Source: a virus (taxonomy: Duplodnaviria; Heunggongvirae; Uroviricota; Caudoviricetes). Taken from it: a stretch of 43,555 nucleotides of DNA. Numbering within the stretch: the first letter of the stretch is position 1; every line of letters begins with the position of its first letter. The translations under genes and the position numbers were made by a program. The stretch is taken from the IMG/VR virus record IMGVR_UViG_2563366965_000004. One strand, given 5' to 3'. Of this stretch, positions 1 to 43,555 are shown in pieces. The notes below the pieces were generated by a model that had not been told where the DNA came from, made no database searches, and worked only from the letters and a program-made list of their open reading frames with translations.

Positions 1-1194
1 ATGATCACCGACACAAAGCTCAGGAAGGCGCTCGGCAAGAAAAGAGATGATATCGAGATTATTTCTGATTCGCACGGGCTCAACGCCAGAATCAGCCAGG
101 CCGGAAAAATATCATTTTTCTATCGGTATCGCTGGGCCGGTAAAGCGGTAAAACTCAATGTTGGTGATTATCCTGCAATGAGTATCACCCAGGCAAGAGA
201 GCGTCGCCAACAATTCAGAAACTGGTTAACTGAGGGACTGGATCCGCGAGAGCAGGTGAAGCTGGATAAGCAGACCCGACAGGAAGCGATGTCCGTTGCC
301 GAAGCGTTCAATTACTGGATTGAAAGGCACTGTATCGCTAACGGGCTAGTTAAAGTCGATTACTATCGCCAGGTGTTTGAGAAACATATCGCCGAACCGA
401 TGAAGAATGTCAAAGTCGATAACACAGCGAAAATGCACTGGATCAACGTCTTCGATTCTATAGAAAGCAGGGTGATGGCTCATTACATGCTTTCGCTGTG
501 CAAACGGGCGTTTAGGTTCTGCGTTAACAGAAGTGTGATCGCCTCAAACCCACTCGAGGGATTACTGCCATCTGATGTCGGGCAAAAGCCTAAAAAGAGA
601 ACTCGCAGGATGGACGATGACGATCTGCGCAAAATCTATCAGTGGTTGAAAAGCCATATGTCGATAGAGTCCGTTTTCCTGGTGAAATTTATTATGCTTA
701 CCGGATGCCGTACGGCTGAGATTCGACTTAGTGAGAGATCATGGTTTCGATTGGATGATAATGAGTGGGTCGTGCCTGCGGGCAGTTATAAAACTCGGGT
801 ACATATTAGAAGGGGACTCTCAGACGCCGCCGTTAACCTGGTCAGAAATCACCTCAAGAAAATAAACACCAATCACCTGGTGACTTCACAACGTAAAATT
901 GATGGCGGGATCAAAGATTCGCCCGTTCATTCACCTGTGGCATCCAATTACGCCCGTTCTATTTGGAATGGAACAGGTATGGCAGAGTGGTCGCTTCATG
1001 ATATGAGGCGGACGATAGCCACAAATCTCTCTGAGTTAGGTTGCCCGCCGCACGTAATTGAAAAGCTGCTCGGGCATCAGATGGTGGGGGTTATGGCGCA
1101 TTACAACCTTCATGACTATATCGATGATCAGAAACACTGGCTCCGCGTTTGGCAGAGCCATCTTGAAGAGATCATCGGAGAGCCCTTCAGTTAA
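1..1194 (+). CDS. int: Phage integrase, tyrosine recombinase
   Basis: 397-aa ORF; N-terminal arm-binding-like region ([10 protein letters not shown]) and C-terminal catalytic region (HDMRRT...LLGHQ...MAHY) typical of P4/Rac-type integrases; terminal position in the prophage. Confidence 0.85.
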
Positions 1195-1388
1195 TTTATC
1201 TTCTTTTTATCCTCCCACTCTTTGATTGACTCAGAGCGCCAGCGGTTAGGGTTGCCGGGCCAGTCAGGGGGTGGGAACGGGCATACGAAGCCCCGAGGCA
1301 TTGTGTCTGCACTTTGCCATGACCAAAGGGTTTTGCGTGAAATTTTGTAGCGACTGGTCAGGTCTGACGTTACCAAAATATCATCCAT
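1191..1388 (-). CDS. Putative excisionase / small DNA-binding protein (Xis-like)
   Basis: ATG at 1388 preceded by GGAGAG RBS; 65 aa, basic and Trp-rich; 3' end overlaps the int stop; the track ORF extends to a TTG at 1433. Confidence 0.5.
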
Positions 1389-1429
1389 AGCTCTCTCCAG
1401 TTGCCCGTTCGGGCCATTCAAAATCTTTT

Positions 1430-1672
1430 TCAACCAACCTGCCCGGGCAGGGAGCGGAGACGGCGCATGCCGGTCATCGCTGTGGCCACGTAGCTCGCCT
1501 TTCGGTTCACCACCTCCACCCAGACTTTCACGCCTTCAACCTTCACCGTATAAGTCTCTTTCATCTTGCTTCGCCCATAGTCGCCATATGTTTGCAAGTG
1601 AGCTGCCAGCGCGATGTCGCATGCTTGGCGAGCTAAAGGTGATTGCTTACTTCCTCGATTGATCAGTCGCAT
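1430..1672 (-). CDS. Hypothetical early protein (80 aa)
   Basis: ATG at 1672 with strong AGGAG RBS 6 nt upstream; tightly packed between recT and xis. Confidence 0.5.
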   Translation of the reverse strand: MRLINRGSKQSPLARQACDIALAAHLQTYGDYGRSKMKETYTVKVEGVKVWVEVVNRKASYVATAMTGMRRLRSLPGQVG

Positions 1673-1710
1673 ATAATCTCCTTGAGGGAGGGTTACCCCT
1701 CCCGGTCTCG

Positions 1711-2829
1711 TCAGGCCACGTATTCCGGTTTCATATCCGCCAGGGTGATGCTGAATTGATCGTGCAGTTCATCGCCTAAGTGACGCTTTGAAGATGCAAG
1801 CATGCGCTCGGCTTCAGCGAACCGTTCGGCTGCATGCGGCTCGTCGGGCTGGGGCAGGGATTTAATAGCCTCCTCAACCTTGTTGCGTGCATCCACTAGG
1901 TAATAACGCTTTACGGCTTTGTTTTTCAGCTCGGTGAATAGTGCGGATCCCAGCGTAGCTTTCGCCGTTTCAATGTCGGCACGCAGCGATTTGGCGCTAT
2001 CCACGTCCTGAGCAGATTCGATGCGTTCGCGGAAATCATCGGCAAGAGAGTCGACATTTACCGACGATTCCTGTGCGCTTTGCGTGGTTGTGACGGTGTC
2101 ACCTGAGATATCAGCCAGGCTAACGCGTTGCGGCGTTGGGTTGATCTCTTTTTCTGTGCGCTGTTCAATCTCATCAGGGGTGTACACACCAAGAACAACT
2201 GCAGGGCAATATAGGCGCGCCCAGTATTTGAGTGCCAGATAAGCGATCTGCTGTTTCGGGTTTGATACCCAAAGTGGAGAATTACGTGTGATTACGCTGG
2301 AGAGGAAAACAGGCTCTCCCCAGGTGATATCACTTTCACCGCGAATAACGGCACCTACCCGTACCGACAGTCCTTGTTCATCAGCACTTTCCCAACCGCG
2401 TACCATTTCTTTCTTGTCGTACGTCCCGCCACCTTTCGCAGGCTTTTTAACGGTTATCTCGCGGCTGCTGGCACATTTCGACCAGTCGCCCTCGTACTCA
2501 TAGTGAAAGCGGCCAACGATGGCGTTTGAGCTGGAGATCACCGCATTAACCAGTTGCGCTTCGTATCCCAGGACACCGTTAACCAGGTGCGTCTTTTGCG
2601 CCACGGCGTAAGGGTTCATACCCCACTGCATCGCCTGCATGATGATGGCCATGCAGTCTGCCGGATTGCCGCGGAGGTGCTCAGGCACCGTTACGGCTGC
2701 CTGTGCCATCAACCCGGCGACAGACTGAAGCTGGGTTAAAGCCTGCACGTTGAAAATGGCATTGCTGGCTGAGATCGTGTTTGGAGTCTGCTGTTCAGCG
2801 GTTACGATATTCGTGTTTTCCATCATCAT
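1711..2829 (-). CDS. recT: RecT/Red-beta family single-strand annealing protein
   Basis: 372-aa ORF immediately downstream of the large exonuclease gene (classic recE-recT arrangement); central QWGMNPYA...GVLGYEAQLVNAV segment resembles the RecT/Bet core. Confidence 0.65.
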   Translation of the reverse strand: MMMENTNIVTAEQQTPNTISASNAIFNVQALTQLQSVAGLMAQAAVTVPEHLRGNPADCMAIIMQAMQWGMNPYAVAQKTHLVNGVLGYEAQLVNAVISSSNAIVGRFHYEYEGDWSKCASSREITVKKPAKGGGTYDKKEMVRGWESADEQGLSVRVGAVIRGESDITWGEPVFLSSVITRNSPLWVSNPKQQIAYLALKYWARLYCPAVVLGVYTPDEIEQRTEKEINPTPQRVSLADISGDTVTTTQSAQESSVNVDSLADDFRERIESAQDVDSAKSLRADIETAKATLGSALFTELKNKAVKRYYLVDARNKVEEAIKSLPQPDEPHAAERFAEAERMLASSKRHLGDELHDQFSITLADMKPEYVA

Positions 2830-2834
2830 TCCCC

Positions 2835-5743
2835 TTATGCCTGAGTACGCAGCGCTTCAAGGCGGCGCAGGTCGAAGTCGTTCAGTTCGTCGGTGTAGTC
2901 AGCAGTGATTGGCGCTGGCCATTCACCTGTGTCGAATCCGGTTGCGATATTGCGCATCGCTTTGCGGTACTCGAGCATACCCAGCTCCAGTAGTTCAGCG
3001 GATGCCTCGATGATGGCGATCCAGTGGTAGTTCTCGTCTTTGTTGACGAAAATCCAGAAGAACTGATCCAGCGCTGCGGTTTCGCAGTACATAGCCGCGC
3101 TCAGGTGATAATCACGTTCAATAATTTCCCGGTGTAGCCTGGCGCGCAGGCTTTCCTGCTTAACATTCCACATGCTGATGGTTTTCAGGTCTGCACCTAT
3201 ACGCACGCCATCCAGGTCGATCTCAAGGTCAGGGCGCACACGAACTTCCAAGCCCGTCTCCTCGTCAAAACCAAAGTAGCTCACCTCAACGGCTCGGCTA
3301 GGGTGGGTCAGCAGCATGCCGGCGGTCGGGTGTGCCAGAAGCGCTTTTTGAATATTCAGCGCGGTGCTCAGCTGCTGGCGGGTGACCAGCACTTTTCCTT
3401 CCGGGTTATCGCGCCAGGCATCCAGCAGTTCGTCGGCAAATACGGCATCTGGTTTGACTGCCTTCACGGCCTGGATCATGTCTGCTTTGGTACCGGACAC
3501 TTTCAGTGGTGCCGGTTTCTGAGCTTCCTGAGCCACAAGGTCAGGGTTGATGATTGCCAACTGCTCCAGTAGCGCGTCACGGCTGCCGCTGGTTTTAACC
3601 GGCGGCGGCAGGGTGGCGTTGTACTCTTTAATGCATGCCTTCATTGCCGTCGCCGTCTGCTTCTGGTCACCATCAATACGCTGGAAGTCAGCTGGCAGCG
3701 CCATATAGTTCTGTGCCGTTTCTTCCAGGTTAGCGCCAAGCGGAACCTGCGGCGGCAGGGTGGCGTTGTACTCTTCCAGTAACACCTTGATGTCGTCGGC
3801 AGACAGCAGCGCCGGCAGGCTGGCATTGTGCTCATCGATAAAGGCGCGCAGGGTCGCGGCCGTTGTGAATGCGCCTTCCGGAATTACGGGTTCAACGCTA
3901 AATTCTTCATCGAGCTGTTCTGGCTGCAACGCCAGCGCATGTACCAGGTTTCCCATGTCCAGCACTGAGGAGCGCTCTTTGACGATGGTTTTCTCTACGT
4001 GGCGCGCATTGAAGTACATCAGCGAAACGCGCGCATCTTTTACCTGGGTGGAACTGATGCCGTTGGCAGCGTGGTAAACCTCGTTCGGCAGACCTTCATA
4101 GCGCCCAGGCTCGAAGTAATCGGGGTAAAAAACAGCTTGTTCGTCAGATTGCGCCTCTGGCTCGACGTGTGCCAAAACTGGTTCAGTCTGGTTTACAGAA
4201 TCGCTATTTTGAGCGACAGATTCCGTATTTTGGTTTACATCGGCCTGCTGGCCGGGATGTGACTCTTCACCAGTTTCCAGACTGCTTTCGCCTGACTGCA
4301 TTTCATTACCAACATTTTTTTCATCACTGACAGTTTCTTGAACCTGCACATTGCTGGTGGTTTCCGTAGCCTGTTTCGTGCCATGAGTTGCTGAGTTCTG
4401 CAGTAAAGCCGTAACATCGAATATTCCGTTGCCGACATTTTTAACCAGTTCTTGTTCGGCTTTATGTGGTTGTGCTGTCGCTTCCTCTGCGCGGCGGCGT
4501 GCTTCTTCTTCACGTACGCGTTGCAGGTTCTCTTCGTGAGTGCAGAAGGGTTTGCGTGGAGACTCCTTACTTTCAGGTTGGGGAATTTCCTGTGTTGCGG
4601 GCTCAGCTTCATGCAATGGCAATAACTCAACAGCAGCATTAAACGCAGCAGTCATGGTCCGGTTAACAAACTCCAGGTGAGCGACAGGAGTTAGATGAAT
4701 ATTTTCCGGCGCGATACGTATCAGGTTAAAAATAGCTGTGCGGTTAACGCCAAGAACGCCGGGTTGATTGCGCAGAATGCTGCTCCATGATTTCCACGGT
4801 TCTTCTTTTTTGGTCACGATTTCTTTAGCGCGACGAAGAATGCTGCCCGGGATCTCGAAGTGGTTGAAGTCCATAGGCAGAAGGGCACATGCAATCTCTA
4901 AATCTAGAGTGTCAAGGGTATGGTATGTATCAGGTCCACGGTCAGTGACGTAACCGCCGTTGGCATTGGTTCCGGAATCAGTACGCTGAACACTACTGAT
5001 GTGATTACCGGCAGCCCATTCACGCGCCAGGATGCCACGGTCAATGTAATCAGTAGCCGCCCACATTCTGGTGAAACGGAGTACCAGCGCGAGTTCGTGA
5101 CGCTTGTCCTGGCTGAACACTTTGCGAATGGCATCGGTGTAGCGCCACAGGTCTTTGGTGTCGTAACCCTTCACTTCCGGGCAGTTCTCAGCAGCTAACA
5201 GCAAGTTCTGGACGTAACTGTTATCAGTGTCCATCTCCAGCGCGCCGATAGCTTCGTACTCTTCGCGGGTTACGTGGTGGCGCAGTTCGTCGGCGGTGAA
5301 CTGGGAAAGCAGTTGCTTACGAAACGGCATCTGCACTACCGGGTAGAGGGTTGAGTCGTCGTCGTGTTCGTCCAGCGTGATGCCAGCGGTTTCTGGCAGC
5401 GTTGACTCAGTAGTTATGTGACTATCAACGGTCTGAGCCGTTTTCTCGTCAGAGTTTTCAGCTGTGACTTTTGGCAGCCAGGTGCGGTCATCGTTCTGCA
5501 GTTCGTAGCGTTCGCACCAGGTGTAATCCACTGCGCCTTCTTCCGGCAGGTCGTCATATACCGGGAAATCGGTGCGGATTGGTTTGGCATAATCTTTACC
5601 GCGGCCAGTTTCTTCAATTCCGGCTTCTTCCAGTGCCACATCGAGTTGGAGATTGGCGCGCGCTACACTTTTCGCAGTGAACCAAATCACTGCATCTTTC
5701 TTGCCAGACTTCTGACTGGCTTTTATCAGATGGAAAAATTCCA
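2835..5743 (-). CDS. recE: RecE-like exodeoxyribonuclease VIII
   Basis: Large ORF with a long acidic/low-complexity N-terminal region and a C-terminal nuclease-like domain; likely start is the ATG at 5743 (GAGGA RBS) rather than the track start at 5849. Confidence 0.65.
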
Positions 5744-5882
5744 TGTGAGATCCTCTTTTTTGAGTGTTAGAATCCCCGGGCCAGAGATAGCGCCCATTGG
5801 ATGTTTTTTGGTTTGGTATAAATTCCGGTGTAACTTTGGTCGGTGGCACCGGACGTGAATCCCGCCTTGCGCGGGTTTTACG

Positions 5883-6044
5883 TTAGCCTTCGTGAGCCAT
5901 CTGGTCGTGCGAAGCGCAACGTACTGAACAGTAATCACGTTGCTCGCGTTTCAACTGCGTGCCGTGGATAAAGAGCAGTTCGTTTTTAACTTCCTTCCCT
6001 TGCTTGATCGGCTTGCGGCAGTACGCGCATTTTTTCTCCTGCAT
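5883..6044 (-). CDS. Small Cys-rich zinc-ribbon-like protein (53 aa)
   Basis: Untracked ORF MQEKKCAYCRKPIKQ...CSVRCASHDQMAHEG with CxxC...CxxxC; GGAG RBS; position corresponds to the small zinc-binding gene next to recE in Rac-type prophages. Confidence 0.4.
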   Translation of the reverse strand: MQEKKCAYCRKPIKQGKEVKNELLFIHGTQLKREQRDYCSVRCASHDQMAHEG

Positions 6045-6055
6045 AACTCACTCCG

Positions 6056-6262
6056 TTAATGGCTAAGGCCATGTCCTAAACCGTTTAGATAAACCTCAAC
6101 CAGCAAATCTTTGGTGTAGGTACGTTCGATGCCACGGTGAAGATACAGGCGACCGCGTGCGTTAGCAGATGCGGTCCAGGTTGAGTCTTTGTGTTTTACA
6201 AGCATCCCCGGCTGAACTGCGCCGCGGTTTACTGTCTGTGTACCGTAGTGCTGATGAACCAT
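6056..6262 (-). CDS. Hypothetical small early protein (68 aa; possibly Kil-like)
   Basis: ATG at 6262 with GGAG RBS (spacer 6); the track ORF to 6406 starts at TTG; stop lies 12 nt before the next gene. Confidence 0.35.
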   Translation of the reverse strand: MVHQHYGTQTVNRGAVQPGMLVKHKDSTWTASANARGRLYLHRGIERTYTKDLLVEVYLNGLGHGLSH

Positions 6263-6694
6263 GATGTTCTCCACTATTGCTGAGTGAACTTCGCTGGTGG
6301 TGCCGTGACGCTGATCTTCACAGTTGAGCGTTTTAACTCTGCAATTCACCACCGCGAAGCTCACTTCTGTGTTTGCCCTTGTCGCCAGGCTGGCGGAACG
6401 TTTCAAACCTACTGCGCGTTAATATCACCACCTCATTCCGGTTTTCGTATGCCCCGGACGGCTACTTCGAGGGCTCCATGCCTGGGTGGTTCGTGGTGCG
6501 TCTTGGTGAGTTAGATTAAATCACTGGTTTATATATATGTCAACTTAAGGTTGGTGTTAATTGTAAATCTGAGGTTTATGTGGCTGGGTTTTGTGACACG
6601 TCTGCAGAATCGCAGGCAAAAAAAATCCCGACGCTAAGGTCGAGATCGGGGACTTCGTGGCTGGGTGTTGGCGGCTGAGATGGTGGGTGAGGGT

Positions 6695-6728
6695 GTAAAA
6701 AACCCGGCGCTGTGGCCGGGTTTTTTCA
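6695..6728. terminator. Bidirectional rho-independent terminator
   Basis: GC stem CCCGGCGC/GCGCCGGG-like hairpin (6703-6720) flanked by an A-run upstream and TTTTTT downstream, so it is functional on both strands; ends the repressor-proximal leftward transcript. Confidence 0.65.
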
Positions 6729-6850
6729 TTACTGCTGGTTAAATCCTTTCGGCGAGTGCTGCTGTTCTTTATTACCAAATTTTTGATTTACAATGATTTT
6801 ATAAGCGTTATTGAGAGCTTGCTTTATAGACATTAATATCTCCTTATGTG

Positions 6851-8155
6851 TTATTGACGATTAAAGTAGTTAGAGTTTAGCTCTTTAGGGAAGTAGTGTT
6901 TACGATTTACCCAAACAAATCCATCAACTTTTGATATCACAGCGACATCAACAGGCCCACCGACAGTTTCATAATCATGTGATACTTTTCTTTTGAATGC
7001 AGTGATGTTCACTAATGATTCGGCCATATACGCAAGATCTGCCTTCCCAAGTGATTGCAACATCGATATCATTTTATTTGTATGGTTATTAACAATATAG
7101 CTTTCAAGTTTAGTATCGTGATCTTGTAAAAGTACGTTTTTGAGTTCCTCAATTTCACTGGAGAAGTGATTGGCTAGTACTCCATTGTTCATTGCAGGGA
7201 AAATATTGCTAGAAACATAATGATTAAGCCGATCAAAAACTTCCTCTGTAAGAGTTCTGTTAAAATTAATGATGTTAGGGTTGCACCCATCAATGAAAGT
7301 TACTACTTCATCTTCTTGAGCAAATGGTATAACAAACCCCATATTGGTTACCTCATTATGGGATTTATCATCAATATTATGGATCATCAATTTGTTTTTA
7401 AAAATGCCGTAGATATGAAGAGTGCAAATGGAAGGGTAATATTCTTCCTCTCCATAACCTGTTATAACAATCCCTGAATATGTACGACTAGCATGGACTT
7501 TGAAAATTAAACAAGTGGAATATAATATGACTTTTTCCATAAGCTCTTGCTGTATATTTTCACAGTTATCAAGAACAATAATTGATGAAATGTATGGCGA
7601 TATTAAATCTTGTATATATGCTAAAGCATCATTAAACTCTTCTGTATCAAACCCTTCGAAAAAGAGATTATTCCTTAAGATTTCTATCTCTAAATCAAAG
7701 GCTTGCTTAACTATGTTTTGAAAAATAACATTGTCGAGTTCAACGGCGGGGTTCATTGTTAAATAGTTTACTACATTATTATCATTAATGTATCTCATCA
7801 AACCTTTGAGGTTATCAACAACAAGGTTTATAACGCAAGCCTCTCTCATTTCATTTGTTATAAGGTCTGAGTTACCATTGATGAATTTTACAAAGTCATT
7901 AACATATTCTTTAATGGTAGGGAAACTAGTTTTCCCCAATTGTTTTCTATAGGATTTAATTATAAGTTCCCACGGTGCGCCACCCAGTGTCGCATTATTA
8001 TAAATCATGATCCCCACGGGATGGTGTTTAGATAGTTCGAATAGTTTTTCCGCACTATTATTTATTTTTACTAATCTATTATGCTCTGTGGTGACTGCAG
8101 AGTCAGCAGCAAGGGCGATTCCAGTATTATTTATTACAACAATCTCAGCTGTCAT
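6851..8155 (-). CDS. Proteasome-beta/HslV-like Ntn-hydrolase fusion protein (434 aa), candidate superinfection-exclusion/defence protein
   Basis: Visibly AT-rich gene; ATG at 8155 (track start 8212 is TTG); N-terminus MTAEIVVINNTGIALAADSAVT matches the HslV/proteasome-beta start ([22 protein letters not shown]) including Thr2 and the Asp; C-terminus GGPVDVAVISKVDGF resembles the beta-subunit GGxVxVxxVxxDG(W/F) motif; about 300 unassigned residues between. Confidence 0.55.
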   Translation of the reverse strand: MTAEIVVINNTGIALAADSAVTTEHNRLVKINNSAEKLFELSKHHPVGIMIYNNATLGGAPWELIIKSYRKQLGKTSFPTIKEYVNDFVKFINGNSDLITNEMREACVINLVVDNLKGLMRYINDNNVVNYLTMNPAVELDNVIFQNIVKQAFDLEIEILRNNLFFEGFDTEEFNDALAYIQDLISPYISSIIVLDNCENIQQELMEKVILYSTCLIFKVHASRTYSGIVITGYGEEEYYPSICTLHIYGIFKNKLMIHNIDDKSHNEVTNMGFVIPFAQEDEVVTFIDGCNPNIINFNRTLTEEVFDRLNHYVSSNIFPAMNNGVLANHFSSEIEELKNVLLQDHDTKLESYIVNNHTNKMISMLQSLGKADLAYMAESLVNITAFKRKVSHDYETVGGPVDVAVISKVDGFVWVNRKHYFPKELNSNYFNRQ

Positions 8156-8297
8156 TGCAAAACATCCCGTGTAGTAGTGATAAATATTAATTAAATTGAT
8201 AGTTTTTTTCAATCTAACATAAATGGCGGAATCACCCCCCCAGTAAAGACATCATTGTCTCATGGGAACTAAAAATTCAGGACAAACCTAAAGCGAT

Positions 8298-8681
8298 TCA
8301 GTCCCCCTGCGAGCGAATCCGCCCCTTCATGTACTTCTCGTACAGCTCATCTAACTCTTTCAGGCGAAGCGCAAAAATGCGGAGCATGTTCTGCTGCTCT
8401 TCTTCCGGTAACTGGCGGTAGAGCTCGAGCAAACGCTGTTCGTCCGGTTTGAGACCGTCTTTCTCTCCAACGTCTTCACCGAGTAGCCAGGCGACAGAAA
8501 TACCAACAGCGTCGGCTATGGCCAGTGCCGATTTCTTACTAATCACGCCTTTTTTGAACCAGCCGTTTACGGCCTGAGGGGTGACTCCAGCTATTCTTGC
8601 CATGTCTGCTTTGGTAACGCCGCGATCAGTGATCTCAGTAAGGCGCTCCACCAGAACGAGGTTGGGTTCTTCTTTTCTCAT
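8298..8681 (-). CDS. Prophage repressor, XRE-family HTH (no S24 peptidase domain)
   Basis: ATG at 8681; 127 aa with HTH (VTKADMARIAGVTPQAVNGWFKKG) and a short coiled C-terminus; divergent from the Cro-like gene; track ORF 8298..8951 is an upstream read-through. Confidence 0.75.
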   Translation of the reverse strand: MRKEEPNLVLVERLTEITDRGVTKADMARIAGVTPQAVNGWFKKGVISKKSALAIADAVGISVAWLLGEDVGEKDGLKPDEQRLLELYRQLPEEEQQNMLRIFALRLKELDELYEKYMKGRIRSQGD

Positions 8682-8783
8682 ATGGTCATTGTAAATATTT
8701 GGTTTATGCACGCAATAAATCCAAAGTTTGCATGAAGTATAAATCTGTGGTTTACTTCTGCTATCAATAAGCAGGAGAAGCAC
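8682..8783. promoter_or_regulatory. Divergent immunity promoter/operator region
   Basis: 102-bp AT-rich spacer between divergent repressor and cro-like starts; repeated TGGTTTA(T/C) motifs (8700-8712 and 8755-8765) are candidate operator half-sites. Confidence 0.4.
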
Positions 8784-9002
8784 ATGTCCGCACTCGATAA
8801 AGCAATTAAAGCCGCTGGCTCTGCCAGAAAGCTCAGCATCGCGCTTGGTGTGACGAGTATGTCTGTAAGTCATTGGAAGAATCGTGACCAAGGGATCGTC
8901 CCGCCAAGCTATATCTTCCCGATTTTCAAAATGACAGGCGTAACCCCCCACGAGCTGCGCCCTGATCTCTATCCAAATCCCACTGACGGATTACCAAAGT
9001 AG
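8784..9002 (+). CDS. Cro-like / YdaS-family HTH regulator
   Basis: 72-aa ORF divergent from the repressor; HTH-like SARKLSIALGVTSMSVSHWKNR. Confidence 0.65.
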   Translation: MSALDKAIKAAGSARKLSIALGVTSMSVSHWKNRDQGIVPPSYIFPIFKMTGVTPHELRPDLYPNPTDGLPK

Positions 9003-9013
9003 GAGCACTGACA

Positions 9014-9571
9014 ATGCAAACACTTTCTTTTCAACAGAATAACAGAGCGCCATCAGAGCACCTGAAATTCCAGTATCAACACAGTGAGGCTGAAGGCCAG
9101 CCGGTCGATCACCGGGCTATCTGTTCTGCCGTCCGCGCCTGGGCGGCGGCAGAGGGCCGCGTGGCGGTCGCTCTGGCGATTAAAGAGGCTGCCGAACAGG
9201 CCGAGCTTGACAGCATTGACATGACCGGCAGCGCCGATGTGTGGAACGTGAAGCTGTTTCGCTGGCTGGACAACCACGAGAAATCACCGGCCTACCGGGC
9301 GAACGTCGAGCAGCTGGCGCCGGTAATAATTTCGGTTCTGCCGCTGGCGTACCGGGATCGCGTGATTAAGCACGACTGCTTTGCGGTTCGTGTCGCCAGG
9401 TCGGTGAAAGAAGACGCTGAGGCGATACAGGCTGTCGTCCTCAAAGCCCCCAGACACGAACGGATGAAGGAAATCAGCGAGAGCATCGTAGCCAAGCTCT
9501 ACCTGGACGGACCTGATTCTGTGGCGCCCATTATGGCGATGGTTACAACGATGCTGGGTGGTGCGCTATGA
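9014..9571 (+). CDS. YdaT-like regulatory protein (CII position)
   Basis: 185 aa directly after the cro-like gene; segment KLFRWLDNHEKSPAYRANVEQLAPVI resembles my recollection of Rac YdaT. Confidence 0.45.
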   Translation: MQTLSFQQNNRAPSEHLKFQYQHSEAEGQPVDHRAICSAVRAWAAAEGRVAVALAIKEAAEQAELDSIDMTGSADVWNVKLFRWLDNHEKSPAYRANVEQLAPVIISVLPLAYRDRVIKHDCFAVRVARSVKEDAEAIQAVVLKAPRHERMKEISESIVAKLYLDGPDSVAPIMAMVTTMLGGAL

Positions 9572-9655
9572 CGGGCTCAGAAATGGCGAAAGCCGCGGTG
9601 CTCGAACACCAACGGCTTTCAGGTGCAAAAACTGTGCGTAATTGCGGAGAACAGT

Positions 9656-10564
9656 ATGTCAAATACCGCTGAAATAATCAATTTCCCAAATAAAACCGAA
9701 CAACCGGGAGGTCGTATGGCCGACCTGTCGAACGGGTATACCAAGGTCGCTAACGAGATCCAACAGCTTAAGCCTCGCCTGAGACTGTCAGGCCGGGAAT
9801 GGCAATGTTTTGAGGCGGTGATCTGGCTTACCTACGGCTGGAACAAGAAACAGGACCGCGTGACAAATACGGTTATTGCCGAGCTTACGGGCCTGAGCGA
9901 TACGCATGTATCGGACGCGCTTAAGTCTCTCGCAGAACGCAAAATCATCTTTTCACAGAAGCAGGGCATGATGAAAATCGTCGGTGTAAACACTGACCTT
10001 TCAGCATGGATTTTAGACAAACCGGAAACGGGAAGAAAATTCCCGAAAACGGGAAAATCCTTCCCGAAATCAGGAATAACCTTCCCGAAAACGGTAGACA
10101 CCCAATACAAGAACAAGAACAGTATTAAAAGATCTTCGTCCGAGAATTCTGACGAATCCTCTGACGCACGTCTGAAGAAATTTTTATCAACTCATCCTGA
10201 AGCTGCGGTCTACACACCATCCGGTGCGAAGTGGGGCTCTGCTGAAGACCTCGAGACAGCTAAGTGGATTTCCTCCAGGGTGAAGCTGATTAACCCAACC
10301 TGCAAAGCCCCGGACATGACCTCCTGGTCTAACACTGTTCGCCTGATGCGCCAGATAGACGACCGGTCGCACCAGGACATCTGCGCGCTGTATGACTGGG
10401 CTAGCAAACACCACTTCTGGCAGACCAACATCCTGAGTCCCGAAAGCCTGCGTAAGCAGTGGGACAAGCTGACAATGCAGCGTAACGCCGGAGGTGAGCA
10501 GCGCGCTGTCAAGCCAGATCTGGACTTCAACAACACTGACTGGGCCTATGGGGTGATCCGATGA
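9656..10564 (+). CDS. Replication initiation protein, lambda O-like replisome organiser
   Basis: N-terminal LSGREWQCFEAVIWLTYGWNKK is the phage replisome-organiser motif; iterons lie inside the gene; ATG 9656 with GGAGAA RBS (track start 9623 is GTG). Confidence 0.75.
   Translation: MSNTAEIINFPNKTEQPGGRMADLSNGYTKVANEIQQLKPRLRLSGREWQCFEAVIWLTYGWNKKQDRVTNTVIAELTGLSDTHVSDALKSLAERKIIFSQKQGMMKIVGVNTDLSAWILDKPETGRKFPKTGKSFPKSGITFPKTVDTQYKNKNSIKRSSSENSDESSDARLKKFLSTHPEAAVYTPSGAKWGSAEDLETAKWISSRVKLINPTCKAPDMTSWSNTVRLMRQIDDRSHQDICALYDWASKHHFWQTNILSPESLRKQWDKLTMQRNAGGEQRAVKPDLDFNNTDWAYGVIR
10019..10095. repeat. Putative replication origin iterons inside the O-like gene
   Basis: TTCCCGAAA repeated at 10040, 10061 and 10082 (21-bp period) plus a degenerate copy at about 10019; encodes the FPKTGKSFPKSGITFPKT peptide repeat, as for ori-lambda within O. 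Confidence 0.6.
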
Positions 10565-11250
10565 AATCTCTTGCAGAGCAGATGCGTAACCACGACCGCG
10601 AGCAGATGAGCCGCATGGCCCATAACCTGCCAGAGCAGTACCAGGAGTGCGCGCCGGTCGAGCAGGTGGCGCAGGTATTCAACAAGCTGTTCAACGAGCT
10701 GCGCGCCGCGTTCCCGGCCAGCATGGCGAACTTCCGCACCCAGGAAGACCTGAACGAATTCCGCCGTCAGTGGCTGCTGGCGTTTCAGGAGAACGGGATC
10801 CACACCATGGCTCAGGTCGATGCCGGCATGCGCATTGCCCGCCGCCAGGAGCGCCCATTCCTGCCGTCGCCGGGCCAGTTCGTCGCCTGGTGCAAGCAGA
10901 GCAGCGGCGCGCTGGGCGTCAACGTTGACCAGGTGATCGCCGAATACTGGGACTGGCGTAACCGCTCGTTCGAATTCATCTCCAGCGAGCAATTTCCATG
11001 GTCGCAGCCGGTCATGTACCACATTTGCGTAGAATTGCGCCACCGCAGCACCGAGCGCCAGTTAACGCATGGTGAACTGGCACGCGAGGCAGGCGATCTG
11101 CTGGACATGTGGGAAAGGCGCGTCACCGAGGGTAAGCCAGTGCCGCCGGTACGCCGGGCTATTGCCGCACCAGCTGCCGAGCAAGGGCCGACGCCGATCC
11201 AGCTGCTGCTGGCCAAGTACAACCGCAACAAGTCGAACGGGATGGTGTGA
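10561..11250 (+). CDS. Replication protein P-like helicase loader
   Basis: Collinear similarity to lambda P as recalled (AEQM.NHDREQM.R.AHN.PEQY...RPFLPSPGQFVAWC); start overlaps the O stop. Confidence 0.85.
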   Translation: MKSLAEQMRNHDREQMSRMAHNLPEQYQECAPVEQVAQVFNKLFNELRAAFPASMANFRTQEDLNEFRRQWLLAFQENGIHTMAQVDAGMRIARRQERPFLPSPGQFVAWCKQSSGALGVNVDQVIAEYWDWRNRSFEFISSEQFPWSQPVMYHICVELRHRSTERQLTHGELAREAGDLLDMWERRVTEGKPVPPVRRAIAAPAAEQGPTPIQLLLAKYNRNKSNGMV

Positions 11251-11251
11251 C

Positions 11252-11596
11252 ATGAACATAACAATCCGTGAGCAGGTGCTGGCAGCCCTGCGCAACAACC
11301 CAGGGTTGAACAACGCCAAACTGGCAGGGCTTATCGGCATGGACACCAAAAAGATATCCGGAACGGTGAGCACGCTGCTGGCAGACGGCCTGATCCGCTG
11401 CGAAGGAAAATACGGCCAGCGCCTTTACAGCCTGACCAGCTACGGAATGCGCTTCGCCCCTGACACGATACCTGGCATGAAGCAGGGTAAGTCGAAGTTA
11501 ATTCAGCGGACGGACACAAACGTGATCTGCCAGGAGTGCCGCAACAGCGCGGCGATGAGAAGGGTATTGATGGTTTGGGGGAGGGTAGGGGTATGA
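11252..11596 (+). CDS. Hypothetical winged-helix-like protein
   Basis: ATG 11252 just after the P stop; 114 aa (MNITIREQVLAALRNNPGLNNAKLAGLIG...). Confidence 0.45.
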   Translation: MNITIREQVLAALRNNPGLNNAKLAGLIGMDTKKISGTVSTLLADGLIRCEGKYGQRLYSLTSYGMRFAPDTIPGMKQGKSKLIQRTDTNVICQECRNSAAMRRVLMVWGRVGV

Positions 11597-11790
11597 AAAT
11601 CGAAGATATCAAAAACGTTGCGGTGTTCTTCAATATGAACGGCAAGACAGTAGCGTTACGAATGGATGCTGAGCAGAAGCGGATCGTCGCATTAATGGCG
11701 CTTAACACGGCTGATGCTCGGGCAGAACTGATTGAAGTGCCGCACATGACTTTACCAGCAGACCCAGCCATGGAGGAGGCCGCCCAATGA
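11593..11790 (+). CDS. Hypothetical protein (65 aa)
   Basis: ATG 11593 after a GAGGGTAGGGG purine-rich RBS; overlaps the neighbouring stop and start codons. Confidence 0.4.
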   Translation: MKIEDIKNVAVFFNMNGKTVALRMDAEQKRIVALMALNTADARAELIEVPHMTLPADPAMEEAAQ

Positions 11791-12332
11791 GCAACATCGA
11801 CAAACGTGGATTACGGGAAGCAGCGGAGAAGGCGACGAAAGGCCGGTGGGCTGTTGAGTTCGACGATGAGATTTACTCCACTGACGGCGTGAACCATGAG
11901 CAAATAGCCATGGTATTCAGTGAAAACGAAGCGCGTGATGCTGCATTTATCGCCGCAGCCAACCCCGCCACCGTGCTGGCACTGCTGGATGAGCTGGAAG
12001 CCGCAGAGAAGCGCATAGCAGAACTGGAGGCGCGTTCATTCAATCCAGCAATTCTGGATGTGGTAGCCGAACGTCAGCGGCAACAGTCGGTTGAAGGATG
12101 GACTCCTGAACATGATAACGCATATCAAAATAGCGAATTAGCAGATGCAGCGGCTTGTTACGCAATTCATGCGCACAACCAAGGTTTCTCCACTCCAGCA
12201 CATTGGCCGTGGTCGCCTGATTGGTGGAAGCAATCAGGAGCACGCTGCGACTTGGTAAAAGCTGGCGCTCTTATTCTGGCAGAAATTGAACGCATTGACC
12301 GCGCCGCTGGCATTGGCGTGAAGGGGGAATGA
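11787..12332 (+). CDS. Ead/Ea22-like protein
   Basis: N-terminus MSNIDKRGLREAAEKATKGRW...AAFIAAANPATVLALLDELE is the typical Ead/Ea22-like start in lambdoid prophages. Confidence 0.55.
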   Translation: MSNIDKRGLREAAEKATKGRWAVEFDDEIYSTDGVNHEQIAMVFSENEARDAAFIAAANPATVLALLDELEAAEKRIAELEARSFNPAILDVVAERQRQQSVEGWTPEHDNAYQNSELADAAACYAIHAHNQGFSTPAHWPWSPDWWKQSGARCDLVKAGALILAEIERIDRAAGIGVKGE

Positions 12333-12333
12333 G

Positions 12334-12537
12334 ATGTCAAAGTCACCAATGAAACTCATGCTACGGGCATGGAACAAAGAGCTTAAAAATCCAGAATGGG
12401 GCATGGGCAATCGTAAACACCGCAAAGCTTGTGCTCGTGATTTTGCCGGAGCCAGCATAGAAACCGATGCTGATATCCCTAACCAAGCCGAAGCAGATGA
12501 CCGCCTGGCGGAAGAACTTACTTACTGGACGGACTAA
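12334..12537 (+). CDS. Hypothetical protein (67 aa)
   Basis: Compact ORF between the Ea22-like and DUF550-like genes. Confidence 0.4.
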   Translation: MSKSPMKLMLRAWNKELKNPEWGMGNRKHRKACARDFAGASIETDADIPNQAEADDRLAEELTYWTD

Positions 12538-12540
12538 CCC

Positions 12541-12990
12541 ATGACAACTAACCACCCGGCGCACGGTCATGTATCACTCGATCGCCTGCACCAGATACGC
12601 GAAATACTCAGCAACGCAGCAGCACAAAGCGACGGCGGTAATCTCGGCTACGCAATGGCTGATGCTGTGAAGGTGATTGATGGAGTTCTGGAGTCGATGG
12701 CCCGTGAGCAAGTACGCCGTGAGCATGCTACATGGTCACAGGCTACTTTCGGCGATGTCGGTCCAGTTGGTCCGCTGAAGCACCTTTCCAAAGAAGCGCT
12801 CGAGGCGGCAGCTGAACCAAGTGACCTTACCGAATGGGCTGACATGCAATTCCTGTTATGGGATGCGCAACGTCGTGCCGGTATCAGTGATGAGCAGATT
12901 ACCCTGGCGATGGTAGAAAAGTTGGCGGTTAACAAACAGCGCGAATGGCCTGAGCCGAAAGATGGTGAGCCGCGTCTGCACATCAAGTAG
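12541..12990 (+). CDS. DUF550-like (dATP/dGTP diphosphohydrolase-like domain) protein
   Basis: Sequence HATWSQATFGDVGPVGPLKHLSKEALEAAAEP...QFLLWDAQRRAGISDEQI resembles the DUF550 family common in lambdoid early regions. Confidence 0.5.
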   Translation: MTTNHPAHGHVSLDRLHQIREILSNAAAQSDGGNLGYAMADAVKVIDGVLESMAREQVRREHATWSQATFGDVGPVGPLKHLSKEALEAAAEPSDLTEWADMQFLLWDAQRRAGISDEQITLAMVEKLAVNKQREWPEPKDGEPRLHIK

Positions 12991-13043
12991 ACTCTTATGG
13001 ATAATTGAACCCTAATTCATTATGAACATAATAAGGAGTCCTT

Positions 13044-13364
13044 ATGTCTTACATAATGCCTGAAAAAGGCCAAATGAATGAATATGGAATTGAGGCTTTC
13101 GGGATCCCGCTTACCAGTAGGCATGGAGTTGCGATGGAACTGTCTCAAATGCTACGTTTTTCTTACTATGTAGCTTCAGTTGGGCTTGTAAAATGTATTG
13201 AAAGTGTCTTCTATGATTCAGGCTCTTGCTGCTGTAATTTTGAATTTATTCCCGGGTTTAATGAGTATTCGGAGGAGGCAGAAAAAATTAGACAGTGCGC
13301 GCTACGTTCGATTGGGCAATTTGAATGGTTCGGTATGATTGAACACGGCGACATCAACGGCTAA
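13044..13364 (+). CDS. Hypothetical accessory protein (106 aa), AT-rich
   Basis: Stands alone with AGGAG RBS and its own terminator; Cys cluster (GSCCCNF); composition differs from flanking phage genes. Confidence 0.5.
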   Translation: MSYIMPEKGQMNEYGIEAFGIPLTSRHGVAMELSQMLRFSYYVASVGLVKCIESVFYDSGSCCCNFEFIPGFNEYSEEAEKIRQCALRSIGQFEWFGMIEHGDING

Positions 13365-13393
13365 GTGTTTAACTCCAATAGCAAACGAATAAA

Positions 13394-13418
13394 AGCCTCT
13401 AAGTTAGAGGTTTTTTAT
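13394..13418 (+). terminator. Rho-independent terminator
   Basis: Hairpin CCTCT-aagtt-AGAGG followed by TTTTTT. Confidence 0.45.
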
Positions 13419-13554
13419 GTCTGAAAGGTAGCATTACCAAGTCTATGGTTGCCTAGCTCAGTCAGGCTTGTATTTGGTTGCTTAGCAATCAACTCATGCG
13501 ACATGAGCGGGATCTTTCTAATTATCATTTTCGGTAAATGATTTTGGTTGCTTG

Positions 13555-13585
13555 GTTGACAAAATCGAGAAAATGCGAAAATATA
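13555..13585 (+). promoter_or_regulatory. Candidate sigma70 promoter for the 13620-15354 cassette
   Basis: Consensus TTGACA at 13555-13560 followed 17-20 bp later by an AT-rich -10-like AAATAT/TATATG region. Confidence 0.3.
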
Positions 13586-13619
13586 TGGTTTACGAATTCC
13601 AAAAAAAGCGAAACTTGAA

Positions 13620-14270
13620 ATGAGCGACAACCAGTTAGCACCTTGTTGGGAATTTCAGCCTTACCTTGCTGAAAGCAATGTTCGTCAGTTGTTAGCGGAA
13701 ATTGCTAATGTACTCGAGCAATTGTACTACCACAAACACACACTGGACAGTAACTGGTCCGAAGGTGTAAGGGCTTATGATTGGGTCAGAAATCATTTGA
13801 TTCAAAGTGAAGGGACACTGCCGGGTCTGGAAATGGTTTCGAAGGGACTGGATTATGTGGTTGCGTTAAATAAAGTGCCGCTGCAGTTCTCCAAAGATTG
13901 CATTAATAACCCGAAGAAGAAGCATCGCCTTCTTCGAAATAGGGTGGAGCATGAGCAACTTTCATTGTTCGGTGAAACTGAAGCCGAGCAAGATATTACA
14001 TGGCGGATCATCGCCGAACCATTTTTATCCGATGAAGAAGATGGCGAGCTGGAATCAACATTGCCTCGCTGGGAAGTGGCTTTAGTTGGGTTTAACGCAT
14101 ATGGTGCCCAGATCAGTATGGTTTCACACCAATCTACTGCTTCAGCGCCGCTTATGTCTCTTGATACCAACACTCTTCCGGATGAAGCTGAGATTGGCAA
14201 AGCCTCTCTTCGCCGCCGTAAAAAAGATCAAGATTTGGATGTGAGCAGTAATGGAACATCAAGTGAATGA
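13620..14270 (+). CDS. Hypothetical protein (216 aa), candidate effector/toxin partner of the ImmA-like protein
   Basis: AT-rich ORF with no motif I recognise; 3' end overlaps the next gene by 20 nt (translational coupling). Confidence 0.55.
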   Translation: MSDNQLAPCWEFQPYLAESNVRQLLAEIANVLEQLYYHKHTLDSNWSEGVRAYDWVRNHLIQSEGTLPGLEMVSKGLDYVVALNKVPLQFSKDCINNPKKKHRLLRNRVEHEQLSLFGETEAEQDITWRIIAEPFLSDEEDGELESTLPRWEVALVGFNAYGAQISMVSHQSTASAPLMSLDTNTLPDEAEIGKASLRRRKKDQDLDVSSNGTSSE

Positions 14271-15354
14271 CTTTGCTGAGTATCGTGGGGATAAGCTCAA
14301 ATTAGCCAGAATGGCTGTTGGGCTCTCCTGCGAAGAGTTAGCGGAGAAAATTGGTAAAACAAAACAATTCGTTAGCAAATTGGAAAAAGGGTTTAAACCA
14401 TCAGAACAGTTGTTAGAATTAATCTCATCTGCGCTGATGATTAAATCTGATTTCCTATTTACTGAACGAAAATATGCTTTAGAAAGCGATGTTTGCCATT
14501 TTCGGAGTAAAAAATCGAGAACCCAAACATTAACCAATAGTGTTCTGGCAAGGGCGGAGATTCTTAACATTATAATCTCTGCCGTTGAGGGAGAAATCGA
14601 GTTTCCTGATGTTTTCATACCTGAGCACCCCGGTGCTGAATTGCTGACTCCAAATGATATTGAACGTGTAGCGGAAGACTGCAGAAGAGCATGGAACTTA
14701 GGGCTGGGACCTATATCCTCAATGGTCAAACTGGCTGAGAGTTTGGGGGTTATTGTTGCTCATGTGACAGGAGTGGATGACCGCGTAGATGCTTTTACTG
14801 TTCATAACAACAGGCCAGTAATCATCCGAAATAACGTCAAAAAGAGTATATGCAGATTCCGATCAGATTTAGGTCACGAATTGGGGCACTTGGTTATGCA
14901 CGAAGGTATAACCACAGGAGATAAAGTGACTGAATCGCAAGCGGATCGTTTTTCAAGCGCGTTGCTAGTTCCTCGATTGTCCTTTATTAAAGAGTTTCCC
15001 CGTATACGAGGAAGACAGTTCGATTGGAACGCCCTAGTTGAGTTTAAGCTTCGGTGGAAGATTAGTCTTAAAATGTGCATTTACCGAGCAACAACTCTAG
15101 GCCTGCTGACGCAGGAGCAGGCAAGAACAGGTTATATGCATTTGAACTCTAAAGGATATACGAAAGTTGAACCAGGAGATGAATTTATTCGCCCGGAAGA
15201 ACCGAGTATGTTAGCTGAGGCGATTGAAATGCTGGATGATGCAACATGGATGAGCATTCTCATGAAAACTGGTTTAAGCCAGGAGTTGGTTAGGGAGTTA
15301 TTCTCGGTAAACCGCCCACTGTCAAATCCAAGAAATCTACTTCAACTGGTTTGA
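14251..15354 (+). CDS. HTH-XRE / ImmA-IrrE family zinc metallopeptidase fusion protein
   Basis: N-terminal HTH (LSCEELAEKIGKTKQFVSKLEKG) and HEXXH zinc-binding motif (HELGHLVMHE) in the COG2856/ImmA-IrrE arrangement; 367 aa. Confidence 0.8.
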   Translation: MEHQVNDFAEYRGDKLKLARMAVGLSCEELAEKIGKTKQFVSKLEKGFKPSEQLLELISSALMIKSDFLFTERKYALESDVCHFRSKKSRTQTLTNSVLARAEILNIIISAVEGEIEFPDVFIPEHPGAELLTPNDIERVAEDCRRAWNLGLGPISSMVKLAESLGVIVAHVTGVDDRVDAFTVHNNRPVIIRNNVKKSICRFRSDLGHELGHLVMHEGITTGDKVTESQADRFSSALLVPRLSFIKEFPRIRGRQFDWNALVEFKLRWKISLKMCIYRATTLGLLTQEQARTGYMHLNSKGYTKVEPGDEFIRPEEPSMLAEAIEMLDDATWMSILMKTGLSQELVRELFSVNRPLSNPRNLLQLV

Positions 15355-15368
15355 CTCAAAGCTTGTAA

Positions 15369-15396
15369 TAAACCCGCTATATGCGGGTTTTTTCTT
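15369..15396 (+). terminator. Rho-independent terminator
   Basis: AACCCGC-tatat-GCGGGTT hairpin followed by a T-run. Confidence 0.6.
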
Positions 15397-15514
15397 TCTG
15401 GTAGCGCGCTGTGGTAACGCTGTGCCTCCAGCGCTCGCTGAGGCGCTGGTGCGTGCTAATTTGCCGGAGCTTTGTCAGCAGAAACAAATAGCGGCGTAAT
15501 AAAACATTGCTAAT

Positions 15515-15545
15515 TCAACCCGCTACGGCGGGTTTTCTTTTTTTA
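15515..15545 (+). terminator. Rho-independent terminator (second of a tandem pair)
   Basis: AACCCGC-tac-GGCGGGTT hairpin followed by TTTTCTTTTTTT. Confidence 0.55.
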
Positions 15546-15606
15546 ATACTGACAGAAAATTAACAATTTGTGCTCTTAAAACGTTGATCATTTCCGTGCA
15601 TAGGTA

Positions 15607-15626
15607 TACTGTATAAAAACACAGTA
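15607..15626. promoter_or_regulatory. LexA (SOS) box
   Basis: TACTGTATAAAAACACAGTA: perfect CTGT-N8-ACAG palindrome, 19 nt upstream of the dinI-like start, overlapping the likely promoter. Confidence 0.7.
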
Positions 15627-15644
15627 CATGCAATGGAGGCTATT

Positions 15645-15878
15645 ATGAAAGTTGAATTAACCATTGATCGCATGAAAGAACTTCCTAAAGGCGCAGTACC
15701 AGCACTGGAGAAAGAACTGCTTAAGCGCCTGAATGATCACTATGACAATTGCAGGCTCACAATCCGCCGTGCCGGGTCCGATGGGTTAAGTGTTTTTGGT
15801 GGTGACAAGGACGATAAAAAGAAAATTGAATCAATCCTCCAGGATACCTGGGAAAGCGCTGACGACTGGTTTTATTAG
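15645..15878 (+). CDS. dinI: DinI-like DNA-damage-inducible protein
   Basis: 77 aa; C-terminus ILQDTWESADDWFY and N-terminal MKVELTID...LPKGAV match E. coli DinI as recalled; GGAGG RBS; track ORF starts 12 nt upstream. Confidence 0.85.
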   Translation: MKVELTIDRMKELPKGAVPALEKELLKRLNDHYDNCRLTIRRAGSDGLSVFGGDKDDKKKIESILQDTWESADDWFY

Positions 15879-15995
15879 AATTGCGCTTAAGGCTGGCGCG
15901 CATTTTTCAGAATACCGCAATTTGCGTAACCCTCTGATGCTGCTGCCGACAATCTTTAATCGCGTCTGTTAGTCGCTCGAAGGGAGAACATAAAT

Positions 15996-16244
15996 GTGAG
16001 TGATTCAGCTTTGCAAACGTCAGAAGACAACTGGTATGACATTGTAAGAAGGTCTGACGGCTGCGTGGTGTTTAGCTTTCCTTCATCGGGCAGGCATCTA
16101 ATTTATCGCGTCAATGGCATGGTTTCTATGCGGCCTTTGCTGGATGATGAAGAGGTCTTTACTCCTAATGGTTTTATGCAATTTATCCGCCGTCTCGGCT
16201 ACCGGGTAACACCACCTTCTGATAATATGAAATCGACGGTCTGA
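15996..16244 (+). CDS. Hypothetical nin-region protein (82 aa)
   Basis: GTG start with AGGGAG RBS 9 nt upstream. Confidence 0.4.
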   Translation: MSDSALQTSEDNWYDIVRRSDGCVVFSFPSSGRHLIYRVNGMVSMRPLLDDEEVFTPNGFMQFIRRLGYRVTPPSDNMKSTV

Positions 16245-16278
16245 ACAACCGTAACCTACTGCGCCACGGAGAGAAACC

Positions 16279-16878
16279 ATGGCGCACGAACTACAACTCA
16301 TTAAGCAGTCCTCAGGAATTCTGATCCCCGCTACGCCGGAGACCAGCGATATTCTGCAATCAAAAATCAAACTTGGTGCCGTATTGGTAGCCGAATTTCG
16401 TCAGGTGAGGAATCCAGCATTCCATCGCCGTTTCTTTGCGCTCCTGAATCTCGGGTTTGAATACTGGGAACCCACCGGTGGGGCGATTTCTTCCAATGAA
16501 CGTAAATTGGTGACCGGGTACGCTAAATTCCTCGCGGCATTTGGTGGAAACGAAGGCGCACTGCTGGATGCTGCCGAGCAGTATCTGGACCGTATCGCCG
16601 ATAAGCGCGCCGGTAGTATCAGCATCTGCAAATCCTATGACGCATATCGTGCATGGGTGATCATCGAGTCTGGCCACTACGACGCCATACAGCTTCCCGA
16701 CGGCACCCTTCGCAAACACCCCCGCAGCATTGCCTTTGCCAACATGGACGAAACCGAGTTCCAGCAGCTGTACAAAGCCGCGCTCGATGTTCTGTGGCGC
16801 TGGGTATTGTCCCGGGCATTCAAGGACCAGCGTGAAGCGGAAAACGCCGCATCGCAGCTCATGAGCTTTGCGGGGTGA
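16279..16878 (+). CDS. DUF1367-like nin-region protein
   Basis: 199 aa; lambdoid nin-region context; family assignment from memory only. Confidence 0.5.
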   Translation: MAHELQLIKQSSGILIPATPETSDILQSKIKLGAVLVAEFRQVRNPAFHRRFFALLNLGFEYWEPTGGAISSNERKLVTGYAKFLAAFGGNEGALLDAAEQYLDRIADKRAGSISICKSYDAYRAWVIIESGHYDAIQLPDGTLRKHPRSIAFANMDETEFQQLYKAALDVLWRWVLSRAFKDQREAENAASQLMSFAG

Positions 16879-17084
16879 TGGCGATGAAATATTCCTGGTT
16901 CCACCATCACGAATGCACAACCGATCAGGCCGACGAGCTGGTGGCCAGTTACCGTCGTCGTGGCGCCACGGTAGAACGTAGCCTGAATCGCGACAACATC
17001 ACCTGGACTATCAGCGCAAAATTGCCTGAATGCGAGCATCCGGCGCGTACACCAAGAACCTTTCGACAAAAGGTCTGGGGGTGA
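16878..17084 (+). CDS. Hypothetical protein (68 aa)
   Basis: ATG overlaps the preceding TGA stop (ATGA coupling); track ORF begins at GTG 16875. Confidence 0.4.
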   Translation: MAMKYSWFHHHECTTDQADELVASYRRRGATVERSLNRDNITWTISAKLPECEHPARTPRTFRQKVWG

Positions 17085-17086
17085 TT

Positions 17087-17698
17087 ATGGCTAAGTTACC
17101 GCGCCGGAAGTGCGCCAACAAGGAATGCCGCCAGTGGTTCAATCCAGTACGCGACACGCAGACCGTCTGCGGTTATGAGTGCGCCAGCGCCGTCGGGAAA
17201 GAGCAGACCAGAAAAGCCCGGGAGGCTGCACAACGCAAAGAGTCTGCCAAGCAGCGCGCCACTGAGAAGAAAGAACGTGCAGCCTGGCGCCAGCGTAAAG
17301 CTGCAGTTAAGCCGCTGAAGCACTGGATTGACCTGACGCAGCGTGCCGTAAATGACATTTGCCGCGAGACGGAGTTGGCGGAGGGGCGGGGCTGTATTTC
17401 CTGCGGAACTAAAACGGCGTTCGCCTGGCATGCTGGCCATTATCGGACTACGGCAGCCGCTGGGCATCTGCGCTTCACTCGCTTCAACATCCATCTTCAG
17501 TGTGATGTCTGCAACGTCTACAAATCCGGGAATATCGAAGCATACCGAGCCGCGCTGGTGGAACGTTATGGCGAAGAGCTGGTACTAGCGCTCGAGAACA
17601 ATAACGCTCCGCATCGTTGGACTATTGAAGAACTGAAGGAAATCAGACTGACCGCGCTGGCTGACCTGCGCGCGCTGAAAAAGCAGGAGGCAGCATGA
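17087..17698 (+). CDS. ninG: NinG/Rap recombination-associated protein
   Basis: Collinear with lambda NinG as recalled (MAK.PRR.C.N.EC..WF.P...CISCGT...W.AGHYRTTAAA...RFNIHLQC.VCN..KSGN); ATG at 17087. Confidence 0.85.
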   Translation: MAKLPRRKCANKECRQWFNPVRDTQTVCGYECASAVGKEQTRKAREAAQRKESAKQRATEKKERAAWRQRKAAVKPLKHWIDLTQRAVNDICRETELAEGRGCISCGTKTAFAWHAGHYRTTAAAGHLRFTRFNIHLQCDVCNVYKSGNIEAYRAALVERYGEELVLALENNNAPHRWTIEELKEIRLTALADLRALKKQEAA

Positions 17699-17832
17699 CA
17701 TTCGAATCCTATTTTGCCGATCACCTCCGCGTTCGTTGGCAACGATTGCGCTTATACCACTTTCCGGGCTCTGTGCTGACGGATTACCGAATACTGAAGA
17801 ACTACATCAAAACCATAGGCGGTGCAGTATGA
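17695..17832 (+). CDS. Small ORF (45 aa) coupled between ninG and Q
   Basis: ATGA overlaps at both ends (17695-17698 and 17829-17832); not in the ORF track. Confidence 0.3.
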   Translation: MTFESYFADHLRVRWQRLRLYHFPGSVLTDYRILKNYIKTIGGAV

Positions 17833-18518
17833 ATACTCAATTTCTCGAATACGTGCGCCAGCAGTTGATGGTGGCCACCGCCGATTTAAGTGGTGCGACG
17901 AAAGGGCAGTTGATGGCGTGGCTTGAAAACGCGCAGTTCGATACGGGAACGTTTAAACGTAAAAAGCCTCGAGTGCTGGATGAAGTGACCGGGGAAATGA
18001 TTACGCTGGATAACCCGCCAATACCGGGCAAGCAGTCGCATGCCAAGGGTTCGCATATTCCCCTGGTGCAGCCGGTTGAATACTCCAGCGCATCGTGGCG
18101 CCGCGCACTGATGTCACTCGAAGAACACCAGAAAGCGTGGCTGCTATGGAACTATAGCGAGAACGTGCGCTGGTGCTATCAGGTGGAAATCACTCAATGG
18201 GCGTGGGCAGAGTTCCGGGAGCAGCTCGGCGCGAAGAAGGTGGCCGGCAAAACGATGGAGCGCCTGAAGAAGCTTGTCTGGCTCGCGGCTCAGGACGTGA
18301 AAGCAGAGCTGGCAGGGCGTGAGACGTACGAATATCAGGCGCTGGCGTCGCTGGTTGGCGTAACGCCAAAAAACTGGTCAGAGACCTTTACTGACCGCTG
18401 GGTTGAGATGCGCAGCATCTTCCTGCGACTGGATAGCGGGGCTTTATTGCAGGTTACGCGATCACGTTCACAACAAAAGGCGACAAATTTAGACTCAAGT
18501 CTTGCAAAACTGGATTGA
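17829..18518 (+). CDS. Late-gene antiterminator Q-like protein
   Basis: 229 aa directly upstream of the late promoter/terminator region and lysis cassette; track ORF starts at TTG 17736. Confidence 0.55.
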   Translation: MNTQFLEYVRQQLMVATADLSGATKGQLMAWLENAQFDTGTFKRKKPRVLDEVTGEMITLDNPPIPGKQSHAKGSHIPLVQPVEYSSASWRRALMSLEEHQKAWLLWNYSENVRWCYQVEITQWAWAEFREQLGAKKVAGKTMERLKKLVWLAAQDVKAELAGRETYEYQALASLVGVTPKNWSETFTDRWVEMRSIFLRLDSGALLQVTRSRSQQKATNLDSSLAKLD

Positions 18519-18530
18519 AACGCATATATT
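18502..18530 (+). promoter_or_regulatory. Candidate late promoter (PR'-like)
   Basis: TTGCAA-N17-TATATT overlapping the 3' end of Q, upstream of two terminators and the holin gene. Confidence 0.4.
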
Positions 18531-18583
18531 TCATGTAAATCTGATATCGTCGCCATAGCTTCGTAGGTCGACAAAGAATTAAG

Positions 18584-18612
18584 AGCCTCGCCATCGTGCG
18601 GGGCTTTTTTAT
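18584..18612 (+). terminator. Rho-independent terminator (tR'-like, first copy)
   Basis: AGCCTCGC/GCGGGGCT stem (one G-U wobble) then TTTTTTATTTGCG. Confidence 0.55.
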
Positions 18613-18688
18613 TTGCGGTACGCAGCACACAGAACCCACTACCTGGGACCCTTCGGCCAGAGAGCCGACATTGCCTTACCCTCACATT

Positions 18689-18713
18689 GCCAGCCTGTCG
18701 CTGGCTTTTTTAT
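18689..18713 (+). terminator. Rho-independent terminator (tR'-like, second copy)
   Basis: GCCAGC-ctgtc-GCTGGC stem then the identical TTTTTTATTTGCG tail. Confidence 0.6.
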
Positions 18714-18787
18714 TTGCGATGTCCGGTCGTTGTTTCCTGGCATCCTTCCACTCTACACAAACAGCACCCCGTTCCTTCGGAGGTGAT

Positions 18788-19105
18788 ATGGCAAAGCGTA
18801 TGAATGACGACCACAAAATTGTAGGCCTGTCCTGGTTAGTCCTGCTCGGCATTGCATGCTGGGGCGGTTTAGTTCGCTACCTGATCGACGTAAAGCAGAA
18901 TAAAGCGACATGGAGCTGGATAAACGCGCTGGCACAGATCGCTGTCTCCGGCTTTACCGGTTTGATTGGCGGGTTGATAAGCGTGGAGAGTGGGTTGAGT
19001 TTTCACATGATCCTTGTCACGTCCGGCATTAGCGGGGCGATGGGTTCAGTGGCTCTGACCTATTTCTGGGAACGCTTGACGGGGATGAAGAATGCAAACC
19101 AGTGA
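18788..19105 (+). CDS. Holin
   Basis: 105 aa from ATG 18788 (GGAGG RBS); hydrophobic helices (LSWLVLLGIACWGGLV; IAVSGFTGLIGGLI; ILVTSGISGAMGSVAL); directly precedes the endolysin. Confidence 0.7.
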   Translation: MAKRMNDDHKIVGLSWLVLLGIACWGGLVRYLIDVKQNKATWSWINALAQIAVSGFTGLIGGLISVESGLSFHMILVTSGISGAMGSVALTYFWERLTGMKNANQ

Positions 19106-19532
19106 TAAAGGCATTGCCCTGATCAAAGAGTTCGAAGGTTGCAAGCTCACTGCCTATCAGGACAGCGTCGGCGTTTGGACGATCGGTTATGGCTGGACTC
19201 AGCCCGTCGACGGGAAACCAATCCGTGCCGGGATGACAATTAAGCAGGAAACGGCAGAACGCCTGCTGAAGACAGGAATGGTCAGTTACGAAAGTGACGT
19301 GTCACGACTGGTTAAAGTTGGCCTGACTCAGGGGCAATTCGATGCCCTGGTGTCGTTCACGTATAACCTCGGTGCGCGGTCATTGTCGACATCGACTCTC
19401 CTGCGAAAACTCAACGCCGGAGATTACGCTGGTGCAGCCGATGAGTTCCTGCGCTGGAATAAAGCTGGTGGGAAGGTGCTGAATGGGCTGACACGTCGGC
19501 GGGAGGCAGAGCGAGCTCTGTTCCTGTCATGA
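19092..19532 (+). CDS. Endolysin, phage lysozyme (GH24-like)
   Basis: [26 protein letters not shown] catalytic Glu/Asp/Thr motif of T4/P22-type lysozymes. Confidence 0.9.
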
Positions 19533-19999
19533 TTAGCGCACTGGTTAAGCGTTACTGGCTGCAGTTGCTGGTGCTGGCGTTAATCGGCGCACTGGCTTTC
19601 TTCGTGAACCACTACCGCGACAACGCCATCACTTACAGAGACCAGCGCGATAAGGCCACTGAGAAACTCCTCCTGGCGACCGCCACCATTAAAGACATGC
19701 AGACCCGCCAGCGTGATGTCGCTGCACTGGATGCCAAATACACCGGAGAACTGGCTGATGCGAAAGAAACCATTGAGCGTCTGCATAGCGATGTCATTGC
19801 TGGCCGTAAGCGGCTGCAGCTCAACGCAAACTGTCCCGCGAACGGAACGACCAGCACCGGCGGCCTGGGCGATGTTACCGGCCCCCGACTTACTGACTCC
19901 GCTGAACGGGATTATTTCACCCTCAGAGAGCGAATCGTCACAGTGACGAAACAGGTTGGATATTTGCAGGAATACATCAAAGAGCAGTGCTTAAATTGA
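19529..19999 (+). CDS. Rz-like i-spanin
   Basis: N-terminal membrane anchor, coiled-coil body, position after the endolysin, and an embedded Rz1 reading frame. Confidence 0.75.
19758..19946 (+). CDS. Rz1-like o-spanin lipoprotein (embedded in Rz, +1 frame)
   Basis: Lipobox LLAVSGC, Pro-rich mature region; ATG 19758 with GGAGA RBS. Confidence 0.7.
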
Positions 20000-20031
20000 T
20001 GTTAAATTAACCTTTTACATACGGAGGGGTT

Positions 20032-20436
20032 ATGCAAATAGATCAAGAATACCTTAAAGGTTTGCTCGAGGCTTTCGAGGCATCGGATTCACCTGATACC
20101 GATATTATTCGATTAAATGATTTAGGGTTCAATTGTGAAACTGACACATTTGTGTTTCATATGCGTTTGCTTGAGGATAGAGGGCTGATTATCAGGAGTG
20201 ATGGAGAGCCCGGCTTTGGTGCTATTCAGTCTTTAGACGGAATGACTCACTGGGCTGTAATGCCCTTGCGATTGACCGCGATGGGGCATGACTTCTTGGA
20301 TGCTCTCCGTAACAAAGAGGTTTGGGCAACATTAAAAACCGGATTCAAAGATGCCAGTATGGGCACGCTGATGACAGTTTCGAAGGAGCTGTTTAACCGA
20401 GCTCTAGCTAAGCAACTTGATAAAATGTTCGACTAA
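20032..20436 (+). CDS. Hypothetical accessory protein (134 aa)
   Basis: Own GGAGGGG RBS and terminator immediately downstream; lower GC than the lysis genes. Confidence 0.5.
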   Translation: MQIDQEYLKGLLEAFEASDSPDTDIIRLNDLGFNCETDTFVFHMRLLEDRGLIIRSDGEPGFGAIQSLDGMTHWAVMPLRLTAMGHDFLDALRNKEVWATLKTGFKDASMGTLMTVSKELFNRALAKQLDKMFD

Positions 20437-20458
20437 CCGCCTACGGGCGGTTTTTTAT
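20435..20458 (+). terminator. Rho-independent terminator
   Basis: CCGCC-tac-GGGCGG hairpin followed by TTTTTT. Confidence 0.55.
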
Positions 20459-20512
20459 TGTCAACTTTATGAGCAAACTGATCTTAATTACTGTAACTAG
20501 GTGGTCAATGAT

Positions 20513-21151
20513 ATGGCAACGCTTAAGGACCTTTCCAGTCAGTTAAGACAGCTGCAGAAGCAAATACCGTTTGCGACTGCCCAGGCTATGACTAAAGTGG
20601 TTCGCCAGATAGAAGCGGCCCAAAAAACAGCATTTGAGCGGAATCTGGATAATCCAACACCTTTTACAGTTAAATCGGTTGGGTCAGTTGGTGCCAGGAA
20701 AAACAGCCTTCGTGCGAAGGTGTTTGTTCGTGATACTGCTGCTGGTTACCTTGAACCCTTCGAGTTCGGCGGAGAGCACAAGCTTAATGGTAGTGCTTTG
20801 CTTAACCCGAAAGACATAAAGCTTAATAAATACGGCAACCTGCCGCGTAATAAGCTCTCTCAGCTCAAAGCAAAGGAAAATGTATTCGTAGGTGAGGTGG
20901 ATGGCGTTAACGCTGTCTGGCAGCGTAAGAAACCGATGAAAGCTAAGAAGCGACGGGCCAAGCGCTCCGCTAATGGGACGCGAAGACCGAAACGCAAACA
21001 GCGTTCTCCAAAGCTTTTGATCCGGTTTGGTGATGCGCTACCTGTGACTCCAGTGCTGGGGTATATGGATAGGTCCCATACCATGGCGAACGCACTGCTA
21101 CCGTCTGCTTTAAATCAGGCGATAGCAGAAGCCATCAGGACGGCAAAATAA
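20513..21151 (+). CDS. Hypothetical protein with highly basic segment (212 aa)
   Basis: ATG 20513 with AGGTGG RBS; Lys/Arg-rich stretch KKPMKAKKRRAKRSANGTRRPKRKQR. Confidence 0.45.
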   Translation: MATLKDLSSQLRQLQKQIPFATAQAMTKVVRQIEAAQKTAFERNLDNPTPFTVKSVGSVGARKNSLRAKVFVRDTAAGYLEPFEFGGEHKLNGSALLNPKDIKLNKYGNLPRNKLSQLKAKENVFVGEVDGVNAVWQRKKPMKAKKRRAKRSANGTRRPKRKQRSPKLLIRFGDALPVTPVLGYMDRSHTMANALLPSALNQAIAEAIRTAK

Positions 21152-21161
21152 AAGCAGTAAC

Positions 21162-21665
21162 TTATAAGCTAATTTCGCAAGCTTTTATGAAGCTGTTTAC
21201 TGCAGTTGTCGATCCAGAAACATTGGCTGACATGGAATGCTGGTTTCCGCCATCCTTTGTTTGCACACCAACTAACACTTTGGATTTCGCCCCCTGAAGC
21301 TGCTTAAGCACTGTTTTTAGTTGGTCCGCGTCATCCGATTGAATCTGGAGGCTCTGAACATTACGTCTTGAAAGGGTAGCATCGAGCTTCACTGCGGTAT
21401 TCCCGTCGACCTTCATTATCAGGTCCATTGGTACCTCTGATAGTGATTCGGTGCTTTTATCCATTTCAACGTATGCCGCCGATAGCTTTTCTTTAGTGCA
21501 GTCAAACACAATGGCGCCATTGTCGGATGAAACCTCGCCAAGCATCATTGCTTTCTTACCACCAGAGAAAAGGTCATCTTCAGTATTAGTTACCCACTGG
21601 GCATGAGCAATTGGTGATGCCAGCACTGCGGCTACGAAAGTTATTTTGATTATATTGTTACCCAT
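21162..21665 (-). CDS. Exported (signal-peptide) protein, putative lysogenic-conversion gene
   Basis: ATG at 21665 with AGGAGA RBS; N-terminus MGNNIIKITFVAAVLASPIAHA-QW is a type-I signal peptide; opposite strand to the flanking late genes. Confidence 0.6.
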   Translation of the reverse strand: MGNNIIKITFVAAVLASPIAHAQWVTNTEDDLFSGGKKAMMLGEVSSDNGAIVFDCTKEKLSAAYVEMDKSTESLSEVPMDLIMKVDGNTAVKLDATLSRRNVQSLQIQSDDADQLKTVLKQLQGAKSKVLVGVQTKDGGNQHSMSANVSGSTTAVNSFIKACEISL

Positions 21666-21750
21666 TACATTCTCCTTGTATTGAATAGGAATAATCATAG
21701 TCGGAGCGAATGGTCGAAGCCATTAAAAAATGGGTCCTTCCTGAGACTTT

Positions 21751-21785
21751 TGTAAGGTACGGGCATTGCGCGCCGCGGTGTTTTC
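21751..21785. other. Putative cos site (cosN-like core at 21761-21772)
   Basis: GTAAGGTACG-GGCATTGCGCGC-CGCGGTGTTTTCC parallels lambda cos (CAGGTTACG-GGGCGGCGACCT-CGCGGGTTTTCGC, recalled); core lies 194 nt upstream of the small terminase start versus about 190 nt in lambda. Confidence 0.5.
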
Positions 21786-21807
21786 CTAGCTACAACTTTC
21801 AGATTTG

Positions 21808-21958
21808 TGTCCCATGTCCCACCTCTGGCGATCATTACGGACACCTCGCCAGCTCTGGCTATTCCAGTTTATTCCAGTGGGACATTCTGGTGGGACATGG
21901 CAAAAATGTCCCAGGCGAATGTCCCACCCCAGAAAATGTCCCAGGTGATGTCCCATGA
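21808..21958. repeat. TGTCCCA repeat array (candidate cosB small-terminase binding sites)
   Basis: At least eight copies of (A)TGTCCCA in direct and inverted orientation (21808-21824, 21877-21900, 21901-21958) between cosN and the terminase start. Confidence 0.6.
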
Positions 21959-22524
21959 CCACGATGAACCAGAGTCAGTACGCACAACATTCAGGTGTGG
22001 ATCGCAAAACAATTGGCCGGTGGATTAAAGCCGGGCGCTTCATTGTGATGGACGGAGACCTGATTGACGTAGAGGCCAGCGATGCGGCATTGAAGAAAAA
22101 CCGCGATGGCAAAGACCCGCGCGCCTCGAACGCGAAGAAAAAGAAAACTCCCGTCGTTAGCGATAACGATGATGACGGTGATGAAATCAATAAAACTGTC
22201 CGCCAGATAATGCTCACTGAAGGGGCAGATCTTTCGAGAGAGGAAGCGGGACGTATCCGCGAGAATTACATGGCCCTGCAGGCAAAGCTGCAGTATGAAA
22301 AAGACAGCGGCCAGCTTATTGAGCTGACAGCAGCCGAGGAGGTTTTATTCAACGCCTTTCGCCAACAGCGTGATGCCTGGCTTAACTGGCCGTCCAGGGT
22401 GGCGCCGCTAATGGCTGCTGATCTGGATGTACCGGCGGACAGGATGACAGAGGTGCTGATTGAACATGTCCACAAACACATCTCAGTCCTCGGAGAGCCA
22501 GAGTTTAACCCGGCAGAAGATTGA
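21955..22524 (+). CDS. Terminase small subunit (Nu1-like)
   Basis: N-terminal HTH (YAQHSGVDRKTIGRWIKAGRF) as in lambda Nu1; directly upstream of and overlapping the large terminase. Confidence 0.75.
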   Translation: MTTMNQSQYAQHSGVDRKTIGRWIKAGRFIVMDGDLIDVEASDAALKKNRDGKDPRASNAKKKKTPVVSDNDDDGDEINKTVRQIMLTEGADLSREEAGRIRENYMALQAKLQYEKDSGQLIELTAAEEVLFNAFRQQRDAWLNWPSRVAPLMAADLDVPADRMTEVLIEHVHKHISVLGEPEFNPAED

Positions 22525-24589
22525 GCGTCTTGAATTAAGCGTCCGCAAAGGCTGGACACCCCCGCCGCGTATCAGTGTGCCGCAGTGGGCAGATGACTAT
22601 CGTAAGCTGGCAAAAGAGGCTGGGAGCACTTCGGGAAACTGGGAAACATCGACGGTAGAAATTGCCCGCGGACCGATGCTTGCCGCGACGGAGTCCGGGG
22701 TTCATATCATCACTGTAATGTGCTGTACCCAGTTGATGAAGACAGCACTGCTGGAAAACCTTTTTGGCTATTTTGCCCACCTCGATCCTTGTCCGATACT
22801 GCTGCTGCAGCCGAAAGAAGAAGCCGCTGAACAGTTTTCGAAAGAGCGTATTAGCCCGCTGGTAAGGGTGACGCCGGTACTGCGTAAAATCATCGGTGAT
22901 TCGAAACAGAAAAGCTCGAAAGAAACCATTCTTTACAAGGCATTCACTGGCGGATTTCTGGCGCTGGCGGGTGCTGGTAGCCCTGATAACCTTGCGCGTC
23001 GTCCGATTCGTGTCCTGCTGGCGGATGAAGTGGACAAGTACCCGATAACCCGCGAAGGCGATCCAATTGCGCTGGCCGAAGAGCGTACAGCGACATTTGG
23101 CCTGACCTGGCTGTCTGTACGCGCCTGTTCGCCGACGGTGGAGGATGAGAGCCGCATTGCTGACAGCTACGCCGACTCCGATCAGCGCCGGGCATCTGTG
23201 GTTTGCCCGCACTGTGGCCACCGCCAGTTCCCCGACTTTTTCAAACACGTTCAGTGGCCGAAAGAGGGAGATAAACACCTGACTAAATCGGCGATGCTCT
23301 ATTGCGAATGCTGTGGTAGTGGCTGGTCCGAAGGACAGCGCCTCAGAGCTCTGCACACTATTCGATGGCATCAGACGCGCCCATTTGAGTGCTGCGGGGA
23401 GCGGCACTCACCGCTGATGGATTATGACCTTGCCTGGCGGGCGGCAGACGAGGGCAGCGTTGAAAAGGTCTGGCAATGGTCAGAGTCGGAACGGCATGCG
23501 GTCTATCGCGCAATCTGCCCCTCCTGTGGAAAGGAGGCAGTCGATAACCACCACGCGGGGTACCAGGCATCCAAGCTTTTCAGCCCCTGGCAAAAAGATA
23601 AGCCGTCGGATATTGCGAAAAAATATATCGATGCGAAGGGCGATCCGGATAAGGAACAGGCGTGGTGGAATACCCAGATGGGGCTTCCGCACCGACCTAA
23701 TCATGGGAAACAGCTCCCTGTTGATGTTCTGCTGGCGCGCCGGGAAATATTTCCGGCCGTCGTTCCGGACGGGGTGGCATTGTTAACAGCTGGAGTTGAT
23801 ACCCAGGACGATCGCTTCGAAATTACGATCACCGGCTGGGGGAGAGATGAAGAATCGTGGTCGGTCGCGCATGACGTTATTTATGGTGACCTTGAGACGG
23901 AAGAACCCTGGAAGCGACTGGATGCATACCTGAAACAGATCTGGCGACGTGGTGACGGGCGCGGCCTGAATATCATGGCAACGTGCATGGACTCCGGCGG
24001 CCACCATACGCAGAAGGTATACGAATTCGCCAAAGAGCGTCTTGGCCGTCGTGTCTGGGCAATTAAGGGGGAGTCTGCACAGGGAGGCAAACGCAATCCT
24101 GTCTGGCCGACCAAACGACCATCATCGAAAAGCAAAGCCAGTTTCCGCCCTGTCATTCTGGGGGTTAACTCAGCGAAAGACGTGATACGCGGTCGCCTGC
24201 ATCTTGAGCCACCCAAACCTGGCGCCGCCGCTGCGGGTTATATGCATTTTCCTGACGATCGCGATCTCGGGTACTTCAATCAGCTGCTGGCGGAGCGACT
24301 GGTTTACAAAGTCATTTCCGGGCAGCGGTACAGTATCTGGGAAGCAATACCAGGACGAGCTAACGAAGCGCTTGACTGCCTCGTTTACAGCTATGCCGCG
24401 CTGTGCGGTCTCAAACATATGGGGTTAAAACTCAACGTCCGGGCCGCCAACCTCGAAGCCGATCCGGATAAGTTCCTGCCAGCGCCAGTTGGACAGGAAG
24501 AAAAAATCAATTACGAGCTGCCGGGTGCGGTTATTGAAGAACCAGCGCCGGTCAAACGTAAGCGAATATCGCAACTCCTGCCGAAATAA
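22460..24589 (+). CDS. Terminase large subunit (lambda gpA-like)
   Basis: Matches to lambda A as recalled: CPHCGHRQFPDFF (Zn finger), LTAGVDTQDDRFEITITGWGRDEESW, NEALDCLVYSYAAL. Confidence 0.95.
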   Translation: MNMSTNTSQSSESQSLTRQKIERLELSVRKGWTPPPRISVPQWADDYRKLAKEAGSTSGNWETSTVEIARGPMLAATESGVHIITVMCCTQLMKTALLENLFGYFAHLDPCPILLLQPKEEAAEQFSKERISPLVRVTPVLRKIIGDSKQKSSKETILYKAFTGGFLALAGAGSPDNLARRPIRVLLADEVDKYPITREGDPIALAEERTATFGLTWLSVRACSPTVEDESRIADSYADSDQRRASVVCPHCGHRQFPDFFKHVQWPKEGDKHLTKSAMLYCECCGSGWSEGQRLRALHTIRWHQTRPFECCGERHSPLMDYDLAWRAADEGSVEKVWQWSESERHAVYRAICPSCGKEAVDNHHAGYQASKLFSPWQKDKPSDIAKKYIDAKGDPDKEQAWWNTQMGLPHRPNHGKQLPVDVLLARREIFPAVVPDGVALLTAGVDTQDDRFEITITGWGRDEESWSVAHDVIYGDLETEEPWKRLDAYLKQIWRRGDGRGLNIMATCMDSGGHHTQKVYEFAKERLGRRVWAIKGESAQGGKRNPVWPTKRPSSKSKASFRPVILGVNSAKDVIRGRLHLEPPKPGAAAAGYMHFPDDRDLGYFNQLLAERLVYKVISGQRYSIWEAIPGRANEALDCLVYSYAALCGLKHMGLKLNVRAANLEADPDKFLPAPVGQEEKINYELPGAVIEEPAPVKRKRISQLLPK

Positions 24590-24597
24590 GGAAAATC

Positions 24598-24861
24598 ATG
24601 TTCAACCGGAACACCAGCCTGCTTGCCGGCGCAATGACTGACGATCAGCTCAGGGATGCGCTTGCGAAAGCTCAGCAGGCGTACATTGATTTAGCAACCG
24701 GGAGCCACGGTGTTTCGTTTTCCTATACGCAGGGAGACGGGACGCGATCAGTGTCCTATCAGCAAAGCACCCTGGCTGATCTGCTGGCCCTGATTCAACT
24801 TCTGCAGGCGCAACTGGGGATTATCTCTCGTCCCCGGAAACCAGCGAGGTTTAGATTCTGA
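24598..24861 (+). CDS. Head-tail joining protein (gpW-like)
   Basis: 87-aa ORF between terminase and portal; C-terminal RPRKPARFRF resembles the gpW tail. Confidence 0.6.
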   Translation: MFNRNTSLLAGAMTDDQLRDALAKAQQAYIDLATGSHGVSFSYTQGDGTRSVSYQQSTLADLLALIQLLQAQLGIISRPRKPARFRF

Positions 24862-26498
24862 TGAATAAAGTACAGATACTGGGCTCTGATGGGCAGCCGT
24901 TGCGACAGCAGCGTCCCTCTATGCTGGTGGGGGGGAGCCGCGTACCTTATGACGCCGCTGACTCTTTCAGCGATCAACTGGCGAACTGGCAACCCGCGCT
25001 GTGGTCCCCGGACAATGAAATTAACATTTACCGGGATCGCATCGTGTCCCGCGCACGCGATCTGGTCCGTAATGACGGCTGGGCAAACGGTGCGGTCACA
25101 CGTCTGCTGGATAATGCGGTTGGTGCCAACTTCCGCCCCATCATGAAACCCGATTACCGTGTTCTCAGAATGATCACCGGAAACAAGGCGTTTGATGCGT
25201 CCTGGGCGGAAGAGTACGGAAAAGCACTGGACGGGCACTGGCGGACCTGGAGTAACGATCCTGGCCGGTATTGTGATGTTGAACGAAAACTCACCGTGTC
25301 GCAGATGTTGCGCCTGGGATTTCGTCACAAGCTTATTGACGGGGATGCTCTGGCCATTCTCCAGTACAGAACTGACAGGCTTGGTCCCGGAAGAGGGCGT
25401 TACGCCACCACGGTACAGATTGTCGATCCTGACCGCCTCAGTAATCCTCAGCAGAATTTCGATATGCCAAATGTCCGTGGTGGCGTTGAAATTGATGCGG
25501 ACGGTGCGCCGGTTGCTTACCACATCAGGGAGGCCCATATCGGTGACTGGTGGAGCGGGGCTAAAACCATGACGTGGCAGCGTATCCCGCGTGAAACTGA
25601 CTGGGGCCGCCCGCATGTGGTTCACGATTTTGATCATGAGCGTGGCGCGCAGCACCGCGGTAACGGCATCCTGACTCCGGTTATTCAGCGTCTGAAAATG
25701 CTGGTGAAGTATGACCAGAGTGAGCTTGAGGCAGCAATTCTTAATGCCATATTCGCCGCTTACATTGAGTCACCCTATGACCCTGCGATGGTTCAGTCTG
25801 CCCTGGGCGAGACCTATGACGAGTCGGAGTTAGGCACTTATCAGGACGGGCGTGTTGAGTTCCATAACGATCGGCGTCTGACACTTCAGAATGGTGCCCG
25901 AATGCCCATTCTTTATCCTGGTGAGAAAATCACGACGGTTAACGCGGCGCGGCCCTACAGCAATTTTGAAGTCTTCGAATCTGCTGTTCTCCGTAATTTT
26001 TCTTCAGGAACAGGGTTGTCCCCACAGCAGGTCACCCAGGACTGGTCTGACGTTAACTACAGTTCTGCACGCTCCTCGTTGCTGGAGGCATGGAAAACAC
26101 TGACTCGCCGCCGGGACGATTTTTCTACCGGCTTCGCTCAGCCCATTCTCACCGCCTTTGTTGAAGAAGTTCACGACAATGAGGATTTACCCCTGCCCGC
26201 AGGCGCACCTGATTTTGTTGACGCCAGAGCCGCGTATTCTCGCGCGCGCTGGATGGGGCCAGGGCGCGGCTGGGTGGATCCGGTTGCAGAGAAAAAAGGC
26301 GCCATTCTTGGTCTGGATGCCGGACTTTCCACCCTCGAGATTGAGGTGGGTGAAAACGTCGGTGAAGACTGGGAAGAAGTGCTTGATCAGCGCCAGAGAG
26401 AAATTGAGTCATGTCTTAAACGCGGATTACCGCTTCCGAGCTGGGCACAGGCTGACCAGTTTGCGAGCCAGACCATTACCGATCCGGAGGAAAAGTGA
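24861..26498 (+). CDS. Portal protein (lambda gpB-like)
   Basis: Motifs shared with lambda B as recalled (DLVRNDGWANGAV, CDVERK.T, QIVDPDRLSNP, AAILNAIFAAYIES). Confidence 0.9.
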   Translation: MNKVQILGSDGQPLRQQRPSMLVGGSRVPYDAADSFSDQLANWQPALWSPDNEINIYRDRIVSRARDLVRNDGWANGAVTRLLDNAVGANFRPIMKPDYRVLRMITGNKAFDASWAEEYGKALDGHWRTWSNDPGRYCDVERKLTVSQMLRLGFRHKLIDGDALAILQYRTDRLGPGRGRYATTVQIVDPDRLSNPQQNFDMPNVRGGVEIDADGAPVAYHIREAHIGDWWSGAKTMTWQRIPRETDWGRPHVVHDFDHERGAQHRGNGILTPVIQRLKMLVKYDQSELEAAILNAIFAAYIESPYDPAMVQSALGETYDESELGTYQDGRVEFHNDRRLTLQNGARMPILYPGEKITTVNAARPYSNFEVFESAVLRNFSSGTGLSPQQVTQDWSDVNYSSARSSLLEAWKTLTRRRDDFSTGFAQPILTAFVEEVHDNEDLPLPAGAPDFVDARAAYSRARWMGPGRGWVDPVAEKKGAILGLDAGLSTLEIEVGENVGEDWEEVLDQRQREIESCLKRGLPLPSWAQADQFASQTITDPEEK

Positions 26499-27361
26499 AT
26501 CTACCCCATCTGGCCCAGCGATTATTTAACACCCCGCTGGCGCTGCACCCGAGTAAAGCCGAAGTCATCATGGCATCCGTAATGGACCGATTTGGTATCA
26601 GTAAAATCGAATCTTCTCTTGCCATGGAGGATGACTGGTACGGATATGACGATAACCGGGGACGTGAATCCCGTAGTGATCCGGGTTATGACAATGTGCT
26701 GGGTGTCGCCGTCATCCCGATATGCGGAACGCTGGTGCAAAAACTGGGCAGTCTGCGTCCGTACAGTGGAATGACAGGGTATGACGGCATTCGTCAGGCG
26801 TTTCTTACTGCGATGGAAGATCCCGACATTTCGGGCATTTGCCTGGATATCGACTCACCCGGCGGCGAGGTCGCTGGATGCTTCGATCTGGTTGATGTCA
26901 TTTACGGCTCCCGGGGGAAAAAGCCTATCCATGCCATTCTGACGGAAAGCGCTTATTCCGCTGCGTATGCCATTGCCAGTGCAGCGGACCGGATTTCTGT
27001 TCCGCGCACCGGCGGAGTGGGTTCTGTGGGTGTGATCACCATGCACCTTGACTGGACGCAGCGGATTAAAGATGACGGTCTTAAAGTTACGATCATCACC
27101 TATGGATCCCGCAAGGCTGAAGGTTCGCCGCTGAGAGAGTTGTCAGATGAAGCGCTGGCCGCCATCCAGCAGGACATTAACACCATGGGCGAATTGTTTG
27201 TGAACACTGTTGCCAGAAACCGGGGGATTAGCGCAAAGGTTATAAAAAGTACCCAGGCCGCCTGTTTTATGGCTGCTGATGGCGTTGAAATTGGACTGGC
27301 TGATGAGGTGTGTCCTCCTGACGCTGCGTTCAAAAACTTACTTGAAAAAACAGGAGCCTGA
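26495..27361 (+). CDS. Prohead protease (S49/ClpP-like, gpC-like)
   Basis: S49-family-like core (GICLDIDSPGGEVAG...SAAYAIASAADRI); GTG start overlapping the portal stop. Confidence 0.8.
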   Translation: MNLPHLAQRLFNTPLALHPSKAEVIMASVMDRFGISKIESSLAMEDDWYGYDDNRGRESRSDPGYDNVLGVAVIPICGTLVQKLGSLRPYSGMTGYDGIRQAFLTAMEDPDISGICLDIDSPGGEVAGCFDLVDVIYGSRGKKPIHAILTESAYSAAYAIASAADRISVPRTGGVGSVGVITMHLDWTQRIKDDGLKVTIITYGSRKAEGSPLRELSDEALAAIQQDINTMGELFVNTVARNRGISAKVIKSTQAACFMAADGVEIGLADEVCPPDAAFKNLLEKTGA

Positions 27362-27362
27362 A

Positions 27363-27953
27363 ATGGCAAAGAAAAAGACGTTTAGTTTTGCTCACCTCAT
27401 TGGTCTTGGCCCTTCCGCTTCTGAGGAAGAAGAGGATAAAAAAGCCAAAAAAGCGAAAGCCCGTCGCGCGGAAGAGGATGAGCGCGAAGATGATGCCGAT
27501 GATGATGAGCGCGACGACGACGCGGAAGAAGACGAACGCGACGATGATGCTGAAGATGACTGCGATGATCCGGATGCGTCAGAAGATGATGATTCTGAAG
27601 ACGACGGCGACGACGATCGCAAAGAGAGTAAGGCGGTAAAAAATGCACGCGCTGCTGAGCGTAAACGCTGCGCCCGTATTTTCGGCAGTAAGCATGCAGC
27701 TGCGAATCCTTCACTGGCCGCGTCACTGGCTTTCAATACCGGGATGAGTTCTGCGGCAGCAATTAATGTCCTAGCCTCTTCGGCTCCGGCCGCAGCCGCA
27801 TCTCAGCCATCCCGTAAACGCTCTCTCGATCAGCGTATGCAGGAAAGCCACCAGGTCCGGCTTAATCCGGATAGCGGACAGAAAGAGACCGGAAAGTCTG
27901 CGCTGGTAAGTAAAATGACCGGCCTCTACAACTCCACAAGAGGAGAGAAATAA
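27363..27953 (+). CDS. Capsid scaffolding protein (Nu3-like), acidic-repeat rich
   Basis: ATG 27363; very acidic repetitive region (EDDADDDERDDDAEEDERDDDAEDD) then Ala/Ser-rich C-terminus; between protease and decoration/capsid genes. Confidence 0.55.
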   Translation: MAKKKTFSFAHLIGLGPSASEEEEDKKAKKAKARRAEEDEREDDADDDERDDDAEEDERDDDAEDDCDDPDASEDDDSEDDGDDDRKESKAVKNARAAERKRCARIFGSKHAAANPSLAASLAFNTGMSSAAAINVLASSAPAAAASQPSRKRSLDQRMQESHQVRLNPDSGQKETGKSALVSKMTGLYNSTRGEK

Positions 27954-28357
27954 TGGATCAGTTTGGTCAGAATGCGTTTGCGCCTGGCATGAAGAGCGCG
28001 CTGTTTGTTCCGGATCAGCTTGTCGCTGGCACGCTCCAGCTGGTGACTGACACCGGGATCATTACGGGCGGTGCCTTTAAGCGTGGTACTGTCCTGGGCC
28101 TGGTGGCTGCCAGCGGGAAATACACGCAATGTGTGAAAACGGCTGAAGATGGCAGTCAGTTACCCGTTGCTATTCTGGTTGATGATGTTGATGCATCGTC
28201 TTTCGATCAGAACGGCGGCCTGTATCTGATGGGGGAATTCAACCAGCACCGAATTATTTTTGATAACTCCTGGACGACCGCTGACCTGAAAAAAGCGCTC
28301 CGACCGCTGGCTATCTTCCTGAAAGACAGTGACCAGGCACCTGTAACCACCTCCTGA
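27953..28357 (+). CDS. Head decoration protein (gpD-like)
   Basis: 134 aa immediately upstream of the major capsid gene; size and Gly/Thr-rich composition consistent with D-type decoration proteins. Confidence 0.55.
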   Translation: MDQFGQNAFAPGMKSALFVPDQLVAGTLQLVTDTGIITGGAFKRGTVLGLVAASGKYTQCVKTAEDGSQLPVAILVDDVDASSFDQNGGLYLMGEFNQHRIIFDNSWTTADLKKALRPLAIFLKDSDQAPVTTS

Positions 28358-28454
28358 TTTCCCCCACGGCTCTCCTGACGAATGCTTTAACCGGCAGGGG
28401 CTGGCTCGTTTAAATTTTTTGCCAGCTGCGGCTGGCACTATCAAGAGACTGAAT

Positions 28455-29504
28455 ATGGAAAATATTTTTGATACCAGCGTGCTGGTGCAGGTTGTTCCTA
28501 ACCTGAAAACCAGTCAGAACTGGCTGCTCGATCGCTTCTTCCCGAATGTCGTAACTTACGAGACTGAAGAAGTGGCGATTGATGTTGATGTCGGCCTGCG
28601 TCGTATGGCGCCGTTCGTCTCCCCGCTGGTGGAAGGTAAGCTGGTCGAATCCCGTAAATACCAGACCAATACCTTCAAACCGGCATACATCAAAGATAAG
28701 CGCGCGCCGGACCTGCGCAAACCTATCCGCCGCCAGATTGGTGAGCGTATTGGCGGGGAATATACCGCTGCCGAGCGCGAAATGCTGAACCTTCAGTTTG
28801 AAATGACTGACCAGATTGACATGATCAACCGTCGTCTGGAATGGATGGCGGCGAGTGCGCTGGTGTCTGGGACCGTAACCGTCGCCGGGGAGGGCTATGA
28901 AACTCAGGTGGTGGATTTCGGGCGTGCTTCGGATCTGACCATCACTCTTAGCGGCTCGGATAAATGGCCACTGACCGTTGCAGCTGGCGCTACCAATACC
29001 CAGCCATCAGATGACATTGAAATCTGGCAGACTACTTTCCTGAAAGAGTCCGGCTCTGTCGCCACGGATCTGGTCTTTACGAATAAGTCATGGCGTGCAT
29101 TCCGACTGGATACCACCATCAAGGATAACGCCATTACATTCCCGGCGCTGAGCCCGTTTGGTAACCAGATTAACGCCGGCCCACAGGTAATGAAGGGCGC
29201 AATTTATAAAGGGCGCTGGGGTAACTTTGACCTCTGGTTATATAACGACTGGTTTATTGACCCGCTGGATAACGTCGAGAAGCCTATGATCCCCGATGGC
29301 GCTGTCATTATGAGTGGTGCCGATCTGATGGGTACCCGCGCCTTTGGCGTTATCCTGGACCCGGCTTTCAACTACGGTCCGCTGGCTTATGCGCCAAAAT
29401 CCTGGGTGAAAGAAGATCCAGCCCAGCGTCTTATCCTGATGCAATCCTCCCCGCTGGTTATTCCGAGCCGGGTAAATGCATCCCTCTGCGCAACGGTGGT
29501 CTGA
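28455..29504 (+). CDS. Major capsid protein (lambda gpE-like)
   Basis: Collinear motifs with lambda E as recalled (MAPFVSPLVEGK vs MALYVSPIVSGE; C-terminal QSSPLVIP vs QSAPLML); ATG 28455, track start 28419. Confidence 0.85.
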   Translation: MENIFDTSVLVQVVPNLKTSQNWLLDRFFPNVVTYETEEVAIDVDVGLRRMAPFVSPLVEGKLVESRKYQTNTFKPAYIKDKRAPDLRKPIRRQIGERIGGEYTAAEREMLNLQFEMTDQIDMINRRLEWMAASALVSGTVTVAGEGYETQVVDFGRASDLTITLSGSDKWPLTVAAGATNTQPSDDIEIWQTTFLKESGSVATDLVFTNKSWRAFRLDTTIKDNAITFPALSPFGNQINAGPQVMKGAIYKGRWGNFDLWLYNDWFIDPLDNVEKPMIPDGAVIMSGADLMGTRAFGVILDPAFNYGPLAYAPKSWVKEDPAQRLILMQSSPLVIPSRVNASLCATVV

Positions 29505-29505
29505 T

Positions 29506-29886
29506 ATGGCAAAACAACCTAATACCGGGCTGGCTGATGATCTGAATGCAGAAGGATCTGCCAAAGACGGCCTGAGCGTTGACGACCTGAATGCTGGCGA
29601 TAACACCCAGGAAAAACAGCCTTTGAGCAAAACAGATGATGCCGAATTGTCTGTTGATGACGATGGTGGTGACGAAAAATCCGGAGACACTGAATCGCAG
29701 GAGTATGTGGTGTTGAAAGGGAATTGCATTCGTCATGACGGGGAGATGTACCGCGAAAATATGCGCATCCTTGTAACCGGCAAAGATGCTGAGCGTCTTC
29801 TGCAGTCCGGCGTTATTGCTGATGTTGATGTGCTTCGTAAGCGAGTTCTTGCTTCTCAGCCATCAGTTTCAGTTACGACAGGGTAA
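29506..29886 (+). CDS. Acidic protein in FI (DNA-packaging) position
   Basis: 126 aa from ATG 29506; acidic N-terminal half; sits between capsid and FII-like genes as FI does in lambda. Confidence 0.4.
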   Translation: MAKQPNTGLADDLNAEGSAKDGLSVDDLNAGDNTQEKQPLSKTDDAELSVDDDGGDEKSGDTESQEYVVLKGNCIRHDGEMYRENMRILVTGKDAERLLQSGVIADVDVLRKRVLASQPSVSVTTG

Positions 29887-29890
29887 TGAC

Positions 29891-30250
29891 ATGGGCGTGG
29901 ACTGGGATTCTCATCTTCTGAGTCCGCTGCATGATGTCTTTGGCGATGAGCACGAGTACCGTCCACGTAACGGTACTCCTTTTACAATTAACGGGATTTT
30001 TGACCGTGGTTATGCGCAGGTTGCTGAAAACCTTGATGGCGATTCAGAAATTAACACCTCCAGCCCGATGTTGGGTGTGCGCGATGCTGAATTTCGCAAG
30101 CTGGGTAAATCGCAACCTGCTGTATCTGACCGGGTATTTATAAAGACGGTCGGTGGTCACATCATCAATCAGTTATTTGTTGTGTCAAACGTCGAACCCG
30201 ACAGTCATGGCGGATCTCGTCTTGTCCTCAATGTGGTAAAACCGCGATGA
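29891..30250 (+). CDS. Head completion / head-tail connector protein (FII-like)
   Basis: 119 aa from ATG 29891; size, position and C-terminal pattern (GGSRLVLNVVKPR) resemble lambda FII. Confidence 0.5.
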   Translation: MGVDWDSHLLSPLHDVFGDEHEYRPRNGTPFTINGIFDRGYAQVAENLDGDSEINTSSPMLGVRDAEFRKLGKSQPAVSDRVFIKTVGGHIINQLFVVSNVEPDSHGGSRLVLNVVKPR

Positions 30251-30792
30251 ATTCAGCAGCGATTCGGCAAATGGTTGTCACTGCACTAACCGGGACAACC
30301 AGCGCGGGCGACCGCGTATTCTCTCCACGCGACTGGTCAACTTCACCAGATATGTATCCTGTGTTGTTGGTTCAGACGCCTTTTGAACAGAAAAAATCAC
30401 AGGGGCGTAATACCCCTGCTTTTACCACCCTCACCACTGTCAGGATCACTGGGCGCGTTCAGGAGTATGACGGCGATACAGTGGATGATGGAGCCATGCG
30501 GGCAGAGCTGGCGCTTGAAAGCCTTCGCGAGCAGGTGGAGCGCGCGGTGATCAACAGCTACGAACTGACGCGGAATATTCAGAAATACGCGGAAGTTCGT
30601 TCAACCATCAATGTTGATTCAGAAGGAGAGGCCCATATGGGGCAGCTTCTTTTCGAGATCGACATAGAGCATTACCAGGGGCCGGAAGATTTTTATCCTG
30701 TCCAGTCGGTTCCCCTTGAGGGCATGGATATTGCGGTCGACATGCCAGACGGCACAGTTAAACCGGGTATCAGCCTCAATCTTCAGGAGTAA
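30247..30792 (+). CDS. Putative neck / tail-completion protein
   Basis: 181-aa ORF between the head-completion and tail-sheath genes; assignment by position only. Confidence 0.4.
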   Translation: MNSAAIRQMVVTALTGTTSAGDRVFSPRDWSTSPDMYPVLLVQTPFEQKKSQGRNTPAFTTLTTVRITGRVQEYDGDTVDDGAMRAELALESLREQVERAVINSYELTRNIQKYAEVRSTINVDSEGEAHMGQLLFEIDIEHYQGPEDFYPVQSVPLEGMDIAVDMPDGTVKPGISLNLQE

Positions 30793-30795
30793 TCC

Positions 30796-30993
30796 ATGTT
30801 TGTTAAGCCGAACAACGGGCTCAGCGTTCGCTGCCCCGTCAAGGGCATCCCATTGCCTAAAGAGGGTGCTGAAGTACCTGACAATATTTTCTGGCGTCGC
30901 CGTCTGAGCGATGGGGACGTGATCCTCTCTAAAAAGGATGAGGGCGCGCCAGAGAAACAATCATTACCTAAAAAAGCGGGAGAAAATGAATGA
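30796..30993 (+). CDS. Small conserved protein preceding the tail sheath (65 aa)
   Basis: Short ORF immediately upstream of and overlapping the sheath gene start. Confidence 0.4.
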   Translation: MFVKPNNGLSVRCPVKGIPLPKEGAEVPDNIFWRRRLSDGDVILSKKDEGAPEKQSLPKKAGENE

Positions 30994-32492
30994 CCGTACC
31001 TTTCGCTCGTGTTCCCGATAACCTGCGGGTAGGGCTTTTCTTCGTTGAGTTTGATAACTCAATGGCGAATAACGCCACTGCCACGCAGCGCACCCTGCTT
31101 ATCGGTGGGATGCTCAGTACCGGCTCAACCCTCCCTGGTATTCCGCAGCGAGTTTCCTCTTCGGATACCGTCGGTGAGCTGACAGGAAAAGGGGGAATTC
31201 TGCAGGCCATGATGGCGGCGTATCAGAAAAATGATACCGCAGCCGAAGTCTGGATCCTGCCGCTGGAGGAAGACTCCGATTCCATGGTGGCTGCAACCGG
31301 CACCATTAAAGTGAGCAGCGCACCGACGGCAACCGGAGTGATCTCCCTTTATATTGCTGGTGAGCGCATTCAGTTGACCGTTGTAGCAACAGATACGGTG
31401 GCAGCGATCGCCACCTCTCTGGCCGCGGCGATTAACGCAAAAACCACGCTACCTGTAACCGCCAGTGCGACTACGGATACCGTAACCCTGACCGCGAAGA
31501 ATCTTGGTGCTACGGGTAATGGGATCGACATTCGCCTGAACTTCCTCGGCTTACCTGGAGGCGAGTCCACACCTGCAGGCCTGGAACTGACGATTACTGC
31601 TATGTCTAACGGAGTCGGGGCTCCGGATATTACCGGCGCGCTGGCAAACCTGCAGGATCGGACATTCGATTTCATCATCAACCCTTACGACGATACAACC
31701 TCGTTGAATGTGATGAAGGAGTTCCTGTCAGACACTGGCGGTCGCTGGGCATGGGACAAGCAGCTTTATGGCCATTCCTTTGGTACCACCACCGGGACTT
31801 ACGCCCAGCTCGGTACCAAAGGTGAGCTGCGCAATAACCAGCATGAGACCCTGCTGGGCGTAAATAAATCGCCGTCCCCTTCCTGGGCATGGTCTGCAGC
31901 TTACACCGGCGCAGCTGCGGTGAGTCTGCGTAATGACCCCGGCCGCCCGCTACAGTCGCTCGCTGTTCAGGGGGTGCTTGCGCCAGAACTGCAGGATCGC
32001 TTTGAGCTGACCGAGCGTAACAATCTGCTGTACAGCGGCATTTCGACATTTACGGTCGATGACGATGGCACGGTGCGCATTGAAAACCTGATCACCACCT
32101 ACCAGAAAAACAGCTATGGCGATGCAGATGACAGTTATCTGGAAGTGGAGACGCTGTTCAGCCTGATGTTTGTGACCCGCTACCTGCGCACAGCGGTGAC
32201 CAGCAAGTTTGGCCGTATGAAGCTTGCTGCGGATGGAACCCGATTTGCACCTGGCGCGGCGATCGTCACGCCAAACATTATCAAGGCCGATCAGATTGCC
32301 GAGTACCAGACTCTGGTATGGAACGGTTATGCGCAGGATGCGGAGGCATTCGCAAAAAATATCATCGTCGAGCAGAACGCCAAAAATCCGAACCGCGTCG
32401 ATGTGCTGTGGCCGGGAACCCTCATGAACCAGTTGCGCATTTTCGCGCTGCTCAATCAGTTCCGCACTCGGGCTGAATCAACAGGAGCTTAA
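30990..32492 (+). CDS. Contractile tail sheath protein (Mu gpL-like)
   Basis: 500 aa; sheath-family sequence character and order sheath-tube-chaperone-tape measure. Confidence 0.85.
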   Translation: MTVPFARVPDNLRVGLFFVEFDNSMANNATATQRTLLIGGMLSTGSTLPGIPQRVSSSDTVGELTGKGGILQAMMAAYQKNDTAAEVWILPLEEDSDSMVAATGTIKVSSAPTATGVISLYIAGERIQLTVVATDTVAAIATSLAAAINAKTTLPVTASATTDTVTLTAKNLGATGNGIDIRLNFLGLPGGESTPAGLELTITAMSNGVGAPDITGALANLQDRTFDFIINPYDDTTSLNVMKEFLSDTGGRWAWDKQLYGHSFGTTTGTYAQLGTKGELRNNQHETLLGVNKSPSPSWAWSAAYTGAAAVSLRNDPGRPLQSLAVQGVLAPELQDRFELTERNNLLYSGISTFTVDDDGTVRIENLITTYQKNSYGDADDSYLEVETLFSLMFVTRYLRTAVTSKFGRMKLAADGTRFAPGAAIVTPNIIKADQIAEYQTLVWNGYAQDAEAFAKNIIVEQNAKNPNRVDVLWPGTLMNQLRIFALLNQFRTRAESTGA

Positions 32493-32495
32493 ACG

Positions 32496-32867
32496 ATGGC
32501 AGGTGATACTACTAACCGCCTGGCGGGAACCGCCTATGTCACTGTTAACGGTGTGACGGTAATGGTGGAGGGCTCGTTTAAATACCAGGCTGCCACCGTA
32601 AACCGTACCACCCTGACAGGGATGGATGGTGTGCACGGATATAAGGAAAAACCTGTGGCGCCATACATTTCTGCCCGACTGCGTGACAGTGGCGGAACGA
32701 ATGTGCAGGGCTTTAACCAGCAGACGAACGTCAACGTGATCGCCGAGCTGGCTAACGGGAAAACTATCATTGGCCGTTCACTCTGGACGGTCAACGTCCA
32801 GGAAGTGGAAAGCGAAGATGCAGTATTTGATGTTCGCTGGGAAGGCCGCGACGTAACGGAGAACTAA
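32496..32867 (+). CDS. Tail tube protein
   Basis: 123-aa beta-rich protein directly after the sheath gene. Confidence 0.8.
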   Translation: MAGDTTNRLAGTAYVTVNGVTVMVEGSFKYQAATVNRTTLTGMDGVHGYKEKPVAPYISARLRDSGGTNVQGFNQQTNVNVIAELANGKTIIGRSLWTVNVQEVESEDAVFDVRWEGRDVTEN

Positions 32868-32868
32868 G

Positions 32869-33147
32869 ATGGCTGAGATTGAACGCGTTAAAACCATTCC
32901 ATTAACCGTAGCGCTGGATGATGCTGCGGAGAAGACCACTTATACGCAGCTGGAGCTGAAAGCACCCACGCTAAGCCAGGCTGAGCAGTTTTACGAGAAA
33001 CAGGCTGCGTCAACGTCGCTCGCGGCGATGCGCCTGCTTATTGCGCTGGTTTCCGGTACGCGTGAAAGCGTACTGCAGCCGATGGATTTTCTCGACTTCC
33101 GTAAGTGTGAGGAGTATCTGCTCAGTTTTTTGACCTGGAAGCCCTGA
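32869..33147 (+). CDS. Tail assembly chaperone (short, in-frame product)
   Basis: 92-aa ORF between tube and tape measure; contains a T-TTT-TTG slippery heptamer near its 3' end. Confidence 0.65.
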   Translation: MAEIERVKTIPLTVALDDAAEKTTYTQLELKAPTLSQAEQFYEKQAASTSLAAMRLLIALVSGTRESVLQPMDFLDFRKCEEYLLSFLTWKP

Positions 33148-33296
33148 CAACCTGGCAGGAAATGGCCGCTGACGTCACCTTCTATTTCCGCTGGTCTGAG
33201 GACAGGGCGTGGGGAATGACCCGCGCCCGGCTGAAATGGTGGGTGGCGCAGGCATCCCGGATAAACAAGCTTAGGAAACCTGAAGACGATGAGTAA
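32869..33296 (+). CDS. Tail assembly chaperone, predicted -1 frameshift-extended isoform
   Basis: Slipping -1 at T-TTT-TTG (33126-33132) opens a frame (DLEALTTWQEMAADVTFYFRW...KPEDDE) ending at TAA 33294-33296 just inside the tape-measure start; analogous to lambda G/GT. Confidence 0.5.
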
Positions 33297-35148
33297 TTCT
33301 TTTGATTTTGAGCTGGTGGCCAGCGACCAGGTTAGCGAGGCTATAGACCGCATTAATGAGGCTGTCCGTGACCTGGAGCCGAAGCTAGATAAAACTAAAG
33401 AAGGGCTCAAGTTAGGCGGTCAGGAAACAGCCGACGGACTGAGCGGTTTTATTTCTCGCCTCGAGAATATGTCGAAGAGCGCGCGGGATAACGTGCAGTT
33501 TATTGGCGACATGGTTCCCCCACTGAAAATGGTGGGGGAGCTCACGGGGAAGATGGGGGCGCTGGGGTTAGCCGGTGCTGCCGGCTACGGACTGAAACAG
33601 GTCGCTTATGGATTTCGGGAGGCATCCCGTCAGGCCTATAATCTTGATGTCTCGGCAAAAAATGCGGGAATGCGCGTTGACGATTTTACCCGACTTTCCG
33701 GGGCAATGCGTATTCTTGGGGCAGACAGCGAGAGCGCTAATGCATCAATAGAAGGTATTTTCAAAGCATTCAATGAGGCTGCCAGTGGTAAAAACGAGGG
33801 GGTTATGGCAGCGATGGCGCAAATTGGTGCTCAAATCCAAAAAAACAGCGATGGTTCAGTAAATACCCTTAAAACACTGGAGTCTATCGCAAAAATTTTT
33901 CCAACCTTGCGACCTGAACAGCAGAAGTCCGCCGCTGATGCACTTGGGCTGACGCCCGAATTGCTGGCGCTAATGCGTGACGGTGAGCGCATGAAAAAGC
34001 TGCTGGCGAAATCGGATGAATTTGGTCTGACTGTGGATCCGGCACTAAATCAGCAATTGAGTGAAGTGAACGGCACTATGAATGAGCTCAGCGCATCCTG
34101 GGATGGTCTGTGGCAACGTTCAAAAAACAAGGCACTTAAGACCATTCTTTCGGATGGTTCAGTCAAAGACGGCCTTGAAGGTGTTACCGATCTGTTCACT
34201 AATGGTGATTTTACTGGGCTGTCTCATGCTCTCGGTTTTATCAACAGCAATGATGCTGAGAAACTACGGCGCATTCAGAACGATAAGGAACTTTATAACA
34301 GCTTACCCCGCAGTGAACGTGGGCAGGTTGACGCGGGTTTCATGACTGATGCTGTAAGAAAGCGGTACGATGCGAATTACCGCGCGACCGATTCTGCGAT
34401 TCAATTGCAGAATGACTTATCCGCTATCAGCCAGCCACAATCCAACGTTGCACGCGGCAATGTTCCTTACGGGGAAACAAGGAATAACGCAATTGGCTTC
34501 AGAAATAATAATCCCGGTAATTTGAGGGTTGCAGCAAACGCAACGGGTAAAAATGGCGGATTTTCTACCTTTGCGAATGATGCCGACGGAAGAACTGCAA
34601 TGGCGAGACAGCTGATGTTGTATGGTGACAGGGGGAATAATACTCTGGATGGGATTATTCATACCTATGCTCCGCAATCAGAGAATAATACTCGTGCATA
34701 TATTGACTCCGTCTCAAAAGCCACTGGATATGGAGCCAAAGAGCAAGTAAATCTGCACGATCCGGAAACATTAAAAACGATAATGGCAGCCATGATTAAA
34801 CATGAGAATGGCGCACAACCTTATACTGAGGAACAACTGCTAAACGCCATCCAGACCGCCATTACTGATGATCGGTGGTCAGGGAAGAGAAATCCGGATG
34901 TGCTGGCCCAGCAGCGGTATGACATTATCTCTGGATCACGCGGCGTGGATCAAGAACCCACGATACTCAGAACACAACAAGGGAAAAGTGATGAAGTTGC
35001 CCTTAGTGAAAATCTGGCGCGGTCGTTTAAGGAGGCCATGTCCGATCAGTCTCTCAAGCTTGAAATCACGATGGTCAATGATAAGGGGGAGCGTAAAACC
35101 TATAATGCGGAAAATAATGGCAGAATAACAACGGCCATGAATTACTGA
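33289..35148 (+). CDS. Tail tape measure protein
   Basis: 619 aa, Ala/Gly/Leu-rich helical N-terminal two-thirds; follows the frameshifted chaperone pair; C-terminal third is compositionally distinct. Confidence 0.8.
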   Translation: MSNSFDFELVASDQVSEAIDRINEAVRDLEPKLDKTKEGLKLGGQETADGLSGFISRLENMSKSARDNVQFIGDMVPPLKMVGELTGKMGALGLAGAAGYGLKQVAYGFREASRQAYNLDVSAKNAGMRVDDFTRLSGAMRILGADSESANASIEGIFKAFNEAASGKNEGVMAAMAQIGAQIQKNSDGSVNTLKTLESIAKIFPTLRPEQQKSAADALGLTPELLALMRDGERMKKLLAKSDEFGLTVDPALNQQLSEVNGTMNELSASWDGLWQRSKNKALKTILSDGSVKDGLEGVTDLFTNGDFTGLSHALGFINSNDAEKLRRIQNDKELYNSLPRSERGQVDAGFMTDAVRKRYDANYRATDSAIQLQNDLSAISQPQSNVARGNVPYGETRNNAIGFRNNNPGNLRVAANATGKNGGFSTFANDADGRTAMARQLMLYGDRGNNTLDGIIHTYAPQSENNTRAYIDSVSKATGYGAKEQVNLHDPETLKTIMAAMIKHENGAQPYTEEQLLNAIQTAITDDRWSGKRNPDVLAQQRYDIISGSRGVDQEPTILRTQQGKSDEVALSENLARSFKEAMSDQSLKLEITMVNDKGERKTYNAENNGRITTAMNY

Positions 35149-35449
35149 TCACTGTCGTCATTTCGTTAAGGAAGAAGTTATGAATGAAAAAGTTTTTGGA
35201 GCAAAAGCCATTTAGACTCCAAAGGTTTTTGCGCTTGTTTACCTGGTAATTGGCATTTGCCTCGTTTTTTCTGTTGTCTCAATGAATTTCACGGCGATTA
35301 CGATATCGGTGGTAAGTGCATTGCTTTTACGTGTGCTTTATGAGTTCCTAATGAACTCATTCAAGGCGACTGAGCATCTTTACAGGATCGCCGAATCTCT
35401 TGACCGTAATGGATCCAGCGATAAATAGATAAGTCATTTCAGTGCATAT

Positions 35450-35477
35450 GTAAACCGCCGACATGGCGGTTTTTTTA
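35450..35477 (+). terminator. Rho-independent terminator inside the tail cluster
   Basis: AAACCGCC-gacat-GGCGGTTT hairpin followed by TTTTTTTATTT. Confidence 0.5.
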
Positions 35478-35491
35478 TTTCCGGAGGCGTG

Positions 35492-36895
35492 ATGCCGTCA
35501 ATTATCCAGGACGCAATAACTTCTCTTTTGGGGGGAGATACCAGCGATGACTGGCAGGGGCAGTTACGGCCCAGCTCATTCAGAGGTGTGCCATTTGCAA
35601 TTGTTGCTGAGGAAGGGAGCCACGGCCGACGCCAGGCGGTACATGAATATCCCTACCGTGATACAGCCTGGATAGAGGATATCGGGCGGGCAACACGGCG
35701 ATTTGTTATTCGCGGTTTCTTGATCCAGAACAGCCAGGTTTACGGCGGCGGCGATGCTATCACGCAGCGCCAGTCACTGATTGAAGCCTGTGAACAAAAA
35801 GGTAGCGGTACGCTTGTCCATCCGACACTGGGCGAATTAACGGTTTCCATCCCTGAGAATGGTTTGCGTATTTCCGGTTCGATGGAGAACGGGCGAGTAT
35901 TTGAATTTACCCTGATGGCAATTGAATCAGGGCTTAAAGTGTTTGCTGTCACGGGCAGTACCGTTGCAGGCGCCACGGTGAAAACCAACTATCTGAAACT
36001 GGTCAGCACTGCTGTGCTGAGCACGATTGCCAGAGTTAAGAGTGAAATCCGCGGTGTCACACAGGCTATAAACACCATCAGAGGCACGGTCACGTTCTGG
36101 ACTAACATGGTTGACAGCACCATCAGTCAGGTCACGAATCTCAGCAATGTCCTGAACTCCACGTTCGGGAATACCCGGTACGGGCGTTACAGTAAAGGCT
36201 CTGTGGGCGGTAGTTCCTCTGCTGTTGCTGGCAAATCGTCAGTTGCTGATGTGGATGATGAGAGAGCACTGGCTGACAAGGTAACAGCCCAGTCGGTAAT
36301 GGACCGGAAAAATGTTACCGACAGGTCGAGCCAGCTTAGCAGCTCCAACACACCTGATGAGTTTGTCCAGGGCGTCGCCGACGTGGTAAACGCAATTCTT
36401 AACAGCGCCGGCAGCGTTAATGACCGAATCACAGCGCTGGAAAAACTGGCTAATTCAATCAGCACGGAGTACCAGCAGTCCGACAGCAGCAAAGCGATTT
36501 CGGCGACCATGAACACGCTGATTGTTGTGCTATGTACTGGTGCCATGACCAGTGCCGCTGCGGACTCCAGACCAGCCAGTACAGACGAGGCAGAAGAGTT
36601 AACTCAACGAGTTTCTGTGCAACTTGATACGGCGCTGGTTCTGGCTGGAGACCGCGCGGACGATGATATGTATAACGCGCTTCTCGCCGTCAGATCGGCA
36701 TTCCTTTCTACGATGAGTGAGCGTGCTTCTGGTCTGAGCGAGCTTCTGCAGGTTACTACCGCTCAGCCGCTTCCGGCGCTGACGCTGGCAAACCGATTAT
36801 ACCAGGATGCCACCCGTGCAGATGAACTGGTACAGGAAGCGCGCGTACCGCATCCGGCGTTTATGCCGACAACCATGAAGGTACTGAGGCAATGA
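35492..36895 (+). CDS. DNA circularisation protein (Mu gpN-like)
   Basis: Position after the tape measure in a Mu-type tail module; ATG 35492 with GGAGG RBS. Confidence 0.75.
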   Translation: MPSIIQDAITSLLGGDTSDDWQGQLRPSSFRGVPFAIVAEEGSHGRRQAVHEYPYRDTAWIEDIGRATRRFVIRGFLIQNSQVYGGGDAITQRQSLIEACEQKGSGTLVHPTLGELTVSIPENGLRISGSMENGRVFEFTLMAIESGLKVFAVTGSTVAGATVKTNYLKLVSTAVLSTIARVKSEIRGVTQAINTIRGTVTFWTNMVDSTISQVTNLSNVLNSTFGNTRYGRYSKGSVGGSSSAVAGKSSVADVDDERALADKVTAQSVMDRKNVTDRSSQLSSSNTPDEFVQGVADVVNAILNSAGSVNDRITALEKLANSISTEYQQSDSSKAISATMNTLIVVLCTGAMTSAAADSRPASTDEAEELTQRVSVQLDTALVLAGDRADDDMYNALLAVRSAFLSTMSERASGLSELLQVTTAQPLPALTLANRLYQDATRADELVQEARVPHPAFMPTTMKVLRQ

Positions 36896-37977
36896 ATGCA
36901 GACAGCGATCTGGATGTTGTTTCTTTGACGGTCGACGGCAAAATCATCGAGGGGTGGGATTCTGTCCGGGTAACGCGGGGTATTGAGCGTTTTCCCTCTG
37001 ATTTCGATCTTGGGCTAATGGATTACTTCCCTGGCAACGAAGATCGTCAACTCGTTGAAGAGGGAATGTCTTGTGAAGTTCGTATCGGAGATGATCTGAC
37101 ACTGACGGGATATGTTGATGACTGGGAACCCGCACTATCGCGCTCCCGCCATGAGGTCCGCGCCACGGGCAGGAGCAAATGTCAGGACCTGGTGGATTGC
37201 TCAGCTGAGTGGCCTAACAACGTCATTAATGCCAGTAATGCACTTGAAATTGCTTCTCGCCTGGCATCCTACTACGGCATCACCGTAACCACGGATGTTG
37301 ATGAGCTTGTGAAGGTACCCCAGTTCACTCTGAACTGGGGTGAGTCTCCGCAAGAAGTCATCGAGCGGGTGGCCAGATGGTCTGCTCTGCTTTACTACGA
37401 TCAGCCCGATGGAAACCTGTTACTGACCCGGGTGGGAACACGTCGTGCGGCGAGTGGGATAGCCGAAGGGGTAAATGTCGAGCAGGCATACTACCGCAAA
37501 TCGATGGCTGACAGGTTTTCAGATTATGTCGGTGTATCAATGAGCGTTTCTCCAATTGCAGGGTATTCGCCTGATACGGCCTATGACGCTGTGACTCTGG
37601 CAACGGCGAGAGATCCGGAGGCCGCCCGTATGCGGTACCGAAAACATATATCGATTGTGGAAAGTACCCTGATGGCTACTCAACAGGCACAAAGTGCGAT
37701 CGACTGGGAAATGAACCGGCGGTACGGACGTTCAAAACAGCTCTCGGTAACCATCGATTCTTGGCGGGATAAAGACGGGAAACTGTGGGAACCAAACACA
37801 TTGATCCCCGTTGATCTTCCCACGTTACGGTTGCCGGAGACTGAATTGCTGTTGGCAGAAGTCACCTATATGCGTGATGACTACGGCACCCATGCACGCA
37901 TGACGCTGATGCCGCCTGAAGCATTCACCGTTCAGCCATATGCCTTCTACCAGAACCTGGCGGGATTCAATACATGA
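36892..37977 (+). CDS. Baseplate hub / tail protein (Mu gpP-like)
   Basis: 361 aa; order and size fit Mu P (gp44) in the N-P-Q-V-W-R-S series. Confidence 0.65.
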   Translation: MNADSDLDVVSLTVDGKIIEGWDSVRVTRGIERFPSDFDLGLMDYFPGNEDRQLVEEGMSCEVRIGDDLTLTGYVDDWEPALSRSRHEVRATGRSKCQDLVDCSAEWPNNVINASNALEIASRLASYYGITVTTDVDELVKVPQFTLNWGESPQEVIERVARWSALLYYDQPDGNLLLTRVGTRRAASGIAEGVNVEQAYYRKSMADRFSDYVGVSMSVSPIAGYSPDTAYDAVTLATARDPEAARMRYRKHISIVESTLMATQQAQSAIDWEMNRRYGRSKQLSVTIDSWRDKDGKLWEPNTLIPVDLPTLRLPETELLLAEVTYMRDDYGTHARMTLMPPEAFTVQPYAFYQNLAGFNT

Positions 37978-38558
37978 AGCAACTCTTTAAACATGCAGCG
38001 ACCAGGATTGCCGGCATGCTGGGGATTGGCCGGATCACGGCTATGAAAGATGGTGGAGTGGTGCAGTCAATCCAGTACCAGACTCCGCTGGAGGTGGCCA
38101 GCGCACCGCGGATGGCAGAATTTGGCTTTTCATCCGGCCTGCCTGCAGGGACTGACGTGGTTCTGGCTTTTATTGGCGGTGATCGTTCCAGCGCGGTGGT
38201 AATTGCGTCCAACCATCAGGGGTTCCGTCATACAGGCCTGAAAGCGGGCGAAACGGTCATGTATAACCAGTGGGGCCTTAATATTCTCCTGACGGAGAAG
38301 GGGATCTTCCTGGATGCAAAGGGCCAGAATGTTGAGGTCAATAACGCCACTAACGTGACCATCAATGCCAGCCAGGGGATCCTTGCAAATACCCCGATCC
38401 TGAGGTGTACGGGTGACATTGTTGATAACTGTGAAACCAATACCCGAACACTGAAAGAGCTGCGGGATGCACATAATGACCATGATCATGTGGTTAAAAA
38501 TGCCCAGAGTGGCAATGACAATATCCGCAGCCAAAAAACAGAGGATCAGGTGACATGA
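37974..38558 (+). CDS. Baseplate assembly protein V / spike (gp45-like)
   Basis: 194 aa; Gly-rich beta-strand core and conserved position. Confidence 0.7.
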   Translation: MKQLFKHAATRIAGMLGIGRITAMKDGGVVQSIQYQTPLEVASAPRMAEFGFSSGLPAGTDVVLAFIGGDRSSAVVIASNHQGFRHTGLKAGETVMYNQWGLNILLTEKGIFLDAKGQNVEVNNATNVTINASQGILANTPILRCTGDIVDNCETNTRTLKELRDAHNDHDHVVKNAQSGNDNIRSQKTEDQVT

Positions 38559-38992
38559 GTGACATCGCTTCATTCTGGAATGTGGATGAGATGTTTGCTG
38601 ACTGGCAGAAAGGGCTGGGTGAACTCACCACGGGGAACGATTTACAGACTGCAATACTGGACAGCCTGTTTACCGACAGGCTGGCGCGCGCTGACGATGA
38701 TTATGAGGATAGCGATCGCCGCGGCTGGTGGGGGGATTCCGGGGAGGAATCCCAACTGGGATCCCGGCTGTGGCTGCTACGGCGGAAAAAACTGACCCCG
38801 GATGTAGCAAAAAAAGCGGAGGAATACTCGAGTGAAGCGCTCAACTGGTTAAAGGTTGATGGCGTTGTCAGCGAGGTTATTCCTGTTGCCAGGATCGTCC
38901 TGCCTGACCGGCTCAATCTCATTATCCGCTATCAGGCACCGGGGAAGGACTGGCAGGAATTCAGGTTTTACTGGATATGGGAGCAACGTTAA
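38555..38992 (+). CDS. Baseplate protein (GPW/gp25-like, Mu gp46-like)
   Basis: 145-aa ORF in the conserved baseplate series. Confidence 0.65.
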   Translation: MSDIASFWNVDEMFADWQKGLGELTTGNDLQTAILDSLFTDRLARADDDYEDSDRRGWWGDSGEESQLGSRLWLLRRKKLTPDVAKKAEEYSSEALNWLKVDGVVSEVIPVARIVLPDRLNLIIRYQAPGKDWQEFRFYWIWEQR

Positions 38993-38993
38993 T

Positions 38994-40136
38994 ATGCCGT
39001 TTAAACGACCGACGCTGAGCGAACTCCGCGACGGAAACCGGAAATTTATGCAGGCGGAGCTTGAGGATGTTGGTGCGCTCCTGCGGTTCGCGAACCTGAA
39101 GGTACTGGCTGACATGGATGCGGGGATGGGGCATTTGCATTACGCCTACCTTGACTATATTGCCCTGCAGACAAACCCGTTTACCTCTACCGATGAGTAT
39201 CTCGCCGGGTGGATGGCCCTTAAGCAGGTATTCAGAAAACCAGCTGCAGCGGCGAAGTCGCCTGCGGTACAGGCTAGTGGCAGTGTTGACAGTATTATCC
39301 CTGTTGGCTCGATCATTAACCGCGGGGACGGATACCAGTACCGGACGGATGCAGATCTTAAAATTCAGGCAGATGGATTTGGTATCGTCGCGGTGACGGC
39401 CATCCTGCCGGATATTACCAGTGATGTAACGGGTGGAGGCGCGCGCGGTAACGCTGATGCCGGGACCATAATGACCCTGGACGCGAATATTGCTGGCGTG
39501 GATCCACAGGTAACGTTACTGTCCGCTGCGACCGGCGGAGCCGATATTGAAACGGAAGAGGACTTTCGCAGTCGTGGCTTGCTGGCATGGCAGAATCCGC
39601 CTCAGGGTGGAAGCGACGCCGATTATAAAAAATGGGCGCTTGAGGTTTCGGGCGTCACCCGCGCGTGGGTAAAGCGGCGTCTGAACGGGGCCGGTACCGT
39701 TGGCGTGTATATCATGTGTGATCGGAATGACAATGGTGGGTTTCCGGTCGGTACCGATGGAATATCCCAACTTGAGGACTGGGGGGCTGTTAAAGCCACC
39801 GGAGACCAGCTCGCTGTCGCCGACCACATCTATCCGCAGCAGACAGACACTGCCATTGTTTTCGTATGTTCCCCGATCAAGAAAGTCATCAATATTGAAA
39901 TCTCTGGTATCAAAAATGCCGACAGCACCACAGTTCAGGGTATAAAAGACGCGCTGACGGCGCTATTTTTTGATGAGGCTAACCCTGATGGTTCCGGGAA
40001 AGTTTACCTCTCTGATATTAACGGGAGTATCGGCGGTGTTAGTGGCACGACGGGCTATATCCTTAACTCTCCGATGGCCAATATCACCTTTGCTGTTGGC
40101 GAAATTCCGGTGCTTGGTGGGGTGAATTTTGTATGA
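38994..40136 (+). CDS. Baseplate J-like protein (Mu gp47-like)
   Basis: 380 aa from ATG 38994 (track ORF starts upstream at 38856). Confidence 0.8.
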   Translation: MPFKRPTLSELRDGNRKFMQAELEDVGALLRFANLKVLADMDAGMGHLHYAYLDYIALQTNPFTSTDEYLAGWMALKQVFRKPAAAAKSPAVQASGSVDSIIPVGSIINRGDGYQYRTDADLKIQADGFGIVAVTAILPDITSDVTGGGARGNADAGTIMTLDANIAGVDPQVTLLSAATGGADIETEEDFRSRGLLAWQNPPQGGSDADYKKWALEVSGVTRAWVKRRLNGAGTVGVYIMCDRNDNGGFPVGTDGISQLEDWGAVKATGDQLAVADHIYPQQTDTAIVFVCSPIKKVINIEISGIKNADSTTVQGIKDALTALFFDEANPDGSGKVYLSDINGSIGGVSGTTGYILNSPMANITFAVGEIPVLGGVNFV

Positions 40137-40726
40137 GCCTCTTTTCAAAAAATGATTATGCCGGTGCGCTTGGCGCGTTGCTGCCGACGGGCAGGGCGTG
40201 GCCCAGATCGCAAAAAACGGTACAGGCTGCGGTATTACGGGCACTGGGCAGCGCGTTTCAGCGTTCTGACAACGATGCGCAAAGCCTGATTACTGGTGCT
40301 TTTCCCCCTACAGCGACGGTAATGTTGTCAGAATGGGAAAGCTCTCTGGGGTTACCAGATGATTGTGCGATTGGTGAATCCGGTGGCGTCAGCGATCGCC
40401 AGCGCGCCGTGGTGGCAAAGTTAATCAGCACCGGCGGCCTGAACCGCGATTATTACATCCGGGTGGCTGCAGCTCTTGGTTATACCATCACTATCACACA
40501 GTTCAGGCCCGCTATGAGTGGCATGTCAGTATGCGGTGATGCGCTTAACGGTGACGAGTGGCCATTTACCTGGCGGATAAATGCGCCACAAACAACGATC
40601 AAGTATTCGCTTGCTGGCGCGTCCTACTGCGGAGATCCGCTCGCATCGTGGGGCAATAAACAACTGGAGTGTTCAATCAACAAAATTGCCCCATCCCATC
40701 TGAACATCATTTTCAATTATTCATAA
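40133..40726 (+). CDS. Tail protein (Mu gp48-like, DUF2313-like)
   Basis: 197 aa directly upstream of the tail-fibre gene. Confidence 0.65.
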   Translation: MSLFSKNDYAGALGALLPTGRAWPRSQKTVQAAVLRALGSAFQRSDNDAQSLITGAFPPTATVMLSEWESSLGLPDDCAIGESGGVSDRQRAVVAKLISTGGLNRDYYIRVAAALGYTITITQFRPAMSGMSVCGDALNGDEWPFTWRINAPQTTIKYSLAGASYCGDPLASWGNKQLECSINKIAPSHLNIIFNYS

Positions 40727-40777
40727 CTGATATTTCCCCCTCTGATTTTATCGCTTAACACTAAGTGAGGATTAACT

Positions 40778-41413
40778 ATGCTCCGAATCGGGCAAGTCGA
40801 AGCCACTGCAACGCAGGATGGCAAATATACTGATGGAAGTGTTGCTGGTGGTATTGCCGCAACGAGGCTGCGGGCAGCAGCGTTTAACGCCATGCAGGAA
40901 GAGTTAGCGCATATCGTAGAGTCAGCAGGATTGGCGCTCGACATTAACGATATGACTCAGGTTTTAAAAGCCATTCAAAAACTCACACTGAGCCGTGCAA
41001 ACCCATTTGCCGATATCAAATCAGATGGAGCAGCGGCGATTTCTACGGCTCTCACAAACCTTGGTTTGGGAGAAGCGGCTAAAAGAAATGTAGGGACAGG
41101 GGCGAATCAGATACCTGATATGGGTAGTTTTATGCTTTCTGCTTCAGTTCCTGGATATCAAAAATTGCCATCCGGTTTAATTATTCAATGGGGGCCAATT
41201 GATGTTCCGCTGACGTCTCAGGACACAGTAACCTATTTTCCGATTGCATTTCCGAATAGATGTCTGCGGGTATTTGCGACTCAGGATTACACTCCCGGCA
41301 GTGCAAATGTTGGCTATATAGCTTGTGCCGGTTATAACCAGGACCCGGTGAAATTTATTTCCAGAGCAGGCGTACCCGGTATCGGTGCTTCATTTTTCGC
41401 ATTAGGGTGTTAA
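40778..41413 (+). CDS. Tail fibre protein (constant N-terminus fused to currently expressed variable C-terminus)
   Basis: N-terminal [38 protein letters not shown] is the conserved P2 H / Mu S-type fibre start; an inversion crossover site lies at codon 95-103. Confidence 0.7.
41049..41075. repeat. Invertase crossover site, left (gix/hix-like)
   Basis: CTCTCACAAACC-TT-GGTTTGGGAGAAG: dyad with AAACC-NN-GGTTT core inside the fibre gene, as in Gin/Hin sites. Confidence 0.65.
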
Positions 41414-41439
41414 TTTCTTTTAACTTTATGGAGTGAAAA

Positions 41440-41880
41440 ATGAATTACATATATTCCGCGACTACAAACTCTTTCTATCCCTTGGAGATGAAAGAGGATT
41501 ACACGCAAGCTGACTCATGGCCAGATGATGCTGTTGAAGTTGATGAGCAAGTGTATATTGAGTTTTCCGGATTACCGCCGAAAGGAAAAATCCGTATCGC
41601 TGGAGAAAATGGTTTTCCTGCATGGTCTGAAATTCCACCACCATCACATGAGGAACTTATTGAACAGGCCGAATCAGAGAGGCAATTATTGATTAACCAT
41701 GCCAACGAATACATGAACAGTAGGCAATGGTCTGGTAAAGCAGCTATTGGTCGCCTGAAGGGGGACGAGCTGGCGCAATATAATTTGTGGCTGGATTATC
41801 TGGACGCACTGGAACTGGTCGATACTTCCGGGGCGCCAGATATTGAATGGCCTACGCCTCCGGCAGTTCAGGCCAGATGA
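41440..41880 (+). CDS. Tail fibre assembly chaperone (Tfa), currently expressed orientation
   Basis: 146 aa; conserved Tfa C-terminus (LWLDYLDALELVDTSGAPDIEWP). Confidence 0.8.
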   Translation: MNYIYSATTNSFYPLEMKEDYTQADSWPDDAVEVDEQVYIEFSGLPPKGKIRIAGENGFPAWSEIPPPSHEELIEQAESERQLLINHANEYMNSRQWSGKAAIGRLKGDELAQYNLWLDYLDALELVDTSGAPDIEWPTPPAVQAR

Positions 41881-42454
41881 CATCCGGCGCTGTGCTGGTA
41901 TCTGTTGCCGTCACCGCGTCAATGTAATCCAGCACAGTGTTAAGTCGGGTGGTCTCTGCCTGCATCAGCTTCCGCCCGGCCTGCAATTTAAGTTGAATCA
42001 GACTAATGGAAGCCATTGCAGTATTAATCAGTGACTGACGCTGTACTTCTGCCGCGTCTACTGCGGCGCTATGCTGTGCCTCAGTATCGGTCACCCATTT
42101 CTTACCATCCCATTTATCGAATGGCGTTAACGGGGCGATAGTGGTTGTATTTTCAGGATAATCACCCGGAGCTGTGATTTCTTTGGCGTCTCCCGTTTCG
42201 GTTTTATAGACGATTTCACCGCGATGGTCTGGCACATATTCCCATGAGTTTAAATCCATCGAACGGCAGATAGCATAACCCGCCTTATGTATACCAGGTT
42301 CATCCAGACAGGAATATGCAGGGATACCGACACCAATGGCAAGATATTCATTTGAAGTAGAAATATATTCCCGAGTTTTACCATCATAGTTATAGACGGT
42401 AATATTCCCCGCCTTCGTAGCAATAAGCTCGCTATTTAATACGGCGTTATCCAT
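41852..42454 (-). CDS. Alternative tail fibre assembly chaperone (Tfa')
   Basis: 200 aa on the opposite strand; C-terminus (VLDYIDAVTATDTSTAPDVIWP) parallels Tfa; 3' ends of the two tfa genes overlap. Confidence 0.75.
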   Translation of the reverse strand: MDNAVLNSELIATKAGNITVYNYDGKTREYISTSNEYLAIGVGIPAYSCLDEPGIHKAGYAICRSMDLNSWEYVPDHRGEIVYKTETGDAKEITAPGDYPENTTTIAPLTPFDKWDGKKWVTDTEAQHSAAVDAAEVQRQSLINTAMASISLIQLKLQAGRKLMQAETTRLNTVLDYIDAVTATDTSTAPDVIWPELPEA

Positions 42455-42951
42455 TATGCAGCCCTCACGATATAGTTAAATGCAATATTTCGTGGACGGG
42501 TTTCACTCCCGCCAGTATTACCGATACTCCCTCGTTGATGAAGTGTCGGTGATGGGATCAGACTCCCTCCTGTATTTGTGGCATCAAGTCCCCGTCCTTG
42601 TGTGTATGTTTTTTTGAAAATCGTAGCCAGTTCCCATTCATCTTTTGTGTCGTAACCATCATTGGCAACAACAATATGACGGTGCTTTTCCAGCATCCCA
42701 GCCTGAAGGCTCAATAAAGCACGTCCTGCATCAATACCGCGCCCATCATCCCAGCCACGAATAAATTCACCTCGTAAATCAGGCAATTTATTTGTCGGGT
42801 AAGCCTTTGCCAGTTCCGGGTATTCTTCAGCAGAAAAAGCCGCCCCGTTGCATTTCAGCCAGCCTGTTGGAGGTGTCTCTGAAGGCCACGGAACAGGTGC
42901 ACCAACAGGTAATGCTGAACCTTCTCCCAAACCAACCTTTTTTATAACCAT
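42454..42951 (-). CDS. Alternative tail-fibre variable C-terminal segment (promoterless cassette)
   Basis: Opposite-strand ORF whose 5' end carries the inversion site and the same GLGE codons as the expressed fibre; would be fused in frame to the constant region after inversion. Confidence 0.65.
   Translation of the reverse strand: MVIKKVGLGEGSALPVGAPVPWPSETPPTGWLKCNGAAFSAEEYPELAKAYPTNKLPDLRGEFIRGWDDGRGIDAGRALLSLQAGMLEKHRHIVVANDGYDTKDEWELATIFKKTYTQGRGLDATNTGGSLIPSPTLHQRGSIGNTGGSETRPRNIAFNYIVRAA
42921..42947. repeat. Invertase crossover site, right (gix/hix-like)
   Basis: CTTCTCCCAAACC-AA-CCTTTTTTATAA; left half is the exact reverse complement of the left site's right half. Confidence 0.6.
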
Positions 42952-43006
42952 CAAAAATCTGGTGATGCTTCGCCGTTTCTCCTGTTTTCATAACAGGAGA
43001 AATCCC

Positions 43007-43555
43007 ATGATTTACGGTTATGCCCGAGTATCAACAAACCACCAGGACACTGAATTGCAACTAACGGCGCTCAAGTCAGCGGGTTGTGAGAAAATTTTTG
43101 AAGAGCATGCCAGCGGGAGGAAATCGAATCGGCCGGTTCTAAAACGGCTGATCGCCACTATGCAGCCGGGGGATGAACTGGTGGTCTGGAAGCTGGACAG
43201 GATAGGCCGCAACGTTCTGCATGCGCTGTTGATGTTCCAGCAGTTACAGGAAAAGGGTATCAACTTCCGCAGTATTACCGATGGCGTGGATCTCAAAACA
43301 GCCAGCGGCCGCTATAACTTTCGTAACATCCTTTCCGCAGCACAATATGAATCTGATCTTAATAGCGAACGTACCTTAGCAGGGCTGGCCGTAGCCAGGG
43401 CAAAAGGGCGAGTTGGTGGTCGCAGGCCTAAGTTCACGGATGAGCAATGGCGGGAAATGGGGGAGCGGATGACAACCGGTGAATCACGACAAAGCGTATC
43501 AAAAACGTATGGAGTAGGGCTCTCAACTCTGTATAAAAAGTTTCCAGCTAGCTGA
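43007..43555 (+). CDS. Site-specific DNA invertase, serine recombinase (Gin/Hin/Pin family)
   Basis: MIYGYARVSTNHQDTELQ...VVWKLDRIGRN...GLSTLYKK: catalytic Ser region and C-terminal HTH match Gin/Hin as recalled; ATG 43007 with AGGAGA RBS; stop at window end. Confidence 0.95.
   Translation: MIYGYARVSTNHQDTELQLTALKSAGCEKIFEEHASGRKSNRPVLKRLIATMQPGDELVVWKLDRIGRNVLHALLMFQQLQEKGINFRSITDGVDLKTASGRYNFRNILSAAQYESDLNSERTLAGLAVARAKGRVGGRRPKFTDEQWREMGERMTTGESRQSVSKTYGVGLSTLYKKFPAS

Follow-up and report, generated by a model that had tools for sequence, protein, structure and literature searches.

A mobile two-gene cassette in a Rac-type prophage of Escherichia coli pairs a predicted proteasome-like threonine hydrolase of the PMI-4 type with a small partner protein

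The window analysed here is a 43,555-nucleotide stretch of viral DNA (IMG/VR record IMGVR_UViG_2563366965_000004) from a Rac-type prophage of E. coli. An AT-rich cassette of two genes is located next to the repressor gene of the prophage and behaves as a self-contained mobile unit; the pair is found repeatedly in bacteria and archaea. The large gene encodes a protein with a proteasome-like fold and an intact catalytic triad, which is identified with very high confidence as a proteasome-like Ntn hydrolase. The small gene encodes a mini-protein, and its functional pairing with the large gene is highly likely. The conserved small partner gene and the organisation of the pair as a self-contained mobile cassette are newly described here, and the pair forms a plausible, putative anti-phage or addiction module. 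The cassette and its surroundings contain the following features:

6727–8301, minus strand: AT-rich variable cassette composed of a promoter-like region, the large gene and the small gene (blastn borders, GC profile)
6851–8155, minus strand: large gene, 434-aa proteasome-beta-like N-terminal-threonine (Ntn) hydrolase of the PMI-4 type (stop codon 6851–6853)
6729–6833, minus strand: partner gene, 34 aa, MSIKQALNNAYKIIVNQKFGNKEQQHSPKGFNQQ, beginning 17 nt past the large-gene stop (translation)
6840–6846, minus strand: strong Shine-Dalgarno sequence for the small ORF, TAAGGAG, 6 nt upstream of the ATG (read from the sequence)
6697–6726, no strand assigned: bidirectional intrinsic terminator AAAAAACCCGGCCACAGCGCCGGGTTTTTT, directly after the small-ORF stop (read from the sequence)
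8184–8212, minus strand: weak sigma-70-like promoter candidate, TTGAAA-17 nt-TAATAT (consensus scan, 9/12 matches)
8298–8711, minus strand: prophage repressor, 137 aa, HTH_3/CI-like, outside the cassette (ET881 annotation, Pfam HTH_3 1.8e-6)

The AF2 model of the large protein (pLDDT 86.9, pTM 0.81) contains an alpha-beta-beta-alpha sandwich core that is superposable on proteasome subunits. In the model, the protein is a single proteasome-like domain that is split by two helical insertions, with core strands between them. Insertion 1 falls within the H1/H2 helical layer or follows it; it lacks a counterpart in the hhalign alignment with proteasome beta, and its precise location with respect to H2 is uncertain. 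The helices of insertion 2 are flanked by helices 281–289 and 371–391. An earlier, sequence-only reading of this DNA had suggested structure prediction as a check for an Ntn fold split by an insertion, and AF2 bears out such a split. The fusion that it proposed, in which about 300 unrelated residues separate the two ends, was rejected on the basis of the AF2 model and hhalign. The insertions and the predicted active-site and motif positions map to the window as follows:

7502–7855, minus strand: helical insertion 1, approximately residues 101–218 (AF2 secondary structure)
7052–7279, minus strand: helical insertion 2, approximately residues 293–368, between H3 and H4 (AF2 model and hhalign gap)
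8150–8152, minus strand: Thr2 codon, predicted nucleophile after initiator Met removal (conservation and hhalign)
8102–8104, minus strand: Asp18 codon, equivalent to proteasome Asp/Glu17 (100% conserved; aligned to Glu17)
8045–8047, minus strand: Lys37 codon, equivalent to proteasome Lys33 (100% conserved; hhalign)
6911–6967, minus strand: C-terminal core motif TVGGPVDVAVISKVDGFVW, residues 397–415 (near-invariant in the family)

Conservation was assessed in 219 diverse relatives that are 32–42% identical to the window protein. Thr2 is kept in 98% of them, and nearly all of these proteins begin with Met-Thr, as does the window protein (MTAEIVV). Profile position 1 corresponds to residue 1 in nearly all of the 150 representatives listed. 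Versions of 466 or 467 aa with an upstream start are called by some pipelines; position 8155 is the likely start because the family N-terminus is Met-Thr. Thr2 aligns to Thr1 of an archaeal beta subunit, and the EKLFEL segment around Lys37 aligns with KKLFQI of archaeal proteasome beta. The C-terminal motif is of the GGxxDVAVI-K-DG type, and its aligned counterpart in archaeal proteasome beta is SGGMIDVAVITRKDGYV. Conservation in this very large family is highest in the motifs at the two ends of the protein, both of which the sequence-only reading had correctly singled out, including the Thr, the Asp and the nearby Lys.

Profile-profile comparison by hhalign, with a Thermoplasma-type beta subunit as the reference, gave 94.8% (E 5.5e-8, 178 columns) with the insertions excised and placed T2, D18 and K37 on Thr1, Glu17 and Lys33. 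The full-length comparison reached 58–80% only; the insertions interrupt the alignment and so weaken it, and only after their excision does the comparison become convincing. Pfam, which had been proposed from the sequence as a check for PF00227, gave no match to the large protein even at E ≤ 10, PF00227 included. An NCBIfam scan also gave no match. A single-sequence search of the PDB returned nothing, a profile search of the PDB returned a sub-threshold proteasome match (E 0.84), and a BFVD structure search returned only other proteasome-like viral proteins. At the position of the oxyanion Gly47, the family consensus has a Gly nearby, and the window protein has Asn. Equivalents of the proteasome Ser129, Asp166 and Ser169 residues are not clearly conserved in the family profile and hhalign; the Ser169 equivalent aligns to Val398, and the adjoining T397 and E396 are conserved. 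Enzymatic activity is predicted from the conserved residues. Removal of the initiator Met by methionine aminopeptidase would expose the Thr as the N-terminal nucleophile, which would act with Asp18 and Lys37.

Fuchs, Alva and Lupas (2021; PMC8665760) described PMI-4 (Proteasome homolog with Multiple Insertions 4) as the largest PMI class and found neither a function nor an informative gene context for it. A long insertion after H1/H2 is present in PMI-3 and PMI-4, an insertion between H3 and H4 is present in PMI-2 to PMI-6, and PMI-4 members occur in most bacterial phyla, Euryarchaeota and phages (Table 1 of PMC8665760). The large protein fits the PMI-4 class, to which it is assigned by features and not by alignment to the representative HDY66466.1. 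Like PMI-4, it has a proteasome-like core with Thr1/Asp17/Lys33 and no propeptide, it carries long insertions after H1/H2 and between H3/H4, and its family occurs in Proteobacteria, Firmicutes, Actinobacteria, Bacteroidetes, PVC, Cyanobacteria, Euryarchaeota and phages. The proteasome relationship is not undescribed, since its features fit PMI-4. What is absent from the published PMI-4 account (PMC8665760) is the small partner gene and the location in prophage moron slots.

Relative to the 20S proteasome beta subunit and Anbu, the large protein has ∼230 extra residues in two helical insertions and lacks a Pfam PF00227 match and a propeptide, and the cassette lacks an alpha subunit and an unfoldase gene. 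HslV (ClpQ) is a compact protein of ∼175 aa that is encoded with the AAA+ protein HslU, whereas the large protein has two insertions and no AAA+ neighbour; its structural score is lower to HslV than to beta subunits. Membership in HslV, the identity first suggested from the sequence, was rejected on these grounds, and the neighbourhood survey revealed no third conserved neighbour or AAA+ partner. Ring assembly of the large protein is doubtful. The two helical insertions may replace the surfaces that proteasome subunits use for stacked rings, in which case the large protein is probably a specific enzyme and not a bulk degradation chamber.

Of 127 family members, 122 (96%) are followed by a small ORF in the same orientation, versus 79 of 513 control ORFs (15%; p = 2e-69), as scored by an ATG-ORF of 30–90 aa that starts between −30 and +40 of the large-gene stop. 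The starts of these ORFs often overlap the stop of the large gene. The window-type small ORF persists in relatives that share just 42% identity in the large protein, and the pairing is also seen in Firmicutes satellites and a Bacteroidota phage. In a reverse look-up, matches to the small protein directly follow 431-aa and 435-aa genes that have no Pfam match. No natural fusion of the two genes was present among the matches listed for either protein. The small proteins have a basic character, with a median net charge of +4, and no TM-like segment was found in any of 127. Pfam returned nothing for ten small proteins, and neither Pfam nor PADLOC (E ≤ 0.01) returned anything for that of the window. 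Two classes of small ORF were distinguished, an enterobacterial class (MSxxQxxxNAYK...KF) and a widespread class (...EFEKxYFP...); their common ancestry is suggested by position only, because iterated HMM searches did not join them. The sequence-only reading had missed the small gene. The small gene is probably translationally linked to the large gene, and its product would be small, basic and soluble. The small protein is most simply the dedicated partner of the enzyme, as a substrate, a pseudo-substrate inhibitor or a specificity factor.

Connectase is a monomeric proteasome homologue that functions as a sequence-specific transpeptidase (archaeal protein ligase). A Connectase-like role, in which the Ntn enzyme cuts or transfers a small-ORF precursor to yield a signalling or effector peptide, is distinctly unlikely for the pair. 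The neighbourhood survey detected no exporter, modification enzyme or receptor gene beside the pair, and the small-protein motif is not kept in all clades, the class of the window being devoid of Pro. Connectase lacks H1/H2 and is defined by a lid between S3 and S4, which the large-gene family does not have. The substrate of Connectase, MtrA, differs from the small protein of the cassette in not being a mini-protein encoded alongside the enzyme.

The arrangement as a compact operon of two genes that overlap or are coupled is also consistent with an addiction or toxin-antitoxin-like module, a selfish protease-partner pair in which, for example, a labile inhibitor curbs a harmful protease with no specific phage sensing. 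The pair resides on prophages, in satellites adjoining RelBE (in a streptococcal phage satellite, it lies in the accessory region) and at varied chromosomal sites without fixed neighbours, and Zeta-toxin and Fic genes occur among its neighbours. A 434-aa protein with a downstream partner of 34–87 aa has unusual proportions for a classical type II module, however, and plasmids seldom carry the pair (10 of 72,556 records, mostly megaplasmids). This explanation is judged rather unlikely; it overlaps with the anti-phage reading because many toxin-antitoxin modules are themselves defence systems.

The cassette borders were mapped by blastn against the sister prophages L002 and L003, in which different cargo fills this slot. 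Homology to L002 ends at 6634 and resumes at 8302, and L003 homology ends at 6726 and resumes at 8326; these borders coincide with the two genes. The cargo of L002 and L003 consists of coiled-coil or unknown proteins with no known defence match (PADLOC, Pfam). The GC content is 0.31–0.36 over positions 6800–8200 compared with ∼0.50 on either side, and that of the large ORF is ∼32%. The borders and the composition agree with the separate acquisition and AT-rich character noted from the sequence. RosmerTA is located in a separate AT-rich island of the same prophage.

The large gene lies 142 nt downstream of the repressor gene on the same strand, as the sequence-only reading had placed it. The repressor annotation derives from the E. 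coli ET881 locus (99.9% identical), and the repressor gene is divergent from ydaS/ydaT-like genes. A consensus scan found no terminator-like site between the repressor and large genes, and an Rfam scan of positions 6300–9100 yielded sub-threshold chance matches only. The terminator at 6697–6726, composed of an A-tract, a 6-bp GC stem and a T-tract, is absent from the output of the consensus scanner; judged by L003 homology, which resumes at 6726, it is part of the conserved prophage backbone. The bidirectional terminator claimed for the end of the large gene is thus present, but the 34-codon ORF intervenes. Flanked by the repressor gene and the backbone terminator, the pair is expected to be expressed in the lysogen, possibly by read-through of the repressor transcript, from its own promoter (the candidate at 8184–8212 lies within the cassette, upstream of the large gene) or by both routes. 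The cassette could also be silent, because H-NS typically targets inserts with so low a GC content (32%) in E. coli.

The slot corresponds to the sieB/rex type, as had been proposed: the kilR-racR interval of K-12 Rac harbours sieB, ydaF and ydaG in the equivalent place, and in Klebsiella lambdoid prophages the large gene directly follows cI. The large gene thus resembles sieB of Rac and rexAB of lambda, which are repressor-adjacent exclusion genes, in its position and probably in its expression logic. It shares no sequence or fold kinship with them (SieB, RexA and RexB homology is absent from the Pfam, PHROG and NCBIfam results), and any exclusion role of the cassette is putative. At 33 viral loci, the large gene is convergent with the antiterminator gene Q. 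As to conservation of gene context, another check proposed from the sequence, the gene follows the repressor or cI or lies next to Q in prophages and phages, and its neighbourhoods outside prophages are mixed.

The large-gene family comprises 6057 clusters at 50% identity, with relatives at 31–38% identity across many bacterial phyla and archaea. Its occurrence in complete E. coli genomes is rare and patchy (13 of 5426). Members are found in Stenotrophomonas and Providencia phages and, in a Porphyromonas phage, among head/neck genes. These phage members would suit a protease that serves the phage, as a counter-defence against a host immunity protein or in the processing of proteins from phage or host. 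However, no recognisable prophage context surrounds most of the family members sampled from genomes, and enterobacterial prophages carry the gene in lysogeny-expressed moron slots, often opposite the late-gene strand; such a phage-serving role is improbable.

Defence-type genes are a minority among 149 near neighbours in 64 diverse genomes. They include MTase-Fic, PD-T4-6, PDC-S11, PDC-S01, HEC-06, dCTP deaminase and mad2, counted without a control rate, and in one case, a Brocadiaceae genome, the pair adjoins SIR2 and DUF87/HerA. Many other neighbours are housekeeping genes (ThiC, Hsp70, SAICAR synthetase). Together with the wide distribution and the lack of informative context reported by Fuchs et al. 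(PMC8665760), these neighbours fit an ordinary cellular protease with a housekeeping role that entered the prophage as passenger DNA. The patchy, low-frequency distribution, the foreign composition, the precise cassette borders and the repeated, stereotyped positions in prophages and satellites argue against this explanation, which has little probability. PADLOC-DB 2.0.0 HMMs matched the large protein to no family at E ≤ 1, the earlier defence-island screens represented in PADLOC never flagged this family of 6057 clusters, and literature searches yielded no functional work on the family and nothing tying it to defence.

The preferred reading is that the pair acts as a proteolytic switch that would benefit the lysogen, most likely through exclusion or abortive infection of superinfecting phage. 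The small protein may restrain the protease until infection upsets the balance. As a whole, the statement that a mobile cassette with a threonine hydrolase and its partner acts as a lysogen-benefiting switch has slightly less than an even chance of being correct, and the defence role of the pair is tentative. More speculatively, the pair may represent a new anti-phage or abortive-infection system, in which a proteasome-like threonine protease or a Connectase-like transpeptidase is checked or directed by a mini-protein and which has spread horizontally through Bacteria and Archaea in the exclusion slots of prophages and satellites; this broader proposal is less likely than not.

To our knowledge, neither bacterial immunity nor toxin-antitoxin modules use proteasome-type threonine enzymes as effectors. 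Should the pair prove to have no part in defence, its proteasome homologue, monomer-like and matched to a cognate peptide, could still be of biotechnological interest as a specific protease or ligase, as with Connectase. PMI-4 is among the largest proteasome-like families without an assigned function, and the near-universal mini-protein gene and the classic exclusion slots bring that function within reach of a direct test in E. coli, for which a 1.6-kb clone suffices.

The gene next to the repressor comprises 434 codons on the minus strand, and its product (the large protein) begins MTAEIVVINNTG. The repressor gene is located upstream in the same orientation, 142 nt away, and no terminator-like site was found between the two genes. 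In the Rac prophage of E. coli K-12, the equivalent kilR-racR interval is occupied by sieB, ydaF and ydaG. The sequence-only reading, which placed the gene in the sieB/rex slot, is therefore correct about its position, and the AT-richness that it described is also evident (GC 0.31–0.36 across 6800–8200 vs ~0.50 in the flanks). The locus contains the following features.

8298–8711, minus strand: repressor of 137 aa, with a match to HTH_3 and a weaker one to the phage CI repressor family
8212–8184: modest promoter-like site (TTGAAA, 17 nt, TAATAT) inside the AT-rich segment
6851–8155, minus strand: large gene, with its stop codon at 6851–6853
6729–6833, minus strand: small ORF (ATG 6833, TAA 6729), preceded by TAAGGAG
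6726–6697: bidirectional terminator (AAAAAA-CCCGGC-CACAGC-GCCGGG-TTTTTT), part of the prophage backbone

The terminator at which the large gene had been said to end is real, but the small ORF, encoding MSIKQALNNAYKIIVNQKFGNKEQQHSPKGFNQQ, stands between them. A second terminator-like hairpin with a T-run (6624–6647, minus strand) is found ~50 nt past the bidirectional terminator, just where homology to the sister Rac-type prophage L002 is lost. A G run (~8236–8254, minus strand) lies just upstream of the large gene, where the upstream frame is closed in the window. This run probably explains the N-terminally extended 466/467-aa calls of annotation pipelines, from which the Met-Thr N-terminus of the family differs.

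E. coli ET881 has, integrated beside kch, a Rac-type prophage that shares 99.9% identity with the window; its gene order is integrase, RecT, RecE, YdaE, kil-like gene, large gene, HTH repressor, divergent YdaS/YdaT and replication genes. The RecE-family exonuclease ORF (2835–5849, minus strand) has 1004 codons from a GTG start and is annotated with 969 aa in ET881, where RecT lies beyond it (window below 2835). The Rac-type recombination module looks intact.

The large protein had no match in Pfam, NCBIfam and PADLOC library scans and matched PHROG 5990, a family of unknown function, over its full length. In the AlphaFold2 model (44 homologues; pLDDT 86.9; pTM 0.81), the protein is predicted to form a single proteasome-like domain with two helical insertions, arranged as follows.

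Residues 4–60: core strands
Residues 62–94: helices
Residues ~101–218: helical block (insertion)
Residues 227–277: core strands
Residues 281–289: helix
Residues 293–368: two long helices (insertion)
Residues 371–391: helix
Residues 402–416: core strands

The earlier proposal of a fusion was rejected because the core strands of residues 227–277 lie between the two insertions in the model. Its inference of a proteasome-like Ntn-hydrolase fold holds, although the HslV likeness needs correcting: the top Foldseek matches of the model in the PDB are exclusively proteasome β subunits and Anbu (E 1e-4, probability 1.0). A profile search of PDB sequences also ranked the Thermoplasma β subunit first, via GGxIDVAVIxKxDG, at a sub-significant level (E 0.84).

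Profile–profile comparison used an alignment of archaeal β subunits, seeded with a Thermoplasma sequence and composed of database proteins with PF00227. Full-length comparison gave only partial probabilities (58–80%). When residues 101–199 and 293–368 were cut out of the 219-sequence family alignment, hhalign reached 94.8% probability (E 5.5e-8, 178 columns). T2, D18 and K37 (EKLFEL) pair with Thr1, Glu17 and Lys33 (KKLFQI) of the β subunits, and at the C-terminus TVGGPVDVAVISKVDGF of the large protein pairs with SGGMIDVAVITKKDGY. Among the 219 relatives, which come from many phyla and are 32–42% identical to the query, T2 is conserved in 98%, and D18, S19, K37, G233, G235 and D403 in 100%. 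Nearly all of them start with MT, and residue 1 corresponds to profile position 1 in nearly every match listed in an all-against-library search; the family therefore lacks a propeptide. Given what methionine aminopeptidase is known to accept, methionine removal would expose the threonine nucleophile. That the large protein is a proteasome-like threonine enzyme, its triad intact and its fold split by two helical insertions, is firm. Equivalents of Ser129, Asp166 and Ser169 are not clearly retained, and near the oxyanion position the family consensus Gly is replaced by Asn in the window protein. Enzymatic activity is therefore likely but not certain.

These features place the large protein in a catalogued but functionally blank family, contrary to its earlier description as undescribed. 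Among the 22 new proteasome homologues reported by Fuchs, Alva and Lupas (2021; PMC8665760), the largest PMI class is PMI-4 ('Proteasome homolog with Multiple Insertions 4'), which lacks a propeptide and carries long insertions following H1/H2 and separating H3 from H4. PMI-4 occurs in Proteobacteria, Firmicutes, Actinobacteria, Bacteroidetes, PVC, Cyanobacteria, Euryarchaeota and phages; its insertions are expected to impede ring and double-ring assembly, and the authors found no function-suggestive genomic context (PMC8665760). The large protein resembles PMI-4 in every feature compared, the match being one of features and not to a representative sequence. No functional work on the family was found in the literature after 2021. 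The family comprises 6057 clusters at 50% identity, with members in Nitrospirota, Clostridia, Planctomycetota, Bacteroidota, Cyanobacteria, Actinomycetota, Acidobacteriota, CPR bacteria and several archaeal lineages. It has 223 confirmed viral-contig loci and is also found in phages of Stenotrophomonas, Providencia and Porphyromonas and in streptococcal satellites.

The small ORF is the key feature that the sequence-only reading overlooked. Relatives with large proteins of only 42–70% identity, among them those in Klebsiella, Serratia and Rahnella, share the two-gene layout. In the small protein, conservation covers the N-terminal half (MS-[LIV]-[KQE]-Q-x-[LIV]-x-x-AYK-x-[IL]-x-x-x-[KRH]-[FY]); its tail varies and the reading frame stays open. 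Of 127 distinct sequence contexts, drawn from all phyla, 122 (96%) have an ATG-initiated ORF of 30–90 codons that starts −30 to +40 from the large-gene stop, compared with 79 of 513 when the test is applied to the other large ORFs of these loci (15%; Fisher p = 2e-69). Many of these starts overlap the large-gene stop, and a 55-codon ORF takes the position in a streptococcal satellite and a Porphyromonas phage. About one-third of the loci encode a recognizable small-protein family (S-x-x-E-[FW]-E-K-x-[FY]-[FLN]-P, then a second helix), to which profile iteration did not join the different sequences of other clades. Its database matches are hypothetical proteins of 45–119 aa without Pfam domains; both of the two looked up directly follow genes for 431-aa and 435-aa proteins without a Pfam match. 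The small proteins (median 59 aa, 32% charged residues, median net charge +4) contain no detected membrane-like segment, and neither a third conserved gene nor an AAA+ gene association was found beside the pair. That a dedicated small protein, basic in charge, is encoded alongside the large one is also firm. The insertions would make the large protein a specific enzyme and not a protease of the chamber type, and the small protein may be its substrate, inhibitor or specificity factor.

The borders of the cassette were drawn from two sister prophages, L002 and L003, that match the window on both sides and carry different genes in the slot. Homology ends at 6634 and restarts at 8302 in L002, and ends at 6726 and restarts at 8326 in L003, which defines a variable segment of ~6727–8301, directly after the repressor stop codon and with the terminator A-tract at its other end. 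Among 5426 complete genomes of E. coli, only 13 carry the cassette. It is firm that the pair moves as a unit. The sister cargo consists of coiled-coil or unknown proteins, with no convincing PADLOC match. In this slot (L002 4219–5001; L003 4222–5604), one prophage encodes 173-aa coiled-coil and 84-aa proteins, and the other 211-aa and 101-aa proteins and a second HTH protein.

Prophage and satellite settings are stereotyped. The pair follows the window-type repressor at 13 loci and directly follows cI (HTH_3 and Peptidase_S24) in Klebsiella lambdoid prophages. The Serratia pair is on the opposite strand, with antiterminator Q on one side and the holin on the other; at another 32 viral loci, the gene that converges on the pair from downstream is homologous to the Serratia Q gene (Q side examined only). 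In satellite Javan421, the pair occupies the accessory end near RelBE. Plasmid homologues are rare. SIR2 with a HerA-like DUF87 protein is a known defence pair; in a Brocadiaceae MAG (L171, 1–4177), a family member and a 58-aa partner lie immediately downstream of SIR2_2 and DUF87 genes. In Vibrio vulnificus (L172/L173), the pair neighbours an element that encodes Zot and resembles filamentous phage, as well as a PLD-like gene, with matP and lon close by. Diverse genomes gave a mixed picture: among 149 near neighbours in 64 genomes, some matched defence models (MTase-Fic, PD-T4-6, PDC-S11, PDC-S01, HEC-06, dCTP deaminase and mad2), but many are housekeeping genes. The window prophage also carries a RosmerTA defence system in a second AT-rich island (13620–15354, plus strand; GC ~0.40–0.45), composed of RmrT (216 aa, 2.4e-26) and RmrA (367-aa HTH and ImmA/IrrE peptidase, 1.6e-106).

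A conflict-system role is favoured by the stereotyped moron slots, carriage by satellites, a patchy spread across domains and the foreign composition. The mixed neighbourhoods and the lack of a defence-database match count against it, and the defence reading is put tentatively at somewhat below an even chance. The pair would be expressed in the lysogen and may act in exclusion or in abortive infection. Rival readings are a TA-like addiction module, a peptide-processing pair of the Connectase kind, a protease that serves the phage, and a housekeeping gene carried as a passenger. What is new is the pairing of the two genes and its place in the exclusion slot of prophages; both lend themselves to experimental testing.

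Follow-up and report, generated by a model that had tools for sequence, protein, structure and literature searches.

[quoted passage not shown] The antirepressor is able to induce by itself, with stable repressor-antirepressor complexes being formed and the repressor being released from DNA (PMC3121763). Antirepressor specificity is selective, GfoA being active on GfoR and GfhR, two repressors of different immunity, while GtgR is insensitive to it; in addition, the Gifsy-1 prophage of strain LT2 carries the Gifsy-2 module, and GfoA belongs to a different family from GftA (PMC3121763). The circuit was established in Salmonella in 2011, when many E. coli homologues were already predicted (PMC3121763), and the same induction model is used in PMC12626290. 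LexA-repressed antirepressors that bind and inactivate a non-cleavable repressor also include Tum of coliphage 186, AntC of N15 and Ant of the Salmonella phage SPC32H (PMC3121763); these differ from the locus described here in their repressor families and gene positions, and in Tum a DinI-like part is fused to the antirepressor.

The window analysed here is the whole 43,555-nucleotide stretch of the IMG/VR record IMGVR_UViG_2563366965_000004, a prophage of E. coli ET881 that, unlike the Salmonella prophage Gifsy-1, has a contractile-tail virion module and is known from sequence alone. To judge from the features collected in Table 1, it is highly likely that induction of this prophage runs through a circuit in two modules, of the Gifsy-1/Gifsy-3 (GfoR/GfoA) type, and very probable that it requires an SOS-controlled factor whose gene is distant from the immunity region.

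Table 1. Features of the predicted induction circuit and neighbouring genes, in window coordinates
Feature	Position	Strand	Description
Putative left operator cluster	6517..6578	.	two perfect TAAAT-N5-GTTTA sites, 6517-6531 and 6564-6578, 47 bp apart
Prophage repressor, GfoR-type	8298..8681	-	XRE-HTH domain and helical C-terminal module, without S24 domain; 127 aa
Putative right operator cluster, between repressor and cro	8692..8754	.	three 15-bp TAAAT-N5-GTTTA sites, 24 bp spacing
Cro-like regulator (YdaS family)	8784..9002	+	Pfam YdaS_toxin 1.4e-13, phrog_35; divergent from repressor
CII-like / YdaT-family protein	9014..9571	+	Pfam YdaT_toxin 1.5e-17; phrog_163 CII-like activator 3.1e-40
RmrT-like toxin gene of RosmerTA pair	13620..14270	+	PADLOC RmrT 2.4e-26; 20-nt overlap with rmrA
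RmrA (HTH and M78 ImmA/IrrE peptidase), the ImmA-like gene	14251..15354	+	PADLOC RmrA 1.6e-106, residues 11-349
Terminator-like hairpin and T-run	15517..15547	+	hairpin 15517-15534; would insulate the SOS operon from upstream transcription
Candidate LexA box TACTGTATAAAAACACAGTA	15607..15626	+	17/20 against the consensus TACTGTATATATATACAGTA
dinI homologue, operon gene 1	15645..15878	+	Pfam DinI 8.9e-26; PGAP start, GGAGG Shine-Dalgarno; 77 aa
Weak terminator-like hairpin between dinI and antirepressor gene	15882..15900	+	6 pairs, interrupted T-run
GfoA-type antirepressor gene, candidate	15996..16244	+	82 aa, GTG start, AAGGGAG Shine-Dalgarno; annotated as hypothetical
irsA / DUF1367 (NinB-like) homologue, operon gene 3	16279..16878	+	Pfam DUF1367 2.5e-91; irsA primer 33/35 nt

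The repressor is read from an ATG at 8681 to a stop at 8298, while PGAP places its start at an upstream GTG (8711), giving 137 aa. It had been described in the original prediction as a short XRE-HTH protein with a helical C-terminus and no S24 domain, in which RecA-stimulated self-cleavage is unlikely, and this description was borne out. The Pfam profile search returned HTH families alone (HTH_3, 1.5e-6), and Peptidase_S24 (PF00717), the domain for which such a search had been proposed, was not found at E<=10 in the whole protein or in its C-terminal 61 aa searched separately. Among the best 120 of 945 homologues, all are 123-197 aa long with PF01381 as their only domain. In the AlphaFold2 model (pLDDT 84) a five-helix HTH domain (residues 8-66) is joined through a low-confidence linker (67-78) to two helices at the C-terminus (79-89 and 93-126), and a beta-rich peptidase domain is absent from the model. 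The single Ala-Gly dipeptide (residues 31-32) falls within the HTH, and the protein has no Ala-Gly cleavage site or Ser/Lys motifs of the CI/LexA type. It shares the N-terminal HTH fold with lambda CI, P22 C2 and LexA, and with lambda CI and P22 C2 also the divergent repressor/cro arrangement and the repeated operators, but its C-terminus consists of two helices where those proteins have an S24 domain; it cannot be a self-cleaving protein of the CI/LexA type. The Foldseek matches of the model (SinR, P22 C2, 434, DdrO and 5d4z) are generic HTH folds with E>0.001, and the fold therefore cannot separate protease-targeted from antirepressor-targeted repressors; the entry 5d4z is deposited under the title 'Repressor from Salmonella-temperate phage', which we take to be the repressor of Salmonella phage SPC32H. 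Matches to polyubiquitin in the PDB sequence search were set aside as a repeat artefact, no single stretch passing.

The repressor gene has the position expected of a prophage repressor, with cro-like (YdaS) and cII-like (YdaT) genes diverging from it. The motif TAAAT-N5-GTTTA is matched 12 times in the window, where 1.8 matches would be expected, and its four perfect copies all lie within two clusters, which we regard as putative operators; the sites of the right cluster are at 8692-8706, 8716-8730 (one mismatch) and 8740-8754, and a consensus scan there found no sigma-70 promoter. The immunity region of a viral contig of the Gifsy-1(14028) type has TAAAC-N5-GTTTA pairs laid out as in the window, with similar operator arms and spacing, and recE and recT stand in the left operon in both. 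That contig (IMG/VR contig L011) exactly matches five of the published primers of the ATCC14028 gfoA and gfoR set (Table S1 of PMC3121763), and so served as the source of full-length GfoA and GfoR sequences; full-length ATCC14028 GfoR, which is not among the best 120 of the 945 repressor matches, was recovered through this primer scan of viral contigs. The window repressor is a homologue of GfoR with 76 of 127 residues identical (about 60%), and the identity is higher in the C-terminal half (74%) than in the HTH half (46%); the gfoR 3' primer matches the window in 26/28 nt at 8314-8341. Given the divergence of the HTH half and an operator arm of TAAAT rather than TAAAC, the immunity is probably different from that of Gifsy-1. 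The immunity block of the window also differs from Gifsy-1 in having an unrelated 453-aa gene.

The second predicted module is an operon headed by dinI. The LexA-box-preceded dinI-like gene proposed earlier (15607-15878) is real, with TACTGTATAAAAACACAGTA directly 5' of it and a terminator-like palindrome further upstream, the same arrangement as in the Gifsy prophages (PMC3121763). The box agrees in 19/20 positions with that contained in the published Gifsy-1 primer. An alternative upstream ATG at 15633 would lengthen DinI to 81 aa. The consensus scan gave no sigma-70 promoter at the LexA box either, and one proposed by eye, TTGATC-15 nt-TATACT, has a short spacer; the weak hairpin after dinI is possibly an attenuator. 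Two more perfect CTGT-N8-ACAG sites, at 7550 and 14798, both within coding sequence, are probably non-functional, and the retention of the second in an 80%-identical rmrA allele is explained by conservation of the peptide TVHNNR there.

Between dinI and the irsA/DUF1367 gene, downstream of the LexA box, lies the 82-aa ORF that is likely to be the inducer of the prophage, as its homology and position suggest. It is identical in 77 of 82 residues (94%) to the GfoA of the Gifsy-1(14028)-type contig, and the published gfoA primers match the window in 20/21 nt (5') and 36/37 nt (3'), the last three bases of the 3' primer differing from the window; the irsA primer matches in 33/35 nt. As in the GfoR/GfoA system, whose lambdoid GfoR/GfhR-like repressors are of about 130-150 aa, a short repressor that lacks a cleavage domain and has a conserved C-terminal module is accompanied by a small non-AUG ORF of the GfoA/GfhA family, located outside the immunity region in the dinI-irsA interval, with a terminator and a LexA box ahead of dinI. 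The original prediction had suggested looking in the rest of the prophage for an antirepressor under LexA control, and this ORF, which it did not itself list, is the candidate so obtained; no further antirepressor-type or S24 protein appears in the PGAP annotation of the complete prophage. Searches of Pfam, NCBIfam and PADLOC gave no match to the ORF, the PDB sequence search returned nothing, and in PHROGs it falls in the unnamed families 340 and 1813 only. Its structure model is of moderate confidence (pLDDT 69.5), and as Foldseek gives no match to it at E<=0.001, the model is silent on mechanism.

The circuit also resembles GtgR/GftA (Gifsy-2 and LT2 Gifsy-1) in its logic and in the dinI-antirepressor-irsA synteny, and the repressor resembles GtgR in architecture and in the C-terminal motif 'LL.L..QLPE.E' (26% identity, E 3e-7). 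The antirepressors differ, since GftA belongs to phrog_4847 and the window ORF to phrog_340, with no detectable similarity between them. BLASTP of the ORF against GftA, the LT2 Gifsy-1 protein in the equivalent position, accordingly gave no match; this null result, at first sight a failed test of membership, does not count as one, LT2 Gifsy-1 having the Gifsy-2 module and GfoA being of another family.

An alternative within the same operon gives the role of SOS-controlled factor to the DinI-like protein, which would itself inactivate the repressor or trigger induction in some other way, as could be thought from the place of dinI at the head of the operon, next to the LexA box, and from the DinI-like half of the phage 186 antirepressor Tum (PMC3121763). 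Non-polar dinI deletions in Gifsy-1 and Gifsy-3, however, brought no significant change in induction, and nested deletions in Gifsy-2 placed the inducing activity between dinI and irsA, where the small ORF alone was sufficient (PMC3121763). With a GfoA-like ORF in the corresponding interval of the window, DinI is by analogy probably not the inducer, and we hold such a role for it to be extremely unlikely. The antirepressor candidate is the preferred factor also in view of its conservation. The LexA box, the gene order and the non-AUG start are kept in 13 loci spread over four genera (E. coli, Salmonella, Klebsiella and Citrobacter), the box matching in 17-18/20 positions and standing 18-19 nt 5' of the common start codon of dinI (77-aa form). 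The order of terminator, LexA box, dinI and small non-AUG ORF, then DUF1367 where annotated, is found in mEp237, SEN34, PHB10, SPN3UB and two annotated Klebsiella phages, and likewise in the Gifsy-1 contigs and the NCTC13148 prophage; Chris1 shares it as far as the small ORF and has no annotated DUF1367 gene. Among 50,697 phage records, of which only 39 have a repressor homologue, 15 have a homologue of the small ORF, and 13 of these 15 have the repressor homologue as well.

The pairing of the two proteins requires a closer look, as identity between the repressor and GfoR is only about 60% and antirepressors are selective, so that the pairing is to be read from the conservation of the C-terminal half and from co-occurrence. 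The two modules are shuffled among relatives: PHB10 has a repressor 97% and an antirepressor 67% identical to those of the window, and mEp237 has 74% and 99%. Such shuffling could speak for a prophage that is not SOS-inducible via this module, for example through a mismatch of antirepressor and repressor, with induction left to the antirepressor of a co-resident prophage, to another signal or to spontaneous switching. We consider this quite unlikely, because GfoA acts on both GfoR and GfhR across different immunities (PMC3121763), because the C-terminal half of the window repressor is 74-96% identical to the repressors that accompany this antirepressor family, and because the prophage appears complete, from the integrase through the tail fibres.

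Elements that combine an XRE-HTH repressor with an M78/COG2856 metallopeptidase, as the window does, include ImmR/ImmA (ICEBs1, phi105) and DdrO/IrrE. In ICEBs1 the protease gene adjoins, and is co-transcribed with, the repressor that the protease cleaves. The original prediction had proposed that induction depends on a distant ImmA-like protease or on an SOS-controlled factor, and had raised the ImmA/IrrE-like product of 14251-15354 as a possible prophage anti-repressor, which would cleave the XRE repressor as in these systems. The metallopeptidase gene is genuine, with HTH_3 and Peptidase_M78 (1.3e-10) domains in Pfam; the repressor is generally like ImmR and DdrO in shape, and DdrO is among its weak, unspecific fold matches (E about 0.1). 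Moreover, a Qin-like lambdoid prophage (STEC346) that has a short repressor, and no dinI-antirepressor module nearby, carries in its nin region an rmrTA allele with 80% identity.

The identity of this protein speaks against such cleavage. It matches RmrA over its full length (1.6e-106), overlaps the gene of an RmrT-like toxin by 20 nt, and also resembles the NCBIfam spr1629 repressor/antitoxin family (6.8e-46, short of the model cut-off). Experiments have validated RosmerTA as a defence and toxin-antitoxin system in which RmrA is the antitoxin, and the HTH fused to RmrA has been suggested as its own regulatory or cleavage target (Millman et al. 2022; Ernits et al. 2023, PMC10440598). The window pair is like the known RosmerTA systems in being toxin-first and overlapping, with an HTH and ImmA-type Zn-peptidase antitoxin and the adjoining RmrT toxin gene in the same operon, and differs from them, as studied, in being accessory prophage cargo predicted from sequence. 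Whereas in ImmR/ImmA and DdrO/IrrE the protease gene is adjacent to that of its substrate repressor and co-transcribed with it, the window peptidase is HTH-fused and toxin-paired, and lies 5.5 kb from the repressor on the opposite strand, in a block of its own with a GC content of 40-46% against 51-62% in the flanks; this block, inserted directly upstream of the SOS operon, is a further difference from Gifsy-1. Nor is the gene conserved with the repressor family: rmrA is absent from mEp237 (which has a methylase in place of the block), SEN34 and the NCTC13148 prophage, three relatives that have retained both the repressor family and the dinI-antirepressor module, and an RmrA homologue occurs in none of the 13 phage records with both repressor and antirepressor homologues, while those found in phages are scattered (Gordonia, Clostridioides, Acinetobacter and others). 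In E. coli genomes the pair is present in 237, always with rmrT and rmrA together (237/237), as against only 29 with the repressor allele. Going by its domains and genomic context, the ImmA-like gene supplies the antitoxin to an accessory RosmerTA defence pair and has no part in the induction circuit, and cleavage of the repressor by its product as the route to induction is very unlikely. The earlier proposal of a distant factor therefore stands for its SOS-controlled half, in the form of the 82-aa ORF, and falls for the protease.

The circuit that we propose would operate as follows. In the immunity region, the 127-aa repressor would keep the early operons off from flanking TAAAT-N5-GTTTA operators. 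Some 7 kb away, in the nin region, the operon of dinI, the 82-aa antirepressor gene and irsA/DUF1367 would be insulated by the terminator ahead of it, with host LexA repressing it from the box just upstream of dinI. DNA damage would activate RecA and lead to the self-cleavage of LexA, and the operon would then be transcribed. The small GTG-start protein would accumulate and bind the repressor dimer, perhaps in an A2B2 complex such as the Gifsy pair suggests and presumably via the C-terminal module, which repressors of different immunity have conserved, and the uncut repressor would leave the DNA, turning on the lytic genes. For the window phage we infer LexA control, antirepressor binding and the absence of cleavage by analogy with the Salmonella experiments.

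This circuit carries little conceptual novelty, and the practical value of its recognition lies in the annotation of the inducing gene, since a gene that RefSeq and phage records alike give as 'hypothetical protein', and for which Pfam, NCBIfam and the named PHROGs offer no family, leaves readers to turn to its named neighbours, dinI and ImmA/IrrE. A recognised repressor-antirepressor pair predicts that the prophage would be induced by SOS-inducing antibiotics, and that induction would be reversible and subject to cross-talk with other prophages; it also lets the ImmA-like gene be assigned correctly to RosmerTA defence cargo. A second role of RmrA beside the neutralisation of RmrT, in which its M78 peptidase could cleave short repressors of the GfoR/DicA type, its own prophage's or those of co-resident prophages, would be compatible with the STEC346 allele and with phage Tritos, where an RmrA homologue accompanies a weakly similar, CI-annotated repressor. 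This role is hardly probable, but if it were true, such cleavage would provide lambdoid prophages with rmrTA in the nin region with a LexA-independent route of induction or escape, for example upon superinfection.

This E. coli locus belongs to the Gifsy GfoR/GfoA type of repressor-antirepressor system, with an unrelated RosmerTA pair aboard. Its repressor had been described as a short XRE-HTH protein whose C-terminus is helical and which lacks a self-cleavage domain, and this is confirmed, since Pfam, a homologue search and an AlphaFold2 model agree. Pfam finds helix-turn-helix families only (HTH_3, 1.5e-6; Phage_CI_repr, 8e-4), and the S24 profile search named in the original prediction returned no Peptidase_S24 even at E<=10, in the whole protein or in its last 61 residues searched separately. 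A search of 5.8 billion proteins found 945 homologues, the best 120 of which are 123-197 aa long with PF01381 as sole domain. The model (mean pLDDT 84) comprises a five-helix HTH domain (residues 8-66), a low-confidence linker (67-78) and a C-terminal part of two helices (79-89 and 93-126). RefSeq (PGAP) has an alternative start, a GTG 30 nt upstream of the ATG, which gives a 137-aa repressor. Structure matches to the model are generic HTH proteins only, all at E>0.001; they include two antirepressor-bound repressors, SinR and 5d4z (whose deposited title is that of a Salmonella temperate-phage repressor), and a protease-cleaved one, DdrO, so that structure does not separate the rival inducers. 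The repressor halves recombine independently: in a half-by-half comparison of the window repressor (8298-8681) with P0103, P0120 and L019, the E. coli protein P0103 is 100% identical at residues 1-70 and 84% at 71-127, and the NCTC13148 repressor 73% and 96%, respectively. Shuffling thus appears to move the DNA-binding module and the C-terminal module each as a unit.

The window matches the E. coli ET881 chromosome at 100% identity and spans an apparently complete prophage, with integrase, recE/recT, replication genes, Q, lysis genes and a head and contractile-tail module along its length; a lambdoid early region is here joined with a contractile-tail virion module. At the far prophage end (~41500-43300), a Hin/Gin-like "recombinase family protein" adjoins oppositely oriented tail-fibre and tail-fibre-assembly genes, an arrangement that points to an invertible host-range segment. 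Three copies of a 15-bp motif, TAAAT-N5-GTTTA, lie in the 100-bp repressor-cro spacer, at 8692, 8716 (one mismatch) and 8740 with a spacing of 24 bp, and two more lie 2.2 kb leftward, at 6517 and 6564. With 1.8 matches expected, the window holds 12, and its four perfect copies all fall in the two clusters, which are arranged like the right and left operators of lambdoid phages around the immunity block and are putative operators. Between them lies a 453-aa gene (31-35% GC), in the position occupied by rexAB in lambda; it matches phrog_5990 (function unknown) and nothing in Pfam, NCBIfam or PADLOC, its homologue is present in the NCTC13148 prophage and absent from mEp237 and SEN34, and it is a candidate exclusion or defence gene encoded by the prophage. 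A good LexA-like site, TGCTGTATATTTTCACAGTT at 7548-7567, lies within its coding sequence, in an AT-rich region, and may be chance.

Features of the immunity region, the RosmerTA insertion and the SOS module
Feature	Position	Strand	Remarks
453-aa gene	6851-8212 (PGAP start 8254)	-	directly downstream of repressor, between operator clusters
Repressor ORF, 127 aa	8298-8681	-	ATG at 8681
cro-like YdaS gene	8784-9002	+	divergent from repressor gene
cII-like YdaT gene	9014-9571	+	downstream of YdaS gene; divergent from repressor gene
106-aa ORF	13044-13364		in low-GC insertion, upstream of rmrTA; unknown function
rmrT	13620-14270	+	20-nt overlap with rmrA
rmrA	14251-15354	+	
Terminator-like hairpin	15370-15390		part of low-GC insertion
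Terminator-like hairpin	15517-15534		part of low-GC insertion; upstream of LexA box
LexA box TACTGTATAAAAACACAGTA, putative	15607-15626		17/20 positions of LexA consensus
Weak hairpin	15882-15900	+	between dinI and small ORF
Small ORF, 82 aa	15996-16244	+	GTG start nine bases after AAGGGAG Shine-Dalgarno sequence
DUF1367/NinB-like gene	16279-16878	+	next after small ORF

A LexA-controlled antirepressor elsewhere in the prophage had been proposed as a target for search, and a probable one was found in the small ORF, a GfoA homologue behind the putative LexA box of dinI. The box sits 18 nt before the dinI ATG at 15645, and a 117-nt spacer separates dinI from the small ORF. No consensus promoter turned up at the box in a simple scan, and TTGATC-15 nt-TATACT, which overlaps it, is only a reading of one. 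The GTG start is embedded in ATGTGA (15994-15999), an overlapping one-codon ATG-stop mini-ORF; the Salmonella allele has TTG. The structure model of the small ORF has four strands and one helix (pLDDT 69.5), and a structure search found no structural relative.

The LexA-regulated operon of the Gifsy prophages has the order dinI, antirepressor gene, irsA (PMC3121763), which the window shares as dinI, small ORF and irsA-like (DUF1367) gene. Mapping placed gftA, the antirepressor gene of Gifsy-2, between dinI and irsA; its start codon is GUG, and in Gifsy-1 and Gifsy-3 the counterpart small ORFs likewise begin with a codon other than AUG (PMC3121763). DinI itself, one of the inducers originally named, is unlikely to be the inducing factor, as non-polar deletions of dinI, like those of irsA, left induction of Gifsy-1 and Gifsy-3 unaltered (PMC3121763). 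A first comparison of the small ORF with the LT2 Gifsy-1 protein at the equivalent position gave no match, because LT2 Gifsy-1 carries the Gifsy-2 module GtgR/GftA and not GfoR/GfoA, which belong to Gifsy-1 of ATCC14028 and have only a distant relationship to GtgR and GftA (PMC3121763). The published primer table (PMC3121763), which contains end sequences of gfoA, gfoR and irsA as well as the Gifsy-1 LexA box, was compared with the window, and agreement reached 20/21 nt (gfoA 5' end), 36/37 nt (gfoA 3' end), 26/28 nt (gfoR 3' end), 33/35 nt (irsA) and 19/20 nt (LexA box). Among viral contigs scanned with the gfoR primer, L011 holds five published primers exactly and is therefore a Gifsy-1(14028)-type element; its GfoA (82 aa, TTG start) is identical to the small ORF at 77/82 residues and its GfoR (131 aa) to the window repressor at 76/127. 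The two repressor halves differ in this identity, the HTH half reaching 46% and the C-terminal half 74% (DGLK..RLLELYRQLP..LRLKELD..YEKYMKGRIR), and the mEp237, SEN34 and NCTC13148 prophage repressors show the same pattern. The immunity block of L011 has TAAAC-N5-GTTTA pairs at both ends, 46-47 bp apart, an architecture that it shares with the window.

Every annotated phage that has a small ORF homologue has it behind dinI (mEp237, SEN34, PHB10, two Klebsiella phages, Citrobacter phage Chris1 and SPN3UB), followed by a DUF1367 gene in all but Chris1, where none is annotated; the unannotated Kp4865-4 locus likewise has LexA box, dinI and small ORF. In 13 loci the box (17-18/20 consensus) stands 18-19 nt before the shared start codon of dinI (77-aa form), and the antirepressor begins with GTG or TTG in 10/10 loci examined. 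Among 50,697 phage records, 15 have the small ORF, 39 a repressor homologue and 13 both (~0.01 by chance). The pairing is not allele-specific, since PHB10 combines a repressor 97% identical to that of the window with a 67% identical antirepressor, and mEp237 a 74% with a 99% identical one. This fits the published action of GfoA and GfhA, each on both GfoR and GfhR, though the immunities of the two repressors differ (PMC3121763). In general terms, the idea that a trans-acting factor under SOS control is involved is correct; the two candidates named at the outset, dinI and an ImmA-like protease, are not the best ones.

For the ImmA-like gene, the predicted protease character stands, as Pfam finds HTH_3 and Peptidase_M78, but its anti-repressor role is not supported: the protein is a full-length match to PADLOC RmrA models (1.6e-106), and the overlapping upstream gene matches RmrT (2.4e-26). 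The closest NCBIfam model, "spr1629 family repressor/antitoxin" (6.8e-46), is under its cut-off. RosmerTA is a toxin-antitoxin defence system whose antitoxin is the Zn-peptidase protein (bioRxiv 10.1101/2022.05.11.491447; PMC10440598). The block 13000-15500 has 40-46% GC against 51-62% in neighbouring phage genes and ends at a DNA methyltransferase remnant (pseudogene, ~15401-15499) where mEp237 has an intact methylase gene. No rmrTA is present in mEp237, SEN34 or the NCTC13148 prophage, all of which retain the repressor family, the replication genes and the dinI region. In the phage collection, homologues of RmrA have a scattered distribution over Gordonia, Clostridioides, Paenibacillus, Acinetobacter and other hosts, and none occurs in the records of that collection having both repressor and small ORF homologues; in 5,426 complete E. 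coli genomes, rmrTA is found in 237, always with both genes, and the repressor allele in 29. As GC content, absence from relatives, phage scatter and E. coli distribution all separate rmrTA from the repressor, it fits accessory defence cargo rather than a dedicated anti-repressor. The idea that RmrA inactivates the repressor is formally alive through a Qin-like prophage of STEC346 (L022), which has an 80%-identical rmrTA in its nin region and a short repressor of similar overall architecture, with neither dinI nor a LexA module inside 9 kb. In this Qin/DicB-like element the pair (9020-10754) adjoins hokD, and the 140-aa repressor (4303-4722) has the C-terminal motif L.LL..LPE.E of the window repressor. 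A CTGT-N8-ACAG site inside rmrA (14796-14815), also present in the 80%-identical STEC346 allele (L022 10196-10215), is probably no functional LexA box, as it encodes the conserved TVHNNR, varies only by synonymous changes in its spacer and has no AT-rich core; its retention is due to coding constraint.

By homology with the Salmonella experiments (PMC3121763; restated in PMC12626290), LexA would keep the dinI-antirepressor-irsA operon off until DNA damage led to LexA self-cleavage; the 82-aa protein would then accumulate and form a stable complex with the repressor dimer, which would depart its operators uncleaved. Gifsy repressor-antirepressor complexes behaved as A2B2 (PMC3121763). Domain content, homology, synteny, LexA box conservation and co-occurrence are the observed part of this mechanism; that LexA binds, that the operon is transcribed, that the complex forms and that the repressor stays uncleaved is, for this phage, inferred. 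Given the conservation pattern of the repressor, the antirepressor may dock on its conserved C-terminal module, and the conserved non-AUG starts may keep the basal antirepressor level low. Both protein families are widespread in Enterobacteriaceae, and among the complete E. coli genomes the dinI-antirepressor allele is present in 52. In a prophage of E. coli 2022CK-00450 (L021), the replication-rmrTA-dinI-antirepressor region is identical to that of the window and the repressor (2731-3126) is different, with a far closer resemblance to Salmonella GfoR; this is a clean case of an immunity region replaced beside a constant SOS module.

What the first reader, a model, noticed from the sequence alone, without database searches (positions are those of the whole stretch)
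13044..15396. AT-rich accessory cassette: unknown 216-aa protein translationally coupled to an HTH-XRE/ImmA-IrrE metallopeptidase fusion
Between the replication module and the nin region sits a compositionally distinct insertion: a standalone 106-aa gene with its own terminator, then a candidate promoter (TTGACA at 13555), then two overlapping genes (13620-14270 and 14251-15354) closed by a strong terminator. The second protein joins an XRE-type HTH to a HEXXH zinc peptidase (HELGHLVMHE) of the ImmA/IrrE (COG2856) type. That architecture recurs as the regulator/antitoxin half of two-gene toxin-antitoxin, abortive-infection and anti-repressor modules. The upstream 216-aa partner has no motif I recognise and is the candidate effector. 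Placement at a classic moron site with its own transcription signals fits a self-contained accessory system.
Basis: partly seen in the sequence, partly recalled or inferred. Interest (0 to 1): 0.8.

Follow-up and report, generated by a model that had tools for sequence, protein, structure and literature searches.

The report
RosmerTA defence module in prophage
This is a two-gene toxin-antitoxin anti-phage module of the already catalogued RosmerTA type, carried as a self-contained accessory cassette in an E. coli lambda-like prophage, so it is ordinary in kind, although I found no experimental test of its particular toxin family.

Summary
Window 13553-15390 contains a conserved promoter leader, two genes that overlap by 20 nt (216 aa and 367 aa), and a good terminator. 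The region has low GC and lies between the replication genes and the nin/Q genes of an E. coli lambdoid prophage.

The pair is not unknown. PADLOC models name it RmrT (PDLC03929, E=2.4e-26, full length) and RmrA (PDLC03943, E=1.6e-106), which together make RosmerTA. RmrA is 29% identical (E=3e-35) to the experimentally verified RmrA of E. coli OLC-716. It keeps the XRE HTH and the M78 HEXXH peptidase.

In 8 of 8 distant relatives the toxin gene is followed directly by an RmrA-type gene. Both genes are under strong purifying selection.

The 106-aa gene is a separate unit, not part of the module.

Verdict: a known system type. I found no experimental work on this toxin subfamily's activity.

The parts
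13553..13619 (+). Promoter/operator leader of the module. It contains the -35 TTGACA at 13556-13561 and a 28-nt tandem direct repeat (13553-13580 and 13586-13613, 79% identical, 33-nt spacing) that is a candidate pair of binding sites for the RmrA HTH.
   Evidence: Homology with the ~80%-identical modules in other prophages starts exactly here; upstream sequence is unrelated. The leader is 88-93% identical although synonymous sites in the genes are saturated. The repeat was found by the repeat finder. The promoter was not called by the consensus scanner because the -10 is weak. Operator function is inferred.
13620..14270 (+). rmrT, the putative toxin/effector (216 aa). It is soluble and acidic (pI 4.9), with an alpha/beta core (residues ~8-171) and an unstructured charged C-terminal tail (172-216).
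   Evidence: PADLOC RmrT PDLC03929 E=2.4e-26 over the full length, and phrog_5786 E=6.8e-82. There is no Pfam or NCBIfam match. An exhaustive HMMER search found 89 relatives, and all 82 that were aligned hit PDLC03929. AlphaFold2 model pLDDT 84.4, pTM 0.75. No transmembrane segment. dN/dS is about 0.06.
14251..15354 (+). rmrA, the putative antitoxin/autorepressor (367 aa). It has an N-terminal XRE HTH (16-62), an M78 ImmA/IrrE Zn-peptidase domain (about 176-280, HELGH at 209-213) and a C-terminal region.
   Evidence: PADLOC RmrA PDLC03943 E=1.6e-106. Pfam HTH_3 and Peptidase_M78. 29% identity, E=3e-35 to the verified E. coli OLC-716 RmrA. NCBIfam spr1629-family antitoxin E=6.8e-46, below the equivalog cutoff. 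HELGH and the downstream motif are conserved in 9 of 9 partner proteins.
15370..15390 (+). Intrinsic terminator that closes the bicistronic unit.
   Evidence: 8-bp stem with 5 G-C pairs followed by TTTTCTTTCT. dG -12.8 kcal/mol, z -4.2, and 0 of 200 shuffles fold as well.

Best explanation
Window 13553-15390 is a RosmerTA-type toxin-antitoxin module carried as a moron in an E. coli lambdoid prophage.

Proposed mechanism: a dedicated promoter (TTGACA at 13556) drives one rmrT-rmrA mRNA. The 20-nt overlap couples the two genes, so RmrA is made whenever RmrT is made. RmrA neutralises RmrT, by binding and/or by its Zn-peptidase activity, possibly with help from ClpXP. Through its XRE HTH it probably represses its own promoter at the two 28-nt repeats. 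Phage infection, or loss of the prophage, lowers or inactivates RmrA. This frees RmrT, a soluble enzyme-like alpha/beta protein with a conserved polar set (D43, E110, Q113, R129, E133). RmrT then arrests the cell, which aborts the infection.

Shown here: gene anatomy, family assignments, homology of RmrA to a verified antitoxin, obligate toxin-first synteny, purifying selection, and conservation of the leader.

Inferred: toxicity, neutralisation, autoregulation, the trigger, Clp involvement, and defence itself.
For: PADLOC assigns both proteins to RosmerTA. RmrA is homologous over about 300 residues to the verified OLC-716 RmrA. That sequence, and the report that delta-rmrA could not be transformed, come from Millman et al., bioRxiv 10.1101/2022.05.11.491447.

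RmrA also matches the spr1629/RipB antitoxin family over its full length. HEXXH and the third-ligand motif are intact here and in all 9 partner proteins checked.

In 8 of 8 distant RmrT-family members an HTH+M78 gene of 363-384 aa follows directly on the same strand, either overlapping or within 10 nt. The contexts differ: a prophage lysis/terminase junction, a Mu-like phage, and next to SNIPE/T5orf172 or SoFic.

About 235 of 5426 complete E. coli genomes carry an ~80% copy of exactly 13553-15354 at the equivalent prophage slot. Selection is strongly purifying and the leader is constrained. The leader contains a tandem 28-nt repeat. The unit is bounded by terminators.

The literature supports the general model. 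RosmerTA protects against phages. Rosmer-type antitoxins are essential, and the toxins make ClpX or ClpP essential (PMC13566846, PMC12795458, bioRxiv 10.1101/2020.05.25.114553).
Against: The toxin has no detectable sequence or profile similarity to the verified OLC-716 RmrT (BLASTP E=0.93, hhalign probability 0.2%). It also shows none to another RmrT family. Toxicity therefore rests only on guilt by association.

I found no experiment on the PDLC03929 family.

In the related PD-lambda-2 system, the Xre-peptidase protein itself was the toxic component and the upstream gene rescued it (PMC9519451), so the roles could be inverted here.

The -10 element is weak and the scanner did not call the promoter. 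By eye I see no obvious Shine-Dalgarno sequence before rmrT.

No sequenced free phage in the INPHARED set encodes the toxin. A prophage-stabilising (addiction) role fits the data as well as defence does.
Confidence: 0.78

Rival explanations
1. The same two-gene TA module acts mainly as an addiction or stabilisation device for the prophage, by post-segregational killing on excision or loss, and is not an anti-phage system.
For: The module always sits on mobile elements. In E. coli E101 a Rosmer-type prophage TA is lost together with the prophage when clpP is repressed. Neighbours such as hokD are classical addiction genes. No phage-defence data exist for this toxin family.
Against: Two tested RosmerTA systems, OLC-716 and Gordonia phage Kita, do protect against phages. 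Some relatives sit next to other defence genes such as SNIPE/T5orf172, SoFic and SIR2. The two roles are not mutually exclusive.
Confidence: 0.2
2. The roles are inverted. The HTH-peptidase fusion would be the toxic or effector component, for example by cleaving a host or phage protein, and the 216-aa protein would be its inhibitor or sensor.
For: In PD-lambda-2, overexpressed Xre-peptidase (component B) was toxic and was rescued by the upstream component A. Early comparative genomics listed COG2856 proteins as candidate toxins with XRE antitoxins (PMC2701414, seen only by title and abstract, plus my own recollection). The peptidase catalytic motif is strictly conserved in all partners.
Against: For canonical RosmerTA, delta-rmrA could not be obtained, which is consistent with RmrA being the antitoxin. 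rmrA and ripB are essential in Tn-seq and genetic studies because of the upstream gene. RmrA here is a full-length homologue of those antitoxins.
Confidence: 0.07
3. This is not a TA system but a regulatory switch of the ImmR/ImmA, DdrO/IrrE or CapH/CapP kind. RmrA would sense damage or infection and cleave itself or another repressor to change prophage or host gene expression, with the 216-aa protein as a non-toxic cargo.
For: The domains are the same (XRE HTH plus M78 peptidase). There are weaker PADLOC hits to capP and capH. dinI with a perfect LexA box lies 250 bp downstream, so the neighbourhood is damage-responsive.
Against: In those systems the repressor and the protease are separate proteins, and the regulated genes are a larger operon. 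Here the two domains are fused. The unit is a closed bicistron with its own terminator, and the upstream 200-aa gene is the invariant partner across very different contexts. This is the TA signature.
Confidence: 0.05
4. Sub-hypothesis on the effector: RmrT of this family is a divergent PD-(D/E)xK-like nuclease that degrades DNA or RNA when released.
Confidence: 0.2

Closest known systems
RosmerTA of E. coli OLC-716 (Millman et al. 2022; verified RmrT/RmrA)
   Same: Same two-gene order (toxin first), with a partner of similar size (about 200-240 aa). RmrA has the same architecture and is homologous (29% identity over about 300 aa, E=3e-35). Both are found in E. coli.
   Different: The toxin is unrelated in sequence (BLASTP E=0.93, hhalign probability 0.2%) and matches a different PADLOC RmrT model (PDLC03929 rather than PDLC03935). 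The RmrA subfamily also differs (PDLC03943 rather than PDLC03949).
RmrTA of Gordonia phage Kita (Ernits et al. 2023, PMC10440598)
   Same: Phage-borne RosmerTA with an ImmA-type antitoxin. It gives narrow-spectrum defence in E. coli.
   Different: The Kita toxin has a C-terminal membrane segment and depolarises the membrane. The window's RmrT has no hydrophobic segment (maximum KD19 0.84, pI 4.9), so that mechanism is unlikely here.
RipAB (Spr1630/Spr1629) of Streptococcus pneumoniae (PMC12795458)
   Same: RmrA matches the NCBIfam spr1629-family repressor/antitoxin model over its full length (E=6.8e-46). Gene order is toxin first. The antitoxin is an XRE-ImmA fusion.
   Different: The score is below the equivalog cutoff (157 vs 335 bits). 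The RipA toxin targets the DnaN sliding clamp and depends on ClpX.
E. coli E101 prophage TA that makes clpP essential (Rousset et al., bioRxiv 10.1101/2020.05.25.114553)
   Same: A prophage-borne pair in E. coli made of a hypothetical toxin and a downstream antidote, later classed as Rosmer-type. It suggests a testable ClpXP dependence.
   Different: The accessions differ (WP_001179380.1/WP_000481765.1 there, WP_016236994.1/WP_016236995.1 here). The suppressor T46S fits the OLC-716 toxin, which has T46, and not this one, which has an invariant W46. It is therefore probably a different toxin family; this is an inference.
PD-lambda-2 (Vassallo et al. 2022, PMC9519451)
   Same: An Xre-peptidase fusion with an upstream partner gene that defends E. 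coli.
   Different: PD-lambda-2 has three components. Its upstream gene is HigB-like, the peptidase fusion is the toxic part, and a third P4-antitoxin-like gene is needed for defence. Here there are two genes and the partner is not HigB-like.
ImmR/ImmA (ICEBs1), DdrO/IrrE (Deinococcus), CapH/CapP (CBASS regulation)
   Same: An M78/COG2856 HEXXH peptidase paired functionally with an XRE HTH.
   Different: In those systems the repressor and protease are separate polypeptides that control other genes. Here the two are fused in one 367-aa protein and paired with a candidate toxin.

Membership tests
RosmerTA (RmrT/RmrA) | RmrA: a single protein of about 360-400 aa with an N-terminal XRE HTH and an M78 ImmA/IrrE Zn-peptidase carrying HEXXH | tested here: met
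   Pfam HTH_3 at 16-62 and Peptidase_M78 at 176-280. HELGH at 209-213 followed by ESQADRFSSALLVP. PADLOC RmrA PDLC03943 E=1.6e-106 over positions 2-341 of 370.
RosmerTA (RmrT/RmrA) | RmrA is homologous to an experimentally verified RmrA | tested here: met
   29% identity and 46% positives over residues 11-308, E=3e-35, against the OLC-716 RmrA from Millman Table S2.
RosmerTA (RmrT/RmrA) | An adjacent, co-oriented small partner gene belonging to a catalogued RmrT family | tested here: met
   PADLOC RmrT PDLC03929 E=2.4e-26, residues 7-207 against profile positions 5-193 of 198. All 82 family members hit the same model. The two genes overlap by 20 nt.
RosmerTA (RmrT/RmrA) | The toxin family is consistently linked to RmrA across genomes | tested here: met
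   8 of 8 distant representatives have an HTH+M78 gene directly downstream. The closer E. coli copies do as well.
RosmerTA (RmrT/RmrA) | The toxin is homologous to a verified RmrT. This is not strictly defining, because RmrT families are diverse. | tested here: not met
   BLASTP E=0.93. hhalign of the 82-sequence profile against OLC-716 RmrT gives probability 0.2%. Against a PDLC03933-family RmrT the probability is 0.1%.
RosmerTA (RmrT/RmrA) | RmrT is toxic and is neutralised by RmrA | not testable with these tools
   This needs expression assays. There is only indirect support from other Rosmer families.
RosmerTA (RmrT/RmrA) | The pair protects against phage infection | not testable with these tools
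   This needs plaque assays. I found no published test of the PDLC03929 family.
Membrane-depolarising RmrT (Kita D5 type) | A predicted transmembrane or C-terminal membrane segment in the toxin | tested here: not met
   Maximum Kyte-Doolittle 19-residue mean is 0.84, GRAVY is -0.54 and pI is 4.9. The C-terminal 45 residues are charged and unstructured.
PD-(D/E)xK nuclease superfamily | Confident fold match to the alpha-beta-beta-beta-alpha-beta core | tested here: inconclusive
PD-(D/E)xK nuclease superfamily | Conserved D ... (D/E)-x-K catalytic residues on the second and third core strands | tested here: not met
   The strands at 80-83 and 86-92 have the consensus VPxRF with no conserved acidic residue. 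The conserved acidic residues (D43, E110, E133) lie elsewhere.
ImmR/ImmA-type or CapH/CapP-type regulatory pair | A separate XRE repressor gene as the substrate of a stand-alone M78 protease | tested here: not met
   HTH and peptidase are fused in one ORF. The upstream partner has no HTH and no Pfam domain.

The most novel reading that the evidence does not exclude
The PDLC03929 RmrT family could be a previously undescribed enzymatic toxin fold, at most very distantly PD-(D/E)xK-like, with a new cellular target. In addition, the rare 106-aa gene upstream could be a functionally linked third component, such as a self-immunity factor or modulator made during the prophage's own lytic cycle. The basis for the second idea is that its homologues sit directly upstream of two RosmerTA cassettes with unrelated toxins.
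Probability: 0.1. Interest if true: 0.6.

Novelty: already known. Interest (0 to 1): 0.27.

Why it matters
The importance is modest. The finding shows that a defence-system scan would already label this locus RosmerTA, so it is not a new kind of system.

It has three uses:

- It gives a native E. coli example of a RosmerTA whose toxin is soluble and shows no detectable similarity to the two RmrT sequences I could compare (OLC-716 and a PDLC03933-family toxin). It also lacks the membrane segment of the Kita toxin. No RmrT mechanism is established except membrane depolarisation (Kita) and DnaN targeting (RipA), so this family is an accessible entry point.
- It documents the slot between the replication genes and nin/Q of lambdoid prophages as a cassette-exchange hotspot. 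The module boundary falls exactly at its own -35 hexamer.
- It yields a concrete candidate operator: two 28-nt repeats spaced three helical turns apart. This can be used to test RmrA autoregulation.

Tried and rejected
- **Free-phage genomes.** Megablast of the cassette and tblastn of RmrT and of the 106-aa protein against 50,697 phage records found nothing. Only RmrA has distant phage homologues at 26-35% identity.
- **Species-representative genomes.** The genome-contig scan failed with the 82-sequence alignment because no stretch was conserved enough. With the 13-sequence alignment it gave only 2 loci. I switched to exact-sequence contig look-ups.
- **First AlphaFold model.** Built from 13 close sequences, it was poor (pLDDT 65). 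I replaced it with an 82-sequence model (pLDDT 84).
- **PDB sequence search with the RmrT profile.** Nothing was found. RmrA matched only through its HTH.
- **Pfam scan of all 82 RmrT relatives at E≤1.** Only scattered single-member noise appeared.
- **Millman's supplementary tables.** I searched them for O55/O157/albertii entries to see whether this subfamily was in the original RosmerTA list. The held part of that table has no such entries, so the result is inconclusive.
- **O157:H7 RB-TnSeq preprint.** The held text no longer mentions Rosmer.
- **Did the cassette insertion create the methyltransferase remnant?** Rejected, because sibling prophages without the cassette carry the same scar.
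- **Is the 106-aa gene part of the module?** Rejected as a general rule, but see the passing note on its link to two different Rosmer cassettes.
Full report
**1. What is in the sequence**

The last two overlap by 20 nt. The rmrA ATG at 14251 lies inside the end of rmrT, whose TGA is at 14268-14270.

GC content is 0.42 for the 106-aa gene, 0.37 for the spacer, 0.46 for the 216-aa gene and 0.43 for the 367-aa gene. The window as a whole is 0.51, and the flanking DUF550 and DUF1367 genes are about 0.55.

A terminator hairpin with a U-run follows the second gene at 15370-15390 (dG -12.8 kcal/mol, z -4.2). The 106-aa gene has its own hairpin and U-run at about 13391-13415 (dG -11.1, z -4.0).

The -10 is weak, so the consensus scanner did not report a promoter there.

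**2. Where the window comes from**

The 2.4-kb stretch is 99.9-100% identical to five complete E. coli chromosomes. In the RefSeq annotation of one of them (NZ_CP104681.1) the gene order is:

- repressor / Cro-like / YdaT
- replication protein, then replication protein P
- wHTH, Ead/Ea22, DUF550
- hypothetical (106 aa), hypothetical (216 aa), 'helix-turn-helix domain-containing protein' (367 aa)
- a C-terminal fragment of a DNA methyltransferase
- DinI, DUF1367, NinG, Q, then the lysis genes and terminase

So the placement between the replication module and the nin/Q region of a lambdoid prophage is correct.

**3. Identity of the pair**

Pfam finds HTH_3 (residues 16-62) and Peptidase_M78 (176-280) in the 367-aa protein. 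It finds nothing in the other two proteins.

PADLOC-DB places the 216-aa protein in RmrT model PDLC03929 (E=2.4e-26, full length). It places the 367-aa protein in RmrA model PDLC03943 (E=1.6e-106). PHROGs also holds both families: phrog_5786 (unknown function) and phrog_2439 (transcriptional regulator).

RosmerTA was defined by Millman et al. as an antitoxin with a Zn-peptidase plus a toxin of unknown function. Their delta-rmrA mutant could not be transformed (bioRxiv 10.1101/2022.05.11.491447).

I took the verified E. coli OLC-716 pair from their Table S2 and compared it with the window's proteins:

- RmrA is 29% identical over about 300 residues (E=3e-35).
- The toxins show no similarity (E=0.93) and hit different PADLOC RmrT models.

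This fits the description of Rosmer as one conserved antitoxin hub paired with many unrelated toxins (PMC10440598).

RmrA also matches the NCBIfam 'spr1629 family repressor/antitoxin' model end to end (E=6.8e-46, below the equivalog cutoff). That is the RipB antitoxin of S. pneumoniae.

**4. Module boundaries and evidence of function**

About 235 further E. coli genomes carry an ~80% identical copy of window 13553-15354 only. In a Rac-like prophage and in an O55:H7 prophage this copy sits at the equivalent slot, after hokD and before DUF968/RusA/Q. The 106-aa gene is absent there.

Homology starts exactly at GGTTGACA, and the DNA upstream of that point is unrelated.

Between these copies the synonymous sites are at or near saturation. 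For rmrT, dS is 1.2-1.4 and dN/dS is about 0.06. For rmrA, pS is 0.78 and pN is 0.045. Yet the 67-nt leader remains 88-93% identical.

The leader is itself a tandem repeat. TGGTTGACAAAATCGAGAAAATGCGAAA (13553-13580) and TGGTTTACGAATTCCAAAAAAAGCGAAA (13586-13613) are 79% identical with 33-nt spacing. I read this as a promoter overlapped by two operator sites for the RmrA HTH. That reading is an inference.

**5. Co-occurrence test**

The word-indexed search found only close relatives in Enterobacterales (52% identity or more), all named 'hypothetical'. The exhaustive HMMER profile search found 89 representatives, most about 200 aa long. All 82 that I aligned hit PDLC03929.

For eight diverse representatives I fetched the encoding contigs. 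In 8 of 8 the next gene on the same strand is a 363-384-aa HTH+Peptidase_M78 protein, overlapping or within 10 nt. In one further place the downstream gene is cut short by the contig end.

The contexts are unrelated to one another: a prophage lysis/terminase junction, a Mu-like phage after Mor, beside SNIPE/T5orf172, beside SoFic, and others. All of these partners keep HELGH and the E-x-QA(N/D)xF(A/S)S motif.

**6. What the toxin might do**

The protein is acidic (pI 4.9) and hydrophilic, with no possible transmembrane segment. The membrane-depolarising mechanism shown for the Kita phage RmrT therefore does not transfer to it.

With the 82-sequence alignment, AlphaFold2 gives a confident model (pLDDT 84.4, pTM 0.75). 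It has two long N-terminal helices, a mixed sheet of six strands with an intervening helix, and an unstructured charged tail from about residue 172.

Family-wide conservation is concentrated in D43 (93%), G49, E110 (90%), Q113 (89%), R129 (87%), E133 (86% acidic), W46/W128 and the VPxRF strand. That pattern looks like an active site or a specific binding surface.

Other searches gave nothing:

- BFVD: no match.
- PDB sequence search: no relative.
- Pfam scan of all members: only noise.
- Profile comparison with two other RmrT families: negative.

I therefore hold 'nuclease-like enzyme' at about 0.2. Otherwise I regard the biochemical activity as open.

**7. Mechanism proposed**

- A dedicated promoter gives one mRNA.
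- The 20-nt overlap couples RmrA synthesis to RmrT synthesis.
- RmrA neutralises RmrT and represses the promoter through its HTH.
- Infection, or loss of the element, depletes or inactivates RmrA, and free RmrT arrests the cell.

Work on other Rosmer-type systems suggests a role for ClpXP. A prophage TA makes clpP essential in E. coli E101. RipB needs ClpX to counter RipA, which targets DnaN. In three Pectobacteriaceae strains that carry RosmerTA, rmrA and the ClpX gene are essential.

The E101 toxin is probably of the OLC-716 family and not this one. Its suppressor is T46S, OLC-716 RmrT has T46, and the window's protein has an invariant W46.

One caveat concerns the roles. In PD-lambda-2 the Xre-peptidase protein was the toxic one. 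The assignment here rests on homology of RmrA to proven antitoxins, not on any test of this toxin.

**8. The 106-aa gene**

It has no Pfam, PADLOC or NCBIfam match. It is very rare, with five clusters among 5.8 billion proteins. In complete E. coli genomes it occurs only in the five that carry the whole block.

Its 99%-identical copies are followed by the same RmrTA in 6 of 6 places, in prophages with different replication modules. Its diverged copies behave differently:

- An 85% copy is followed by unrelated small ORFs.
- An 82% copy is followed by a different RosmerTA, with the toxin in PDLC03933 and the antitoxin in PDLC03947.

Homology stops at the stop codon or just after the gene's own terminator.

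The simplest reading is that the gene flanks a slot where cassettes are exchanged. A functional link to Rosmer systems cannot be excluded with only three lineages.

**9. The right-hand junction**

Positions 15401-15499 translate to ...CGNAVPPALAEALVRANL..., which I recognise as the C-terminal motif of C5 cytosine methyltransferases (own knowledge). GC here is 0.59, and RefSeq marks it as a truncated methyltransferase.

Sibling prophages that lack the cassette carry the same scar, or a slightly longer one, directly after replication protein P. Others break at different points. The scar is therefore older than the cassette's arrival, and the region is hypervariable.

**10. Verdict**

The system is a catalogued kind (RosmerTA), and both components are covered by existing defence-database models, so I rate it 'already known'.

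What remains open is the biochemical activity and trigger of this toxin subfamily. I found no experimental work on either.

Noticed in passing
window 13044-13364 (plus hairpin at about 13391-13415); L019 4001-4321; L020 1012-1332: The 106-aa ORF is a very rare protein with no family annotation beyond phrog_29216. Its homologues lie directly upstream of two different RosmerTA cassettes with unrelated toxins (PDLC03929 here, PDLC03933 in L020). A third lineage has no Rosmer cassette downstream. It either marks a cassette-exchange slot or is functionally linked to Rosmer systems.
   Followed up: partly
window 15401-15499: A C-terminal remnant of a C5 cytosine DNA methyltransferase (…CGNAVPPALAEALVRANLPELCQQKQIAA*) at backbone-like GC of 0.59. 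The same scar occurs in sibling prophages that lack the RmrTA cassette, so it predates the cassette's arrival.
   Followed up: partly
window 15370-15390 and 15517-15534; also L002/L003 just upstream of their RmrTA promoter, and L019 downstream of its 106-aa gene: Very similar terminator hairpins of the form AACCCGC-loop-GCGGGTT followed by a T-run recur at several cassette junctions in this accessory region and in related prophages. They might serve as short homology patches for cassette exchange.
   Followed up: no
window 15607-15626: TACTGTATAAAAACACAGTA is a perfect CTG-N10-CAG palindrome that matches the LexA (SOS) box consensus from my own knowledge. It sits just upstream of the prophage dinI gene (15633/15646-15878). 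It occurs once in the window and in 0 of 100 shuffles.
   Followed up: partly
L003 5429-6915; L011/L012; L013: Homologous RmrTA pairs sit next to other defence or TA genes. These are a SIR2-family protein and hokD in an O55:H7 prophage, a SNIPE/T5orf172 protein and an N6/N4 methyltransferase in metagenomic contigs, and a SoFic-like Fic protein in another contig. This is consistent with defence-island or hotspot behaviour.
   Followed up: no
window about 18877-19989 (L001 14878-15990): Between the antiterminator Q gene and the holin genes, a classic moron position, RefSeq annotates a small hypothetical gene followed by an 'SDH family Clp fold serine proteinase'. This may be another accessory cassette. 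I did not examine it.
   Followed up: no
window 15996-16244: An 82-aa ORF (phrog_340, unknown function) lies between dinI and the DUF1367 gene. It also has lower GC (0.46) and is conserved with dinI in sibling prophages.
   Followed up: no

Follow-up and report, generated by a model that had tools for sequence, protein, structure and literature searches.

In the window, the 43,555-nucleotide stretch of viral DNA analysed here (IMG/VR record IMGVR_UViG_2563366965_000004), a LexA box lies directly upstream of a prophage dinI homologue, and the locus raises the question of what this box controls: the DinI homologue itself, or another product of the genes that follow it. We propose, with a probability of about 85%, that the locus serves a Gifsy-type lambdoid prophage of E. 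coli as its SOS input module, that is, a LexA-controlled antirepressor operon. The window holds a lambdoid E. coli prophage with an integrase, recT, recE, a short HTH repressor and ydaS/ydaT-like genes, followed by the O and P replication genes, nin-region genes, Q, the lysis genes and the terminase. The 801 bp around the box and dinI are 100% identical to E. coli ET881, and this segment is present at 95% identity or more in 52 of 5426 complete E. coli genomes (~1%), being chromosomal every time.

The model for such a module comes from the Gifsy prophages of Salmonella, whose small repressors stay uncleaved during induction (Lemire, Figueroa-Bossi and Bossi 2011, PLoS Genet, PMC3121763). Induction of these prophages requires a LexA-controlled locus and is blocked by lexA3; the locus consists, in this order, of a terminator-like palindrome, the LexA box, dinI, a small antirepressor gene (gftA, gfoA or gfhA) that begins with a non-canonical codon, and irsA (PMC3121763). 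In Gifsy-2, replacement of the region 5' of dinI by PBAD made induction arabinose-dependent and insensitive to mitomycin C, and the antirepressor expressed alone was sufficient to induce the prophage; the antirepressor complexes with the repressor, and the two come off the DNA together (PMC3121763). The dinI-irsA region is also kept in prophages of Escherichia, Citrobacter, Klebsiella and Enterobacter (PMC3121763). A palindrome, a LexA box, dinI as the first gene, a GfoA-like reading frame with a non-canonical start and irsA are all found in the window. LexA binding, co-transcription of the genes and an interaction between antirepressor and repressor are features that we infer for this prophage from the orthologous Salmonella system.

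The sites in the window with the core of a LexA box are the following.

15607-15626, + strand: LexA (SOS) box TACTGTATAAAAACACAGTA, a 20-mer with a perfect CTGT-N8-ACAG
7548-7567, within coding sequence: another CTGT-N8-ACAG site, TGCTGTATATTTTCACAGTT, matching the consensus at 15/20 positions
14796-14815, within coding sequence: another CTGT-N8-ACAG site, matching the consensus at 13/20 positions

The LexA box was defined as a 20-bp palindrome, TACTGT-(AT)4-ACAGTA, with an invariant CTGT-N8-ACAG and an A/T-rich spacer. Both features of a gammaproteobacterial LexA box are present in TACTGTATAAAAACACAGTA. Of its 20 positions, 17 agree with the LexA consensus of E. coli, TACTGTATATATATACAGTA, and the three mismatches all fall in the A/T spacer. 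It is the single site in the 43.5-kb window that matches TACTGT-N8-ACAGTA with at most one mismatch (0.06 expected from shuffles), while for the looser CTGT-N8-ACAG there are three sites where 0.43 would be expected. The two sites inside genes are probably chance matches; one of them sits in DNA of 33% GC. The first-pass annotation had described a perfect CTGT-N8-ACAG box 19 nt before the gene, and both parts of this description hold, the two half-sites being perfect and the distance from the box end to the dinI ATG at 15645 measuring 18 nt. Its link between the element and the host DNA-damage response is likewise supported by the presence of a canonical SOS box and a DinI-family gene in a prophage.

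Upstream of dinI we identified these elements.

15370-15390: second terminator-like hairpin, ending the upstream rmrA gene
15517-15534, + strand: terminator-like hairpin (AACCCGCTACGGCGGGTT) from the hairpin scan, with a T-run to 15544, directly 5' of the promoter
15584-15612, + strand: putative sigma-70 promoter, deduced from sequence and conservation
15584-15589, + strand: putative -35, TTGATC
15605-15610, + strand: candidate -10, TATACT, with a 15-nt spacer, overlapping the LexA box
15607-15612, + strand: alternative -10, TACTGT, with a 17-nt spacer, overlapping the LexA box

The promoter was called on the conservation of TTGA and (G)GTATACTGT in the Gifsy and Citrobacter loci. In relatives anchored on the box TTGATC or TTGAAT is conserved, with TATACT after a gap of 15 nt or TACTGT after one of 17 nt, and the Enterobacter relatives carry TTGCAA-17-TATAAA ending 2 nt before the box. 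A consensus promoter scan (16-18 nt spacer, at least 9/12 matches) called none at the putative dinI promoter. Since the putative -10 overlaps the box with either spacing, the layout fits promoter occlusion as the presumed mode of repression. The core of the 15517-15534 hairpin is kept in the window, in mEp237 and in Gifsy-1/-2, and terminator-like palindromes stand 5' of the LexA box in all three Gifsy prophages (PMC3121763); the hairpin at 15517-15544 would insulate the operon against upstream transcription.

Downstream of the box three genes follow each other on the same strand.

15645-15878, + strand: dinI homologue, 77 aa, first operon gene, with a GGAGG Shine-Dalgarno at 15635-15639
15879-15995, + strand: conserved non-coding leader of ~117 nt between dinI and orf82
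15882-15900 (T5 to 15905): weak terminator-like hairpin and T5 in the leader (-9 kcal/mol, z=-1.1)
15996-16244, + strand: orf82, GTG start, predicted 82-aa GfoA/GfhA-type antirepressor, with a Shine-Dalgarno AGGGAGA at 15981-15987
16279-16878, + strand: irsA homologue (DUF1367, annotated NinB/Orf-like; Pfam PF07105, E=2.5e-91), third operon gene

The listed reading frame of the first gene runs from an ATG at 15633 to 15878; however, the ATG at 15645 is the likelier start because of the GGAGG that precedes it and because PGAP places the start there in the identical E. coli ET881 sequence. The claim that the product closely matches DinI was borne out, the 77-aa protein matching Pfam DinI PF06183 (E=8e-26, 90.6 bits against a cut-off of 24.2), PHROG 189 ('RecA filament binding protein DinI', E=1e-26) and the structure of E. 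coli DinI (PDB 1GHH, E=2.8e-17), and in PGAP it carries the name 'DinI family protein'. Its identity is 99% with mEp237 gp48 and 66% with the DinI proteins of Gifsy-1/-2. The C-terminal ILQ(D/E)TWESADDWF is kept, and I..ILQ.TWESADDWF is invariant when the protein is aligned with DinI of E. coli and of the Gifsy prophages. The acidic C-terminal helix of DinI is described as a DNA mimic that interacts with RecA (Voloshin et al. 2001, as cited in PMC3121763); the prophage protein probably binds RecA filaments.

The second gene, orf82, lies past the dinI stop. The termini of GfoA were obtained by translating the primers in the primer table of Lemire 2011 (strain ATCC14028), and they read MSNSALQK... 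and ...RRLGYRVTPPSDI, to be compared with (M)SDSALQT... and ...RRLGYRVTPPSDN (RRLGYRVTPPSDNMKSTV) in orf82. At the DNA level the gfoA primer ends match the window at 19/21 nt (at 15999) and 36/40 nt (at 16187). A Salmonella protein cluster of 270 members (P0001), which begins MSNSALQK, is 91% identical to orf82. The relation to GftA is far more remote: pairwise BLASTP of orf82 against LT2 GftA gave nothing significant (E=1), MAFFT aligned the two at 28% identity, and hhalign of the two families placed 53 columns in register with E=5e-4 and a probability of 31%. This link is weak but consistent. GfoA and GfhA of strain ATCC14028 are described as no more than distant relatives of GftA (PMC3121763). 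Judged by the primer-derived termini, the 91% identity to the Salmonella cluster and the in-register profile match, orf82 is a GfoA/GfhA orthologue. PHROGs gives it no functional name, since the families concerned (phrog_340, E=1.4e-20, and phrog_1813 for orf82, phrog_4847 for GftA) are all of 'unknown function', and neither Pfam nor PADLOC holds a model matching orf82. An AlphaFold2 single-chain model of the orf82 family (mean pLDDT 63.8) shows four strands and a helix, and Foldseek of this model against the PDB returned nothing at E<=0.001. The product is still labelled 'hypothetical' in RefSeq and mEp237.

The third gene completes the arrangement. An irsA/DUF1367 gene occupies the same position in Gifsy-1/-2 (STM2620, STM1020) and in mEp237, it comes after the antirepressor gene in most related loci, and the order dinI, small reading frame, DUF1367 is seen in both Gifsy-1 and Gifsy-2 of Salmonella LT2. 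The scan found no terminator between 16244 and 16279.

Conservation of the box was followed in a comparative set built by scanning one genome per species, which gave 24 loci encoding a GfoA-like protein (from Citrobacter, Enterobacter, Pseudocitrobacter, Siccibacter, Raoultella, Atlantibacter, Leclercia, Silvania and others). A dinI homologue stands immediately 5' of the antirepressor gene in 19 of these 24 loci, and in every one of the 19 a perfect CTGT-N8-ACAG precedes the dinI ATG by 16-20 nt, even though the box spacers vary and DinI is anywhere between 58 and 98% identical. Three of the five loci that have no dinI (L025, L026 and L029) carry TACTGTTTATATATACAGT(A/G) 150-170 nt 5' of the antirepressor gene; no box was found in the other two of the 24, L022 being a short contig and L030 showing a partial match only. 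Because both the 19 dinI-bearing loci and three dinI-less ones carry the box, its distribution indicates that it tracks the antirepressor operon, with dinI as a frequent but dispensable passenger.

An antirepressor requires a repressor to act upon, and the immunity region of the prophage offers a candidate.

8298-8681, - strand: prophage immunity repressor, 127 aa from the ATG at 8681 (PGAP: 137 aa from the GTG at 8711)
8784-9002, + strand: divergent cro-like ydaS

HTH_3 is the only domain of this repressor, and the domain search found no Peptidase_S24 in it. The protein has 69% identity with mEp237 gp39 and 26% with the repressor of Gifsy-1 in LT2, and its C-terminus EKYMKGRIRSQGD resembles that of GfoR of ATCC14028, EKYMKGRIRTRED, as read from primer le101. 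Its size and domain content fit a cognate repressor of the Gifsy type (about 130-150 aa, HTH only, without the S24 self-cleavage domain), and it is the presumed target of the orf82 antirepressor. The N-terminal half differs from that of GfoR, so that the case for cognate recognition is made by the C-terminal similarity and the co-occurrence in mEp237 only; since this half binds DNA, immunity is probably different from that of Gifsy-1/-3.

Thus, we propose that in the lysogen LexA would occupy 15607-15626, where it overlaps the -10, and silence the dinI-antirepressor-irsA operon, the upstream terminator hairpin shielding the promoter from read-through; this overlap and this shield together would allow LexA to keep the operon silent. 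Upon DNA damage, RecA-stimulated self-cleavage of LexA would derepress the three genes, the 82-aa antirepressor would bind the non-cleavable HTH repressor and remove it from its operators, and lytic development would start, with the DinI homologue co-induced alongside the antirepressor. In this mechanism we infer the predicted antirepressor to be the key product of the operon, and DinI is most likely an accessory to induction. The first-pass annotation was therefore right about the box and dinI, and it missed the operon's key product at 15996-16244, past the dinI stop.

The main competing explanation is that the box serves chiefly the prophage DinI, which by modulating RecA filaments would set the strength of the SOS response or the timing of induction. 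The gene is indeed kept in 19 of 24 loci with a nearly invariant RecA-interacting C-terminal helix motif, and it opens the operon and is its best-translated gene, the ATG start being preceded by a GGAGG Shine-Dalgarno. Its Gifsy homologues, each with a single box of heterology index 3.9-5.3 at 19 bp from the ATG, are strongly damage-induced, by 4.6- to 23-fold with nalidixic acid in Salmonella (PMC8072944), and Lemire et al. read the conservation of dinI-irsA as a hint of some regulatory function (PMC3121763). Nevertheless, non-polar deletions of dinI or irsA had no significant effect on Gifsy induction, the dinI deletions leaving induction of both Gifsy-1 and Gifsy-3 unchanged (PMC3121763). 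Moreover, the repressor has no RecA-dependent cleavage domain for DinI to act on, and three loci have box and antirepressor without dinI. We therefore regard this explanation as unlikely, and the earlier suggestion that DinI tunes the strength or timing of induction finds no support in the closest system studied, although a subsidiary role of DinI in induction may exist.

Two further explanations bear on the extent of LexA control. The hairpin after dinI could end the LexA-controlled transcript, leaving orf82 and irsA to another promoter or to an antiterminated P_R; the hairpin with T5 at 15882-15905 and a 117-nt spacer, unusual for tightly coupled operon genes, would agree with this. We find it very unlikely, because the same leader is shared with Gifsy-1/-2 LT2, where a promoter swap 5' of dinI controlled induction by way of the downstream antirepressor (PMC3121763), the scan found no promoter-like site in the leader, the dinI-less loci have their box 5' of the antirepressor gene, and several relatives have a weak hairpin or none. 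That the box is a fortuitous match in A/T-rich sequence with no regulatory role we consider practically negligible. The two CTGT-N8-ACAG matches inside genes show that the core can occur by chance; however, the box is the sole full 20-mer match in the window with both half-sites perfect (0.06 expected), it overlaps the putative -10, it keeps the same distance from dinI in 19/19 loci while spacer and flanks vary, and the orthologous boxes are functional in Salmonella (PMC3121763, PMC8072944). A LexA-controlled antirepressor operon is thus the explanation that we retain.

The leader between dinI and orf82 deserves separate consideration. An alignment of the 3' end of dinI, the leader and the start of orf82 from the window, mEp237 and Gifsy-1 LT2 (alignment A5) has a mean column identity of 93%, compared with 66% for DinI and 28% for the antirepressor, the proteins that flank the leader, against Gifsy; stretches of the leader are retained in the Enterobacter loci as well. 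Across heteroimmune Salmonella, Citrobacter and E. coli prophages this leader is far better conserved than both flanking genes. A hidden reading frame was considered and rejected, as no frame is open across the loci. An Rfam search of 15300-16400 at E<=1 returned sub-threshold chance matches only, none of them in the leader. The minimum free energy of the leader is no better than that of shuffles (z=+0.55); RNAalifold proposes 13 pairs, in which CCCU pairs with the GGGG of the orf82 Shine-Dalgarno, and no compensatory changes were found in these pairs. The 15882-15900 hairpin with its T5 could limit dinI-orf82 co-transcription; its sequence is the same in Gifsy-1/-2 LT2, whose operon is functional. 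It is conceivable, though we hold it to be rather doubtful, that the leader is a dedicated cis-regulatory RNA acting as an attenuator or on translation, in which a leaky terminator, the pairing of CCCU (~15937) with GGGA/GGGG of the orf82 ribosome-binding site and the GTG start would together set a damage threshold or delay. If so, brief SOS pulses would yield DinI but too little antirepressor for commitment to lysis.

With regard to the biology of the prophage, it is most likely induced via a LexA-controlled antirepressor and not by repressor self-cleavage. Such a route would be reversible in principle, and it would permit cross-talk with further prophages, if their repressors too are recognised by the antirepressor.

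Several known systems may be compared with this locus. The chromosomal dinI of E. coli (PDB 1GHH) has the family, the size and the acidic C-terminal helix motif in common with prophage DinI, to which its product is ~45% identical, and a LexA box near the start codon is found for chromosomal dinI as well (19 bp from the ATG in Salmonella dinI); however, no antirepressor gene follows it and it has no part in a prophage induction switch. In E. coli itself, the small Rem protein of the Qin prophage, found by iterative homology searches seeded with GfoA and FsoA, was reported to act as an antirepressor and to relieve the dicBF operon of its control by DicA (Ragunathan and Vanderpool 2023, PMC10448788). 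In the parts of that account considered here, LexA control is attributed to the Gifsy antirepressors only and no dinI partner is described for rem, and deletion of recA left spontaneous dicBp induction unchanged in Qin, which is a cryptic prophage (PMC10448788). Tum of coliphage 186, the split tum of PSP3/Fels-2 and AntC of N15 are LexA-controlled antirepressors directed against non-cleavable repressors, and Tum has a DinI-like half, so that antirepressor and DinI travel together there too (PMC3121763). In the Tum systems, however, the parts are fused or the antirepressor comes first and DinI second, whereas in the window DinI comes first and the genes are separate; the Tum and AntC phages are P2-like or N15, whereas this prophage is lambdoid.

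Much closer are the Gifsy prophages. Gifsy-2 and the Gifsy-1 of LT2 (dinI-gftA-irsA, with a GftR/GtgR repressor) have the same architecture and a DinI 66% identical to that of the window, but in this gftA type GftA is ~28% identical to orf82, a kinship detectable by profile comparison only, and the repressor is 26% identical to that of the window. Gifsy-1/-3 with dinI-gfoA(gfhA)-irsA and GfoR/GfhR have the same order of elements, with the box 18-19 nt from the dinI ATG, and in common with the window they have near-identical antirepressor termini of the GfoA type, a short HTH-only repressor with a GfoR-like C-terminus and an operon placed in the nin region, with the replication genes on one side and Q on the other. 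The spacer of the box here is the reverse complement of that of the Gifsy-1 box with one substitution. The differences are that the host here is E. coli, that the 82-aa orf82 product ends ...PPSDNMKSTV whereas tagged GfoA ends ...PPSDI, that the N-terminal half of the repressor is another one, and that a RosmerTA cassette is inserted just 5' of the operon in the window.

In phage mEp237 (NC_019704) the gp48-gp50 region is 98.4% identical over 15433-16300, with 100% identity for the orf82 product and 99% for DinI; its repressor gp39 (69% identical) has the same C-terminal half as that of the window, and it has no RosmerTA cassette but a methyltransferase gene 5' instead. The annotation of mEp237 names DinI and leaves gp49 as 'hypothetical protein', and we suggest that this 'hypothetical protein' 3' of prophage dinI (WP_016066207.1, mEp237 gp49) be reannotated as a GfoA-family antirepressor. 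Systems of this type are already known, the mechanism having been established in Salmonella and its conservation in Escherichia noted in 2011 (PMC3121763), and with a sequence nearly identical to a published phage genome the present locus adds an instance and no new principle; its practical value lies in the annotation of orf82 and in the prediction that this prophage, like the Gifsy prophages, is induced by antirepression.

The leader between dinI and the antirepressor gene (15879-15995) is conserved far above the genes on both sides of it, and in the alignment spanning this leader the mean column identity between the window and Gifsy-1 of LT2 is 93%. A weak terminator-like hairpin is located within the leader, in which a CCCU motif is a possible candidate for anti-Shine-Dalgarno pairing; no conserved ORF, Rfam match or covariation was found in this stretch. 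In Silvania and Leclercia prophages the gene for the GfoA-like antirepressor occurs without dinI upstream, and a perfect LexA box is kept 150-170 nt upstream of it, with another conserved leader after the box, TTCTTCCGGCGAACCTATTAGGAAATTTGC...:

L025, 2329-2348, perfect LexA box 5' of the GfoA-like gene
L026, 2330-2349, perfect LexA box 5' of the GfoA-like gene
L029, 2310-2329, perfect LexA box 5' of the GfoA-like gene

A GfoA-like protein with 69% identity to its enterobacterial counterpart is also encoded on a 3651-bp contig binned as a Sphingobacterium MAG (L022, JBEBQJ010000273.1), on which neither dinI nor a LexA box was found. Most likely this contig is prophage DNA of enterobacterial origin that was assigned to the wrong bin.

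Within the window, a second good LexA-box-like site, TGCTGTATATTTTCACAGTT (7548-7567; 15/20 to the consensus), lies ~600 nt inside a gene for a 434-aa protein (6851-8155, minus strand), and is probably a chance occurrence in A/T-rich DNA. The gene matches PHROG 5990 (E=8e-179), with no match in Pfam or PADLOC, and is part of an island of 33% GC that separates the recE side from the repressor, a typical place for a moron or exclusion gene.

Directly upstream of the dinI module, two overlapping genes match the RosmerTA defence/toxin-antitoxin system:

13620-14270, plus strand, RmrT gene (E=2.4e-26)
14251-15354, plus strand, RmrA gene (E=1.6e-106), encoding 367 aa with an HTH and an M78/ImmA-like peptidase

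The pair is closed by its own terminator at 15370-15390 and is absent from phage mEp237. Because a remnant of a methyltransferase gene persists at ~15401-15499 (PGAP), the sequence suggests that the cassette took the place of this gene.

The immunity region has a Rac-type layout, in which the repressor and a cro-like gene diverge from each other and a YdaT-family gene comes after the cro-like gene:

8784-9002, plus strand, YdaS-family cro-like gene, divergent from the repressor
9014-9571, plus strand, YdaT-family gene (Pfam YdaT_toxin, E=1.5e-17)

This arrangement is a link between the prophage and the RacR/DicA group of repressors, which Lemire et al. (PMC3121763) related to the Gifsy repressors.

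Follow-up and report, generated by a model that had tools for sequence, protein, structure and literature searches.

A probable lambda-organised cos site with an array of TGTCCCA repeats upstream of the small terminase gene in a temperate enterobacterial myovirus prophage

The mechanism by which a lambda-type terminase acts at a cos site is already well known. In bacteriophage lambda, the R-site cores (CGTTTCC) are found at positions 53 (+), 114 (-) and 155 (+), with the IHF site I1 near position 79. R2 runs in the opposite direction to R3 and R1 (PMC4669245). The term 'lambda-like', as used by Feiss, applies to phages with cohesive ends near GGGCGGCGACCT, among which N15 and gifsy-1 differ at 2-3 positions (PMC4669245). 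The rR2 site of N15 lies within the TerS gene (PMC4669245), a placement that is paralleled by the repeats found within terS in some of the relatives discussed here. A closer point of reference is Serratia phage vB_SspM_BZS1 (BZS1; MT843275.1), a linear record with cosL annotated at positions 1-12 and reading GCATTGCGCGCC. The 5' cohesive ends of this phage, with the overhang GCATTGCGCGCC, were predicted with PhageTerm from virion reads (Bujak et al. 2020; PMC7556043) and confirmed by comparing a prophage-junction PCR product with the virion DNA ends (PMC7556043). The BZS1 paper maps these ends and contains no description of cosQ, cosB or repeats (PMC7556043).

The DNA analysed here (hereafter the window) is the 43,555-nucleotide IMG/VR virus record IMGVR_UViG_2563366965_000004. 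Its interval 21731-21955 is very probably a complete cos site of lambda organisation, in which TerS would read a repeat array and TerL would cut at cosN. The features of the site and its surroundings are collected in Table 1.

Table 1. Features of the predicted cos site and neighbouring genes, in window coordinates
Feature	Position	Strand	Remarks
Lysis genes	19092-19999		
DUF2513 gene	20032-20436		
phrog_1924 gene	20501-21151		
phrog_19473 ORF	21162-21698	-	No function assigned
Intergenic region, 256 nt	21699-21954		
cosQ-like element TGGGTCCTTCC	21731-21741	+	Holds GGGTCCT at 21732-21738
cosN, predicted	roughly 21757-21780		Encloses the cohesive end
Predicted 12-nt 5' cohesive end GCATTGCGCGCC	21763-21774	+	Identical to the annotated cosL of BZS1
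Conserved spacer from cosN to first repeat, GCGGTGTTTTCCTAGCTACAACTTTCAGATTTG	21775-21807	+	Common to all four cosB types
Proximal tandem pair TGTCCCATGTCCCA	21808-21821	+	Starts 21808, 21815; 7-nt spacing
Variable spacer, 56 nt	21822-21877		Least conserved stretch of the type-A alignment
Inverted pair TGGGACA	21878-21897	-	Starts 21878, 21891; 13-nt spacing
Distal array, four direct repeats	21907-21955	+	Starts 21907, 21920, 21937, 21949; spacings 13, 17, 12 nt
terS, 189 aa	21955-22524	+	Winged helix-turn-helix at about residues 1-50 (21955-22104)
terL, 707 aa from ATG 22466	22466-24589	+	gpA family; overlaps terS by 59 nt
gpW	24598-24861		
Lambda-family portal	24861-26498		

The host element is a temperate enterobacterial myovirus prophage. 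A near-identical locus in E. coli carries lambdoid early genes, namely exo/bet/gam, a LexA-family repressor, replication genes and Q, together with a lysis cassette, a lambda-type head module and a contractile tail. Copies of the window prophage at >99% identity occur in E. coli chromosomes, a 951-bp query around the site recovering 59 of 5,426 complete genomes; the packaging module is carried by about 1% of complete E. coli genomes and by many other Enterobacterales, the same cos pattern being found also in Kluyvera, Raoultella, Citrobacter, Salmonella and others when one genome per species was searched. Within the prophage, cos belongs to the late region: Q and the lysis genes precede it, and the replication genes are about 12 kb away. 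From cos rightward, the gene order is terS, terL, gpW and the lambda-type portal. Open reading frames called mechanically across the repeats (21710-21958, 21807-22028 and others) were rejected as repeat artefacts, and RefSeq annotates no CDS there.

Searches of 21650-22600 by megablast and blastn against 50,697 phage records gave zero matches. No isolated phage among these records carries the DNA of the window, and relatives were obtained through protein search and from bacterial genomes. In the same collection, no protein match exceeded 34% identity for TerS or 48% for TerL. By protein search with TerS and TerL, the nearest sequenced phages are BZS1 and Citrobacter phage phiNP (TerL 48%). The large terminase is assigned to the gpA family, with Pfam matches to GpA_ATPase (PF05876; E=2.8e-64) and GpA_nuclease (PF20454; E=2.2e-78) and with 29% identity to lambda gpA (E=2e-60) and 48% to BZS1 TerL; RefSeq starts terL at the same ATG, 22466.

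At the left of the site, the heptamer GGGTCCT, present twice in the whole window, is identical to lambda cosQ at 48473-48479. The cosQ-like element that holds it is kept in E. coli HS, 100416, MIN9 and LR881940 as well as in BZS1 and phiNP, all of which were found independently of the motif, and window position 21731 (query position 82) is where homology starts for a subset of the E. coli relatives. The element is the left edge of a conserved packaging module.

A first-pass annotation of this DNA had proposed a junction paralleling lambda cosN, and the string GTAAGGTACG GGCATTGCGCGC CGCGGTGTTTTCC does lie where it was placed, at 21752-21786. Its likeness to lambda holds for the motifs, that is for GGGTCCT and the flanks of the cohesive end, but does not extend to the site as a whole: the ungapped match to lambda cos in the correct register is 39/85, against 40/85 for the highest-scoring chance alignment at other places in the window. 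With whole-site similarity to lambda at background, reliance is therefore placed on the motifs and on homology to BZS1. The joined ends of BZS1 read ...ATGGGTCCTTCCCTGCACTTTTGTAAAGCACGG, GCATTGCGCGCC, GCGTTCTGCGTCTAGCTATCAACTTTTGAAATTTGG... in succession and are collinear with window 21730-21807, and this homology to an experimentally mapped junction upholds the reading of the locus as a cos site. Because homology of the junction to the mapped BZS1 ends holds at every base, the cohesive end most likely occupies 21763-21774, with the top strand predicted to be nicked after 21762 and the bottom strand after 21774, to within 1 nt either way for this prophage, where the exact cut bases are extrapolated from BZS1. 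The register given in the first-pass annotation, GGCATTGCGCGC at 21762-21773, lies one base too far to the left by comparison with the BZS1-mapped end. Measured from its start, GGGTCCT precedes the nick of that earlier register by 30 nt, which is the lambda distance, and the BZS1-mapped nick by 31 nt.

The spacer that separates cosN from the first repeat has the family consensus ...CTAGCTAYnAAnTTTTGAATTTG, and type-specific sequence starts directly after it. The spacer at 21775-21807 may extend cosN or serve as a site for a host factor.

Rightward of the spacer lies a dense array of TGTCCCA heptamers. The 43.5-kb window contains 10 copies of the motif, where shuffled sequence has a mean of 5.7, and eight of these copies are packed into the 148 bp of 21808-21955, where 0.019 copies would be expected per interval of that length (Poisson P ~5e-19). 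The earlier count of at least eight copies in both orientations up to the terminase start can be made exact: there are eight, six on the plus and two on the minus strand, all perfect, and no one-mismatch copy is found in 21700-22000. The conserved repeat core comprises 8 nt, ATGTCCCA, with an A at position -1 in seven of the eight copies, and the inverted repeat I3, CCATGTCCCACC / GGTGGGACATGG, shows 100% complementarity. Counted from the BZS1-type left end, the repeats start at +46 and +53 (forward), +116 and +129 (reverse), and +145, +158, +175 and +187 (forward). This interval is interpreted as a cosB array of predicted TerS sites with a previously undescribed specificity.

The repeats are also conserved as repeats. 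Identity to the window, taken over 45 distinct type-A sequences, is 99.1% at repeat positions and 81.9% at the bases interspersed among them (Mann-Whitney p=6e-11), a comparison carrying the mild bias that only sequences with at least five repeat copies were retained. Copy by copy, the same 45 sequences average 100% identity to the window at the first proximal repeat, 98% at the second and 98-100% at the distal four. The repeat bases are under purifying selection, and the constraint on them is stronger than that on the bases between.

Arrays of this kind need not serve packaging. Clusters of short repeats, both direct and inverted, typically mark operators and iterons, and here the last copies reach into the translation signals of terS, the final one overlapping the ATG (21955) and the ribosome-binding site AGGTGA lying between the last two, so that the repeats might regulate the terminase and head operon or serve a replication origin. 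That role is nevertheless highly improbable, given that a scan of 21500-22100 for sigma-70-like promoters and intrinsic terminators found nothing, that the site sits in the late region with the replication genes some 12 kb away, and that TerS is the only neighbouring protein to covary with the repeats, the upstream gene failing to do so. The repeats inside the terS coding sequence of BZS1-type relatives would likewise be odd for an operator, and they parallel rR2 of N15 (PMC4669245).

If the array is the cosB of a packaging site, the protein to read it would be the product of the gene that begins at its last repeat. The window TerS matches phrog_57, terminase small subunit (E=4.6e-36), and has zero Pfam hits at E<=0.01; among 39 TerS homologues there are zero matches to Phage_Nu1 even at E<=1, and only sub-threshold ones to HTH_28 and HTH_17. 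BLASTP against Nu1 aligns just the helix-turn-helix (31 aa, E=0.043). The hits of TerS in a PDB sequence search were all to multi-copy RecA fusion chains and were discarded as spurious. In an AlphaFold2 model built from the 39 homologues, the N-terminal domain is confidently predicted as beta, helix, helix and beta wing (pLDDT ~77-80) and is followed by a disordered linker and then long helices. The modelled domain is nearest to the DNA-binding domains of small terminases, that of lambda included, and then to excisionase, BldC and MerR-type winged helices. The BldC DNA-binding domain thus appears among its structural neighbours. The description of the gene as Nu1-like is apt for its position and for the N-terminal winged helix-turn-helix fold of the model, but not for the Nu1 sequence family, with no Phage_Nu1 match. 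Residues 17-25, RKTIGRWIK, make up the putative recognition helix, and the C-terminal ~72 residues form a module that may be paired with TerL. Homologues in the databases are nearly all named 'hypothetical protein', as is terS at every RefSeq locus examined.

The distance from cos to terS agrees with lambda in the window itself: the gene lies 194 nt from the nick of the first-pass annotation, 192 nt from the start of the BZS1-mapped end, and Nu1 of lambda begins at nt 191 in the mature genome. The lambda geometry of about 190 nt that was read from this is not a property of the family, however, the terS ATG of the BZS1 type being just 74 nt from the end.

Evidence on function comes from relatives. 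BLAST brought up four diverged ones in E. coli, three of which retain the TGTCCCA array and differ mainly in the spacer. The fourth, LR881940, retains cosQ, cosN and the spacer, and a GGTAACA array in both orientations replaces TGTCCCA. Its TerL is 91% identical to that of the window and the C-terminal ~70 residues of its TerS are ~96% identical, whereas the N-terminal domain of TerS differs, with roughly 40% identity over the first ~118 residues as read from the alignment. BZS1 and phiNP have the LR881940-type N-terminal domain and likewise GGTAACA repeats, the distal ones falling within the terS coding sequence in BZS1-type relatives. The C-terminal 72 aa of TerS, so similar in LR881940, are unrelated where the TerL lineage differs, a pattern in keeping with a putative pairing of this domain with its cognate TerL.

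A wider survey was run with the pattern TGGGTCCTTCC-N18-CGGGCATTGCGCGCCGCG over IMG/VR and one genome per species, and it returned >120 IMG/VR viral contigs and 25 species representatives; 80 distinct intergenic region/TerS combinations were compared. As these loci were retrieved by an exact cosQ/cosN pattern, the conservation of cosQ and cosN among them is by construction, and independent support for it comes from the six relatives found by BLAST or protein similarity. IMG/VR loci without a terS ORF were considered as cos-only satellites and rejected as truncated contigs or frameshifts. Across the 80 combinations sharing cosQ/cosN, the type of putative recognition helix and the repeat motif partition perfectly, with zero cross-occurrence. 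The helix RKTI[GTS]RW accompanies TGTCCCA (6-9 copies), RKT[VA]TxWK accompanies GGTAACA (3-7 copies), RQALYxWE accompanies GTGTCAA (6 copies) and RRAFYNWES accompanies GTGTGAA (4-5 copies). In every cosB type, two tandem copies of the motif proper to it start directly after the conserved spacer, for example GGTAACAGGTAACA in type B.

The motif and the 5' half of terS are physically adjacent, and it might be supposed that they merely move together while the repeats serve a host nucleoid protein or a DNA curvature that aids TerL. The exchanged block is indeed contiguous, starting just past the conserved spacer and ending near codon 118 of terS, and the lack of an IHF consensus in the scan might call for some other architectural element. 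Part of the covariation could accordingly reflect inheritance as a block, the repeats adjoining the region that encodes the TerS N-terminal domain. The link between helix and motif nevertheless exceeds such inheritance, on three counts. First, in type C the N-terminal 57 aa of TerS are 68% identical to the window and the C-terminal 72 aa only 13%, and TGTCCCA is retained at this locus in spacer DNA unrelated to that of the window; types A and C thus share the heptamer and the RKTI-RW helix despite unrelated spacers and TerS C-termini. (N-terminal extensions of type C TerS proposed by the ORF finder were rejected as translated repeats.) Second, types D and D' differ by a single base in every copy of the repeat, GTGTCAA vs GTGTGAA, alongside changes in the helix, and it is difficult to see how 4-6 copies could have changed in concert unless a protein matched them. 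Third, the upstream gene phrog_1924 serves as a control: a TGTCCCA locus and a GGTAACA locus carry versions of it that are 88% identical, and this gene therefore does not covary with the repeats. A host factor, moreover, would need no four motifs within one host group, and the repeat bases are conserved while their neighbours drift. Mere co-inheritance is for these reasons improbable as the whole explanation. The reading of the repeats as R-site analogues, proposed earlier, gains support from the comparison as a whole, that is from covariation with the putative TerS helix, persistence with the N-terminal domain when the C-terminal one is exchanged, and constraint. The distinct packaging specificity proposed with it is also supported, the repeats being unlike both the CGTTTCC cores of lambda R sites and the GGTAACA of BZS1.

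The remaining concern would be a relic, in a prophage that is defective or packages by the headful mechanism and whose cos-like sequence is no longer cut. Some relatives have indeed decayed, E. coli HS with a truncated integrase and a truncated upstream gene, and L067 and L142 with a disrupted terS. The terS and terL frames of the window are intact, however, and a near-identical relative is fully equipped with genes for lysis, head and tail. Copies of the module occur in 59 complete E. coli genomes, >120 IMG/VR contigs and 25 species representatives, with its repeats under purifying selection; gpA-family terminases are cos enzymes, and BZS1, the closest characterised relative, has 5' cohesive ends (PMC7556043). 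A site that has fallen out of use is accordingly very hard to credit.

For a functional cos site, the following course of events is proposed as the most likely. Oligomeric TerS would bind the eight ATGTCCCA sites through its winged helix-turn-helix domains, with RKTIGRWIK as the proposed recognition helix, the binding of TerS to the TGTCCCA array being itself a prediction. The C-terminal domain of bound TerS would then anchor TerL at cosN, about 45 bp to the left, where staggered nicks by TerL would leave the 12-nt 5' overhang GCATTGCGCGCC. Packaging would run rightward into terS, terL and the head genes, and cosQ would presumably serve the terminating cut at the next cos. The stoichiometry of TerS, the path of the DNA, whether wrapped or bent, and the role of cosQ are conjectural in this scheme.

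No match to the IHF consensus WATCAANNNNTTR at <=1 mismatch was found in 21763-21955 by a scan that recovers lambda I1 at 79, and a lambda-style bend between R3 and R2 is for that reason not established in the window. Adjacent sites at centre-to-centre distances of 7-17 bp, no evident IHF site and, in the TerS linkers of some lineages, sites encoded as GNK repeats together suggest that cosB may not be read as in lambda. It is tentatively conceivable, at rather less than even chance, that the family comprises at least four interchangeable cassettes, each a TerS winged helix-turn-helix domain with 6-9 sites of 7-8 bp, mounted on one backbone of cosQ/cosN and gpA-type terminase that circulates in Enterobacterales, and that its cosB reading is unlike the IHF-bent R3-R2 dimer clamp of lambda. 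DNA wrapped on a TerS ring, or a BldC-like head-to-tail filament, are possible alternatives to such a clamp.

In the literature searched, no published description was found of the TGTCCCA array or of the cosQ and cosB of the BZS1-type group. Searches for 'TGTCCCA' with 'terminase' returned only unrelated primer sequences, and GCATTGCGCGCC appears as a phage cohesive end in the BZS1 paper only, the string occurring otherwise in one unrelated methods paper on RNA-RNA interaction. The specificity is new and, set against so familiar a mechanism, will not surprise the specialist. The locus nonetheless allows cosQ, cosN, cosB and terS to be annotated precisely, and in a form open to testing, in a widespread prophage module, and it offers a natural experiment in which at least four cosB/TerS specificities occur on one cutting site, some pairs with TerL 91% identical. 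Swaps of helix and cosB in the style of lambda/21 are directly feasible in a cos family that shares GCATTGCGCGCC. Knowledge of cos and cosB also helps to predict the cross-packaging of prophages, cosmids and satellites, and a known cos allows assembled genomes of this phage group to be correctly oriented.

Of the systems described to date, BZS1 is the closest. It has the identical 12-nt cohesive-end sequence GCATTGCGCGCC and the same conserved spacer, its cosQ block TGGGTCCTTCC is placed 18 nt before CGG/G, and a heptamer tandem pair lies at +46 to +55 from its left end; its TerL is likewise of the gpA family (48% identical) and its TerS belongs to phrog_57. It differs in having GGTAACA repeats with the TerS helix RKTVTSWKA, in place of TGTCCCA with RKTIGRWIK, and in having three repeats ahead of terS (ATG at +75) with the remainder inside the gene.

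With lambda, the window shares the tripartite cosQ-cosN-cosB layout, a cosQ heptamer that is identical and equally far from the nick, and the flanks TACG...CGCGG-GTTTTC set 12 nt apart, along with a gpA-family TerL, a winged helix-turn-helix in TerS (predicted for the window) and the overlap of terS with terL. The order of sites, forward, reverse and forward, is also the same, with the first site at +46 in the window and R3 at +53. By position, the proximal pair corresponds to R3, the inverted pair to R2 and the 56-nt spacer to the I1 region. Lambda differs in having three R sites, compared to eight sites of 7-8 bp in the window, and an IHF site at I1, where none is recognisable in the cosB of the window. 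Its cohesive end, GGGCGGCGACCT, is matched by GCATTGCGCGCC at 5/12 positions and by the register of the first-pass annotation at 3/12.

The lambda/21 and N15/Monarch pairs offer the nearest precedent for the variation seen here, with cosQ and cosN shared and cassettes of cosB and TerS helix interchangeable. N15 and Monarch further exemplify a simple and a complex cosB for a single specificity (PMC4669245), and type B of the present family similarly has short and long forms. The lineage of the window is separate from these, with at least four motif classes, known here from sequence, and a cohesive end unlike that of lambda. The phage of the window is thus not strictly 'lambda-like' by the definition of Feiss, though it probably works like one.

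The fourth class of cosB repeat falls into two sub-types, TTCACAC vs TTGACAC, with one and the same base exchanged in each copy, and the helix of the small terminase (TerS) changes in parallel with it. The helix reads RRAFYNWES in the two relatives' loci with TTCACAC (L147 and L034) and RQALYTWEA in those with TTGACAC (L086, L121, L138 and L139), an apparent case of fine-scale co-evolution between protein and DNA.

Two genes lie immediately to the left of cos in the window (see table). The first, matching phrog_1924, is conserved in this position, which was also remarked upon for its homologue p72 in Serratia phage vB_SspM_BZS1 (PMC7556043). When a locus with TGTCCCA repeats is compared with one carrying GGTAACA, its product retains 88% identity, and the gene is therefore not the specificity determinant. 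The second, an ORF matching phrog_19473, is flanked by the conserved phrog_1924 gene and cosQ, runs opposite to its neighbours and encodes a product with an N-terminus (MGNNIIKITFVAAVLASPIAHAQ) of signal-peptide-like appearance. Homology of the window to a subset of its E. coli relatives starts at 21731, and the sequence upstream of cosQ in the relatives examined is unrelated to that of the window; the ORF thus looks like a moron inserted immediately left of cos.

Features of the window and of related loci
Feature	Sequence	Coordinates	Strand	Remarks
phrog_1924 gene	window	20501-21151		annotated 'minor tail protein'; upstream of cos, apart from tail genes
phrog_19473 ORF	window	21162-21698	-	between phrog_1924 gene and cosQ; upstream region 21699-21730
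small-terminase gene (terS)	window	21955-22524
GGTAACA copies in terS	BZS1 (L007), MT843275.1	218-303
E. coli HS module	L001, NZ_CP092639.1	154-1476		adjoins tRNA-Ser

The small-terminase family of the window and its homologues is without any Pfam domain. Essentially every RefSeq, NCBI and UniRef entry seen calls the protein 'hypothetical protein', and PHROGs alone recognizes the family, an annotation gap that touches many Enterobacterales prophages. In the prophage of E. coli HS, a truncated integrase pseudogene abuts a truncated phrog_1924 gene; the entire early region is deleted, but cos, terS and terL (the large-terminase gene) are still intact. The cos site is likewise intact in L067 (IMG/VR) and L142 (Ewingella americana), but a frameshift at an A10 run or an in-frame stop breaks up their terS genes, which points either to prophage decay or to errors in sequencing. 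A further locus (L130), on a 226-kb contig labelled Vagococcus sp. WN89Y (NZ_JBQPOM010000071.1), bears a type-A cos, in which TGTCCCA occurs 8 times, and encodes a TerS that shares 89% identity with that of the window; all other occurrences of the module are in Enterobacterales, and this Firmicute label probably reflects contamination or a mislabelled genome.

In the short-cosB relatives, the terS ATG is preceded by only three GGTAACA copies, and one inverted and 5-6 direct copies are found within terS itself, spaced by 12 nt, or four codons. This layout, seen in BZS1, recurs in L009, L012, L013, L020, L027, L045, L053, L058, L136, L137, L144, L145 and L154. Because GGT AAC AAA reads G-N-K, the low-complexity TerS linker AGNKQGNKTGNRSSGNKSGNK is the translation of these intragenic copies, and part of the putative TerS binding array is therefore carried by the TerS coding sequence. 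The arrangement recalls that of phage N15, where rR2 likewise resides within its own TerS gene (PMC4669245).

Follow-up and report, generated by a model that had tools for sequence, protein, structure and literature searches.

Invertible tail-fibre cassettes have been known for decades. In phage Mu, whose repeats are 34 bp long, the G segment follows a constant fibre N-terminus and provides two variable C-termini and a chaperone for each, an arrangement shared by the locus described here. Closer still is the P segment of the e14 prophage, which was inverted experimentally at the repeats TTGGTTTGGGAGAAGG and CCTTCTCCCAAACCAA (PMC12529663). In systematic scans for programmed inversions, invertible fibre cassettes were found to be enriched (PMC9881135).

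We analysed a stretch of viral DNA of 43,555 nucleotides (the window, meaning the whole stretch), which is a complete myovirus prophage that occupies the phi80 attachment site and carries a full set of virion genes. Its right end very probably holds an invertible tail-fibre cassette of the e14 P-segment/Mu G-segment type, carried by an intact contractile-tailed prophage. The cassette is real and looks functional, and is an ordinary member of this well-known family.

Organization of the fibre module

The genes at the right end of the window, together with a structured region in front of the last one, are as follows:

40133..40726, + strand: baseplate wedge protein of the Mu gp48/e14 YmfQ family (Pfam Phage_Mu_Gp48, E 1.2e-32)
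40778..41062, + strand: constant tail-fibre N-terminus, codons 1-95 of the ORF 40778-41413
41063..41413, + strand: variable cassette A, the fibre C-terminus now expressed, gp53-like and receptor-binding (Pfam Gp53-like_C, E 3.2e-18)
41440..41880, + strand: tail-fibre assembly chaperone (Tfa) of cassette A, 146 aa (Pfam Caudo_TAP, E 2.6e-36)
41852..42454, - strand: tail-fibre assembly chaperone of cassette B, TfaE-like, 200 aa (Pfam Caudo_TAP, E 5.7e-31)
42454..42933, - strand: variable cassette B, the silent fibre C-terminus, with a tail-collar domain (Pfam Collar, E 7.6e-16)
42961..43003, + strand: two hairpins between the right recombination site and the invertase gene (RNA fold -25.1 kcal/mol, z -4.7)
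43007..43555, + strand: small serine DNA invertase of the phi80 PinL type, 182 aa (Pfam Resolvase, E 3.7e-39; HTH_7, E 4.4e-09)

The baseplate wedge gene, whose product shares 35% identity with e14 YmfQ and 31% with Mu gp48, closes the run of baseplate genes ahead of the fibre, and the pinL gene is the last gene of the prophage.

The full fibre as currently encoded is 211 aa long, and its constant N-terminus is not moved in either orientation of the segment. The C-terminal domains of the two cassettes are unrelated (gp53-like C versus Collar). In nucleotide sequence, cassette A matches the CPS-53 gene that lies upstream of yfdK in K-12 with 99.5% identity, the match beginning at 41047, and its chaperone shares 58% identity with e14 TfaP over the C-terminal part; cassette B is 58% identical to e14 StfE, and its chaperone 86.5% identical to e14 TfaE. 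The two tfa genes are convergent and overlap by 29 bp. NCBIfam holds no specific model for the PinL invertase or for the fibre parts.

When the segment was inverted in silico, the result was an in-frame fibre of 254 aa followed by the TfaE-like gene, the stop and start codons overlapping (TAATG). This bears out the original prediction that the fibre C-terminus and its matching Tfa would be exchanged in frame. The module was likewise rightly described as complete, with an in-frame crossover, two convergent C-terminal cassettes each with a Caudo_TAP chaperone, and a full-length recombinase with Resolvase and HTH_7 domains. Its span had been given as 41049-43555; the left edge has to be moved, as the module begins at 40778 with the constant N-terminus, and the term "G(+)-like orientation" is an arbitrary label.

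The PinL protein aligns end to end (residues 1-181, E 5e-56) with the Gin structures 3UJ3 and 4M6F. Its sequence identity is 98.9-99.5% with the invertases of phi80, mEp237, and HK225, 55% with PinE, and 51% with Gin. The catalytic Arg (R7, also given as Arg8), S9, D64, R65, and R68 are all present, and these five residues (window numbering) are kept in 118-120 of the 120 closest homologues. The protein thus has what defines the Hin/Gin/Cin/Pin class in this respect, i.e. the nucleophilic Ser (Ser10 in Hin) in an Arg/Asp catalytic domain with a C-terminal HTH. Its gene lies just outside the segment, as predicted, but not immediately after it, the ATG at 43007 being 59 bp past the right site. 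The two hairpins occupy part of this interval: none of 200 shuffled sequences was as stable, and the second hairpin (42975-43003) pairs the Shine-Dalgarno sequence of the invertase gene, AGGAGA. The hairpin is annotated as IR3 in phi80 and is kept across genera. In the literature searched, we found no tests of PinL-type invertases.

Recombination sites and segment orientation

Two candidate recombination sites flank the segment (no strand assigned):

41049..41074: left 26-bp recombination site, with the outer half CTCTCACAAACC, the core TT at 41061-41062, and the inner half GGTTTGGGAGAA
42922..42947: right 26-bp recombination site, with the inner half TTCTCCCAAACC, the core AA at 42934-42935, and the degenerate outer half CCTTTTTTATAA

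The dyad predicted inside the fibre gene could be read directly at 41049-41075 as CTCTCACAAACC-TT-GGTTTGGGAGAAG, and GGTTTGGGAGAAG does occur exactly twice in the 43.5-kb window, at 41063-41075 (+) and at 42921-42933 (-). The inverted repeats were correctly called exact, but 13 bp is too short a length: once the central dinucleotide is counted they measure 15 bp, with TTGGTTTGGGAGAAG at 41061-41075 and its reverse complement at 42921-42935. GLGE is encoded across the site in both frames, as had been noted, on the + strand within the fibre ORF and on the - strand within an ORF reading ...KKVGLGEGSAL... The 15-bp repeat is the longest inverted repeat in the region 40700-43555. Among 1000 first-order Markov simulations of that region, 3 contained an exact inverted repeat with separated arms of 15 bp or longer (P about 0.003), and 36 contained one of 13 bp or longer.

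The 26-bp dyad pattern TTCTCNNAAACCNNGGTTTNNGAGAA, which we take to represent hix, gix, and pix sites, fits 41049-41074 with one mismatch, while none of 100 shuffles of the whole window gave a match. In the left site, the inner 15 bp are the published e14 repeat, TTGGTTTGGGAGAAG(G); in the right site, CCTTCTCCCAAACCAA is the published e14 repeat and the half-site pattern is matched exactly. The outer half of the right site is kept upstream of PinL-type genes in five other genera. The locus therefore has an inverted pair of two-half-site sequences with an identical 2-bp core, one of them in frame at the constant/variable junction, and two opposed cassettes with chaperones, as in the e14 P, Mu G, and P1 C type.

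Scans with the dyad pattern and with half-sites returned no further dyad sites in or near the invertible segment, and a multi-site, shufflon-like system was rejected for this reason. Half-site-like matches at 5579, 5808, and 11570 are distant, the first two lying within a RecE-like gene, and were judged incidental. Scans for promoters and terminators gave counts at chance level.

Both orientations, with breakpoints at the sites, were found in public genomes, i.e. between genomes and not within this lysogen. On the PinL backbone at the yciI/tonB locus, the window and NCTC 13148 have one orientation and E. coli KMi029 has the other; the flanks of KMi029 are colinear and 99.8% identical to those of the window, whereas the segment is reversed, with breaks at 41075 and 42921. 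On an e14-like backbone, two records (L027 and L029) have flanks that are 100.000% identical over 2960 bp on each side and a segment that is inverted between them, with breakpoints inside the 15-bp repeat. Their segments are 99.9% and 99.2% identical to that of the window. In both, the adjacent PinE-like gene is frameshifted, so flips can be driven in trans.

More broadly, roughly 30 E. coli genomes carry the constant stretch, at 94-99% identity, in front of differing C-termini, with the alignments breaking off at 41075. A count of junctions in 5426 complete E. coli genomes gave 3-6 in which the constant region continues into a gp53-type tip and 15 in which it continues into a collar-type tip. 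One public contig corresponds exactly to 41061-42935 of the window (1875 bp, 100% identical), and two further contigs begin exactly at 41061. We limited the evidence from contig ends to these records (L033, L030, and L035), in which the contig ends match the repeat with single-base precision. Two other contigs were rejected as evidence for mixed orientations. One of them (L014) ends 107 bp inside the collar cassette and not at the repeat, which is likely a repeat-driven break because this cassette matches about 2000 E. coli records; the other (L015) starts at 42925, where its homology with a variant prophage (L013) starts as well.

Inversion model and competing explanations

In the mechanism that we propose, dimers of the small serine invertase would bind the 26-bp sites at 41049-41074 and 42922-42947, and the bound sites would synapse. 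Both would be cut at the 2-bp core (TT/AA), and rotation followed by religation would invert the 1871 bp between the cores. With the left site placed in frame where the constant and variable parts of the fibre gene meet, such a flip would replace the gp53-like C-terminus and its chaperone by the collar-domain C-terminus and the TfaE-like chaperone, and a lysogen population would release virions with either of two receptor specificities. PinL itself probably catalyses the flip in this lysogen, and the two fibres, given their unrelated C-terminal domains, would be expected to confer different host ranges.

The identity of the recombinase is where another explanation comes closest to the data. 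PinE, PinQ, and PinR are all reported to flip the e14 P segment, whose 15-bp repeat is the same (PMC12529663), the inversion between L027 and L029 is clean despite the frameshifted invertase gene next to it in both, and phi80 retains a pinL with a premature stop beside mere remnants of a segment. The segment of the window might thus be invertible but flipped mainly by host PinE, PinQ, or PinR or by the invertases of P2-like prophages, with PinL weak, inactive, or otherwise employed. We consider this unlikely: the PinL of the window is full length with all catalytic residues, the PinL backbone occurs with the segment in both orientations, and at least six genera have kept the pinL gene as one unit with its outer half-site and the hairpins in front of it, which argues for selection on function. 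It is very unlikely that the locus is a frozen relic, in which inversion no longer takes place and the orientations seen elsewhere reflect old events or the exchange of cassettes by homologous recombination. The oppositely oriented segments on the PinL backbone are merely 79-95% identical, so those flips need not be recent, and cassettes have been exchanged between backbones, the identical segment of the window being found in e14-like prophages and similar ones in P2-like prophages. Against this, the breakpoints fall inside the 15-bp repeats in every genome comparison, L027 and L029 differ by the inversion alone between identical flanks, the contig made up of exactly the segment is what would be expected with both junctions in one read set, and all ORFs of the module are intact.

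A further question is what the inversion would be for. In e14, inversion of the P segment is reported to make StfE2, a short leader joined to a gp53-like domain, which blocks T2 adsorption (PMC12529663). By analogy, a lysogen could use the inversion as an anti-phage device, besides or instead of a host-range switch, with a free receptor-binding tip blocking the adsorption of other phages. An equivalent short leader ORF is present on the silent side at 42454-42954 (-); its start (MMVIKKVGLGE...) falls within the outer half of the right site, and it would gain the gp53-like domain after inversion. However, there is no convincing Shine-Dalgarno sequence upstream of its start, and the one promoter-like match that faces leftward is weak (9/12), promoter-like matches in general being no more numerous than expected by chance. 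The full virion gene set of the prophage makes the classical fibre-switch role the simpler reading, and we regard an anti-phage function as quite improbable here. As for the inverted repeat being a product of chance, or of a conserved GLGE peptide motif without recombination function, the likelihood is close to nil. Repeats of at least 13 bp do appear in 3.6% of simulated regions, and the peptide motif is conserved in many fibres; but the simulated frequency falls to 0.003 at 15 bp, the 26-bp dyad fits the consensus of invertase sites as no shuffled window did, the repeat is identical to e14 sites used experimentally, and the inversion breakpoints of other genomes lie exactly at the repeat, which refutes this reading.

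Taking the locus as an invertible fibre cassette, annotation should present the 211-aa fibre and the silent collar-domain ORF as two alleles of one gene and allow the prophage two possible receptor specificities, a point that bears on host-range prediction and superinfection studies. Assembly is affected too, since contigs built from short reads break at these sites. Beyond this value for annotation nothing is new in principle, the system being of a known kind.

The PinL clade and its place among described systems

The only non-routine point is that the PinL clade differs from Hin, Gin, Cin, and Pin at residues linked to Fis and the enhancer, and in a Fis site. The description of the invertase as "Gin/Pin-type" is accurate for the fold, the catalytic residues, and the type of site, but the protein belongs to a distinct PinL clade without several of these residues. 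This clade comprises phi80 PinL and the invertase of the window prophage, and is widespread in Enterobacteriaceae and Morganella. Class-specific conserved residues are basic ones at Hin positions 47, 48, and 51 (helix B) and Gln151, Arg154, and Leu155 in helix 1 of the DNA-binding domain (PMC3798978). In the PinL of the window, the three helix-B positions are K, R, and A and the other three E, E, and R; columns 51, 151, 154, and 155 vary within the clade, and the canonical Q, R, and L occur in some of its members. In helix E, the gating residues Phe105, Met109, and Leu112 hold the dimer inactive until activation by Fis (PMC4513852). Asn, Ile, and Ala are found instead in the window and in every PinL-clade sequence retrieved, within the invariant motif GRYNFRNILSAAQYESDLNSERT and with Phe106 retained. 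In Hin, the F105N substitution leads to Fis-independent cleavage and inversion.

A recombinational enhancer was defined as two Fis sites about 48 bp apart within the 5' end of the invertase gene. Fis-like 15-mers are centred near nt 30 and nt 78 in gin and pinE. In the pinL of the window the first is kept (GTATCAACAAACCAC), whereas CAGCGGGTTGTGAGA at the second position has neither the outer G nor the outer C; degeneracy is usual in Fis sites, and an enhancer may be located elsewhere. The profile of synonymous sites shows codons 1-20 conserved in the PinL and in the canonical clades, and cannot discriminate an enhancer because the canonical clade, like the PinL clade, gives no signal at the distal Fis site.

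These observations suggest, tentatively, a reading that we hold to be possible but rather doubtful, namely that the PinL-type enzymes form a subfamily of their own among the tail-fibre invertases and operate without the classical Fis/enhancer checkpoint. It is based on the Asn, Ile, and Ala of helix E, given the Fis independence of Hin F105N, on the variable Fis-contact patch and the lack of conservation at the distal Fis site of gin and pinE, and on the conserved hairpin that buries the gene's own ribosome-binding site. If it were true, how often the segment flips would depend mainly on the scarce translation of a PinL that is always competent, and a small invertase that is independent of Fis by nature and acts on a defined 26-bp site would be of interest for the regulation of serine recombinases and for tools.

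Among the described systems, e14, taken from the K-12 record NC_000913, has the same gene order and gene sizes as the window (ymfQ-stfP-tfaP-tfaE-stfE-pinE) and an identical 15-bp crossover repeat, with a segment of 1797 bp versus 1875 bp; the exact segment of the window is also found in e14-like prophages that carry outer half-sites of the e14 type. In contrast, PinE is only 55% identical to the invertase of the window, which is of the PinL clade, the constant N-termini of the fibres share 38.5% identity, and the outer half of the right site is CCTTTTTTATAA in the window and CGTTTATGAAAA in e14. The active cassette of the window is nearer to the K-12 CPS-53 fibre gene upstream of yfdK than to e14 stfP. 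Moreover, e14 is a 15-kb remnant in icd, whereas the prophage of the window is complete and occupies the phi80 att site. With Mu, the window shares the synteny gp47-gp48-S-U-U'-S'-gin and baseplate proteins of the Mu type. The G segment is larger (about 3 kb), the Mu fibre, at 504 aa, has a constant part of greater length, and Gin shares 51% identity with the invertase of the window, which aligns end to end to the Gin structures.

The Hin/hix system of Salmonella, Cin/cix of P1, and Min of p15B resemble the window in their inverted sites of two 12-bp half-sites and a 2-bp core, and in the small serine recombinase fold and its catalytic residues. Hin differs in that it controls a promoter and not a fibre; PinL departs from the Hin class at Hin positions 51, 105, 109, 112, 151, 154, and 155, and the distal Fis site that occurs at this place in gin and pinE is not conserved in its gene.

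The invertase itself is of the type found in phi80, mEp237, and HK225. Both phi80 and mEp237 are non-contractile-tailed lambdoid phages. The homology of phi80 to the window starts exactly at the right repeat (42921) and spans the outer half-site and the IR3 hairpin; the int/attP module and the attachment site beside yciI/tonB are shared as well. However, phi80 and mEp237 have central tail fibres of the lambda-J type and keep only remnants of a segment (a pseudogene of a tail-collar fragment and a 63-bp cassette start), and the PinL of phi80 is truncated by a premature stop in the HTH whereas that of the window is full length. The window thus differs from phi80 in joining the PinL module to a complete invertible cassette on a Mu-like tail.

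Anatomy of the cassette and its recombination sites

The 3' end of the window holds an intact invertible tail-fibre cassette of the e14 P / Mu G type, a kind already known. An expressed side (gp53-like fibre tip and Tfa) and a silent side (collar tip and TfaE-like chaperone) lie on a 1.9-kb segment between inverted repeats, beside the gene of a small serine invertase of the phi80 type (PinL).

Features of the final 3.4 kb
40133-40726, + strand: Mu-gp48/YmfQ-type baseplate gene, the first gene in this part
40778-41413, + strand: tail-fibre gene, 211 aa, with a gp53-like C domain in its C-terminal 83 residues
41440-41880, + strand: Caudo_TAP assembly chaperone, 146 aa
41852-42454, - strand (opposite): Caudo_TAP chaperone, 200 aa
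42454-42954, - strand (opposite): tail-collar domain ORF, 166 codons
43007-43555, + strand: Resolvase+HTH_7 protein (PinL), 182 aa; the window's final base ends its stop codon
41061-41075 and 42921-42935: exact 15-bp inverted repeat, TTGGTTTGGGAGAAG and CTTCTCCCAAACCAA

The two tail-fibre assembly genes converge and share 29 bp at their 3' ends (41852-41880), an overlap also present between e14 tfaP and tfaE, and their proteins end alike (APDIEWPTPP and APDVIWPELP).

The crossover site of the original prediction was located at 41049-41075, and its right half has a single further copy in the 43.5-kb window, reverse-complemented at 42921-42933; the exact repeat is 15 bp long with the central dinucleotide included, rather than the 13 bp claimed. 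It is the longest separated inverted repeat within 40700-43555, a region for which first-order Markov simulations gave inverted repeats of at least 15 bp in 3 of 1000 cases and of at least 13 bp in 36. At the left site, CTCTCACAAACC-TT-GGTTTGGGAGAA forms a near-perfect 26-bp dyad with one mismatch to a 26-bp consensus of the hix/gix/pix sites; this pattern had no match in 100 shuffles of the window. The right site shares the inner half of the left one and has an AA core and a degenerate outer half, CCTTTTTTATAA.

Site and half-site pattern scans of the window found no additional sites in or near the segment, which indicates a two-state switch and rules out a shufflon. Two similar 14-mers, TTATGCCAAACCAA and TTATACCAAACCAA, each with two mismatches to the invertase half-site, occur on the - strand at 5579-5592 and 5808-5821 as direct repeats 229 bp apart inside a RecE-like exonuclease gene (2835-5849), where they are probably incidental.

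Both reading frames encode GLGE across the site, as had been predicted, each ORF reading X-TT-GGT-TTG-GGA-GAA. When the DNA between the cores was exchanged in silico, the constant 95 codons joined the collar cassette in frame to give a 254-aa fibre, whose stop codon and the start codon of the TfaE-like gene overlap (TAATG); this confirms that fibre tip and chaperone would be exchanged in frame, as proposed. A difference in receptor specificity between the two tips is putative.

Both orientations of the segment in public genomes

Positions 38007-43555 are 100% identical to scaffold KE136840.1 (assembly GCA_000408045.1), on which YCII-, 4HBT-, IspA- and OmpW-family genes follow 3' of the invertase; the corresponding genes in annotated E. 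coli relatives are yciI, tonB, yciA, yciB and ompW. At the same locus in E. coli KMi029, the constant fibre part is joined to a collar-type tip and the gp53-type cassette is silent and adjoins the invertase, whereas NCTC 13148 has the reverse arrangement. The flanks of these two strains are colinear and 99.85% and 99.82% identical, the DNA between the flanks aligns in reverse, and the strand change falls inside the 15-bp repeats. Among 5426 complete E. coli genomes, about 30 contain the constant fibre region; a gp53-type tip follows it in 3-6 of these and a collar-type tip in 15, and in the remainder homology ends at 41075.

The segment is also found in an e14-like prophage, represented by two assemblies, L027 and L029. 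Over 2960 bp on either side of the segment these are 100.000% identical, and the segment is 99.9% identical to that of the window in one and 99.2% in the other. The prophage pair differs only by inversion of the segment, with breakpoints within the repeat. Since both assemblies have a frameshift near codon 125-134 of the adjacent PinE-like gene (L027, 5563-6113; L029, 3005-3555), this flip was probably catalysed in trans by another invertase. PinL's own part in flipping is thus putative, and trans-acting invertases may serve, as they probably did in this pair. A contig of ERR13926429 (L033) is exactly 1875 bp long and 100% identical to 41061-42935, and two further contigs (L030 and L035) start exactly at 41061; such ends are the assembler's signature of both junctions, or of several contexts, among the reads.

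Some copies of this prophage carry damaged switches. In E. coli Z22-6 (L001, 6079-6369), homology with the window breaks at 41075 and is lost over 41076-41857, and the annotation marks the fibre gene as truncated; in an assembly of SRR26982599 (L013), the silent side is reduced to a truncated tfa and a remnant cassette; and in L005, a further copy, an acyltransferase and integrase fragments are inserted between cassette and invertase. In GCA_000460715.1 (L019, 2380-3453), a PinE-like invertase gene is split and a 313-bp collar-cassette piece, 99.4% identical to 42538-42850, is fused to its 5' part, an arrangement that may be an aberrant recombination product.

Taken together, the observation of an invertible tail-fibre cassette is confirmed, and its interpretation is supported by the intact anatomy, by sites known from experiment in e14 and by the occurrence of the segment sequence in both orientations across public genomes. 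Flipping in the window's own lysogen is predicted from the sites and the relatives.

The PinL invertase and its possible control

The invertase is 98.9-99.5% identical to those of phi80 (annotated pinL), mEp237 and HK225, and only 55% and 51% identical to PinE and Gin, respectively. The PinL clade is common: the best 120 database matches, 78-99% identical, belong to Escherichia, Citrobacter, Klebsiella, Enterobacter, Salmonella, Serratia, Morganella and other genera. Residues 1-181 align without gaps to Gin crystal structures, and the catalytic Arg, Ser, Asp, Arg and Arg are retained. In its fold, its chemistry and the type of its sites, PinL thus resembles the Gin/Pin invertases, and to this extent the predicted Gin/Pin assignment holds. 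It is at most a putative member of the Fis/enhancer-dependent subclass, and it deviates from that subclass in two of the defining features that we tested, the Fis/enhancer-contact residues and the helix-E gating residues.

Fis/enhancer-dependent invertases have uniquely conserved basic residues at Hin positions 47, 48 and 51, together with Gln151, Arg154 and Leu155 (PMC3798978). The window has K, R and A at the first three and E, E and R at the others, and the last four of these six columns (51, 151, 154 and 155) are variable within the PinL clade. Hin Phe105, Met109 and Leu112 gate tetramer formation, and F105N confers Fis-independent activity (PMC4513852); the equivalents are Asn, Ile and Ala in every PinL-clade sequence retrieved (62-100% identical). 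All of these share the invariant helix-E motif GRYNFRNILSAAQYESDLNSERT (residues 101-123; 43307-43375), where Gin, Hin and Pin have GRFFFHVMxALAEMERELIxERT, and retain the essential Phe106. At the DNA level, Fis-like 15-mers occur close to nt 30 and nt 78 in gin and pinE; the window's gene keeps the first and, in place of the second, has CAGCGGGTTGTGAGA, which lacks the outer G and C. The synonymous-site profile is non-discriminating, since the canonical clade also gives no signal at the distal Fis site. The two deviating features are the basis for reading PinL as Fis-independent, and we regard a bypass of classical Fis/enhancer control by PinL-type invertases as conceivable and rather unlikely.

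Between the right site and the invertase ATG lie two hairpins (42961-43003; -25.1 kcal/mol, z = -4.7), the second of which (42975-43003, 12 bp) pairs the invertase Shine-Dalgarno AGGAGA. In Trabulsiella, Kluyvera, Pseudocitrobacter, Shimwellia and Apirhabdus, the DNA 5' of PinL genes conserves the outer half-site together with both hairpins; in phi80, the hairpin is annotated only as IR3, with a T-A to C-G change at the stem base. The hairpin may plausibly act as a translational throttle that would keep invertase synthesis low.

The prophage and its known relatives

The window opens with a tyrosine integrase and closes with the invertase. Identity is 99.5% to phi80 over the first 1.65 kb and 98.2% to mEp237 over the first 4.7 kb (1-4674; int, xis and early genes), and 42921-43555 matches the pinL region of both phages at 93-96%. 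In phi80, attP sits between pinL and int, which accounts for the position of these genes at opposite prophage ends and for the location of the prophage at phi80's classical site, close to tonB and trp. Between the ends, terminase, portal, major head, sheath, tape measure and a Mu-type baseplate are encoded, with a contractile tail of the Mu/SfV/e14 type. The prophage is therefore a mosaic in which a full virion gene set is combined with an integration module of the phi80 type and a tail of the e14/Mu type. The pinL of phi80 (L009, JX871397.1, 5001-5549) has a premature stop inside the HTH (GVGL*TLYKKFPAS), and all that is left beside it is one tail-collar fragment and a 63-bp cassette start, so that the phi80 copy has the look of an orphaned module in decay; gene and segment are both intact in the window.

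Tail-fibre genes recur as a class among the programmed inversions found by systematic scans (PMC9881135). The cryptic prophage e14 of K-12 has the gene order of the window, ymfQ-stfP-tfaP-tfaE-stfE-pinE, and its 1797-bp P segment inverts at 5'-TTGGTTTGGGAGAAGG-3' and 5'-CCTTCTCCCAAACCAA-3', an inversion that PinE, PinQ and PinR each catalyse (PMC12529663, a 2025 paper); these repeats are those of the window. Identity is 86.5% between TfaE and the TfaE-like chaperone, 58% between StfE and the collar cassette, 58% between TfaP and the C-terminal part of Tfa, and 38.5% between StfP and the constant-plus-variable fibre. The CPS-53 fibre gene upstream of yfdK, also in K-12, shows 99.5% nucleotide identity to the active gp53-type cassette, with homology starting at 41047, at the left site, and Mu has the same synteny as the window (gp47, gp48, S, U, U', S', gin).
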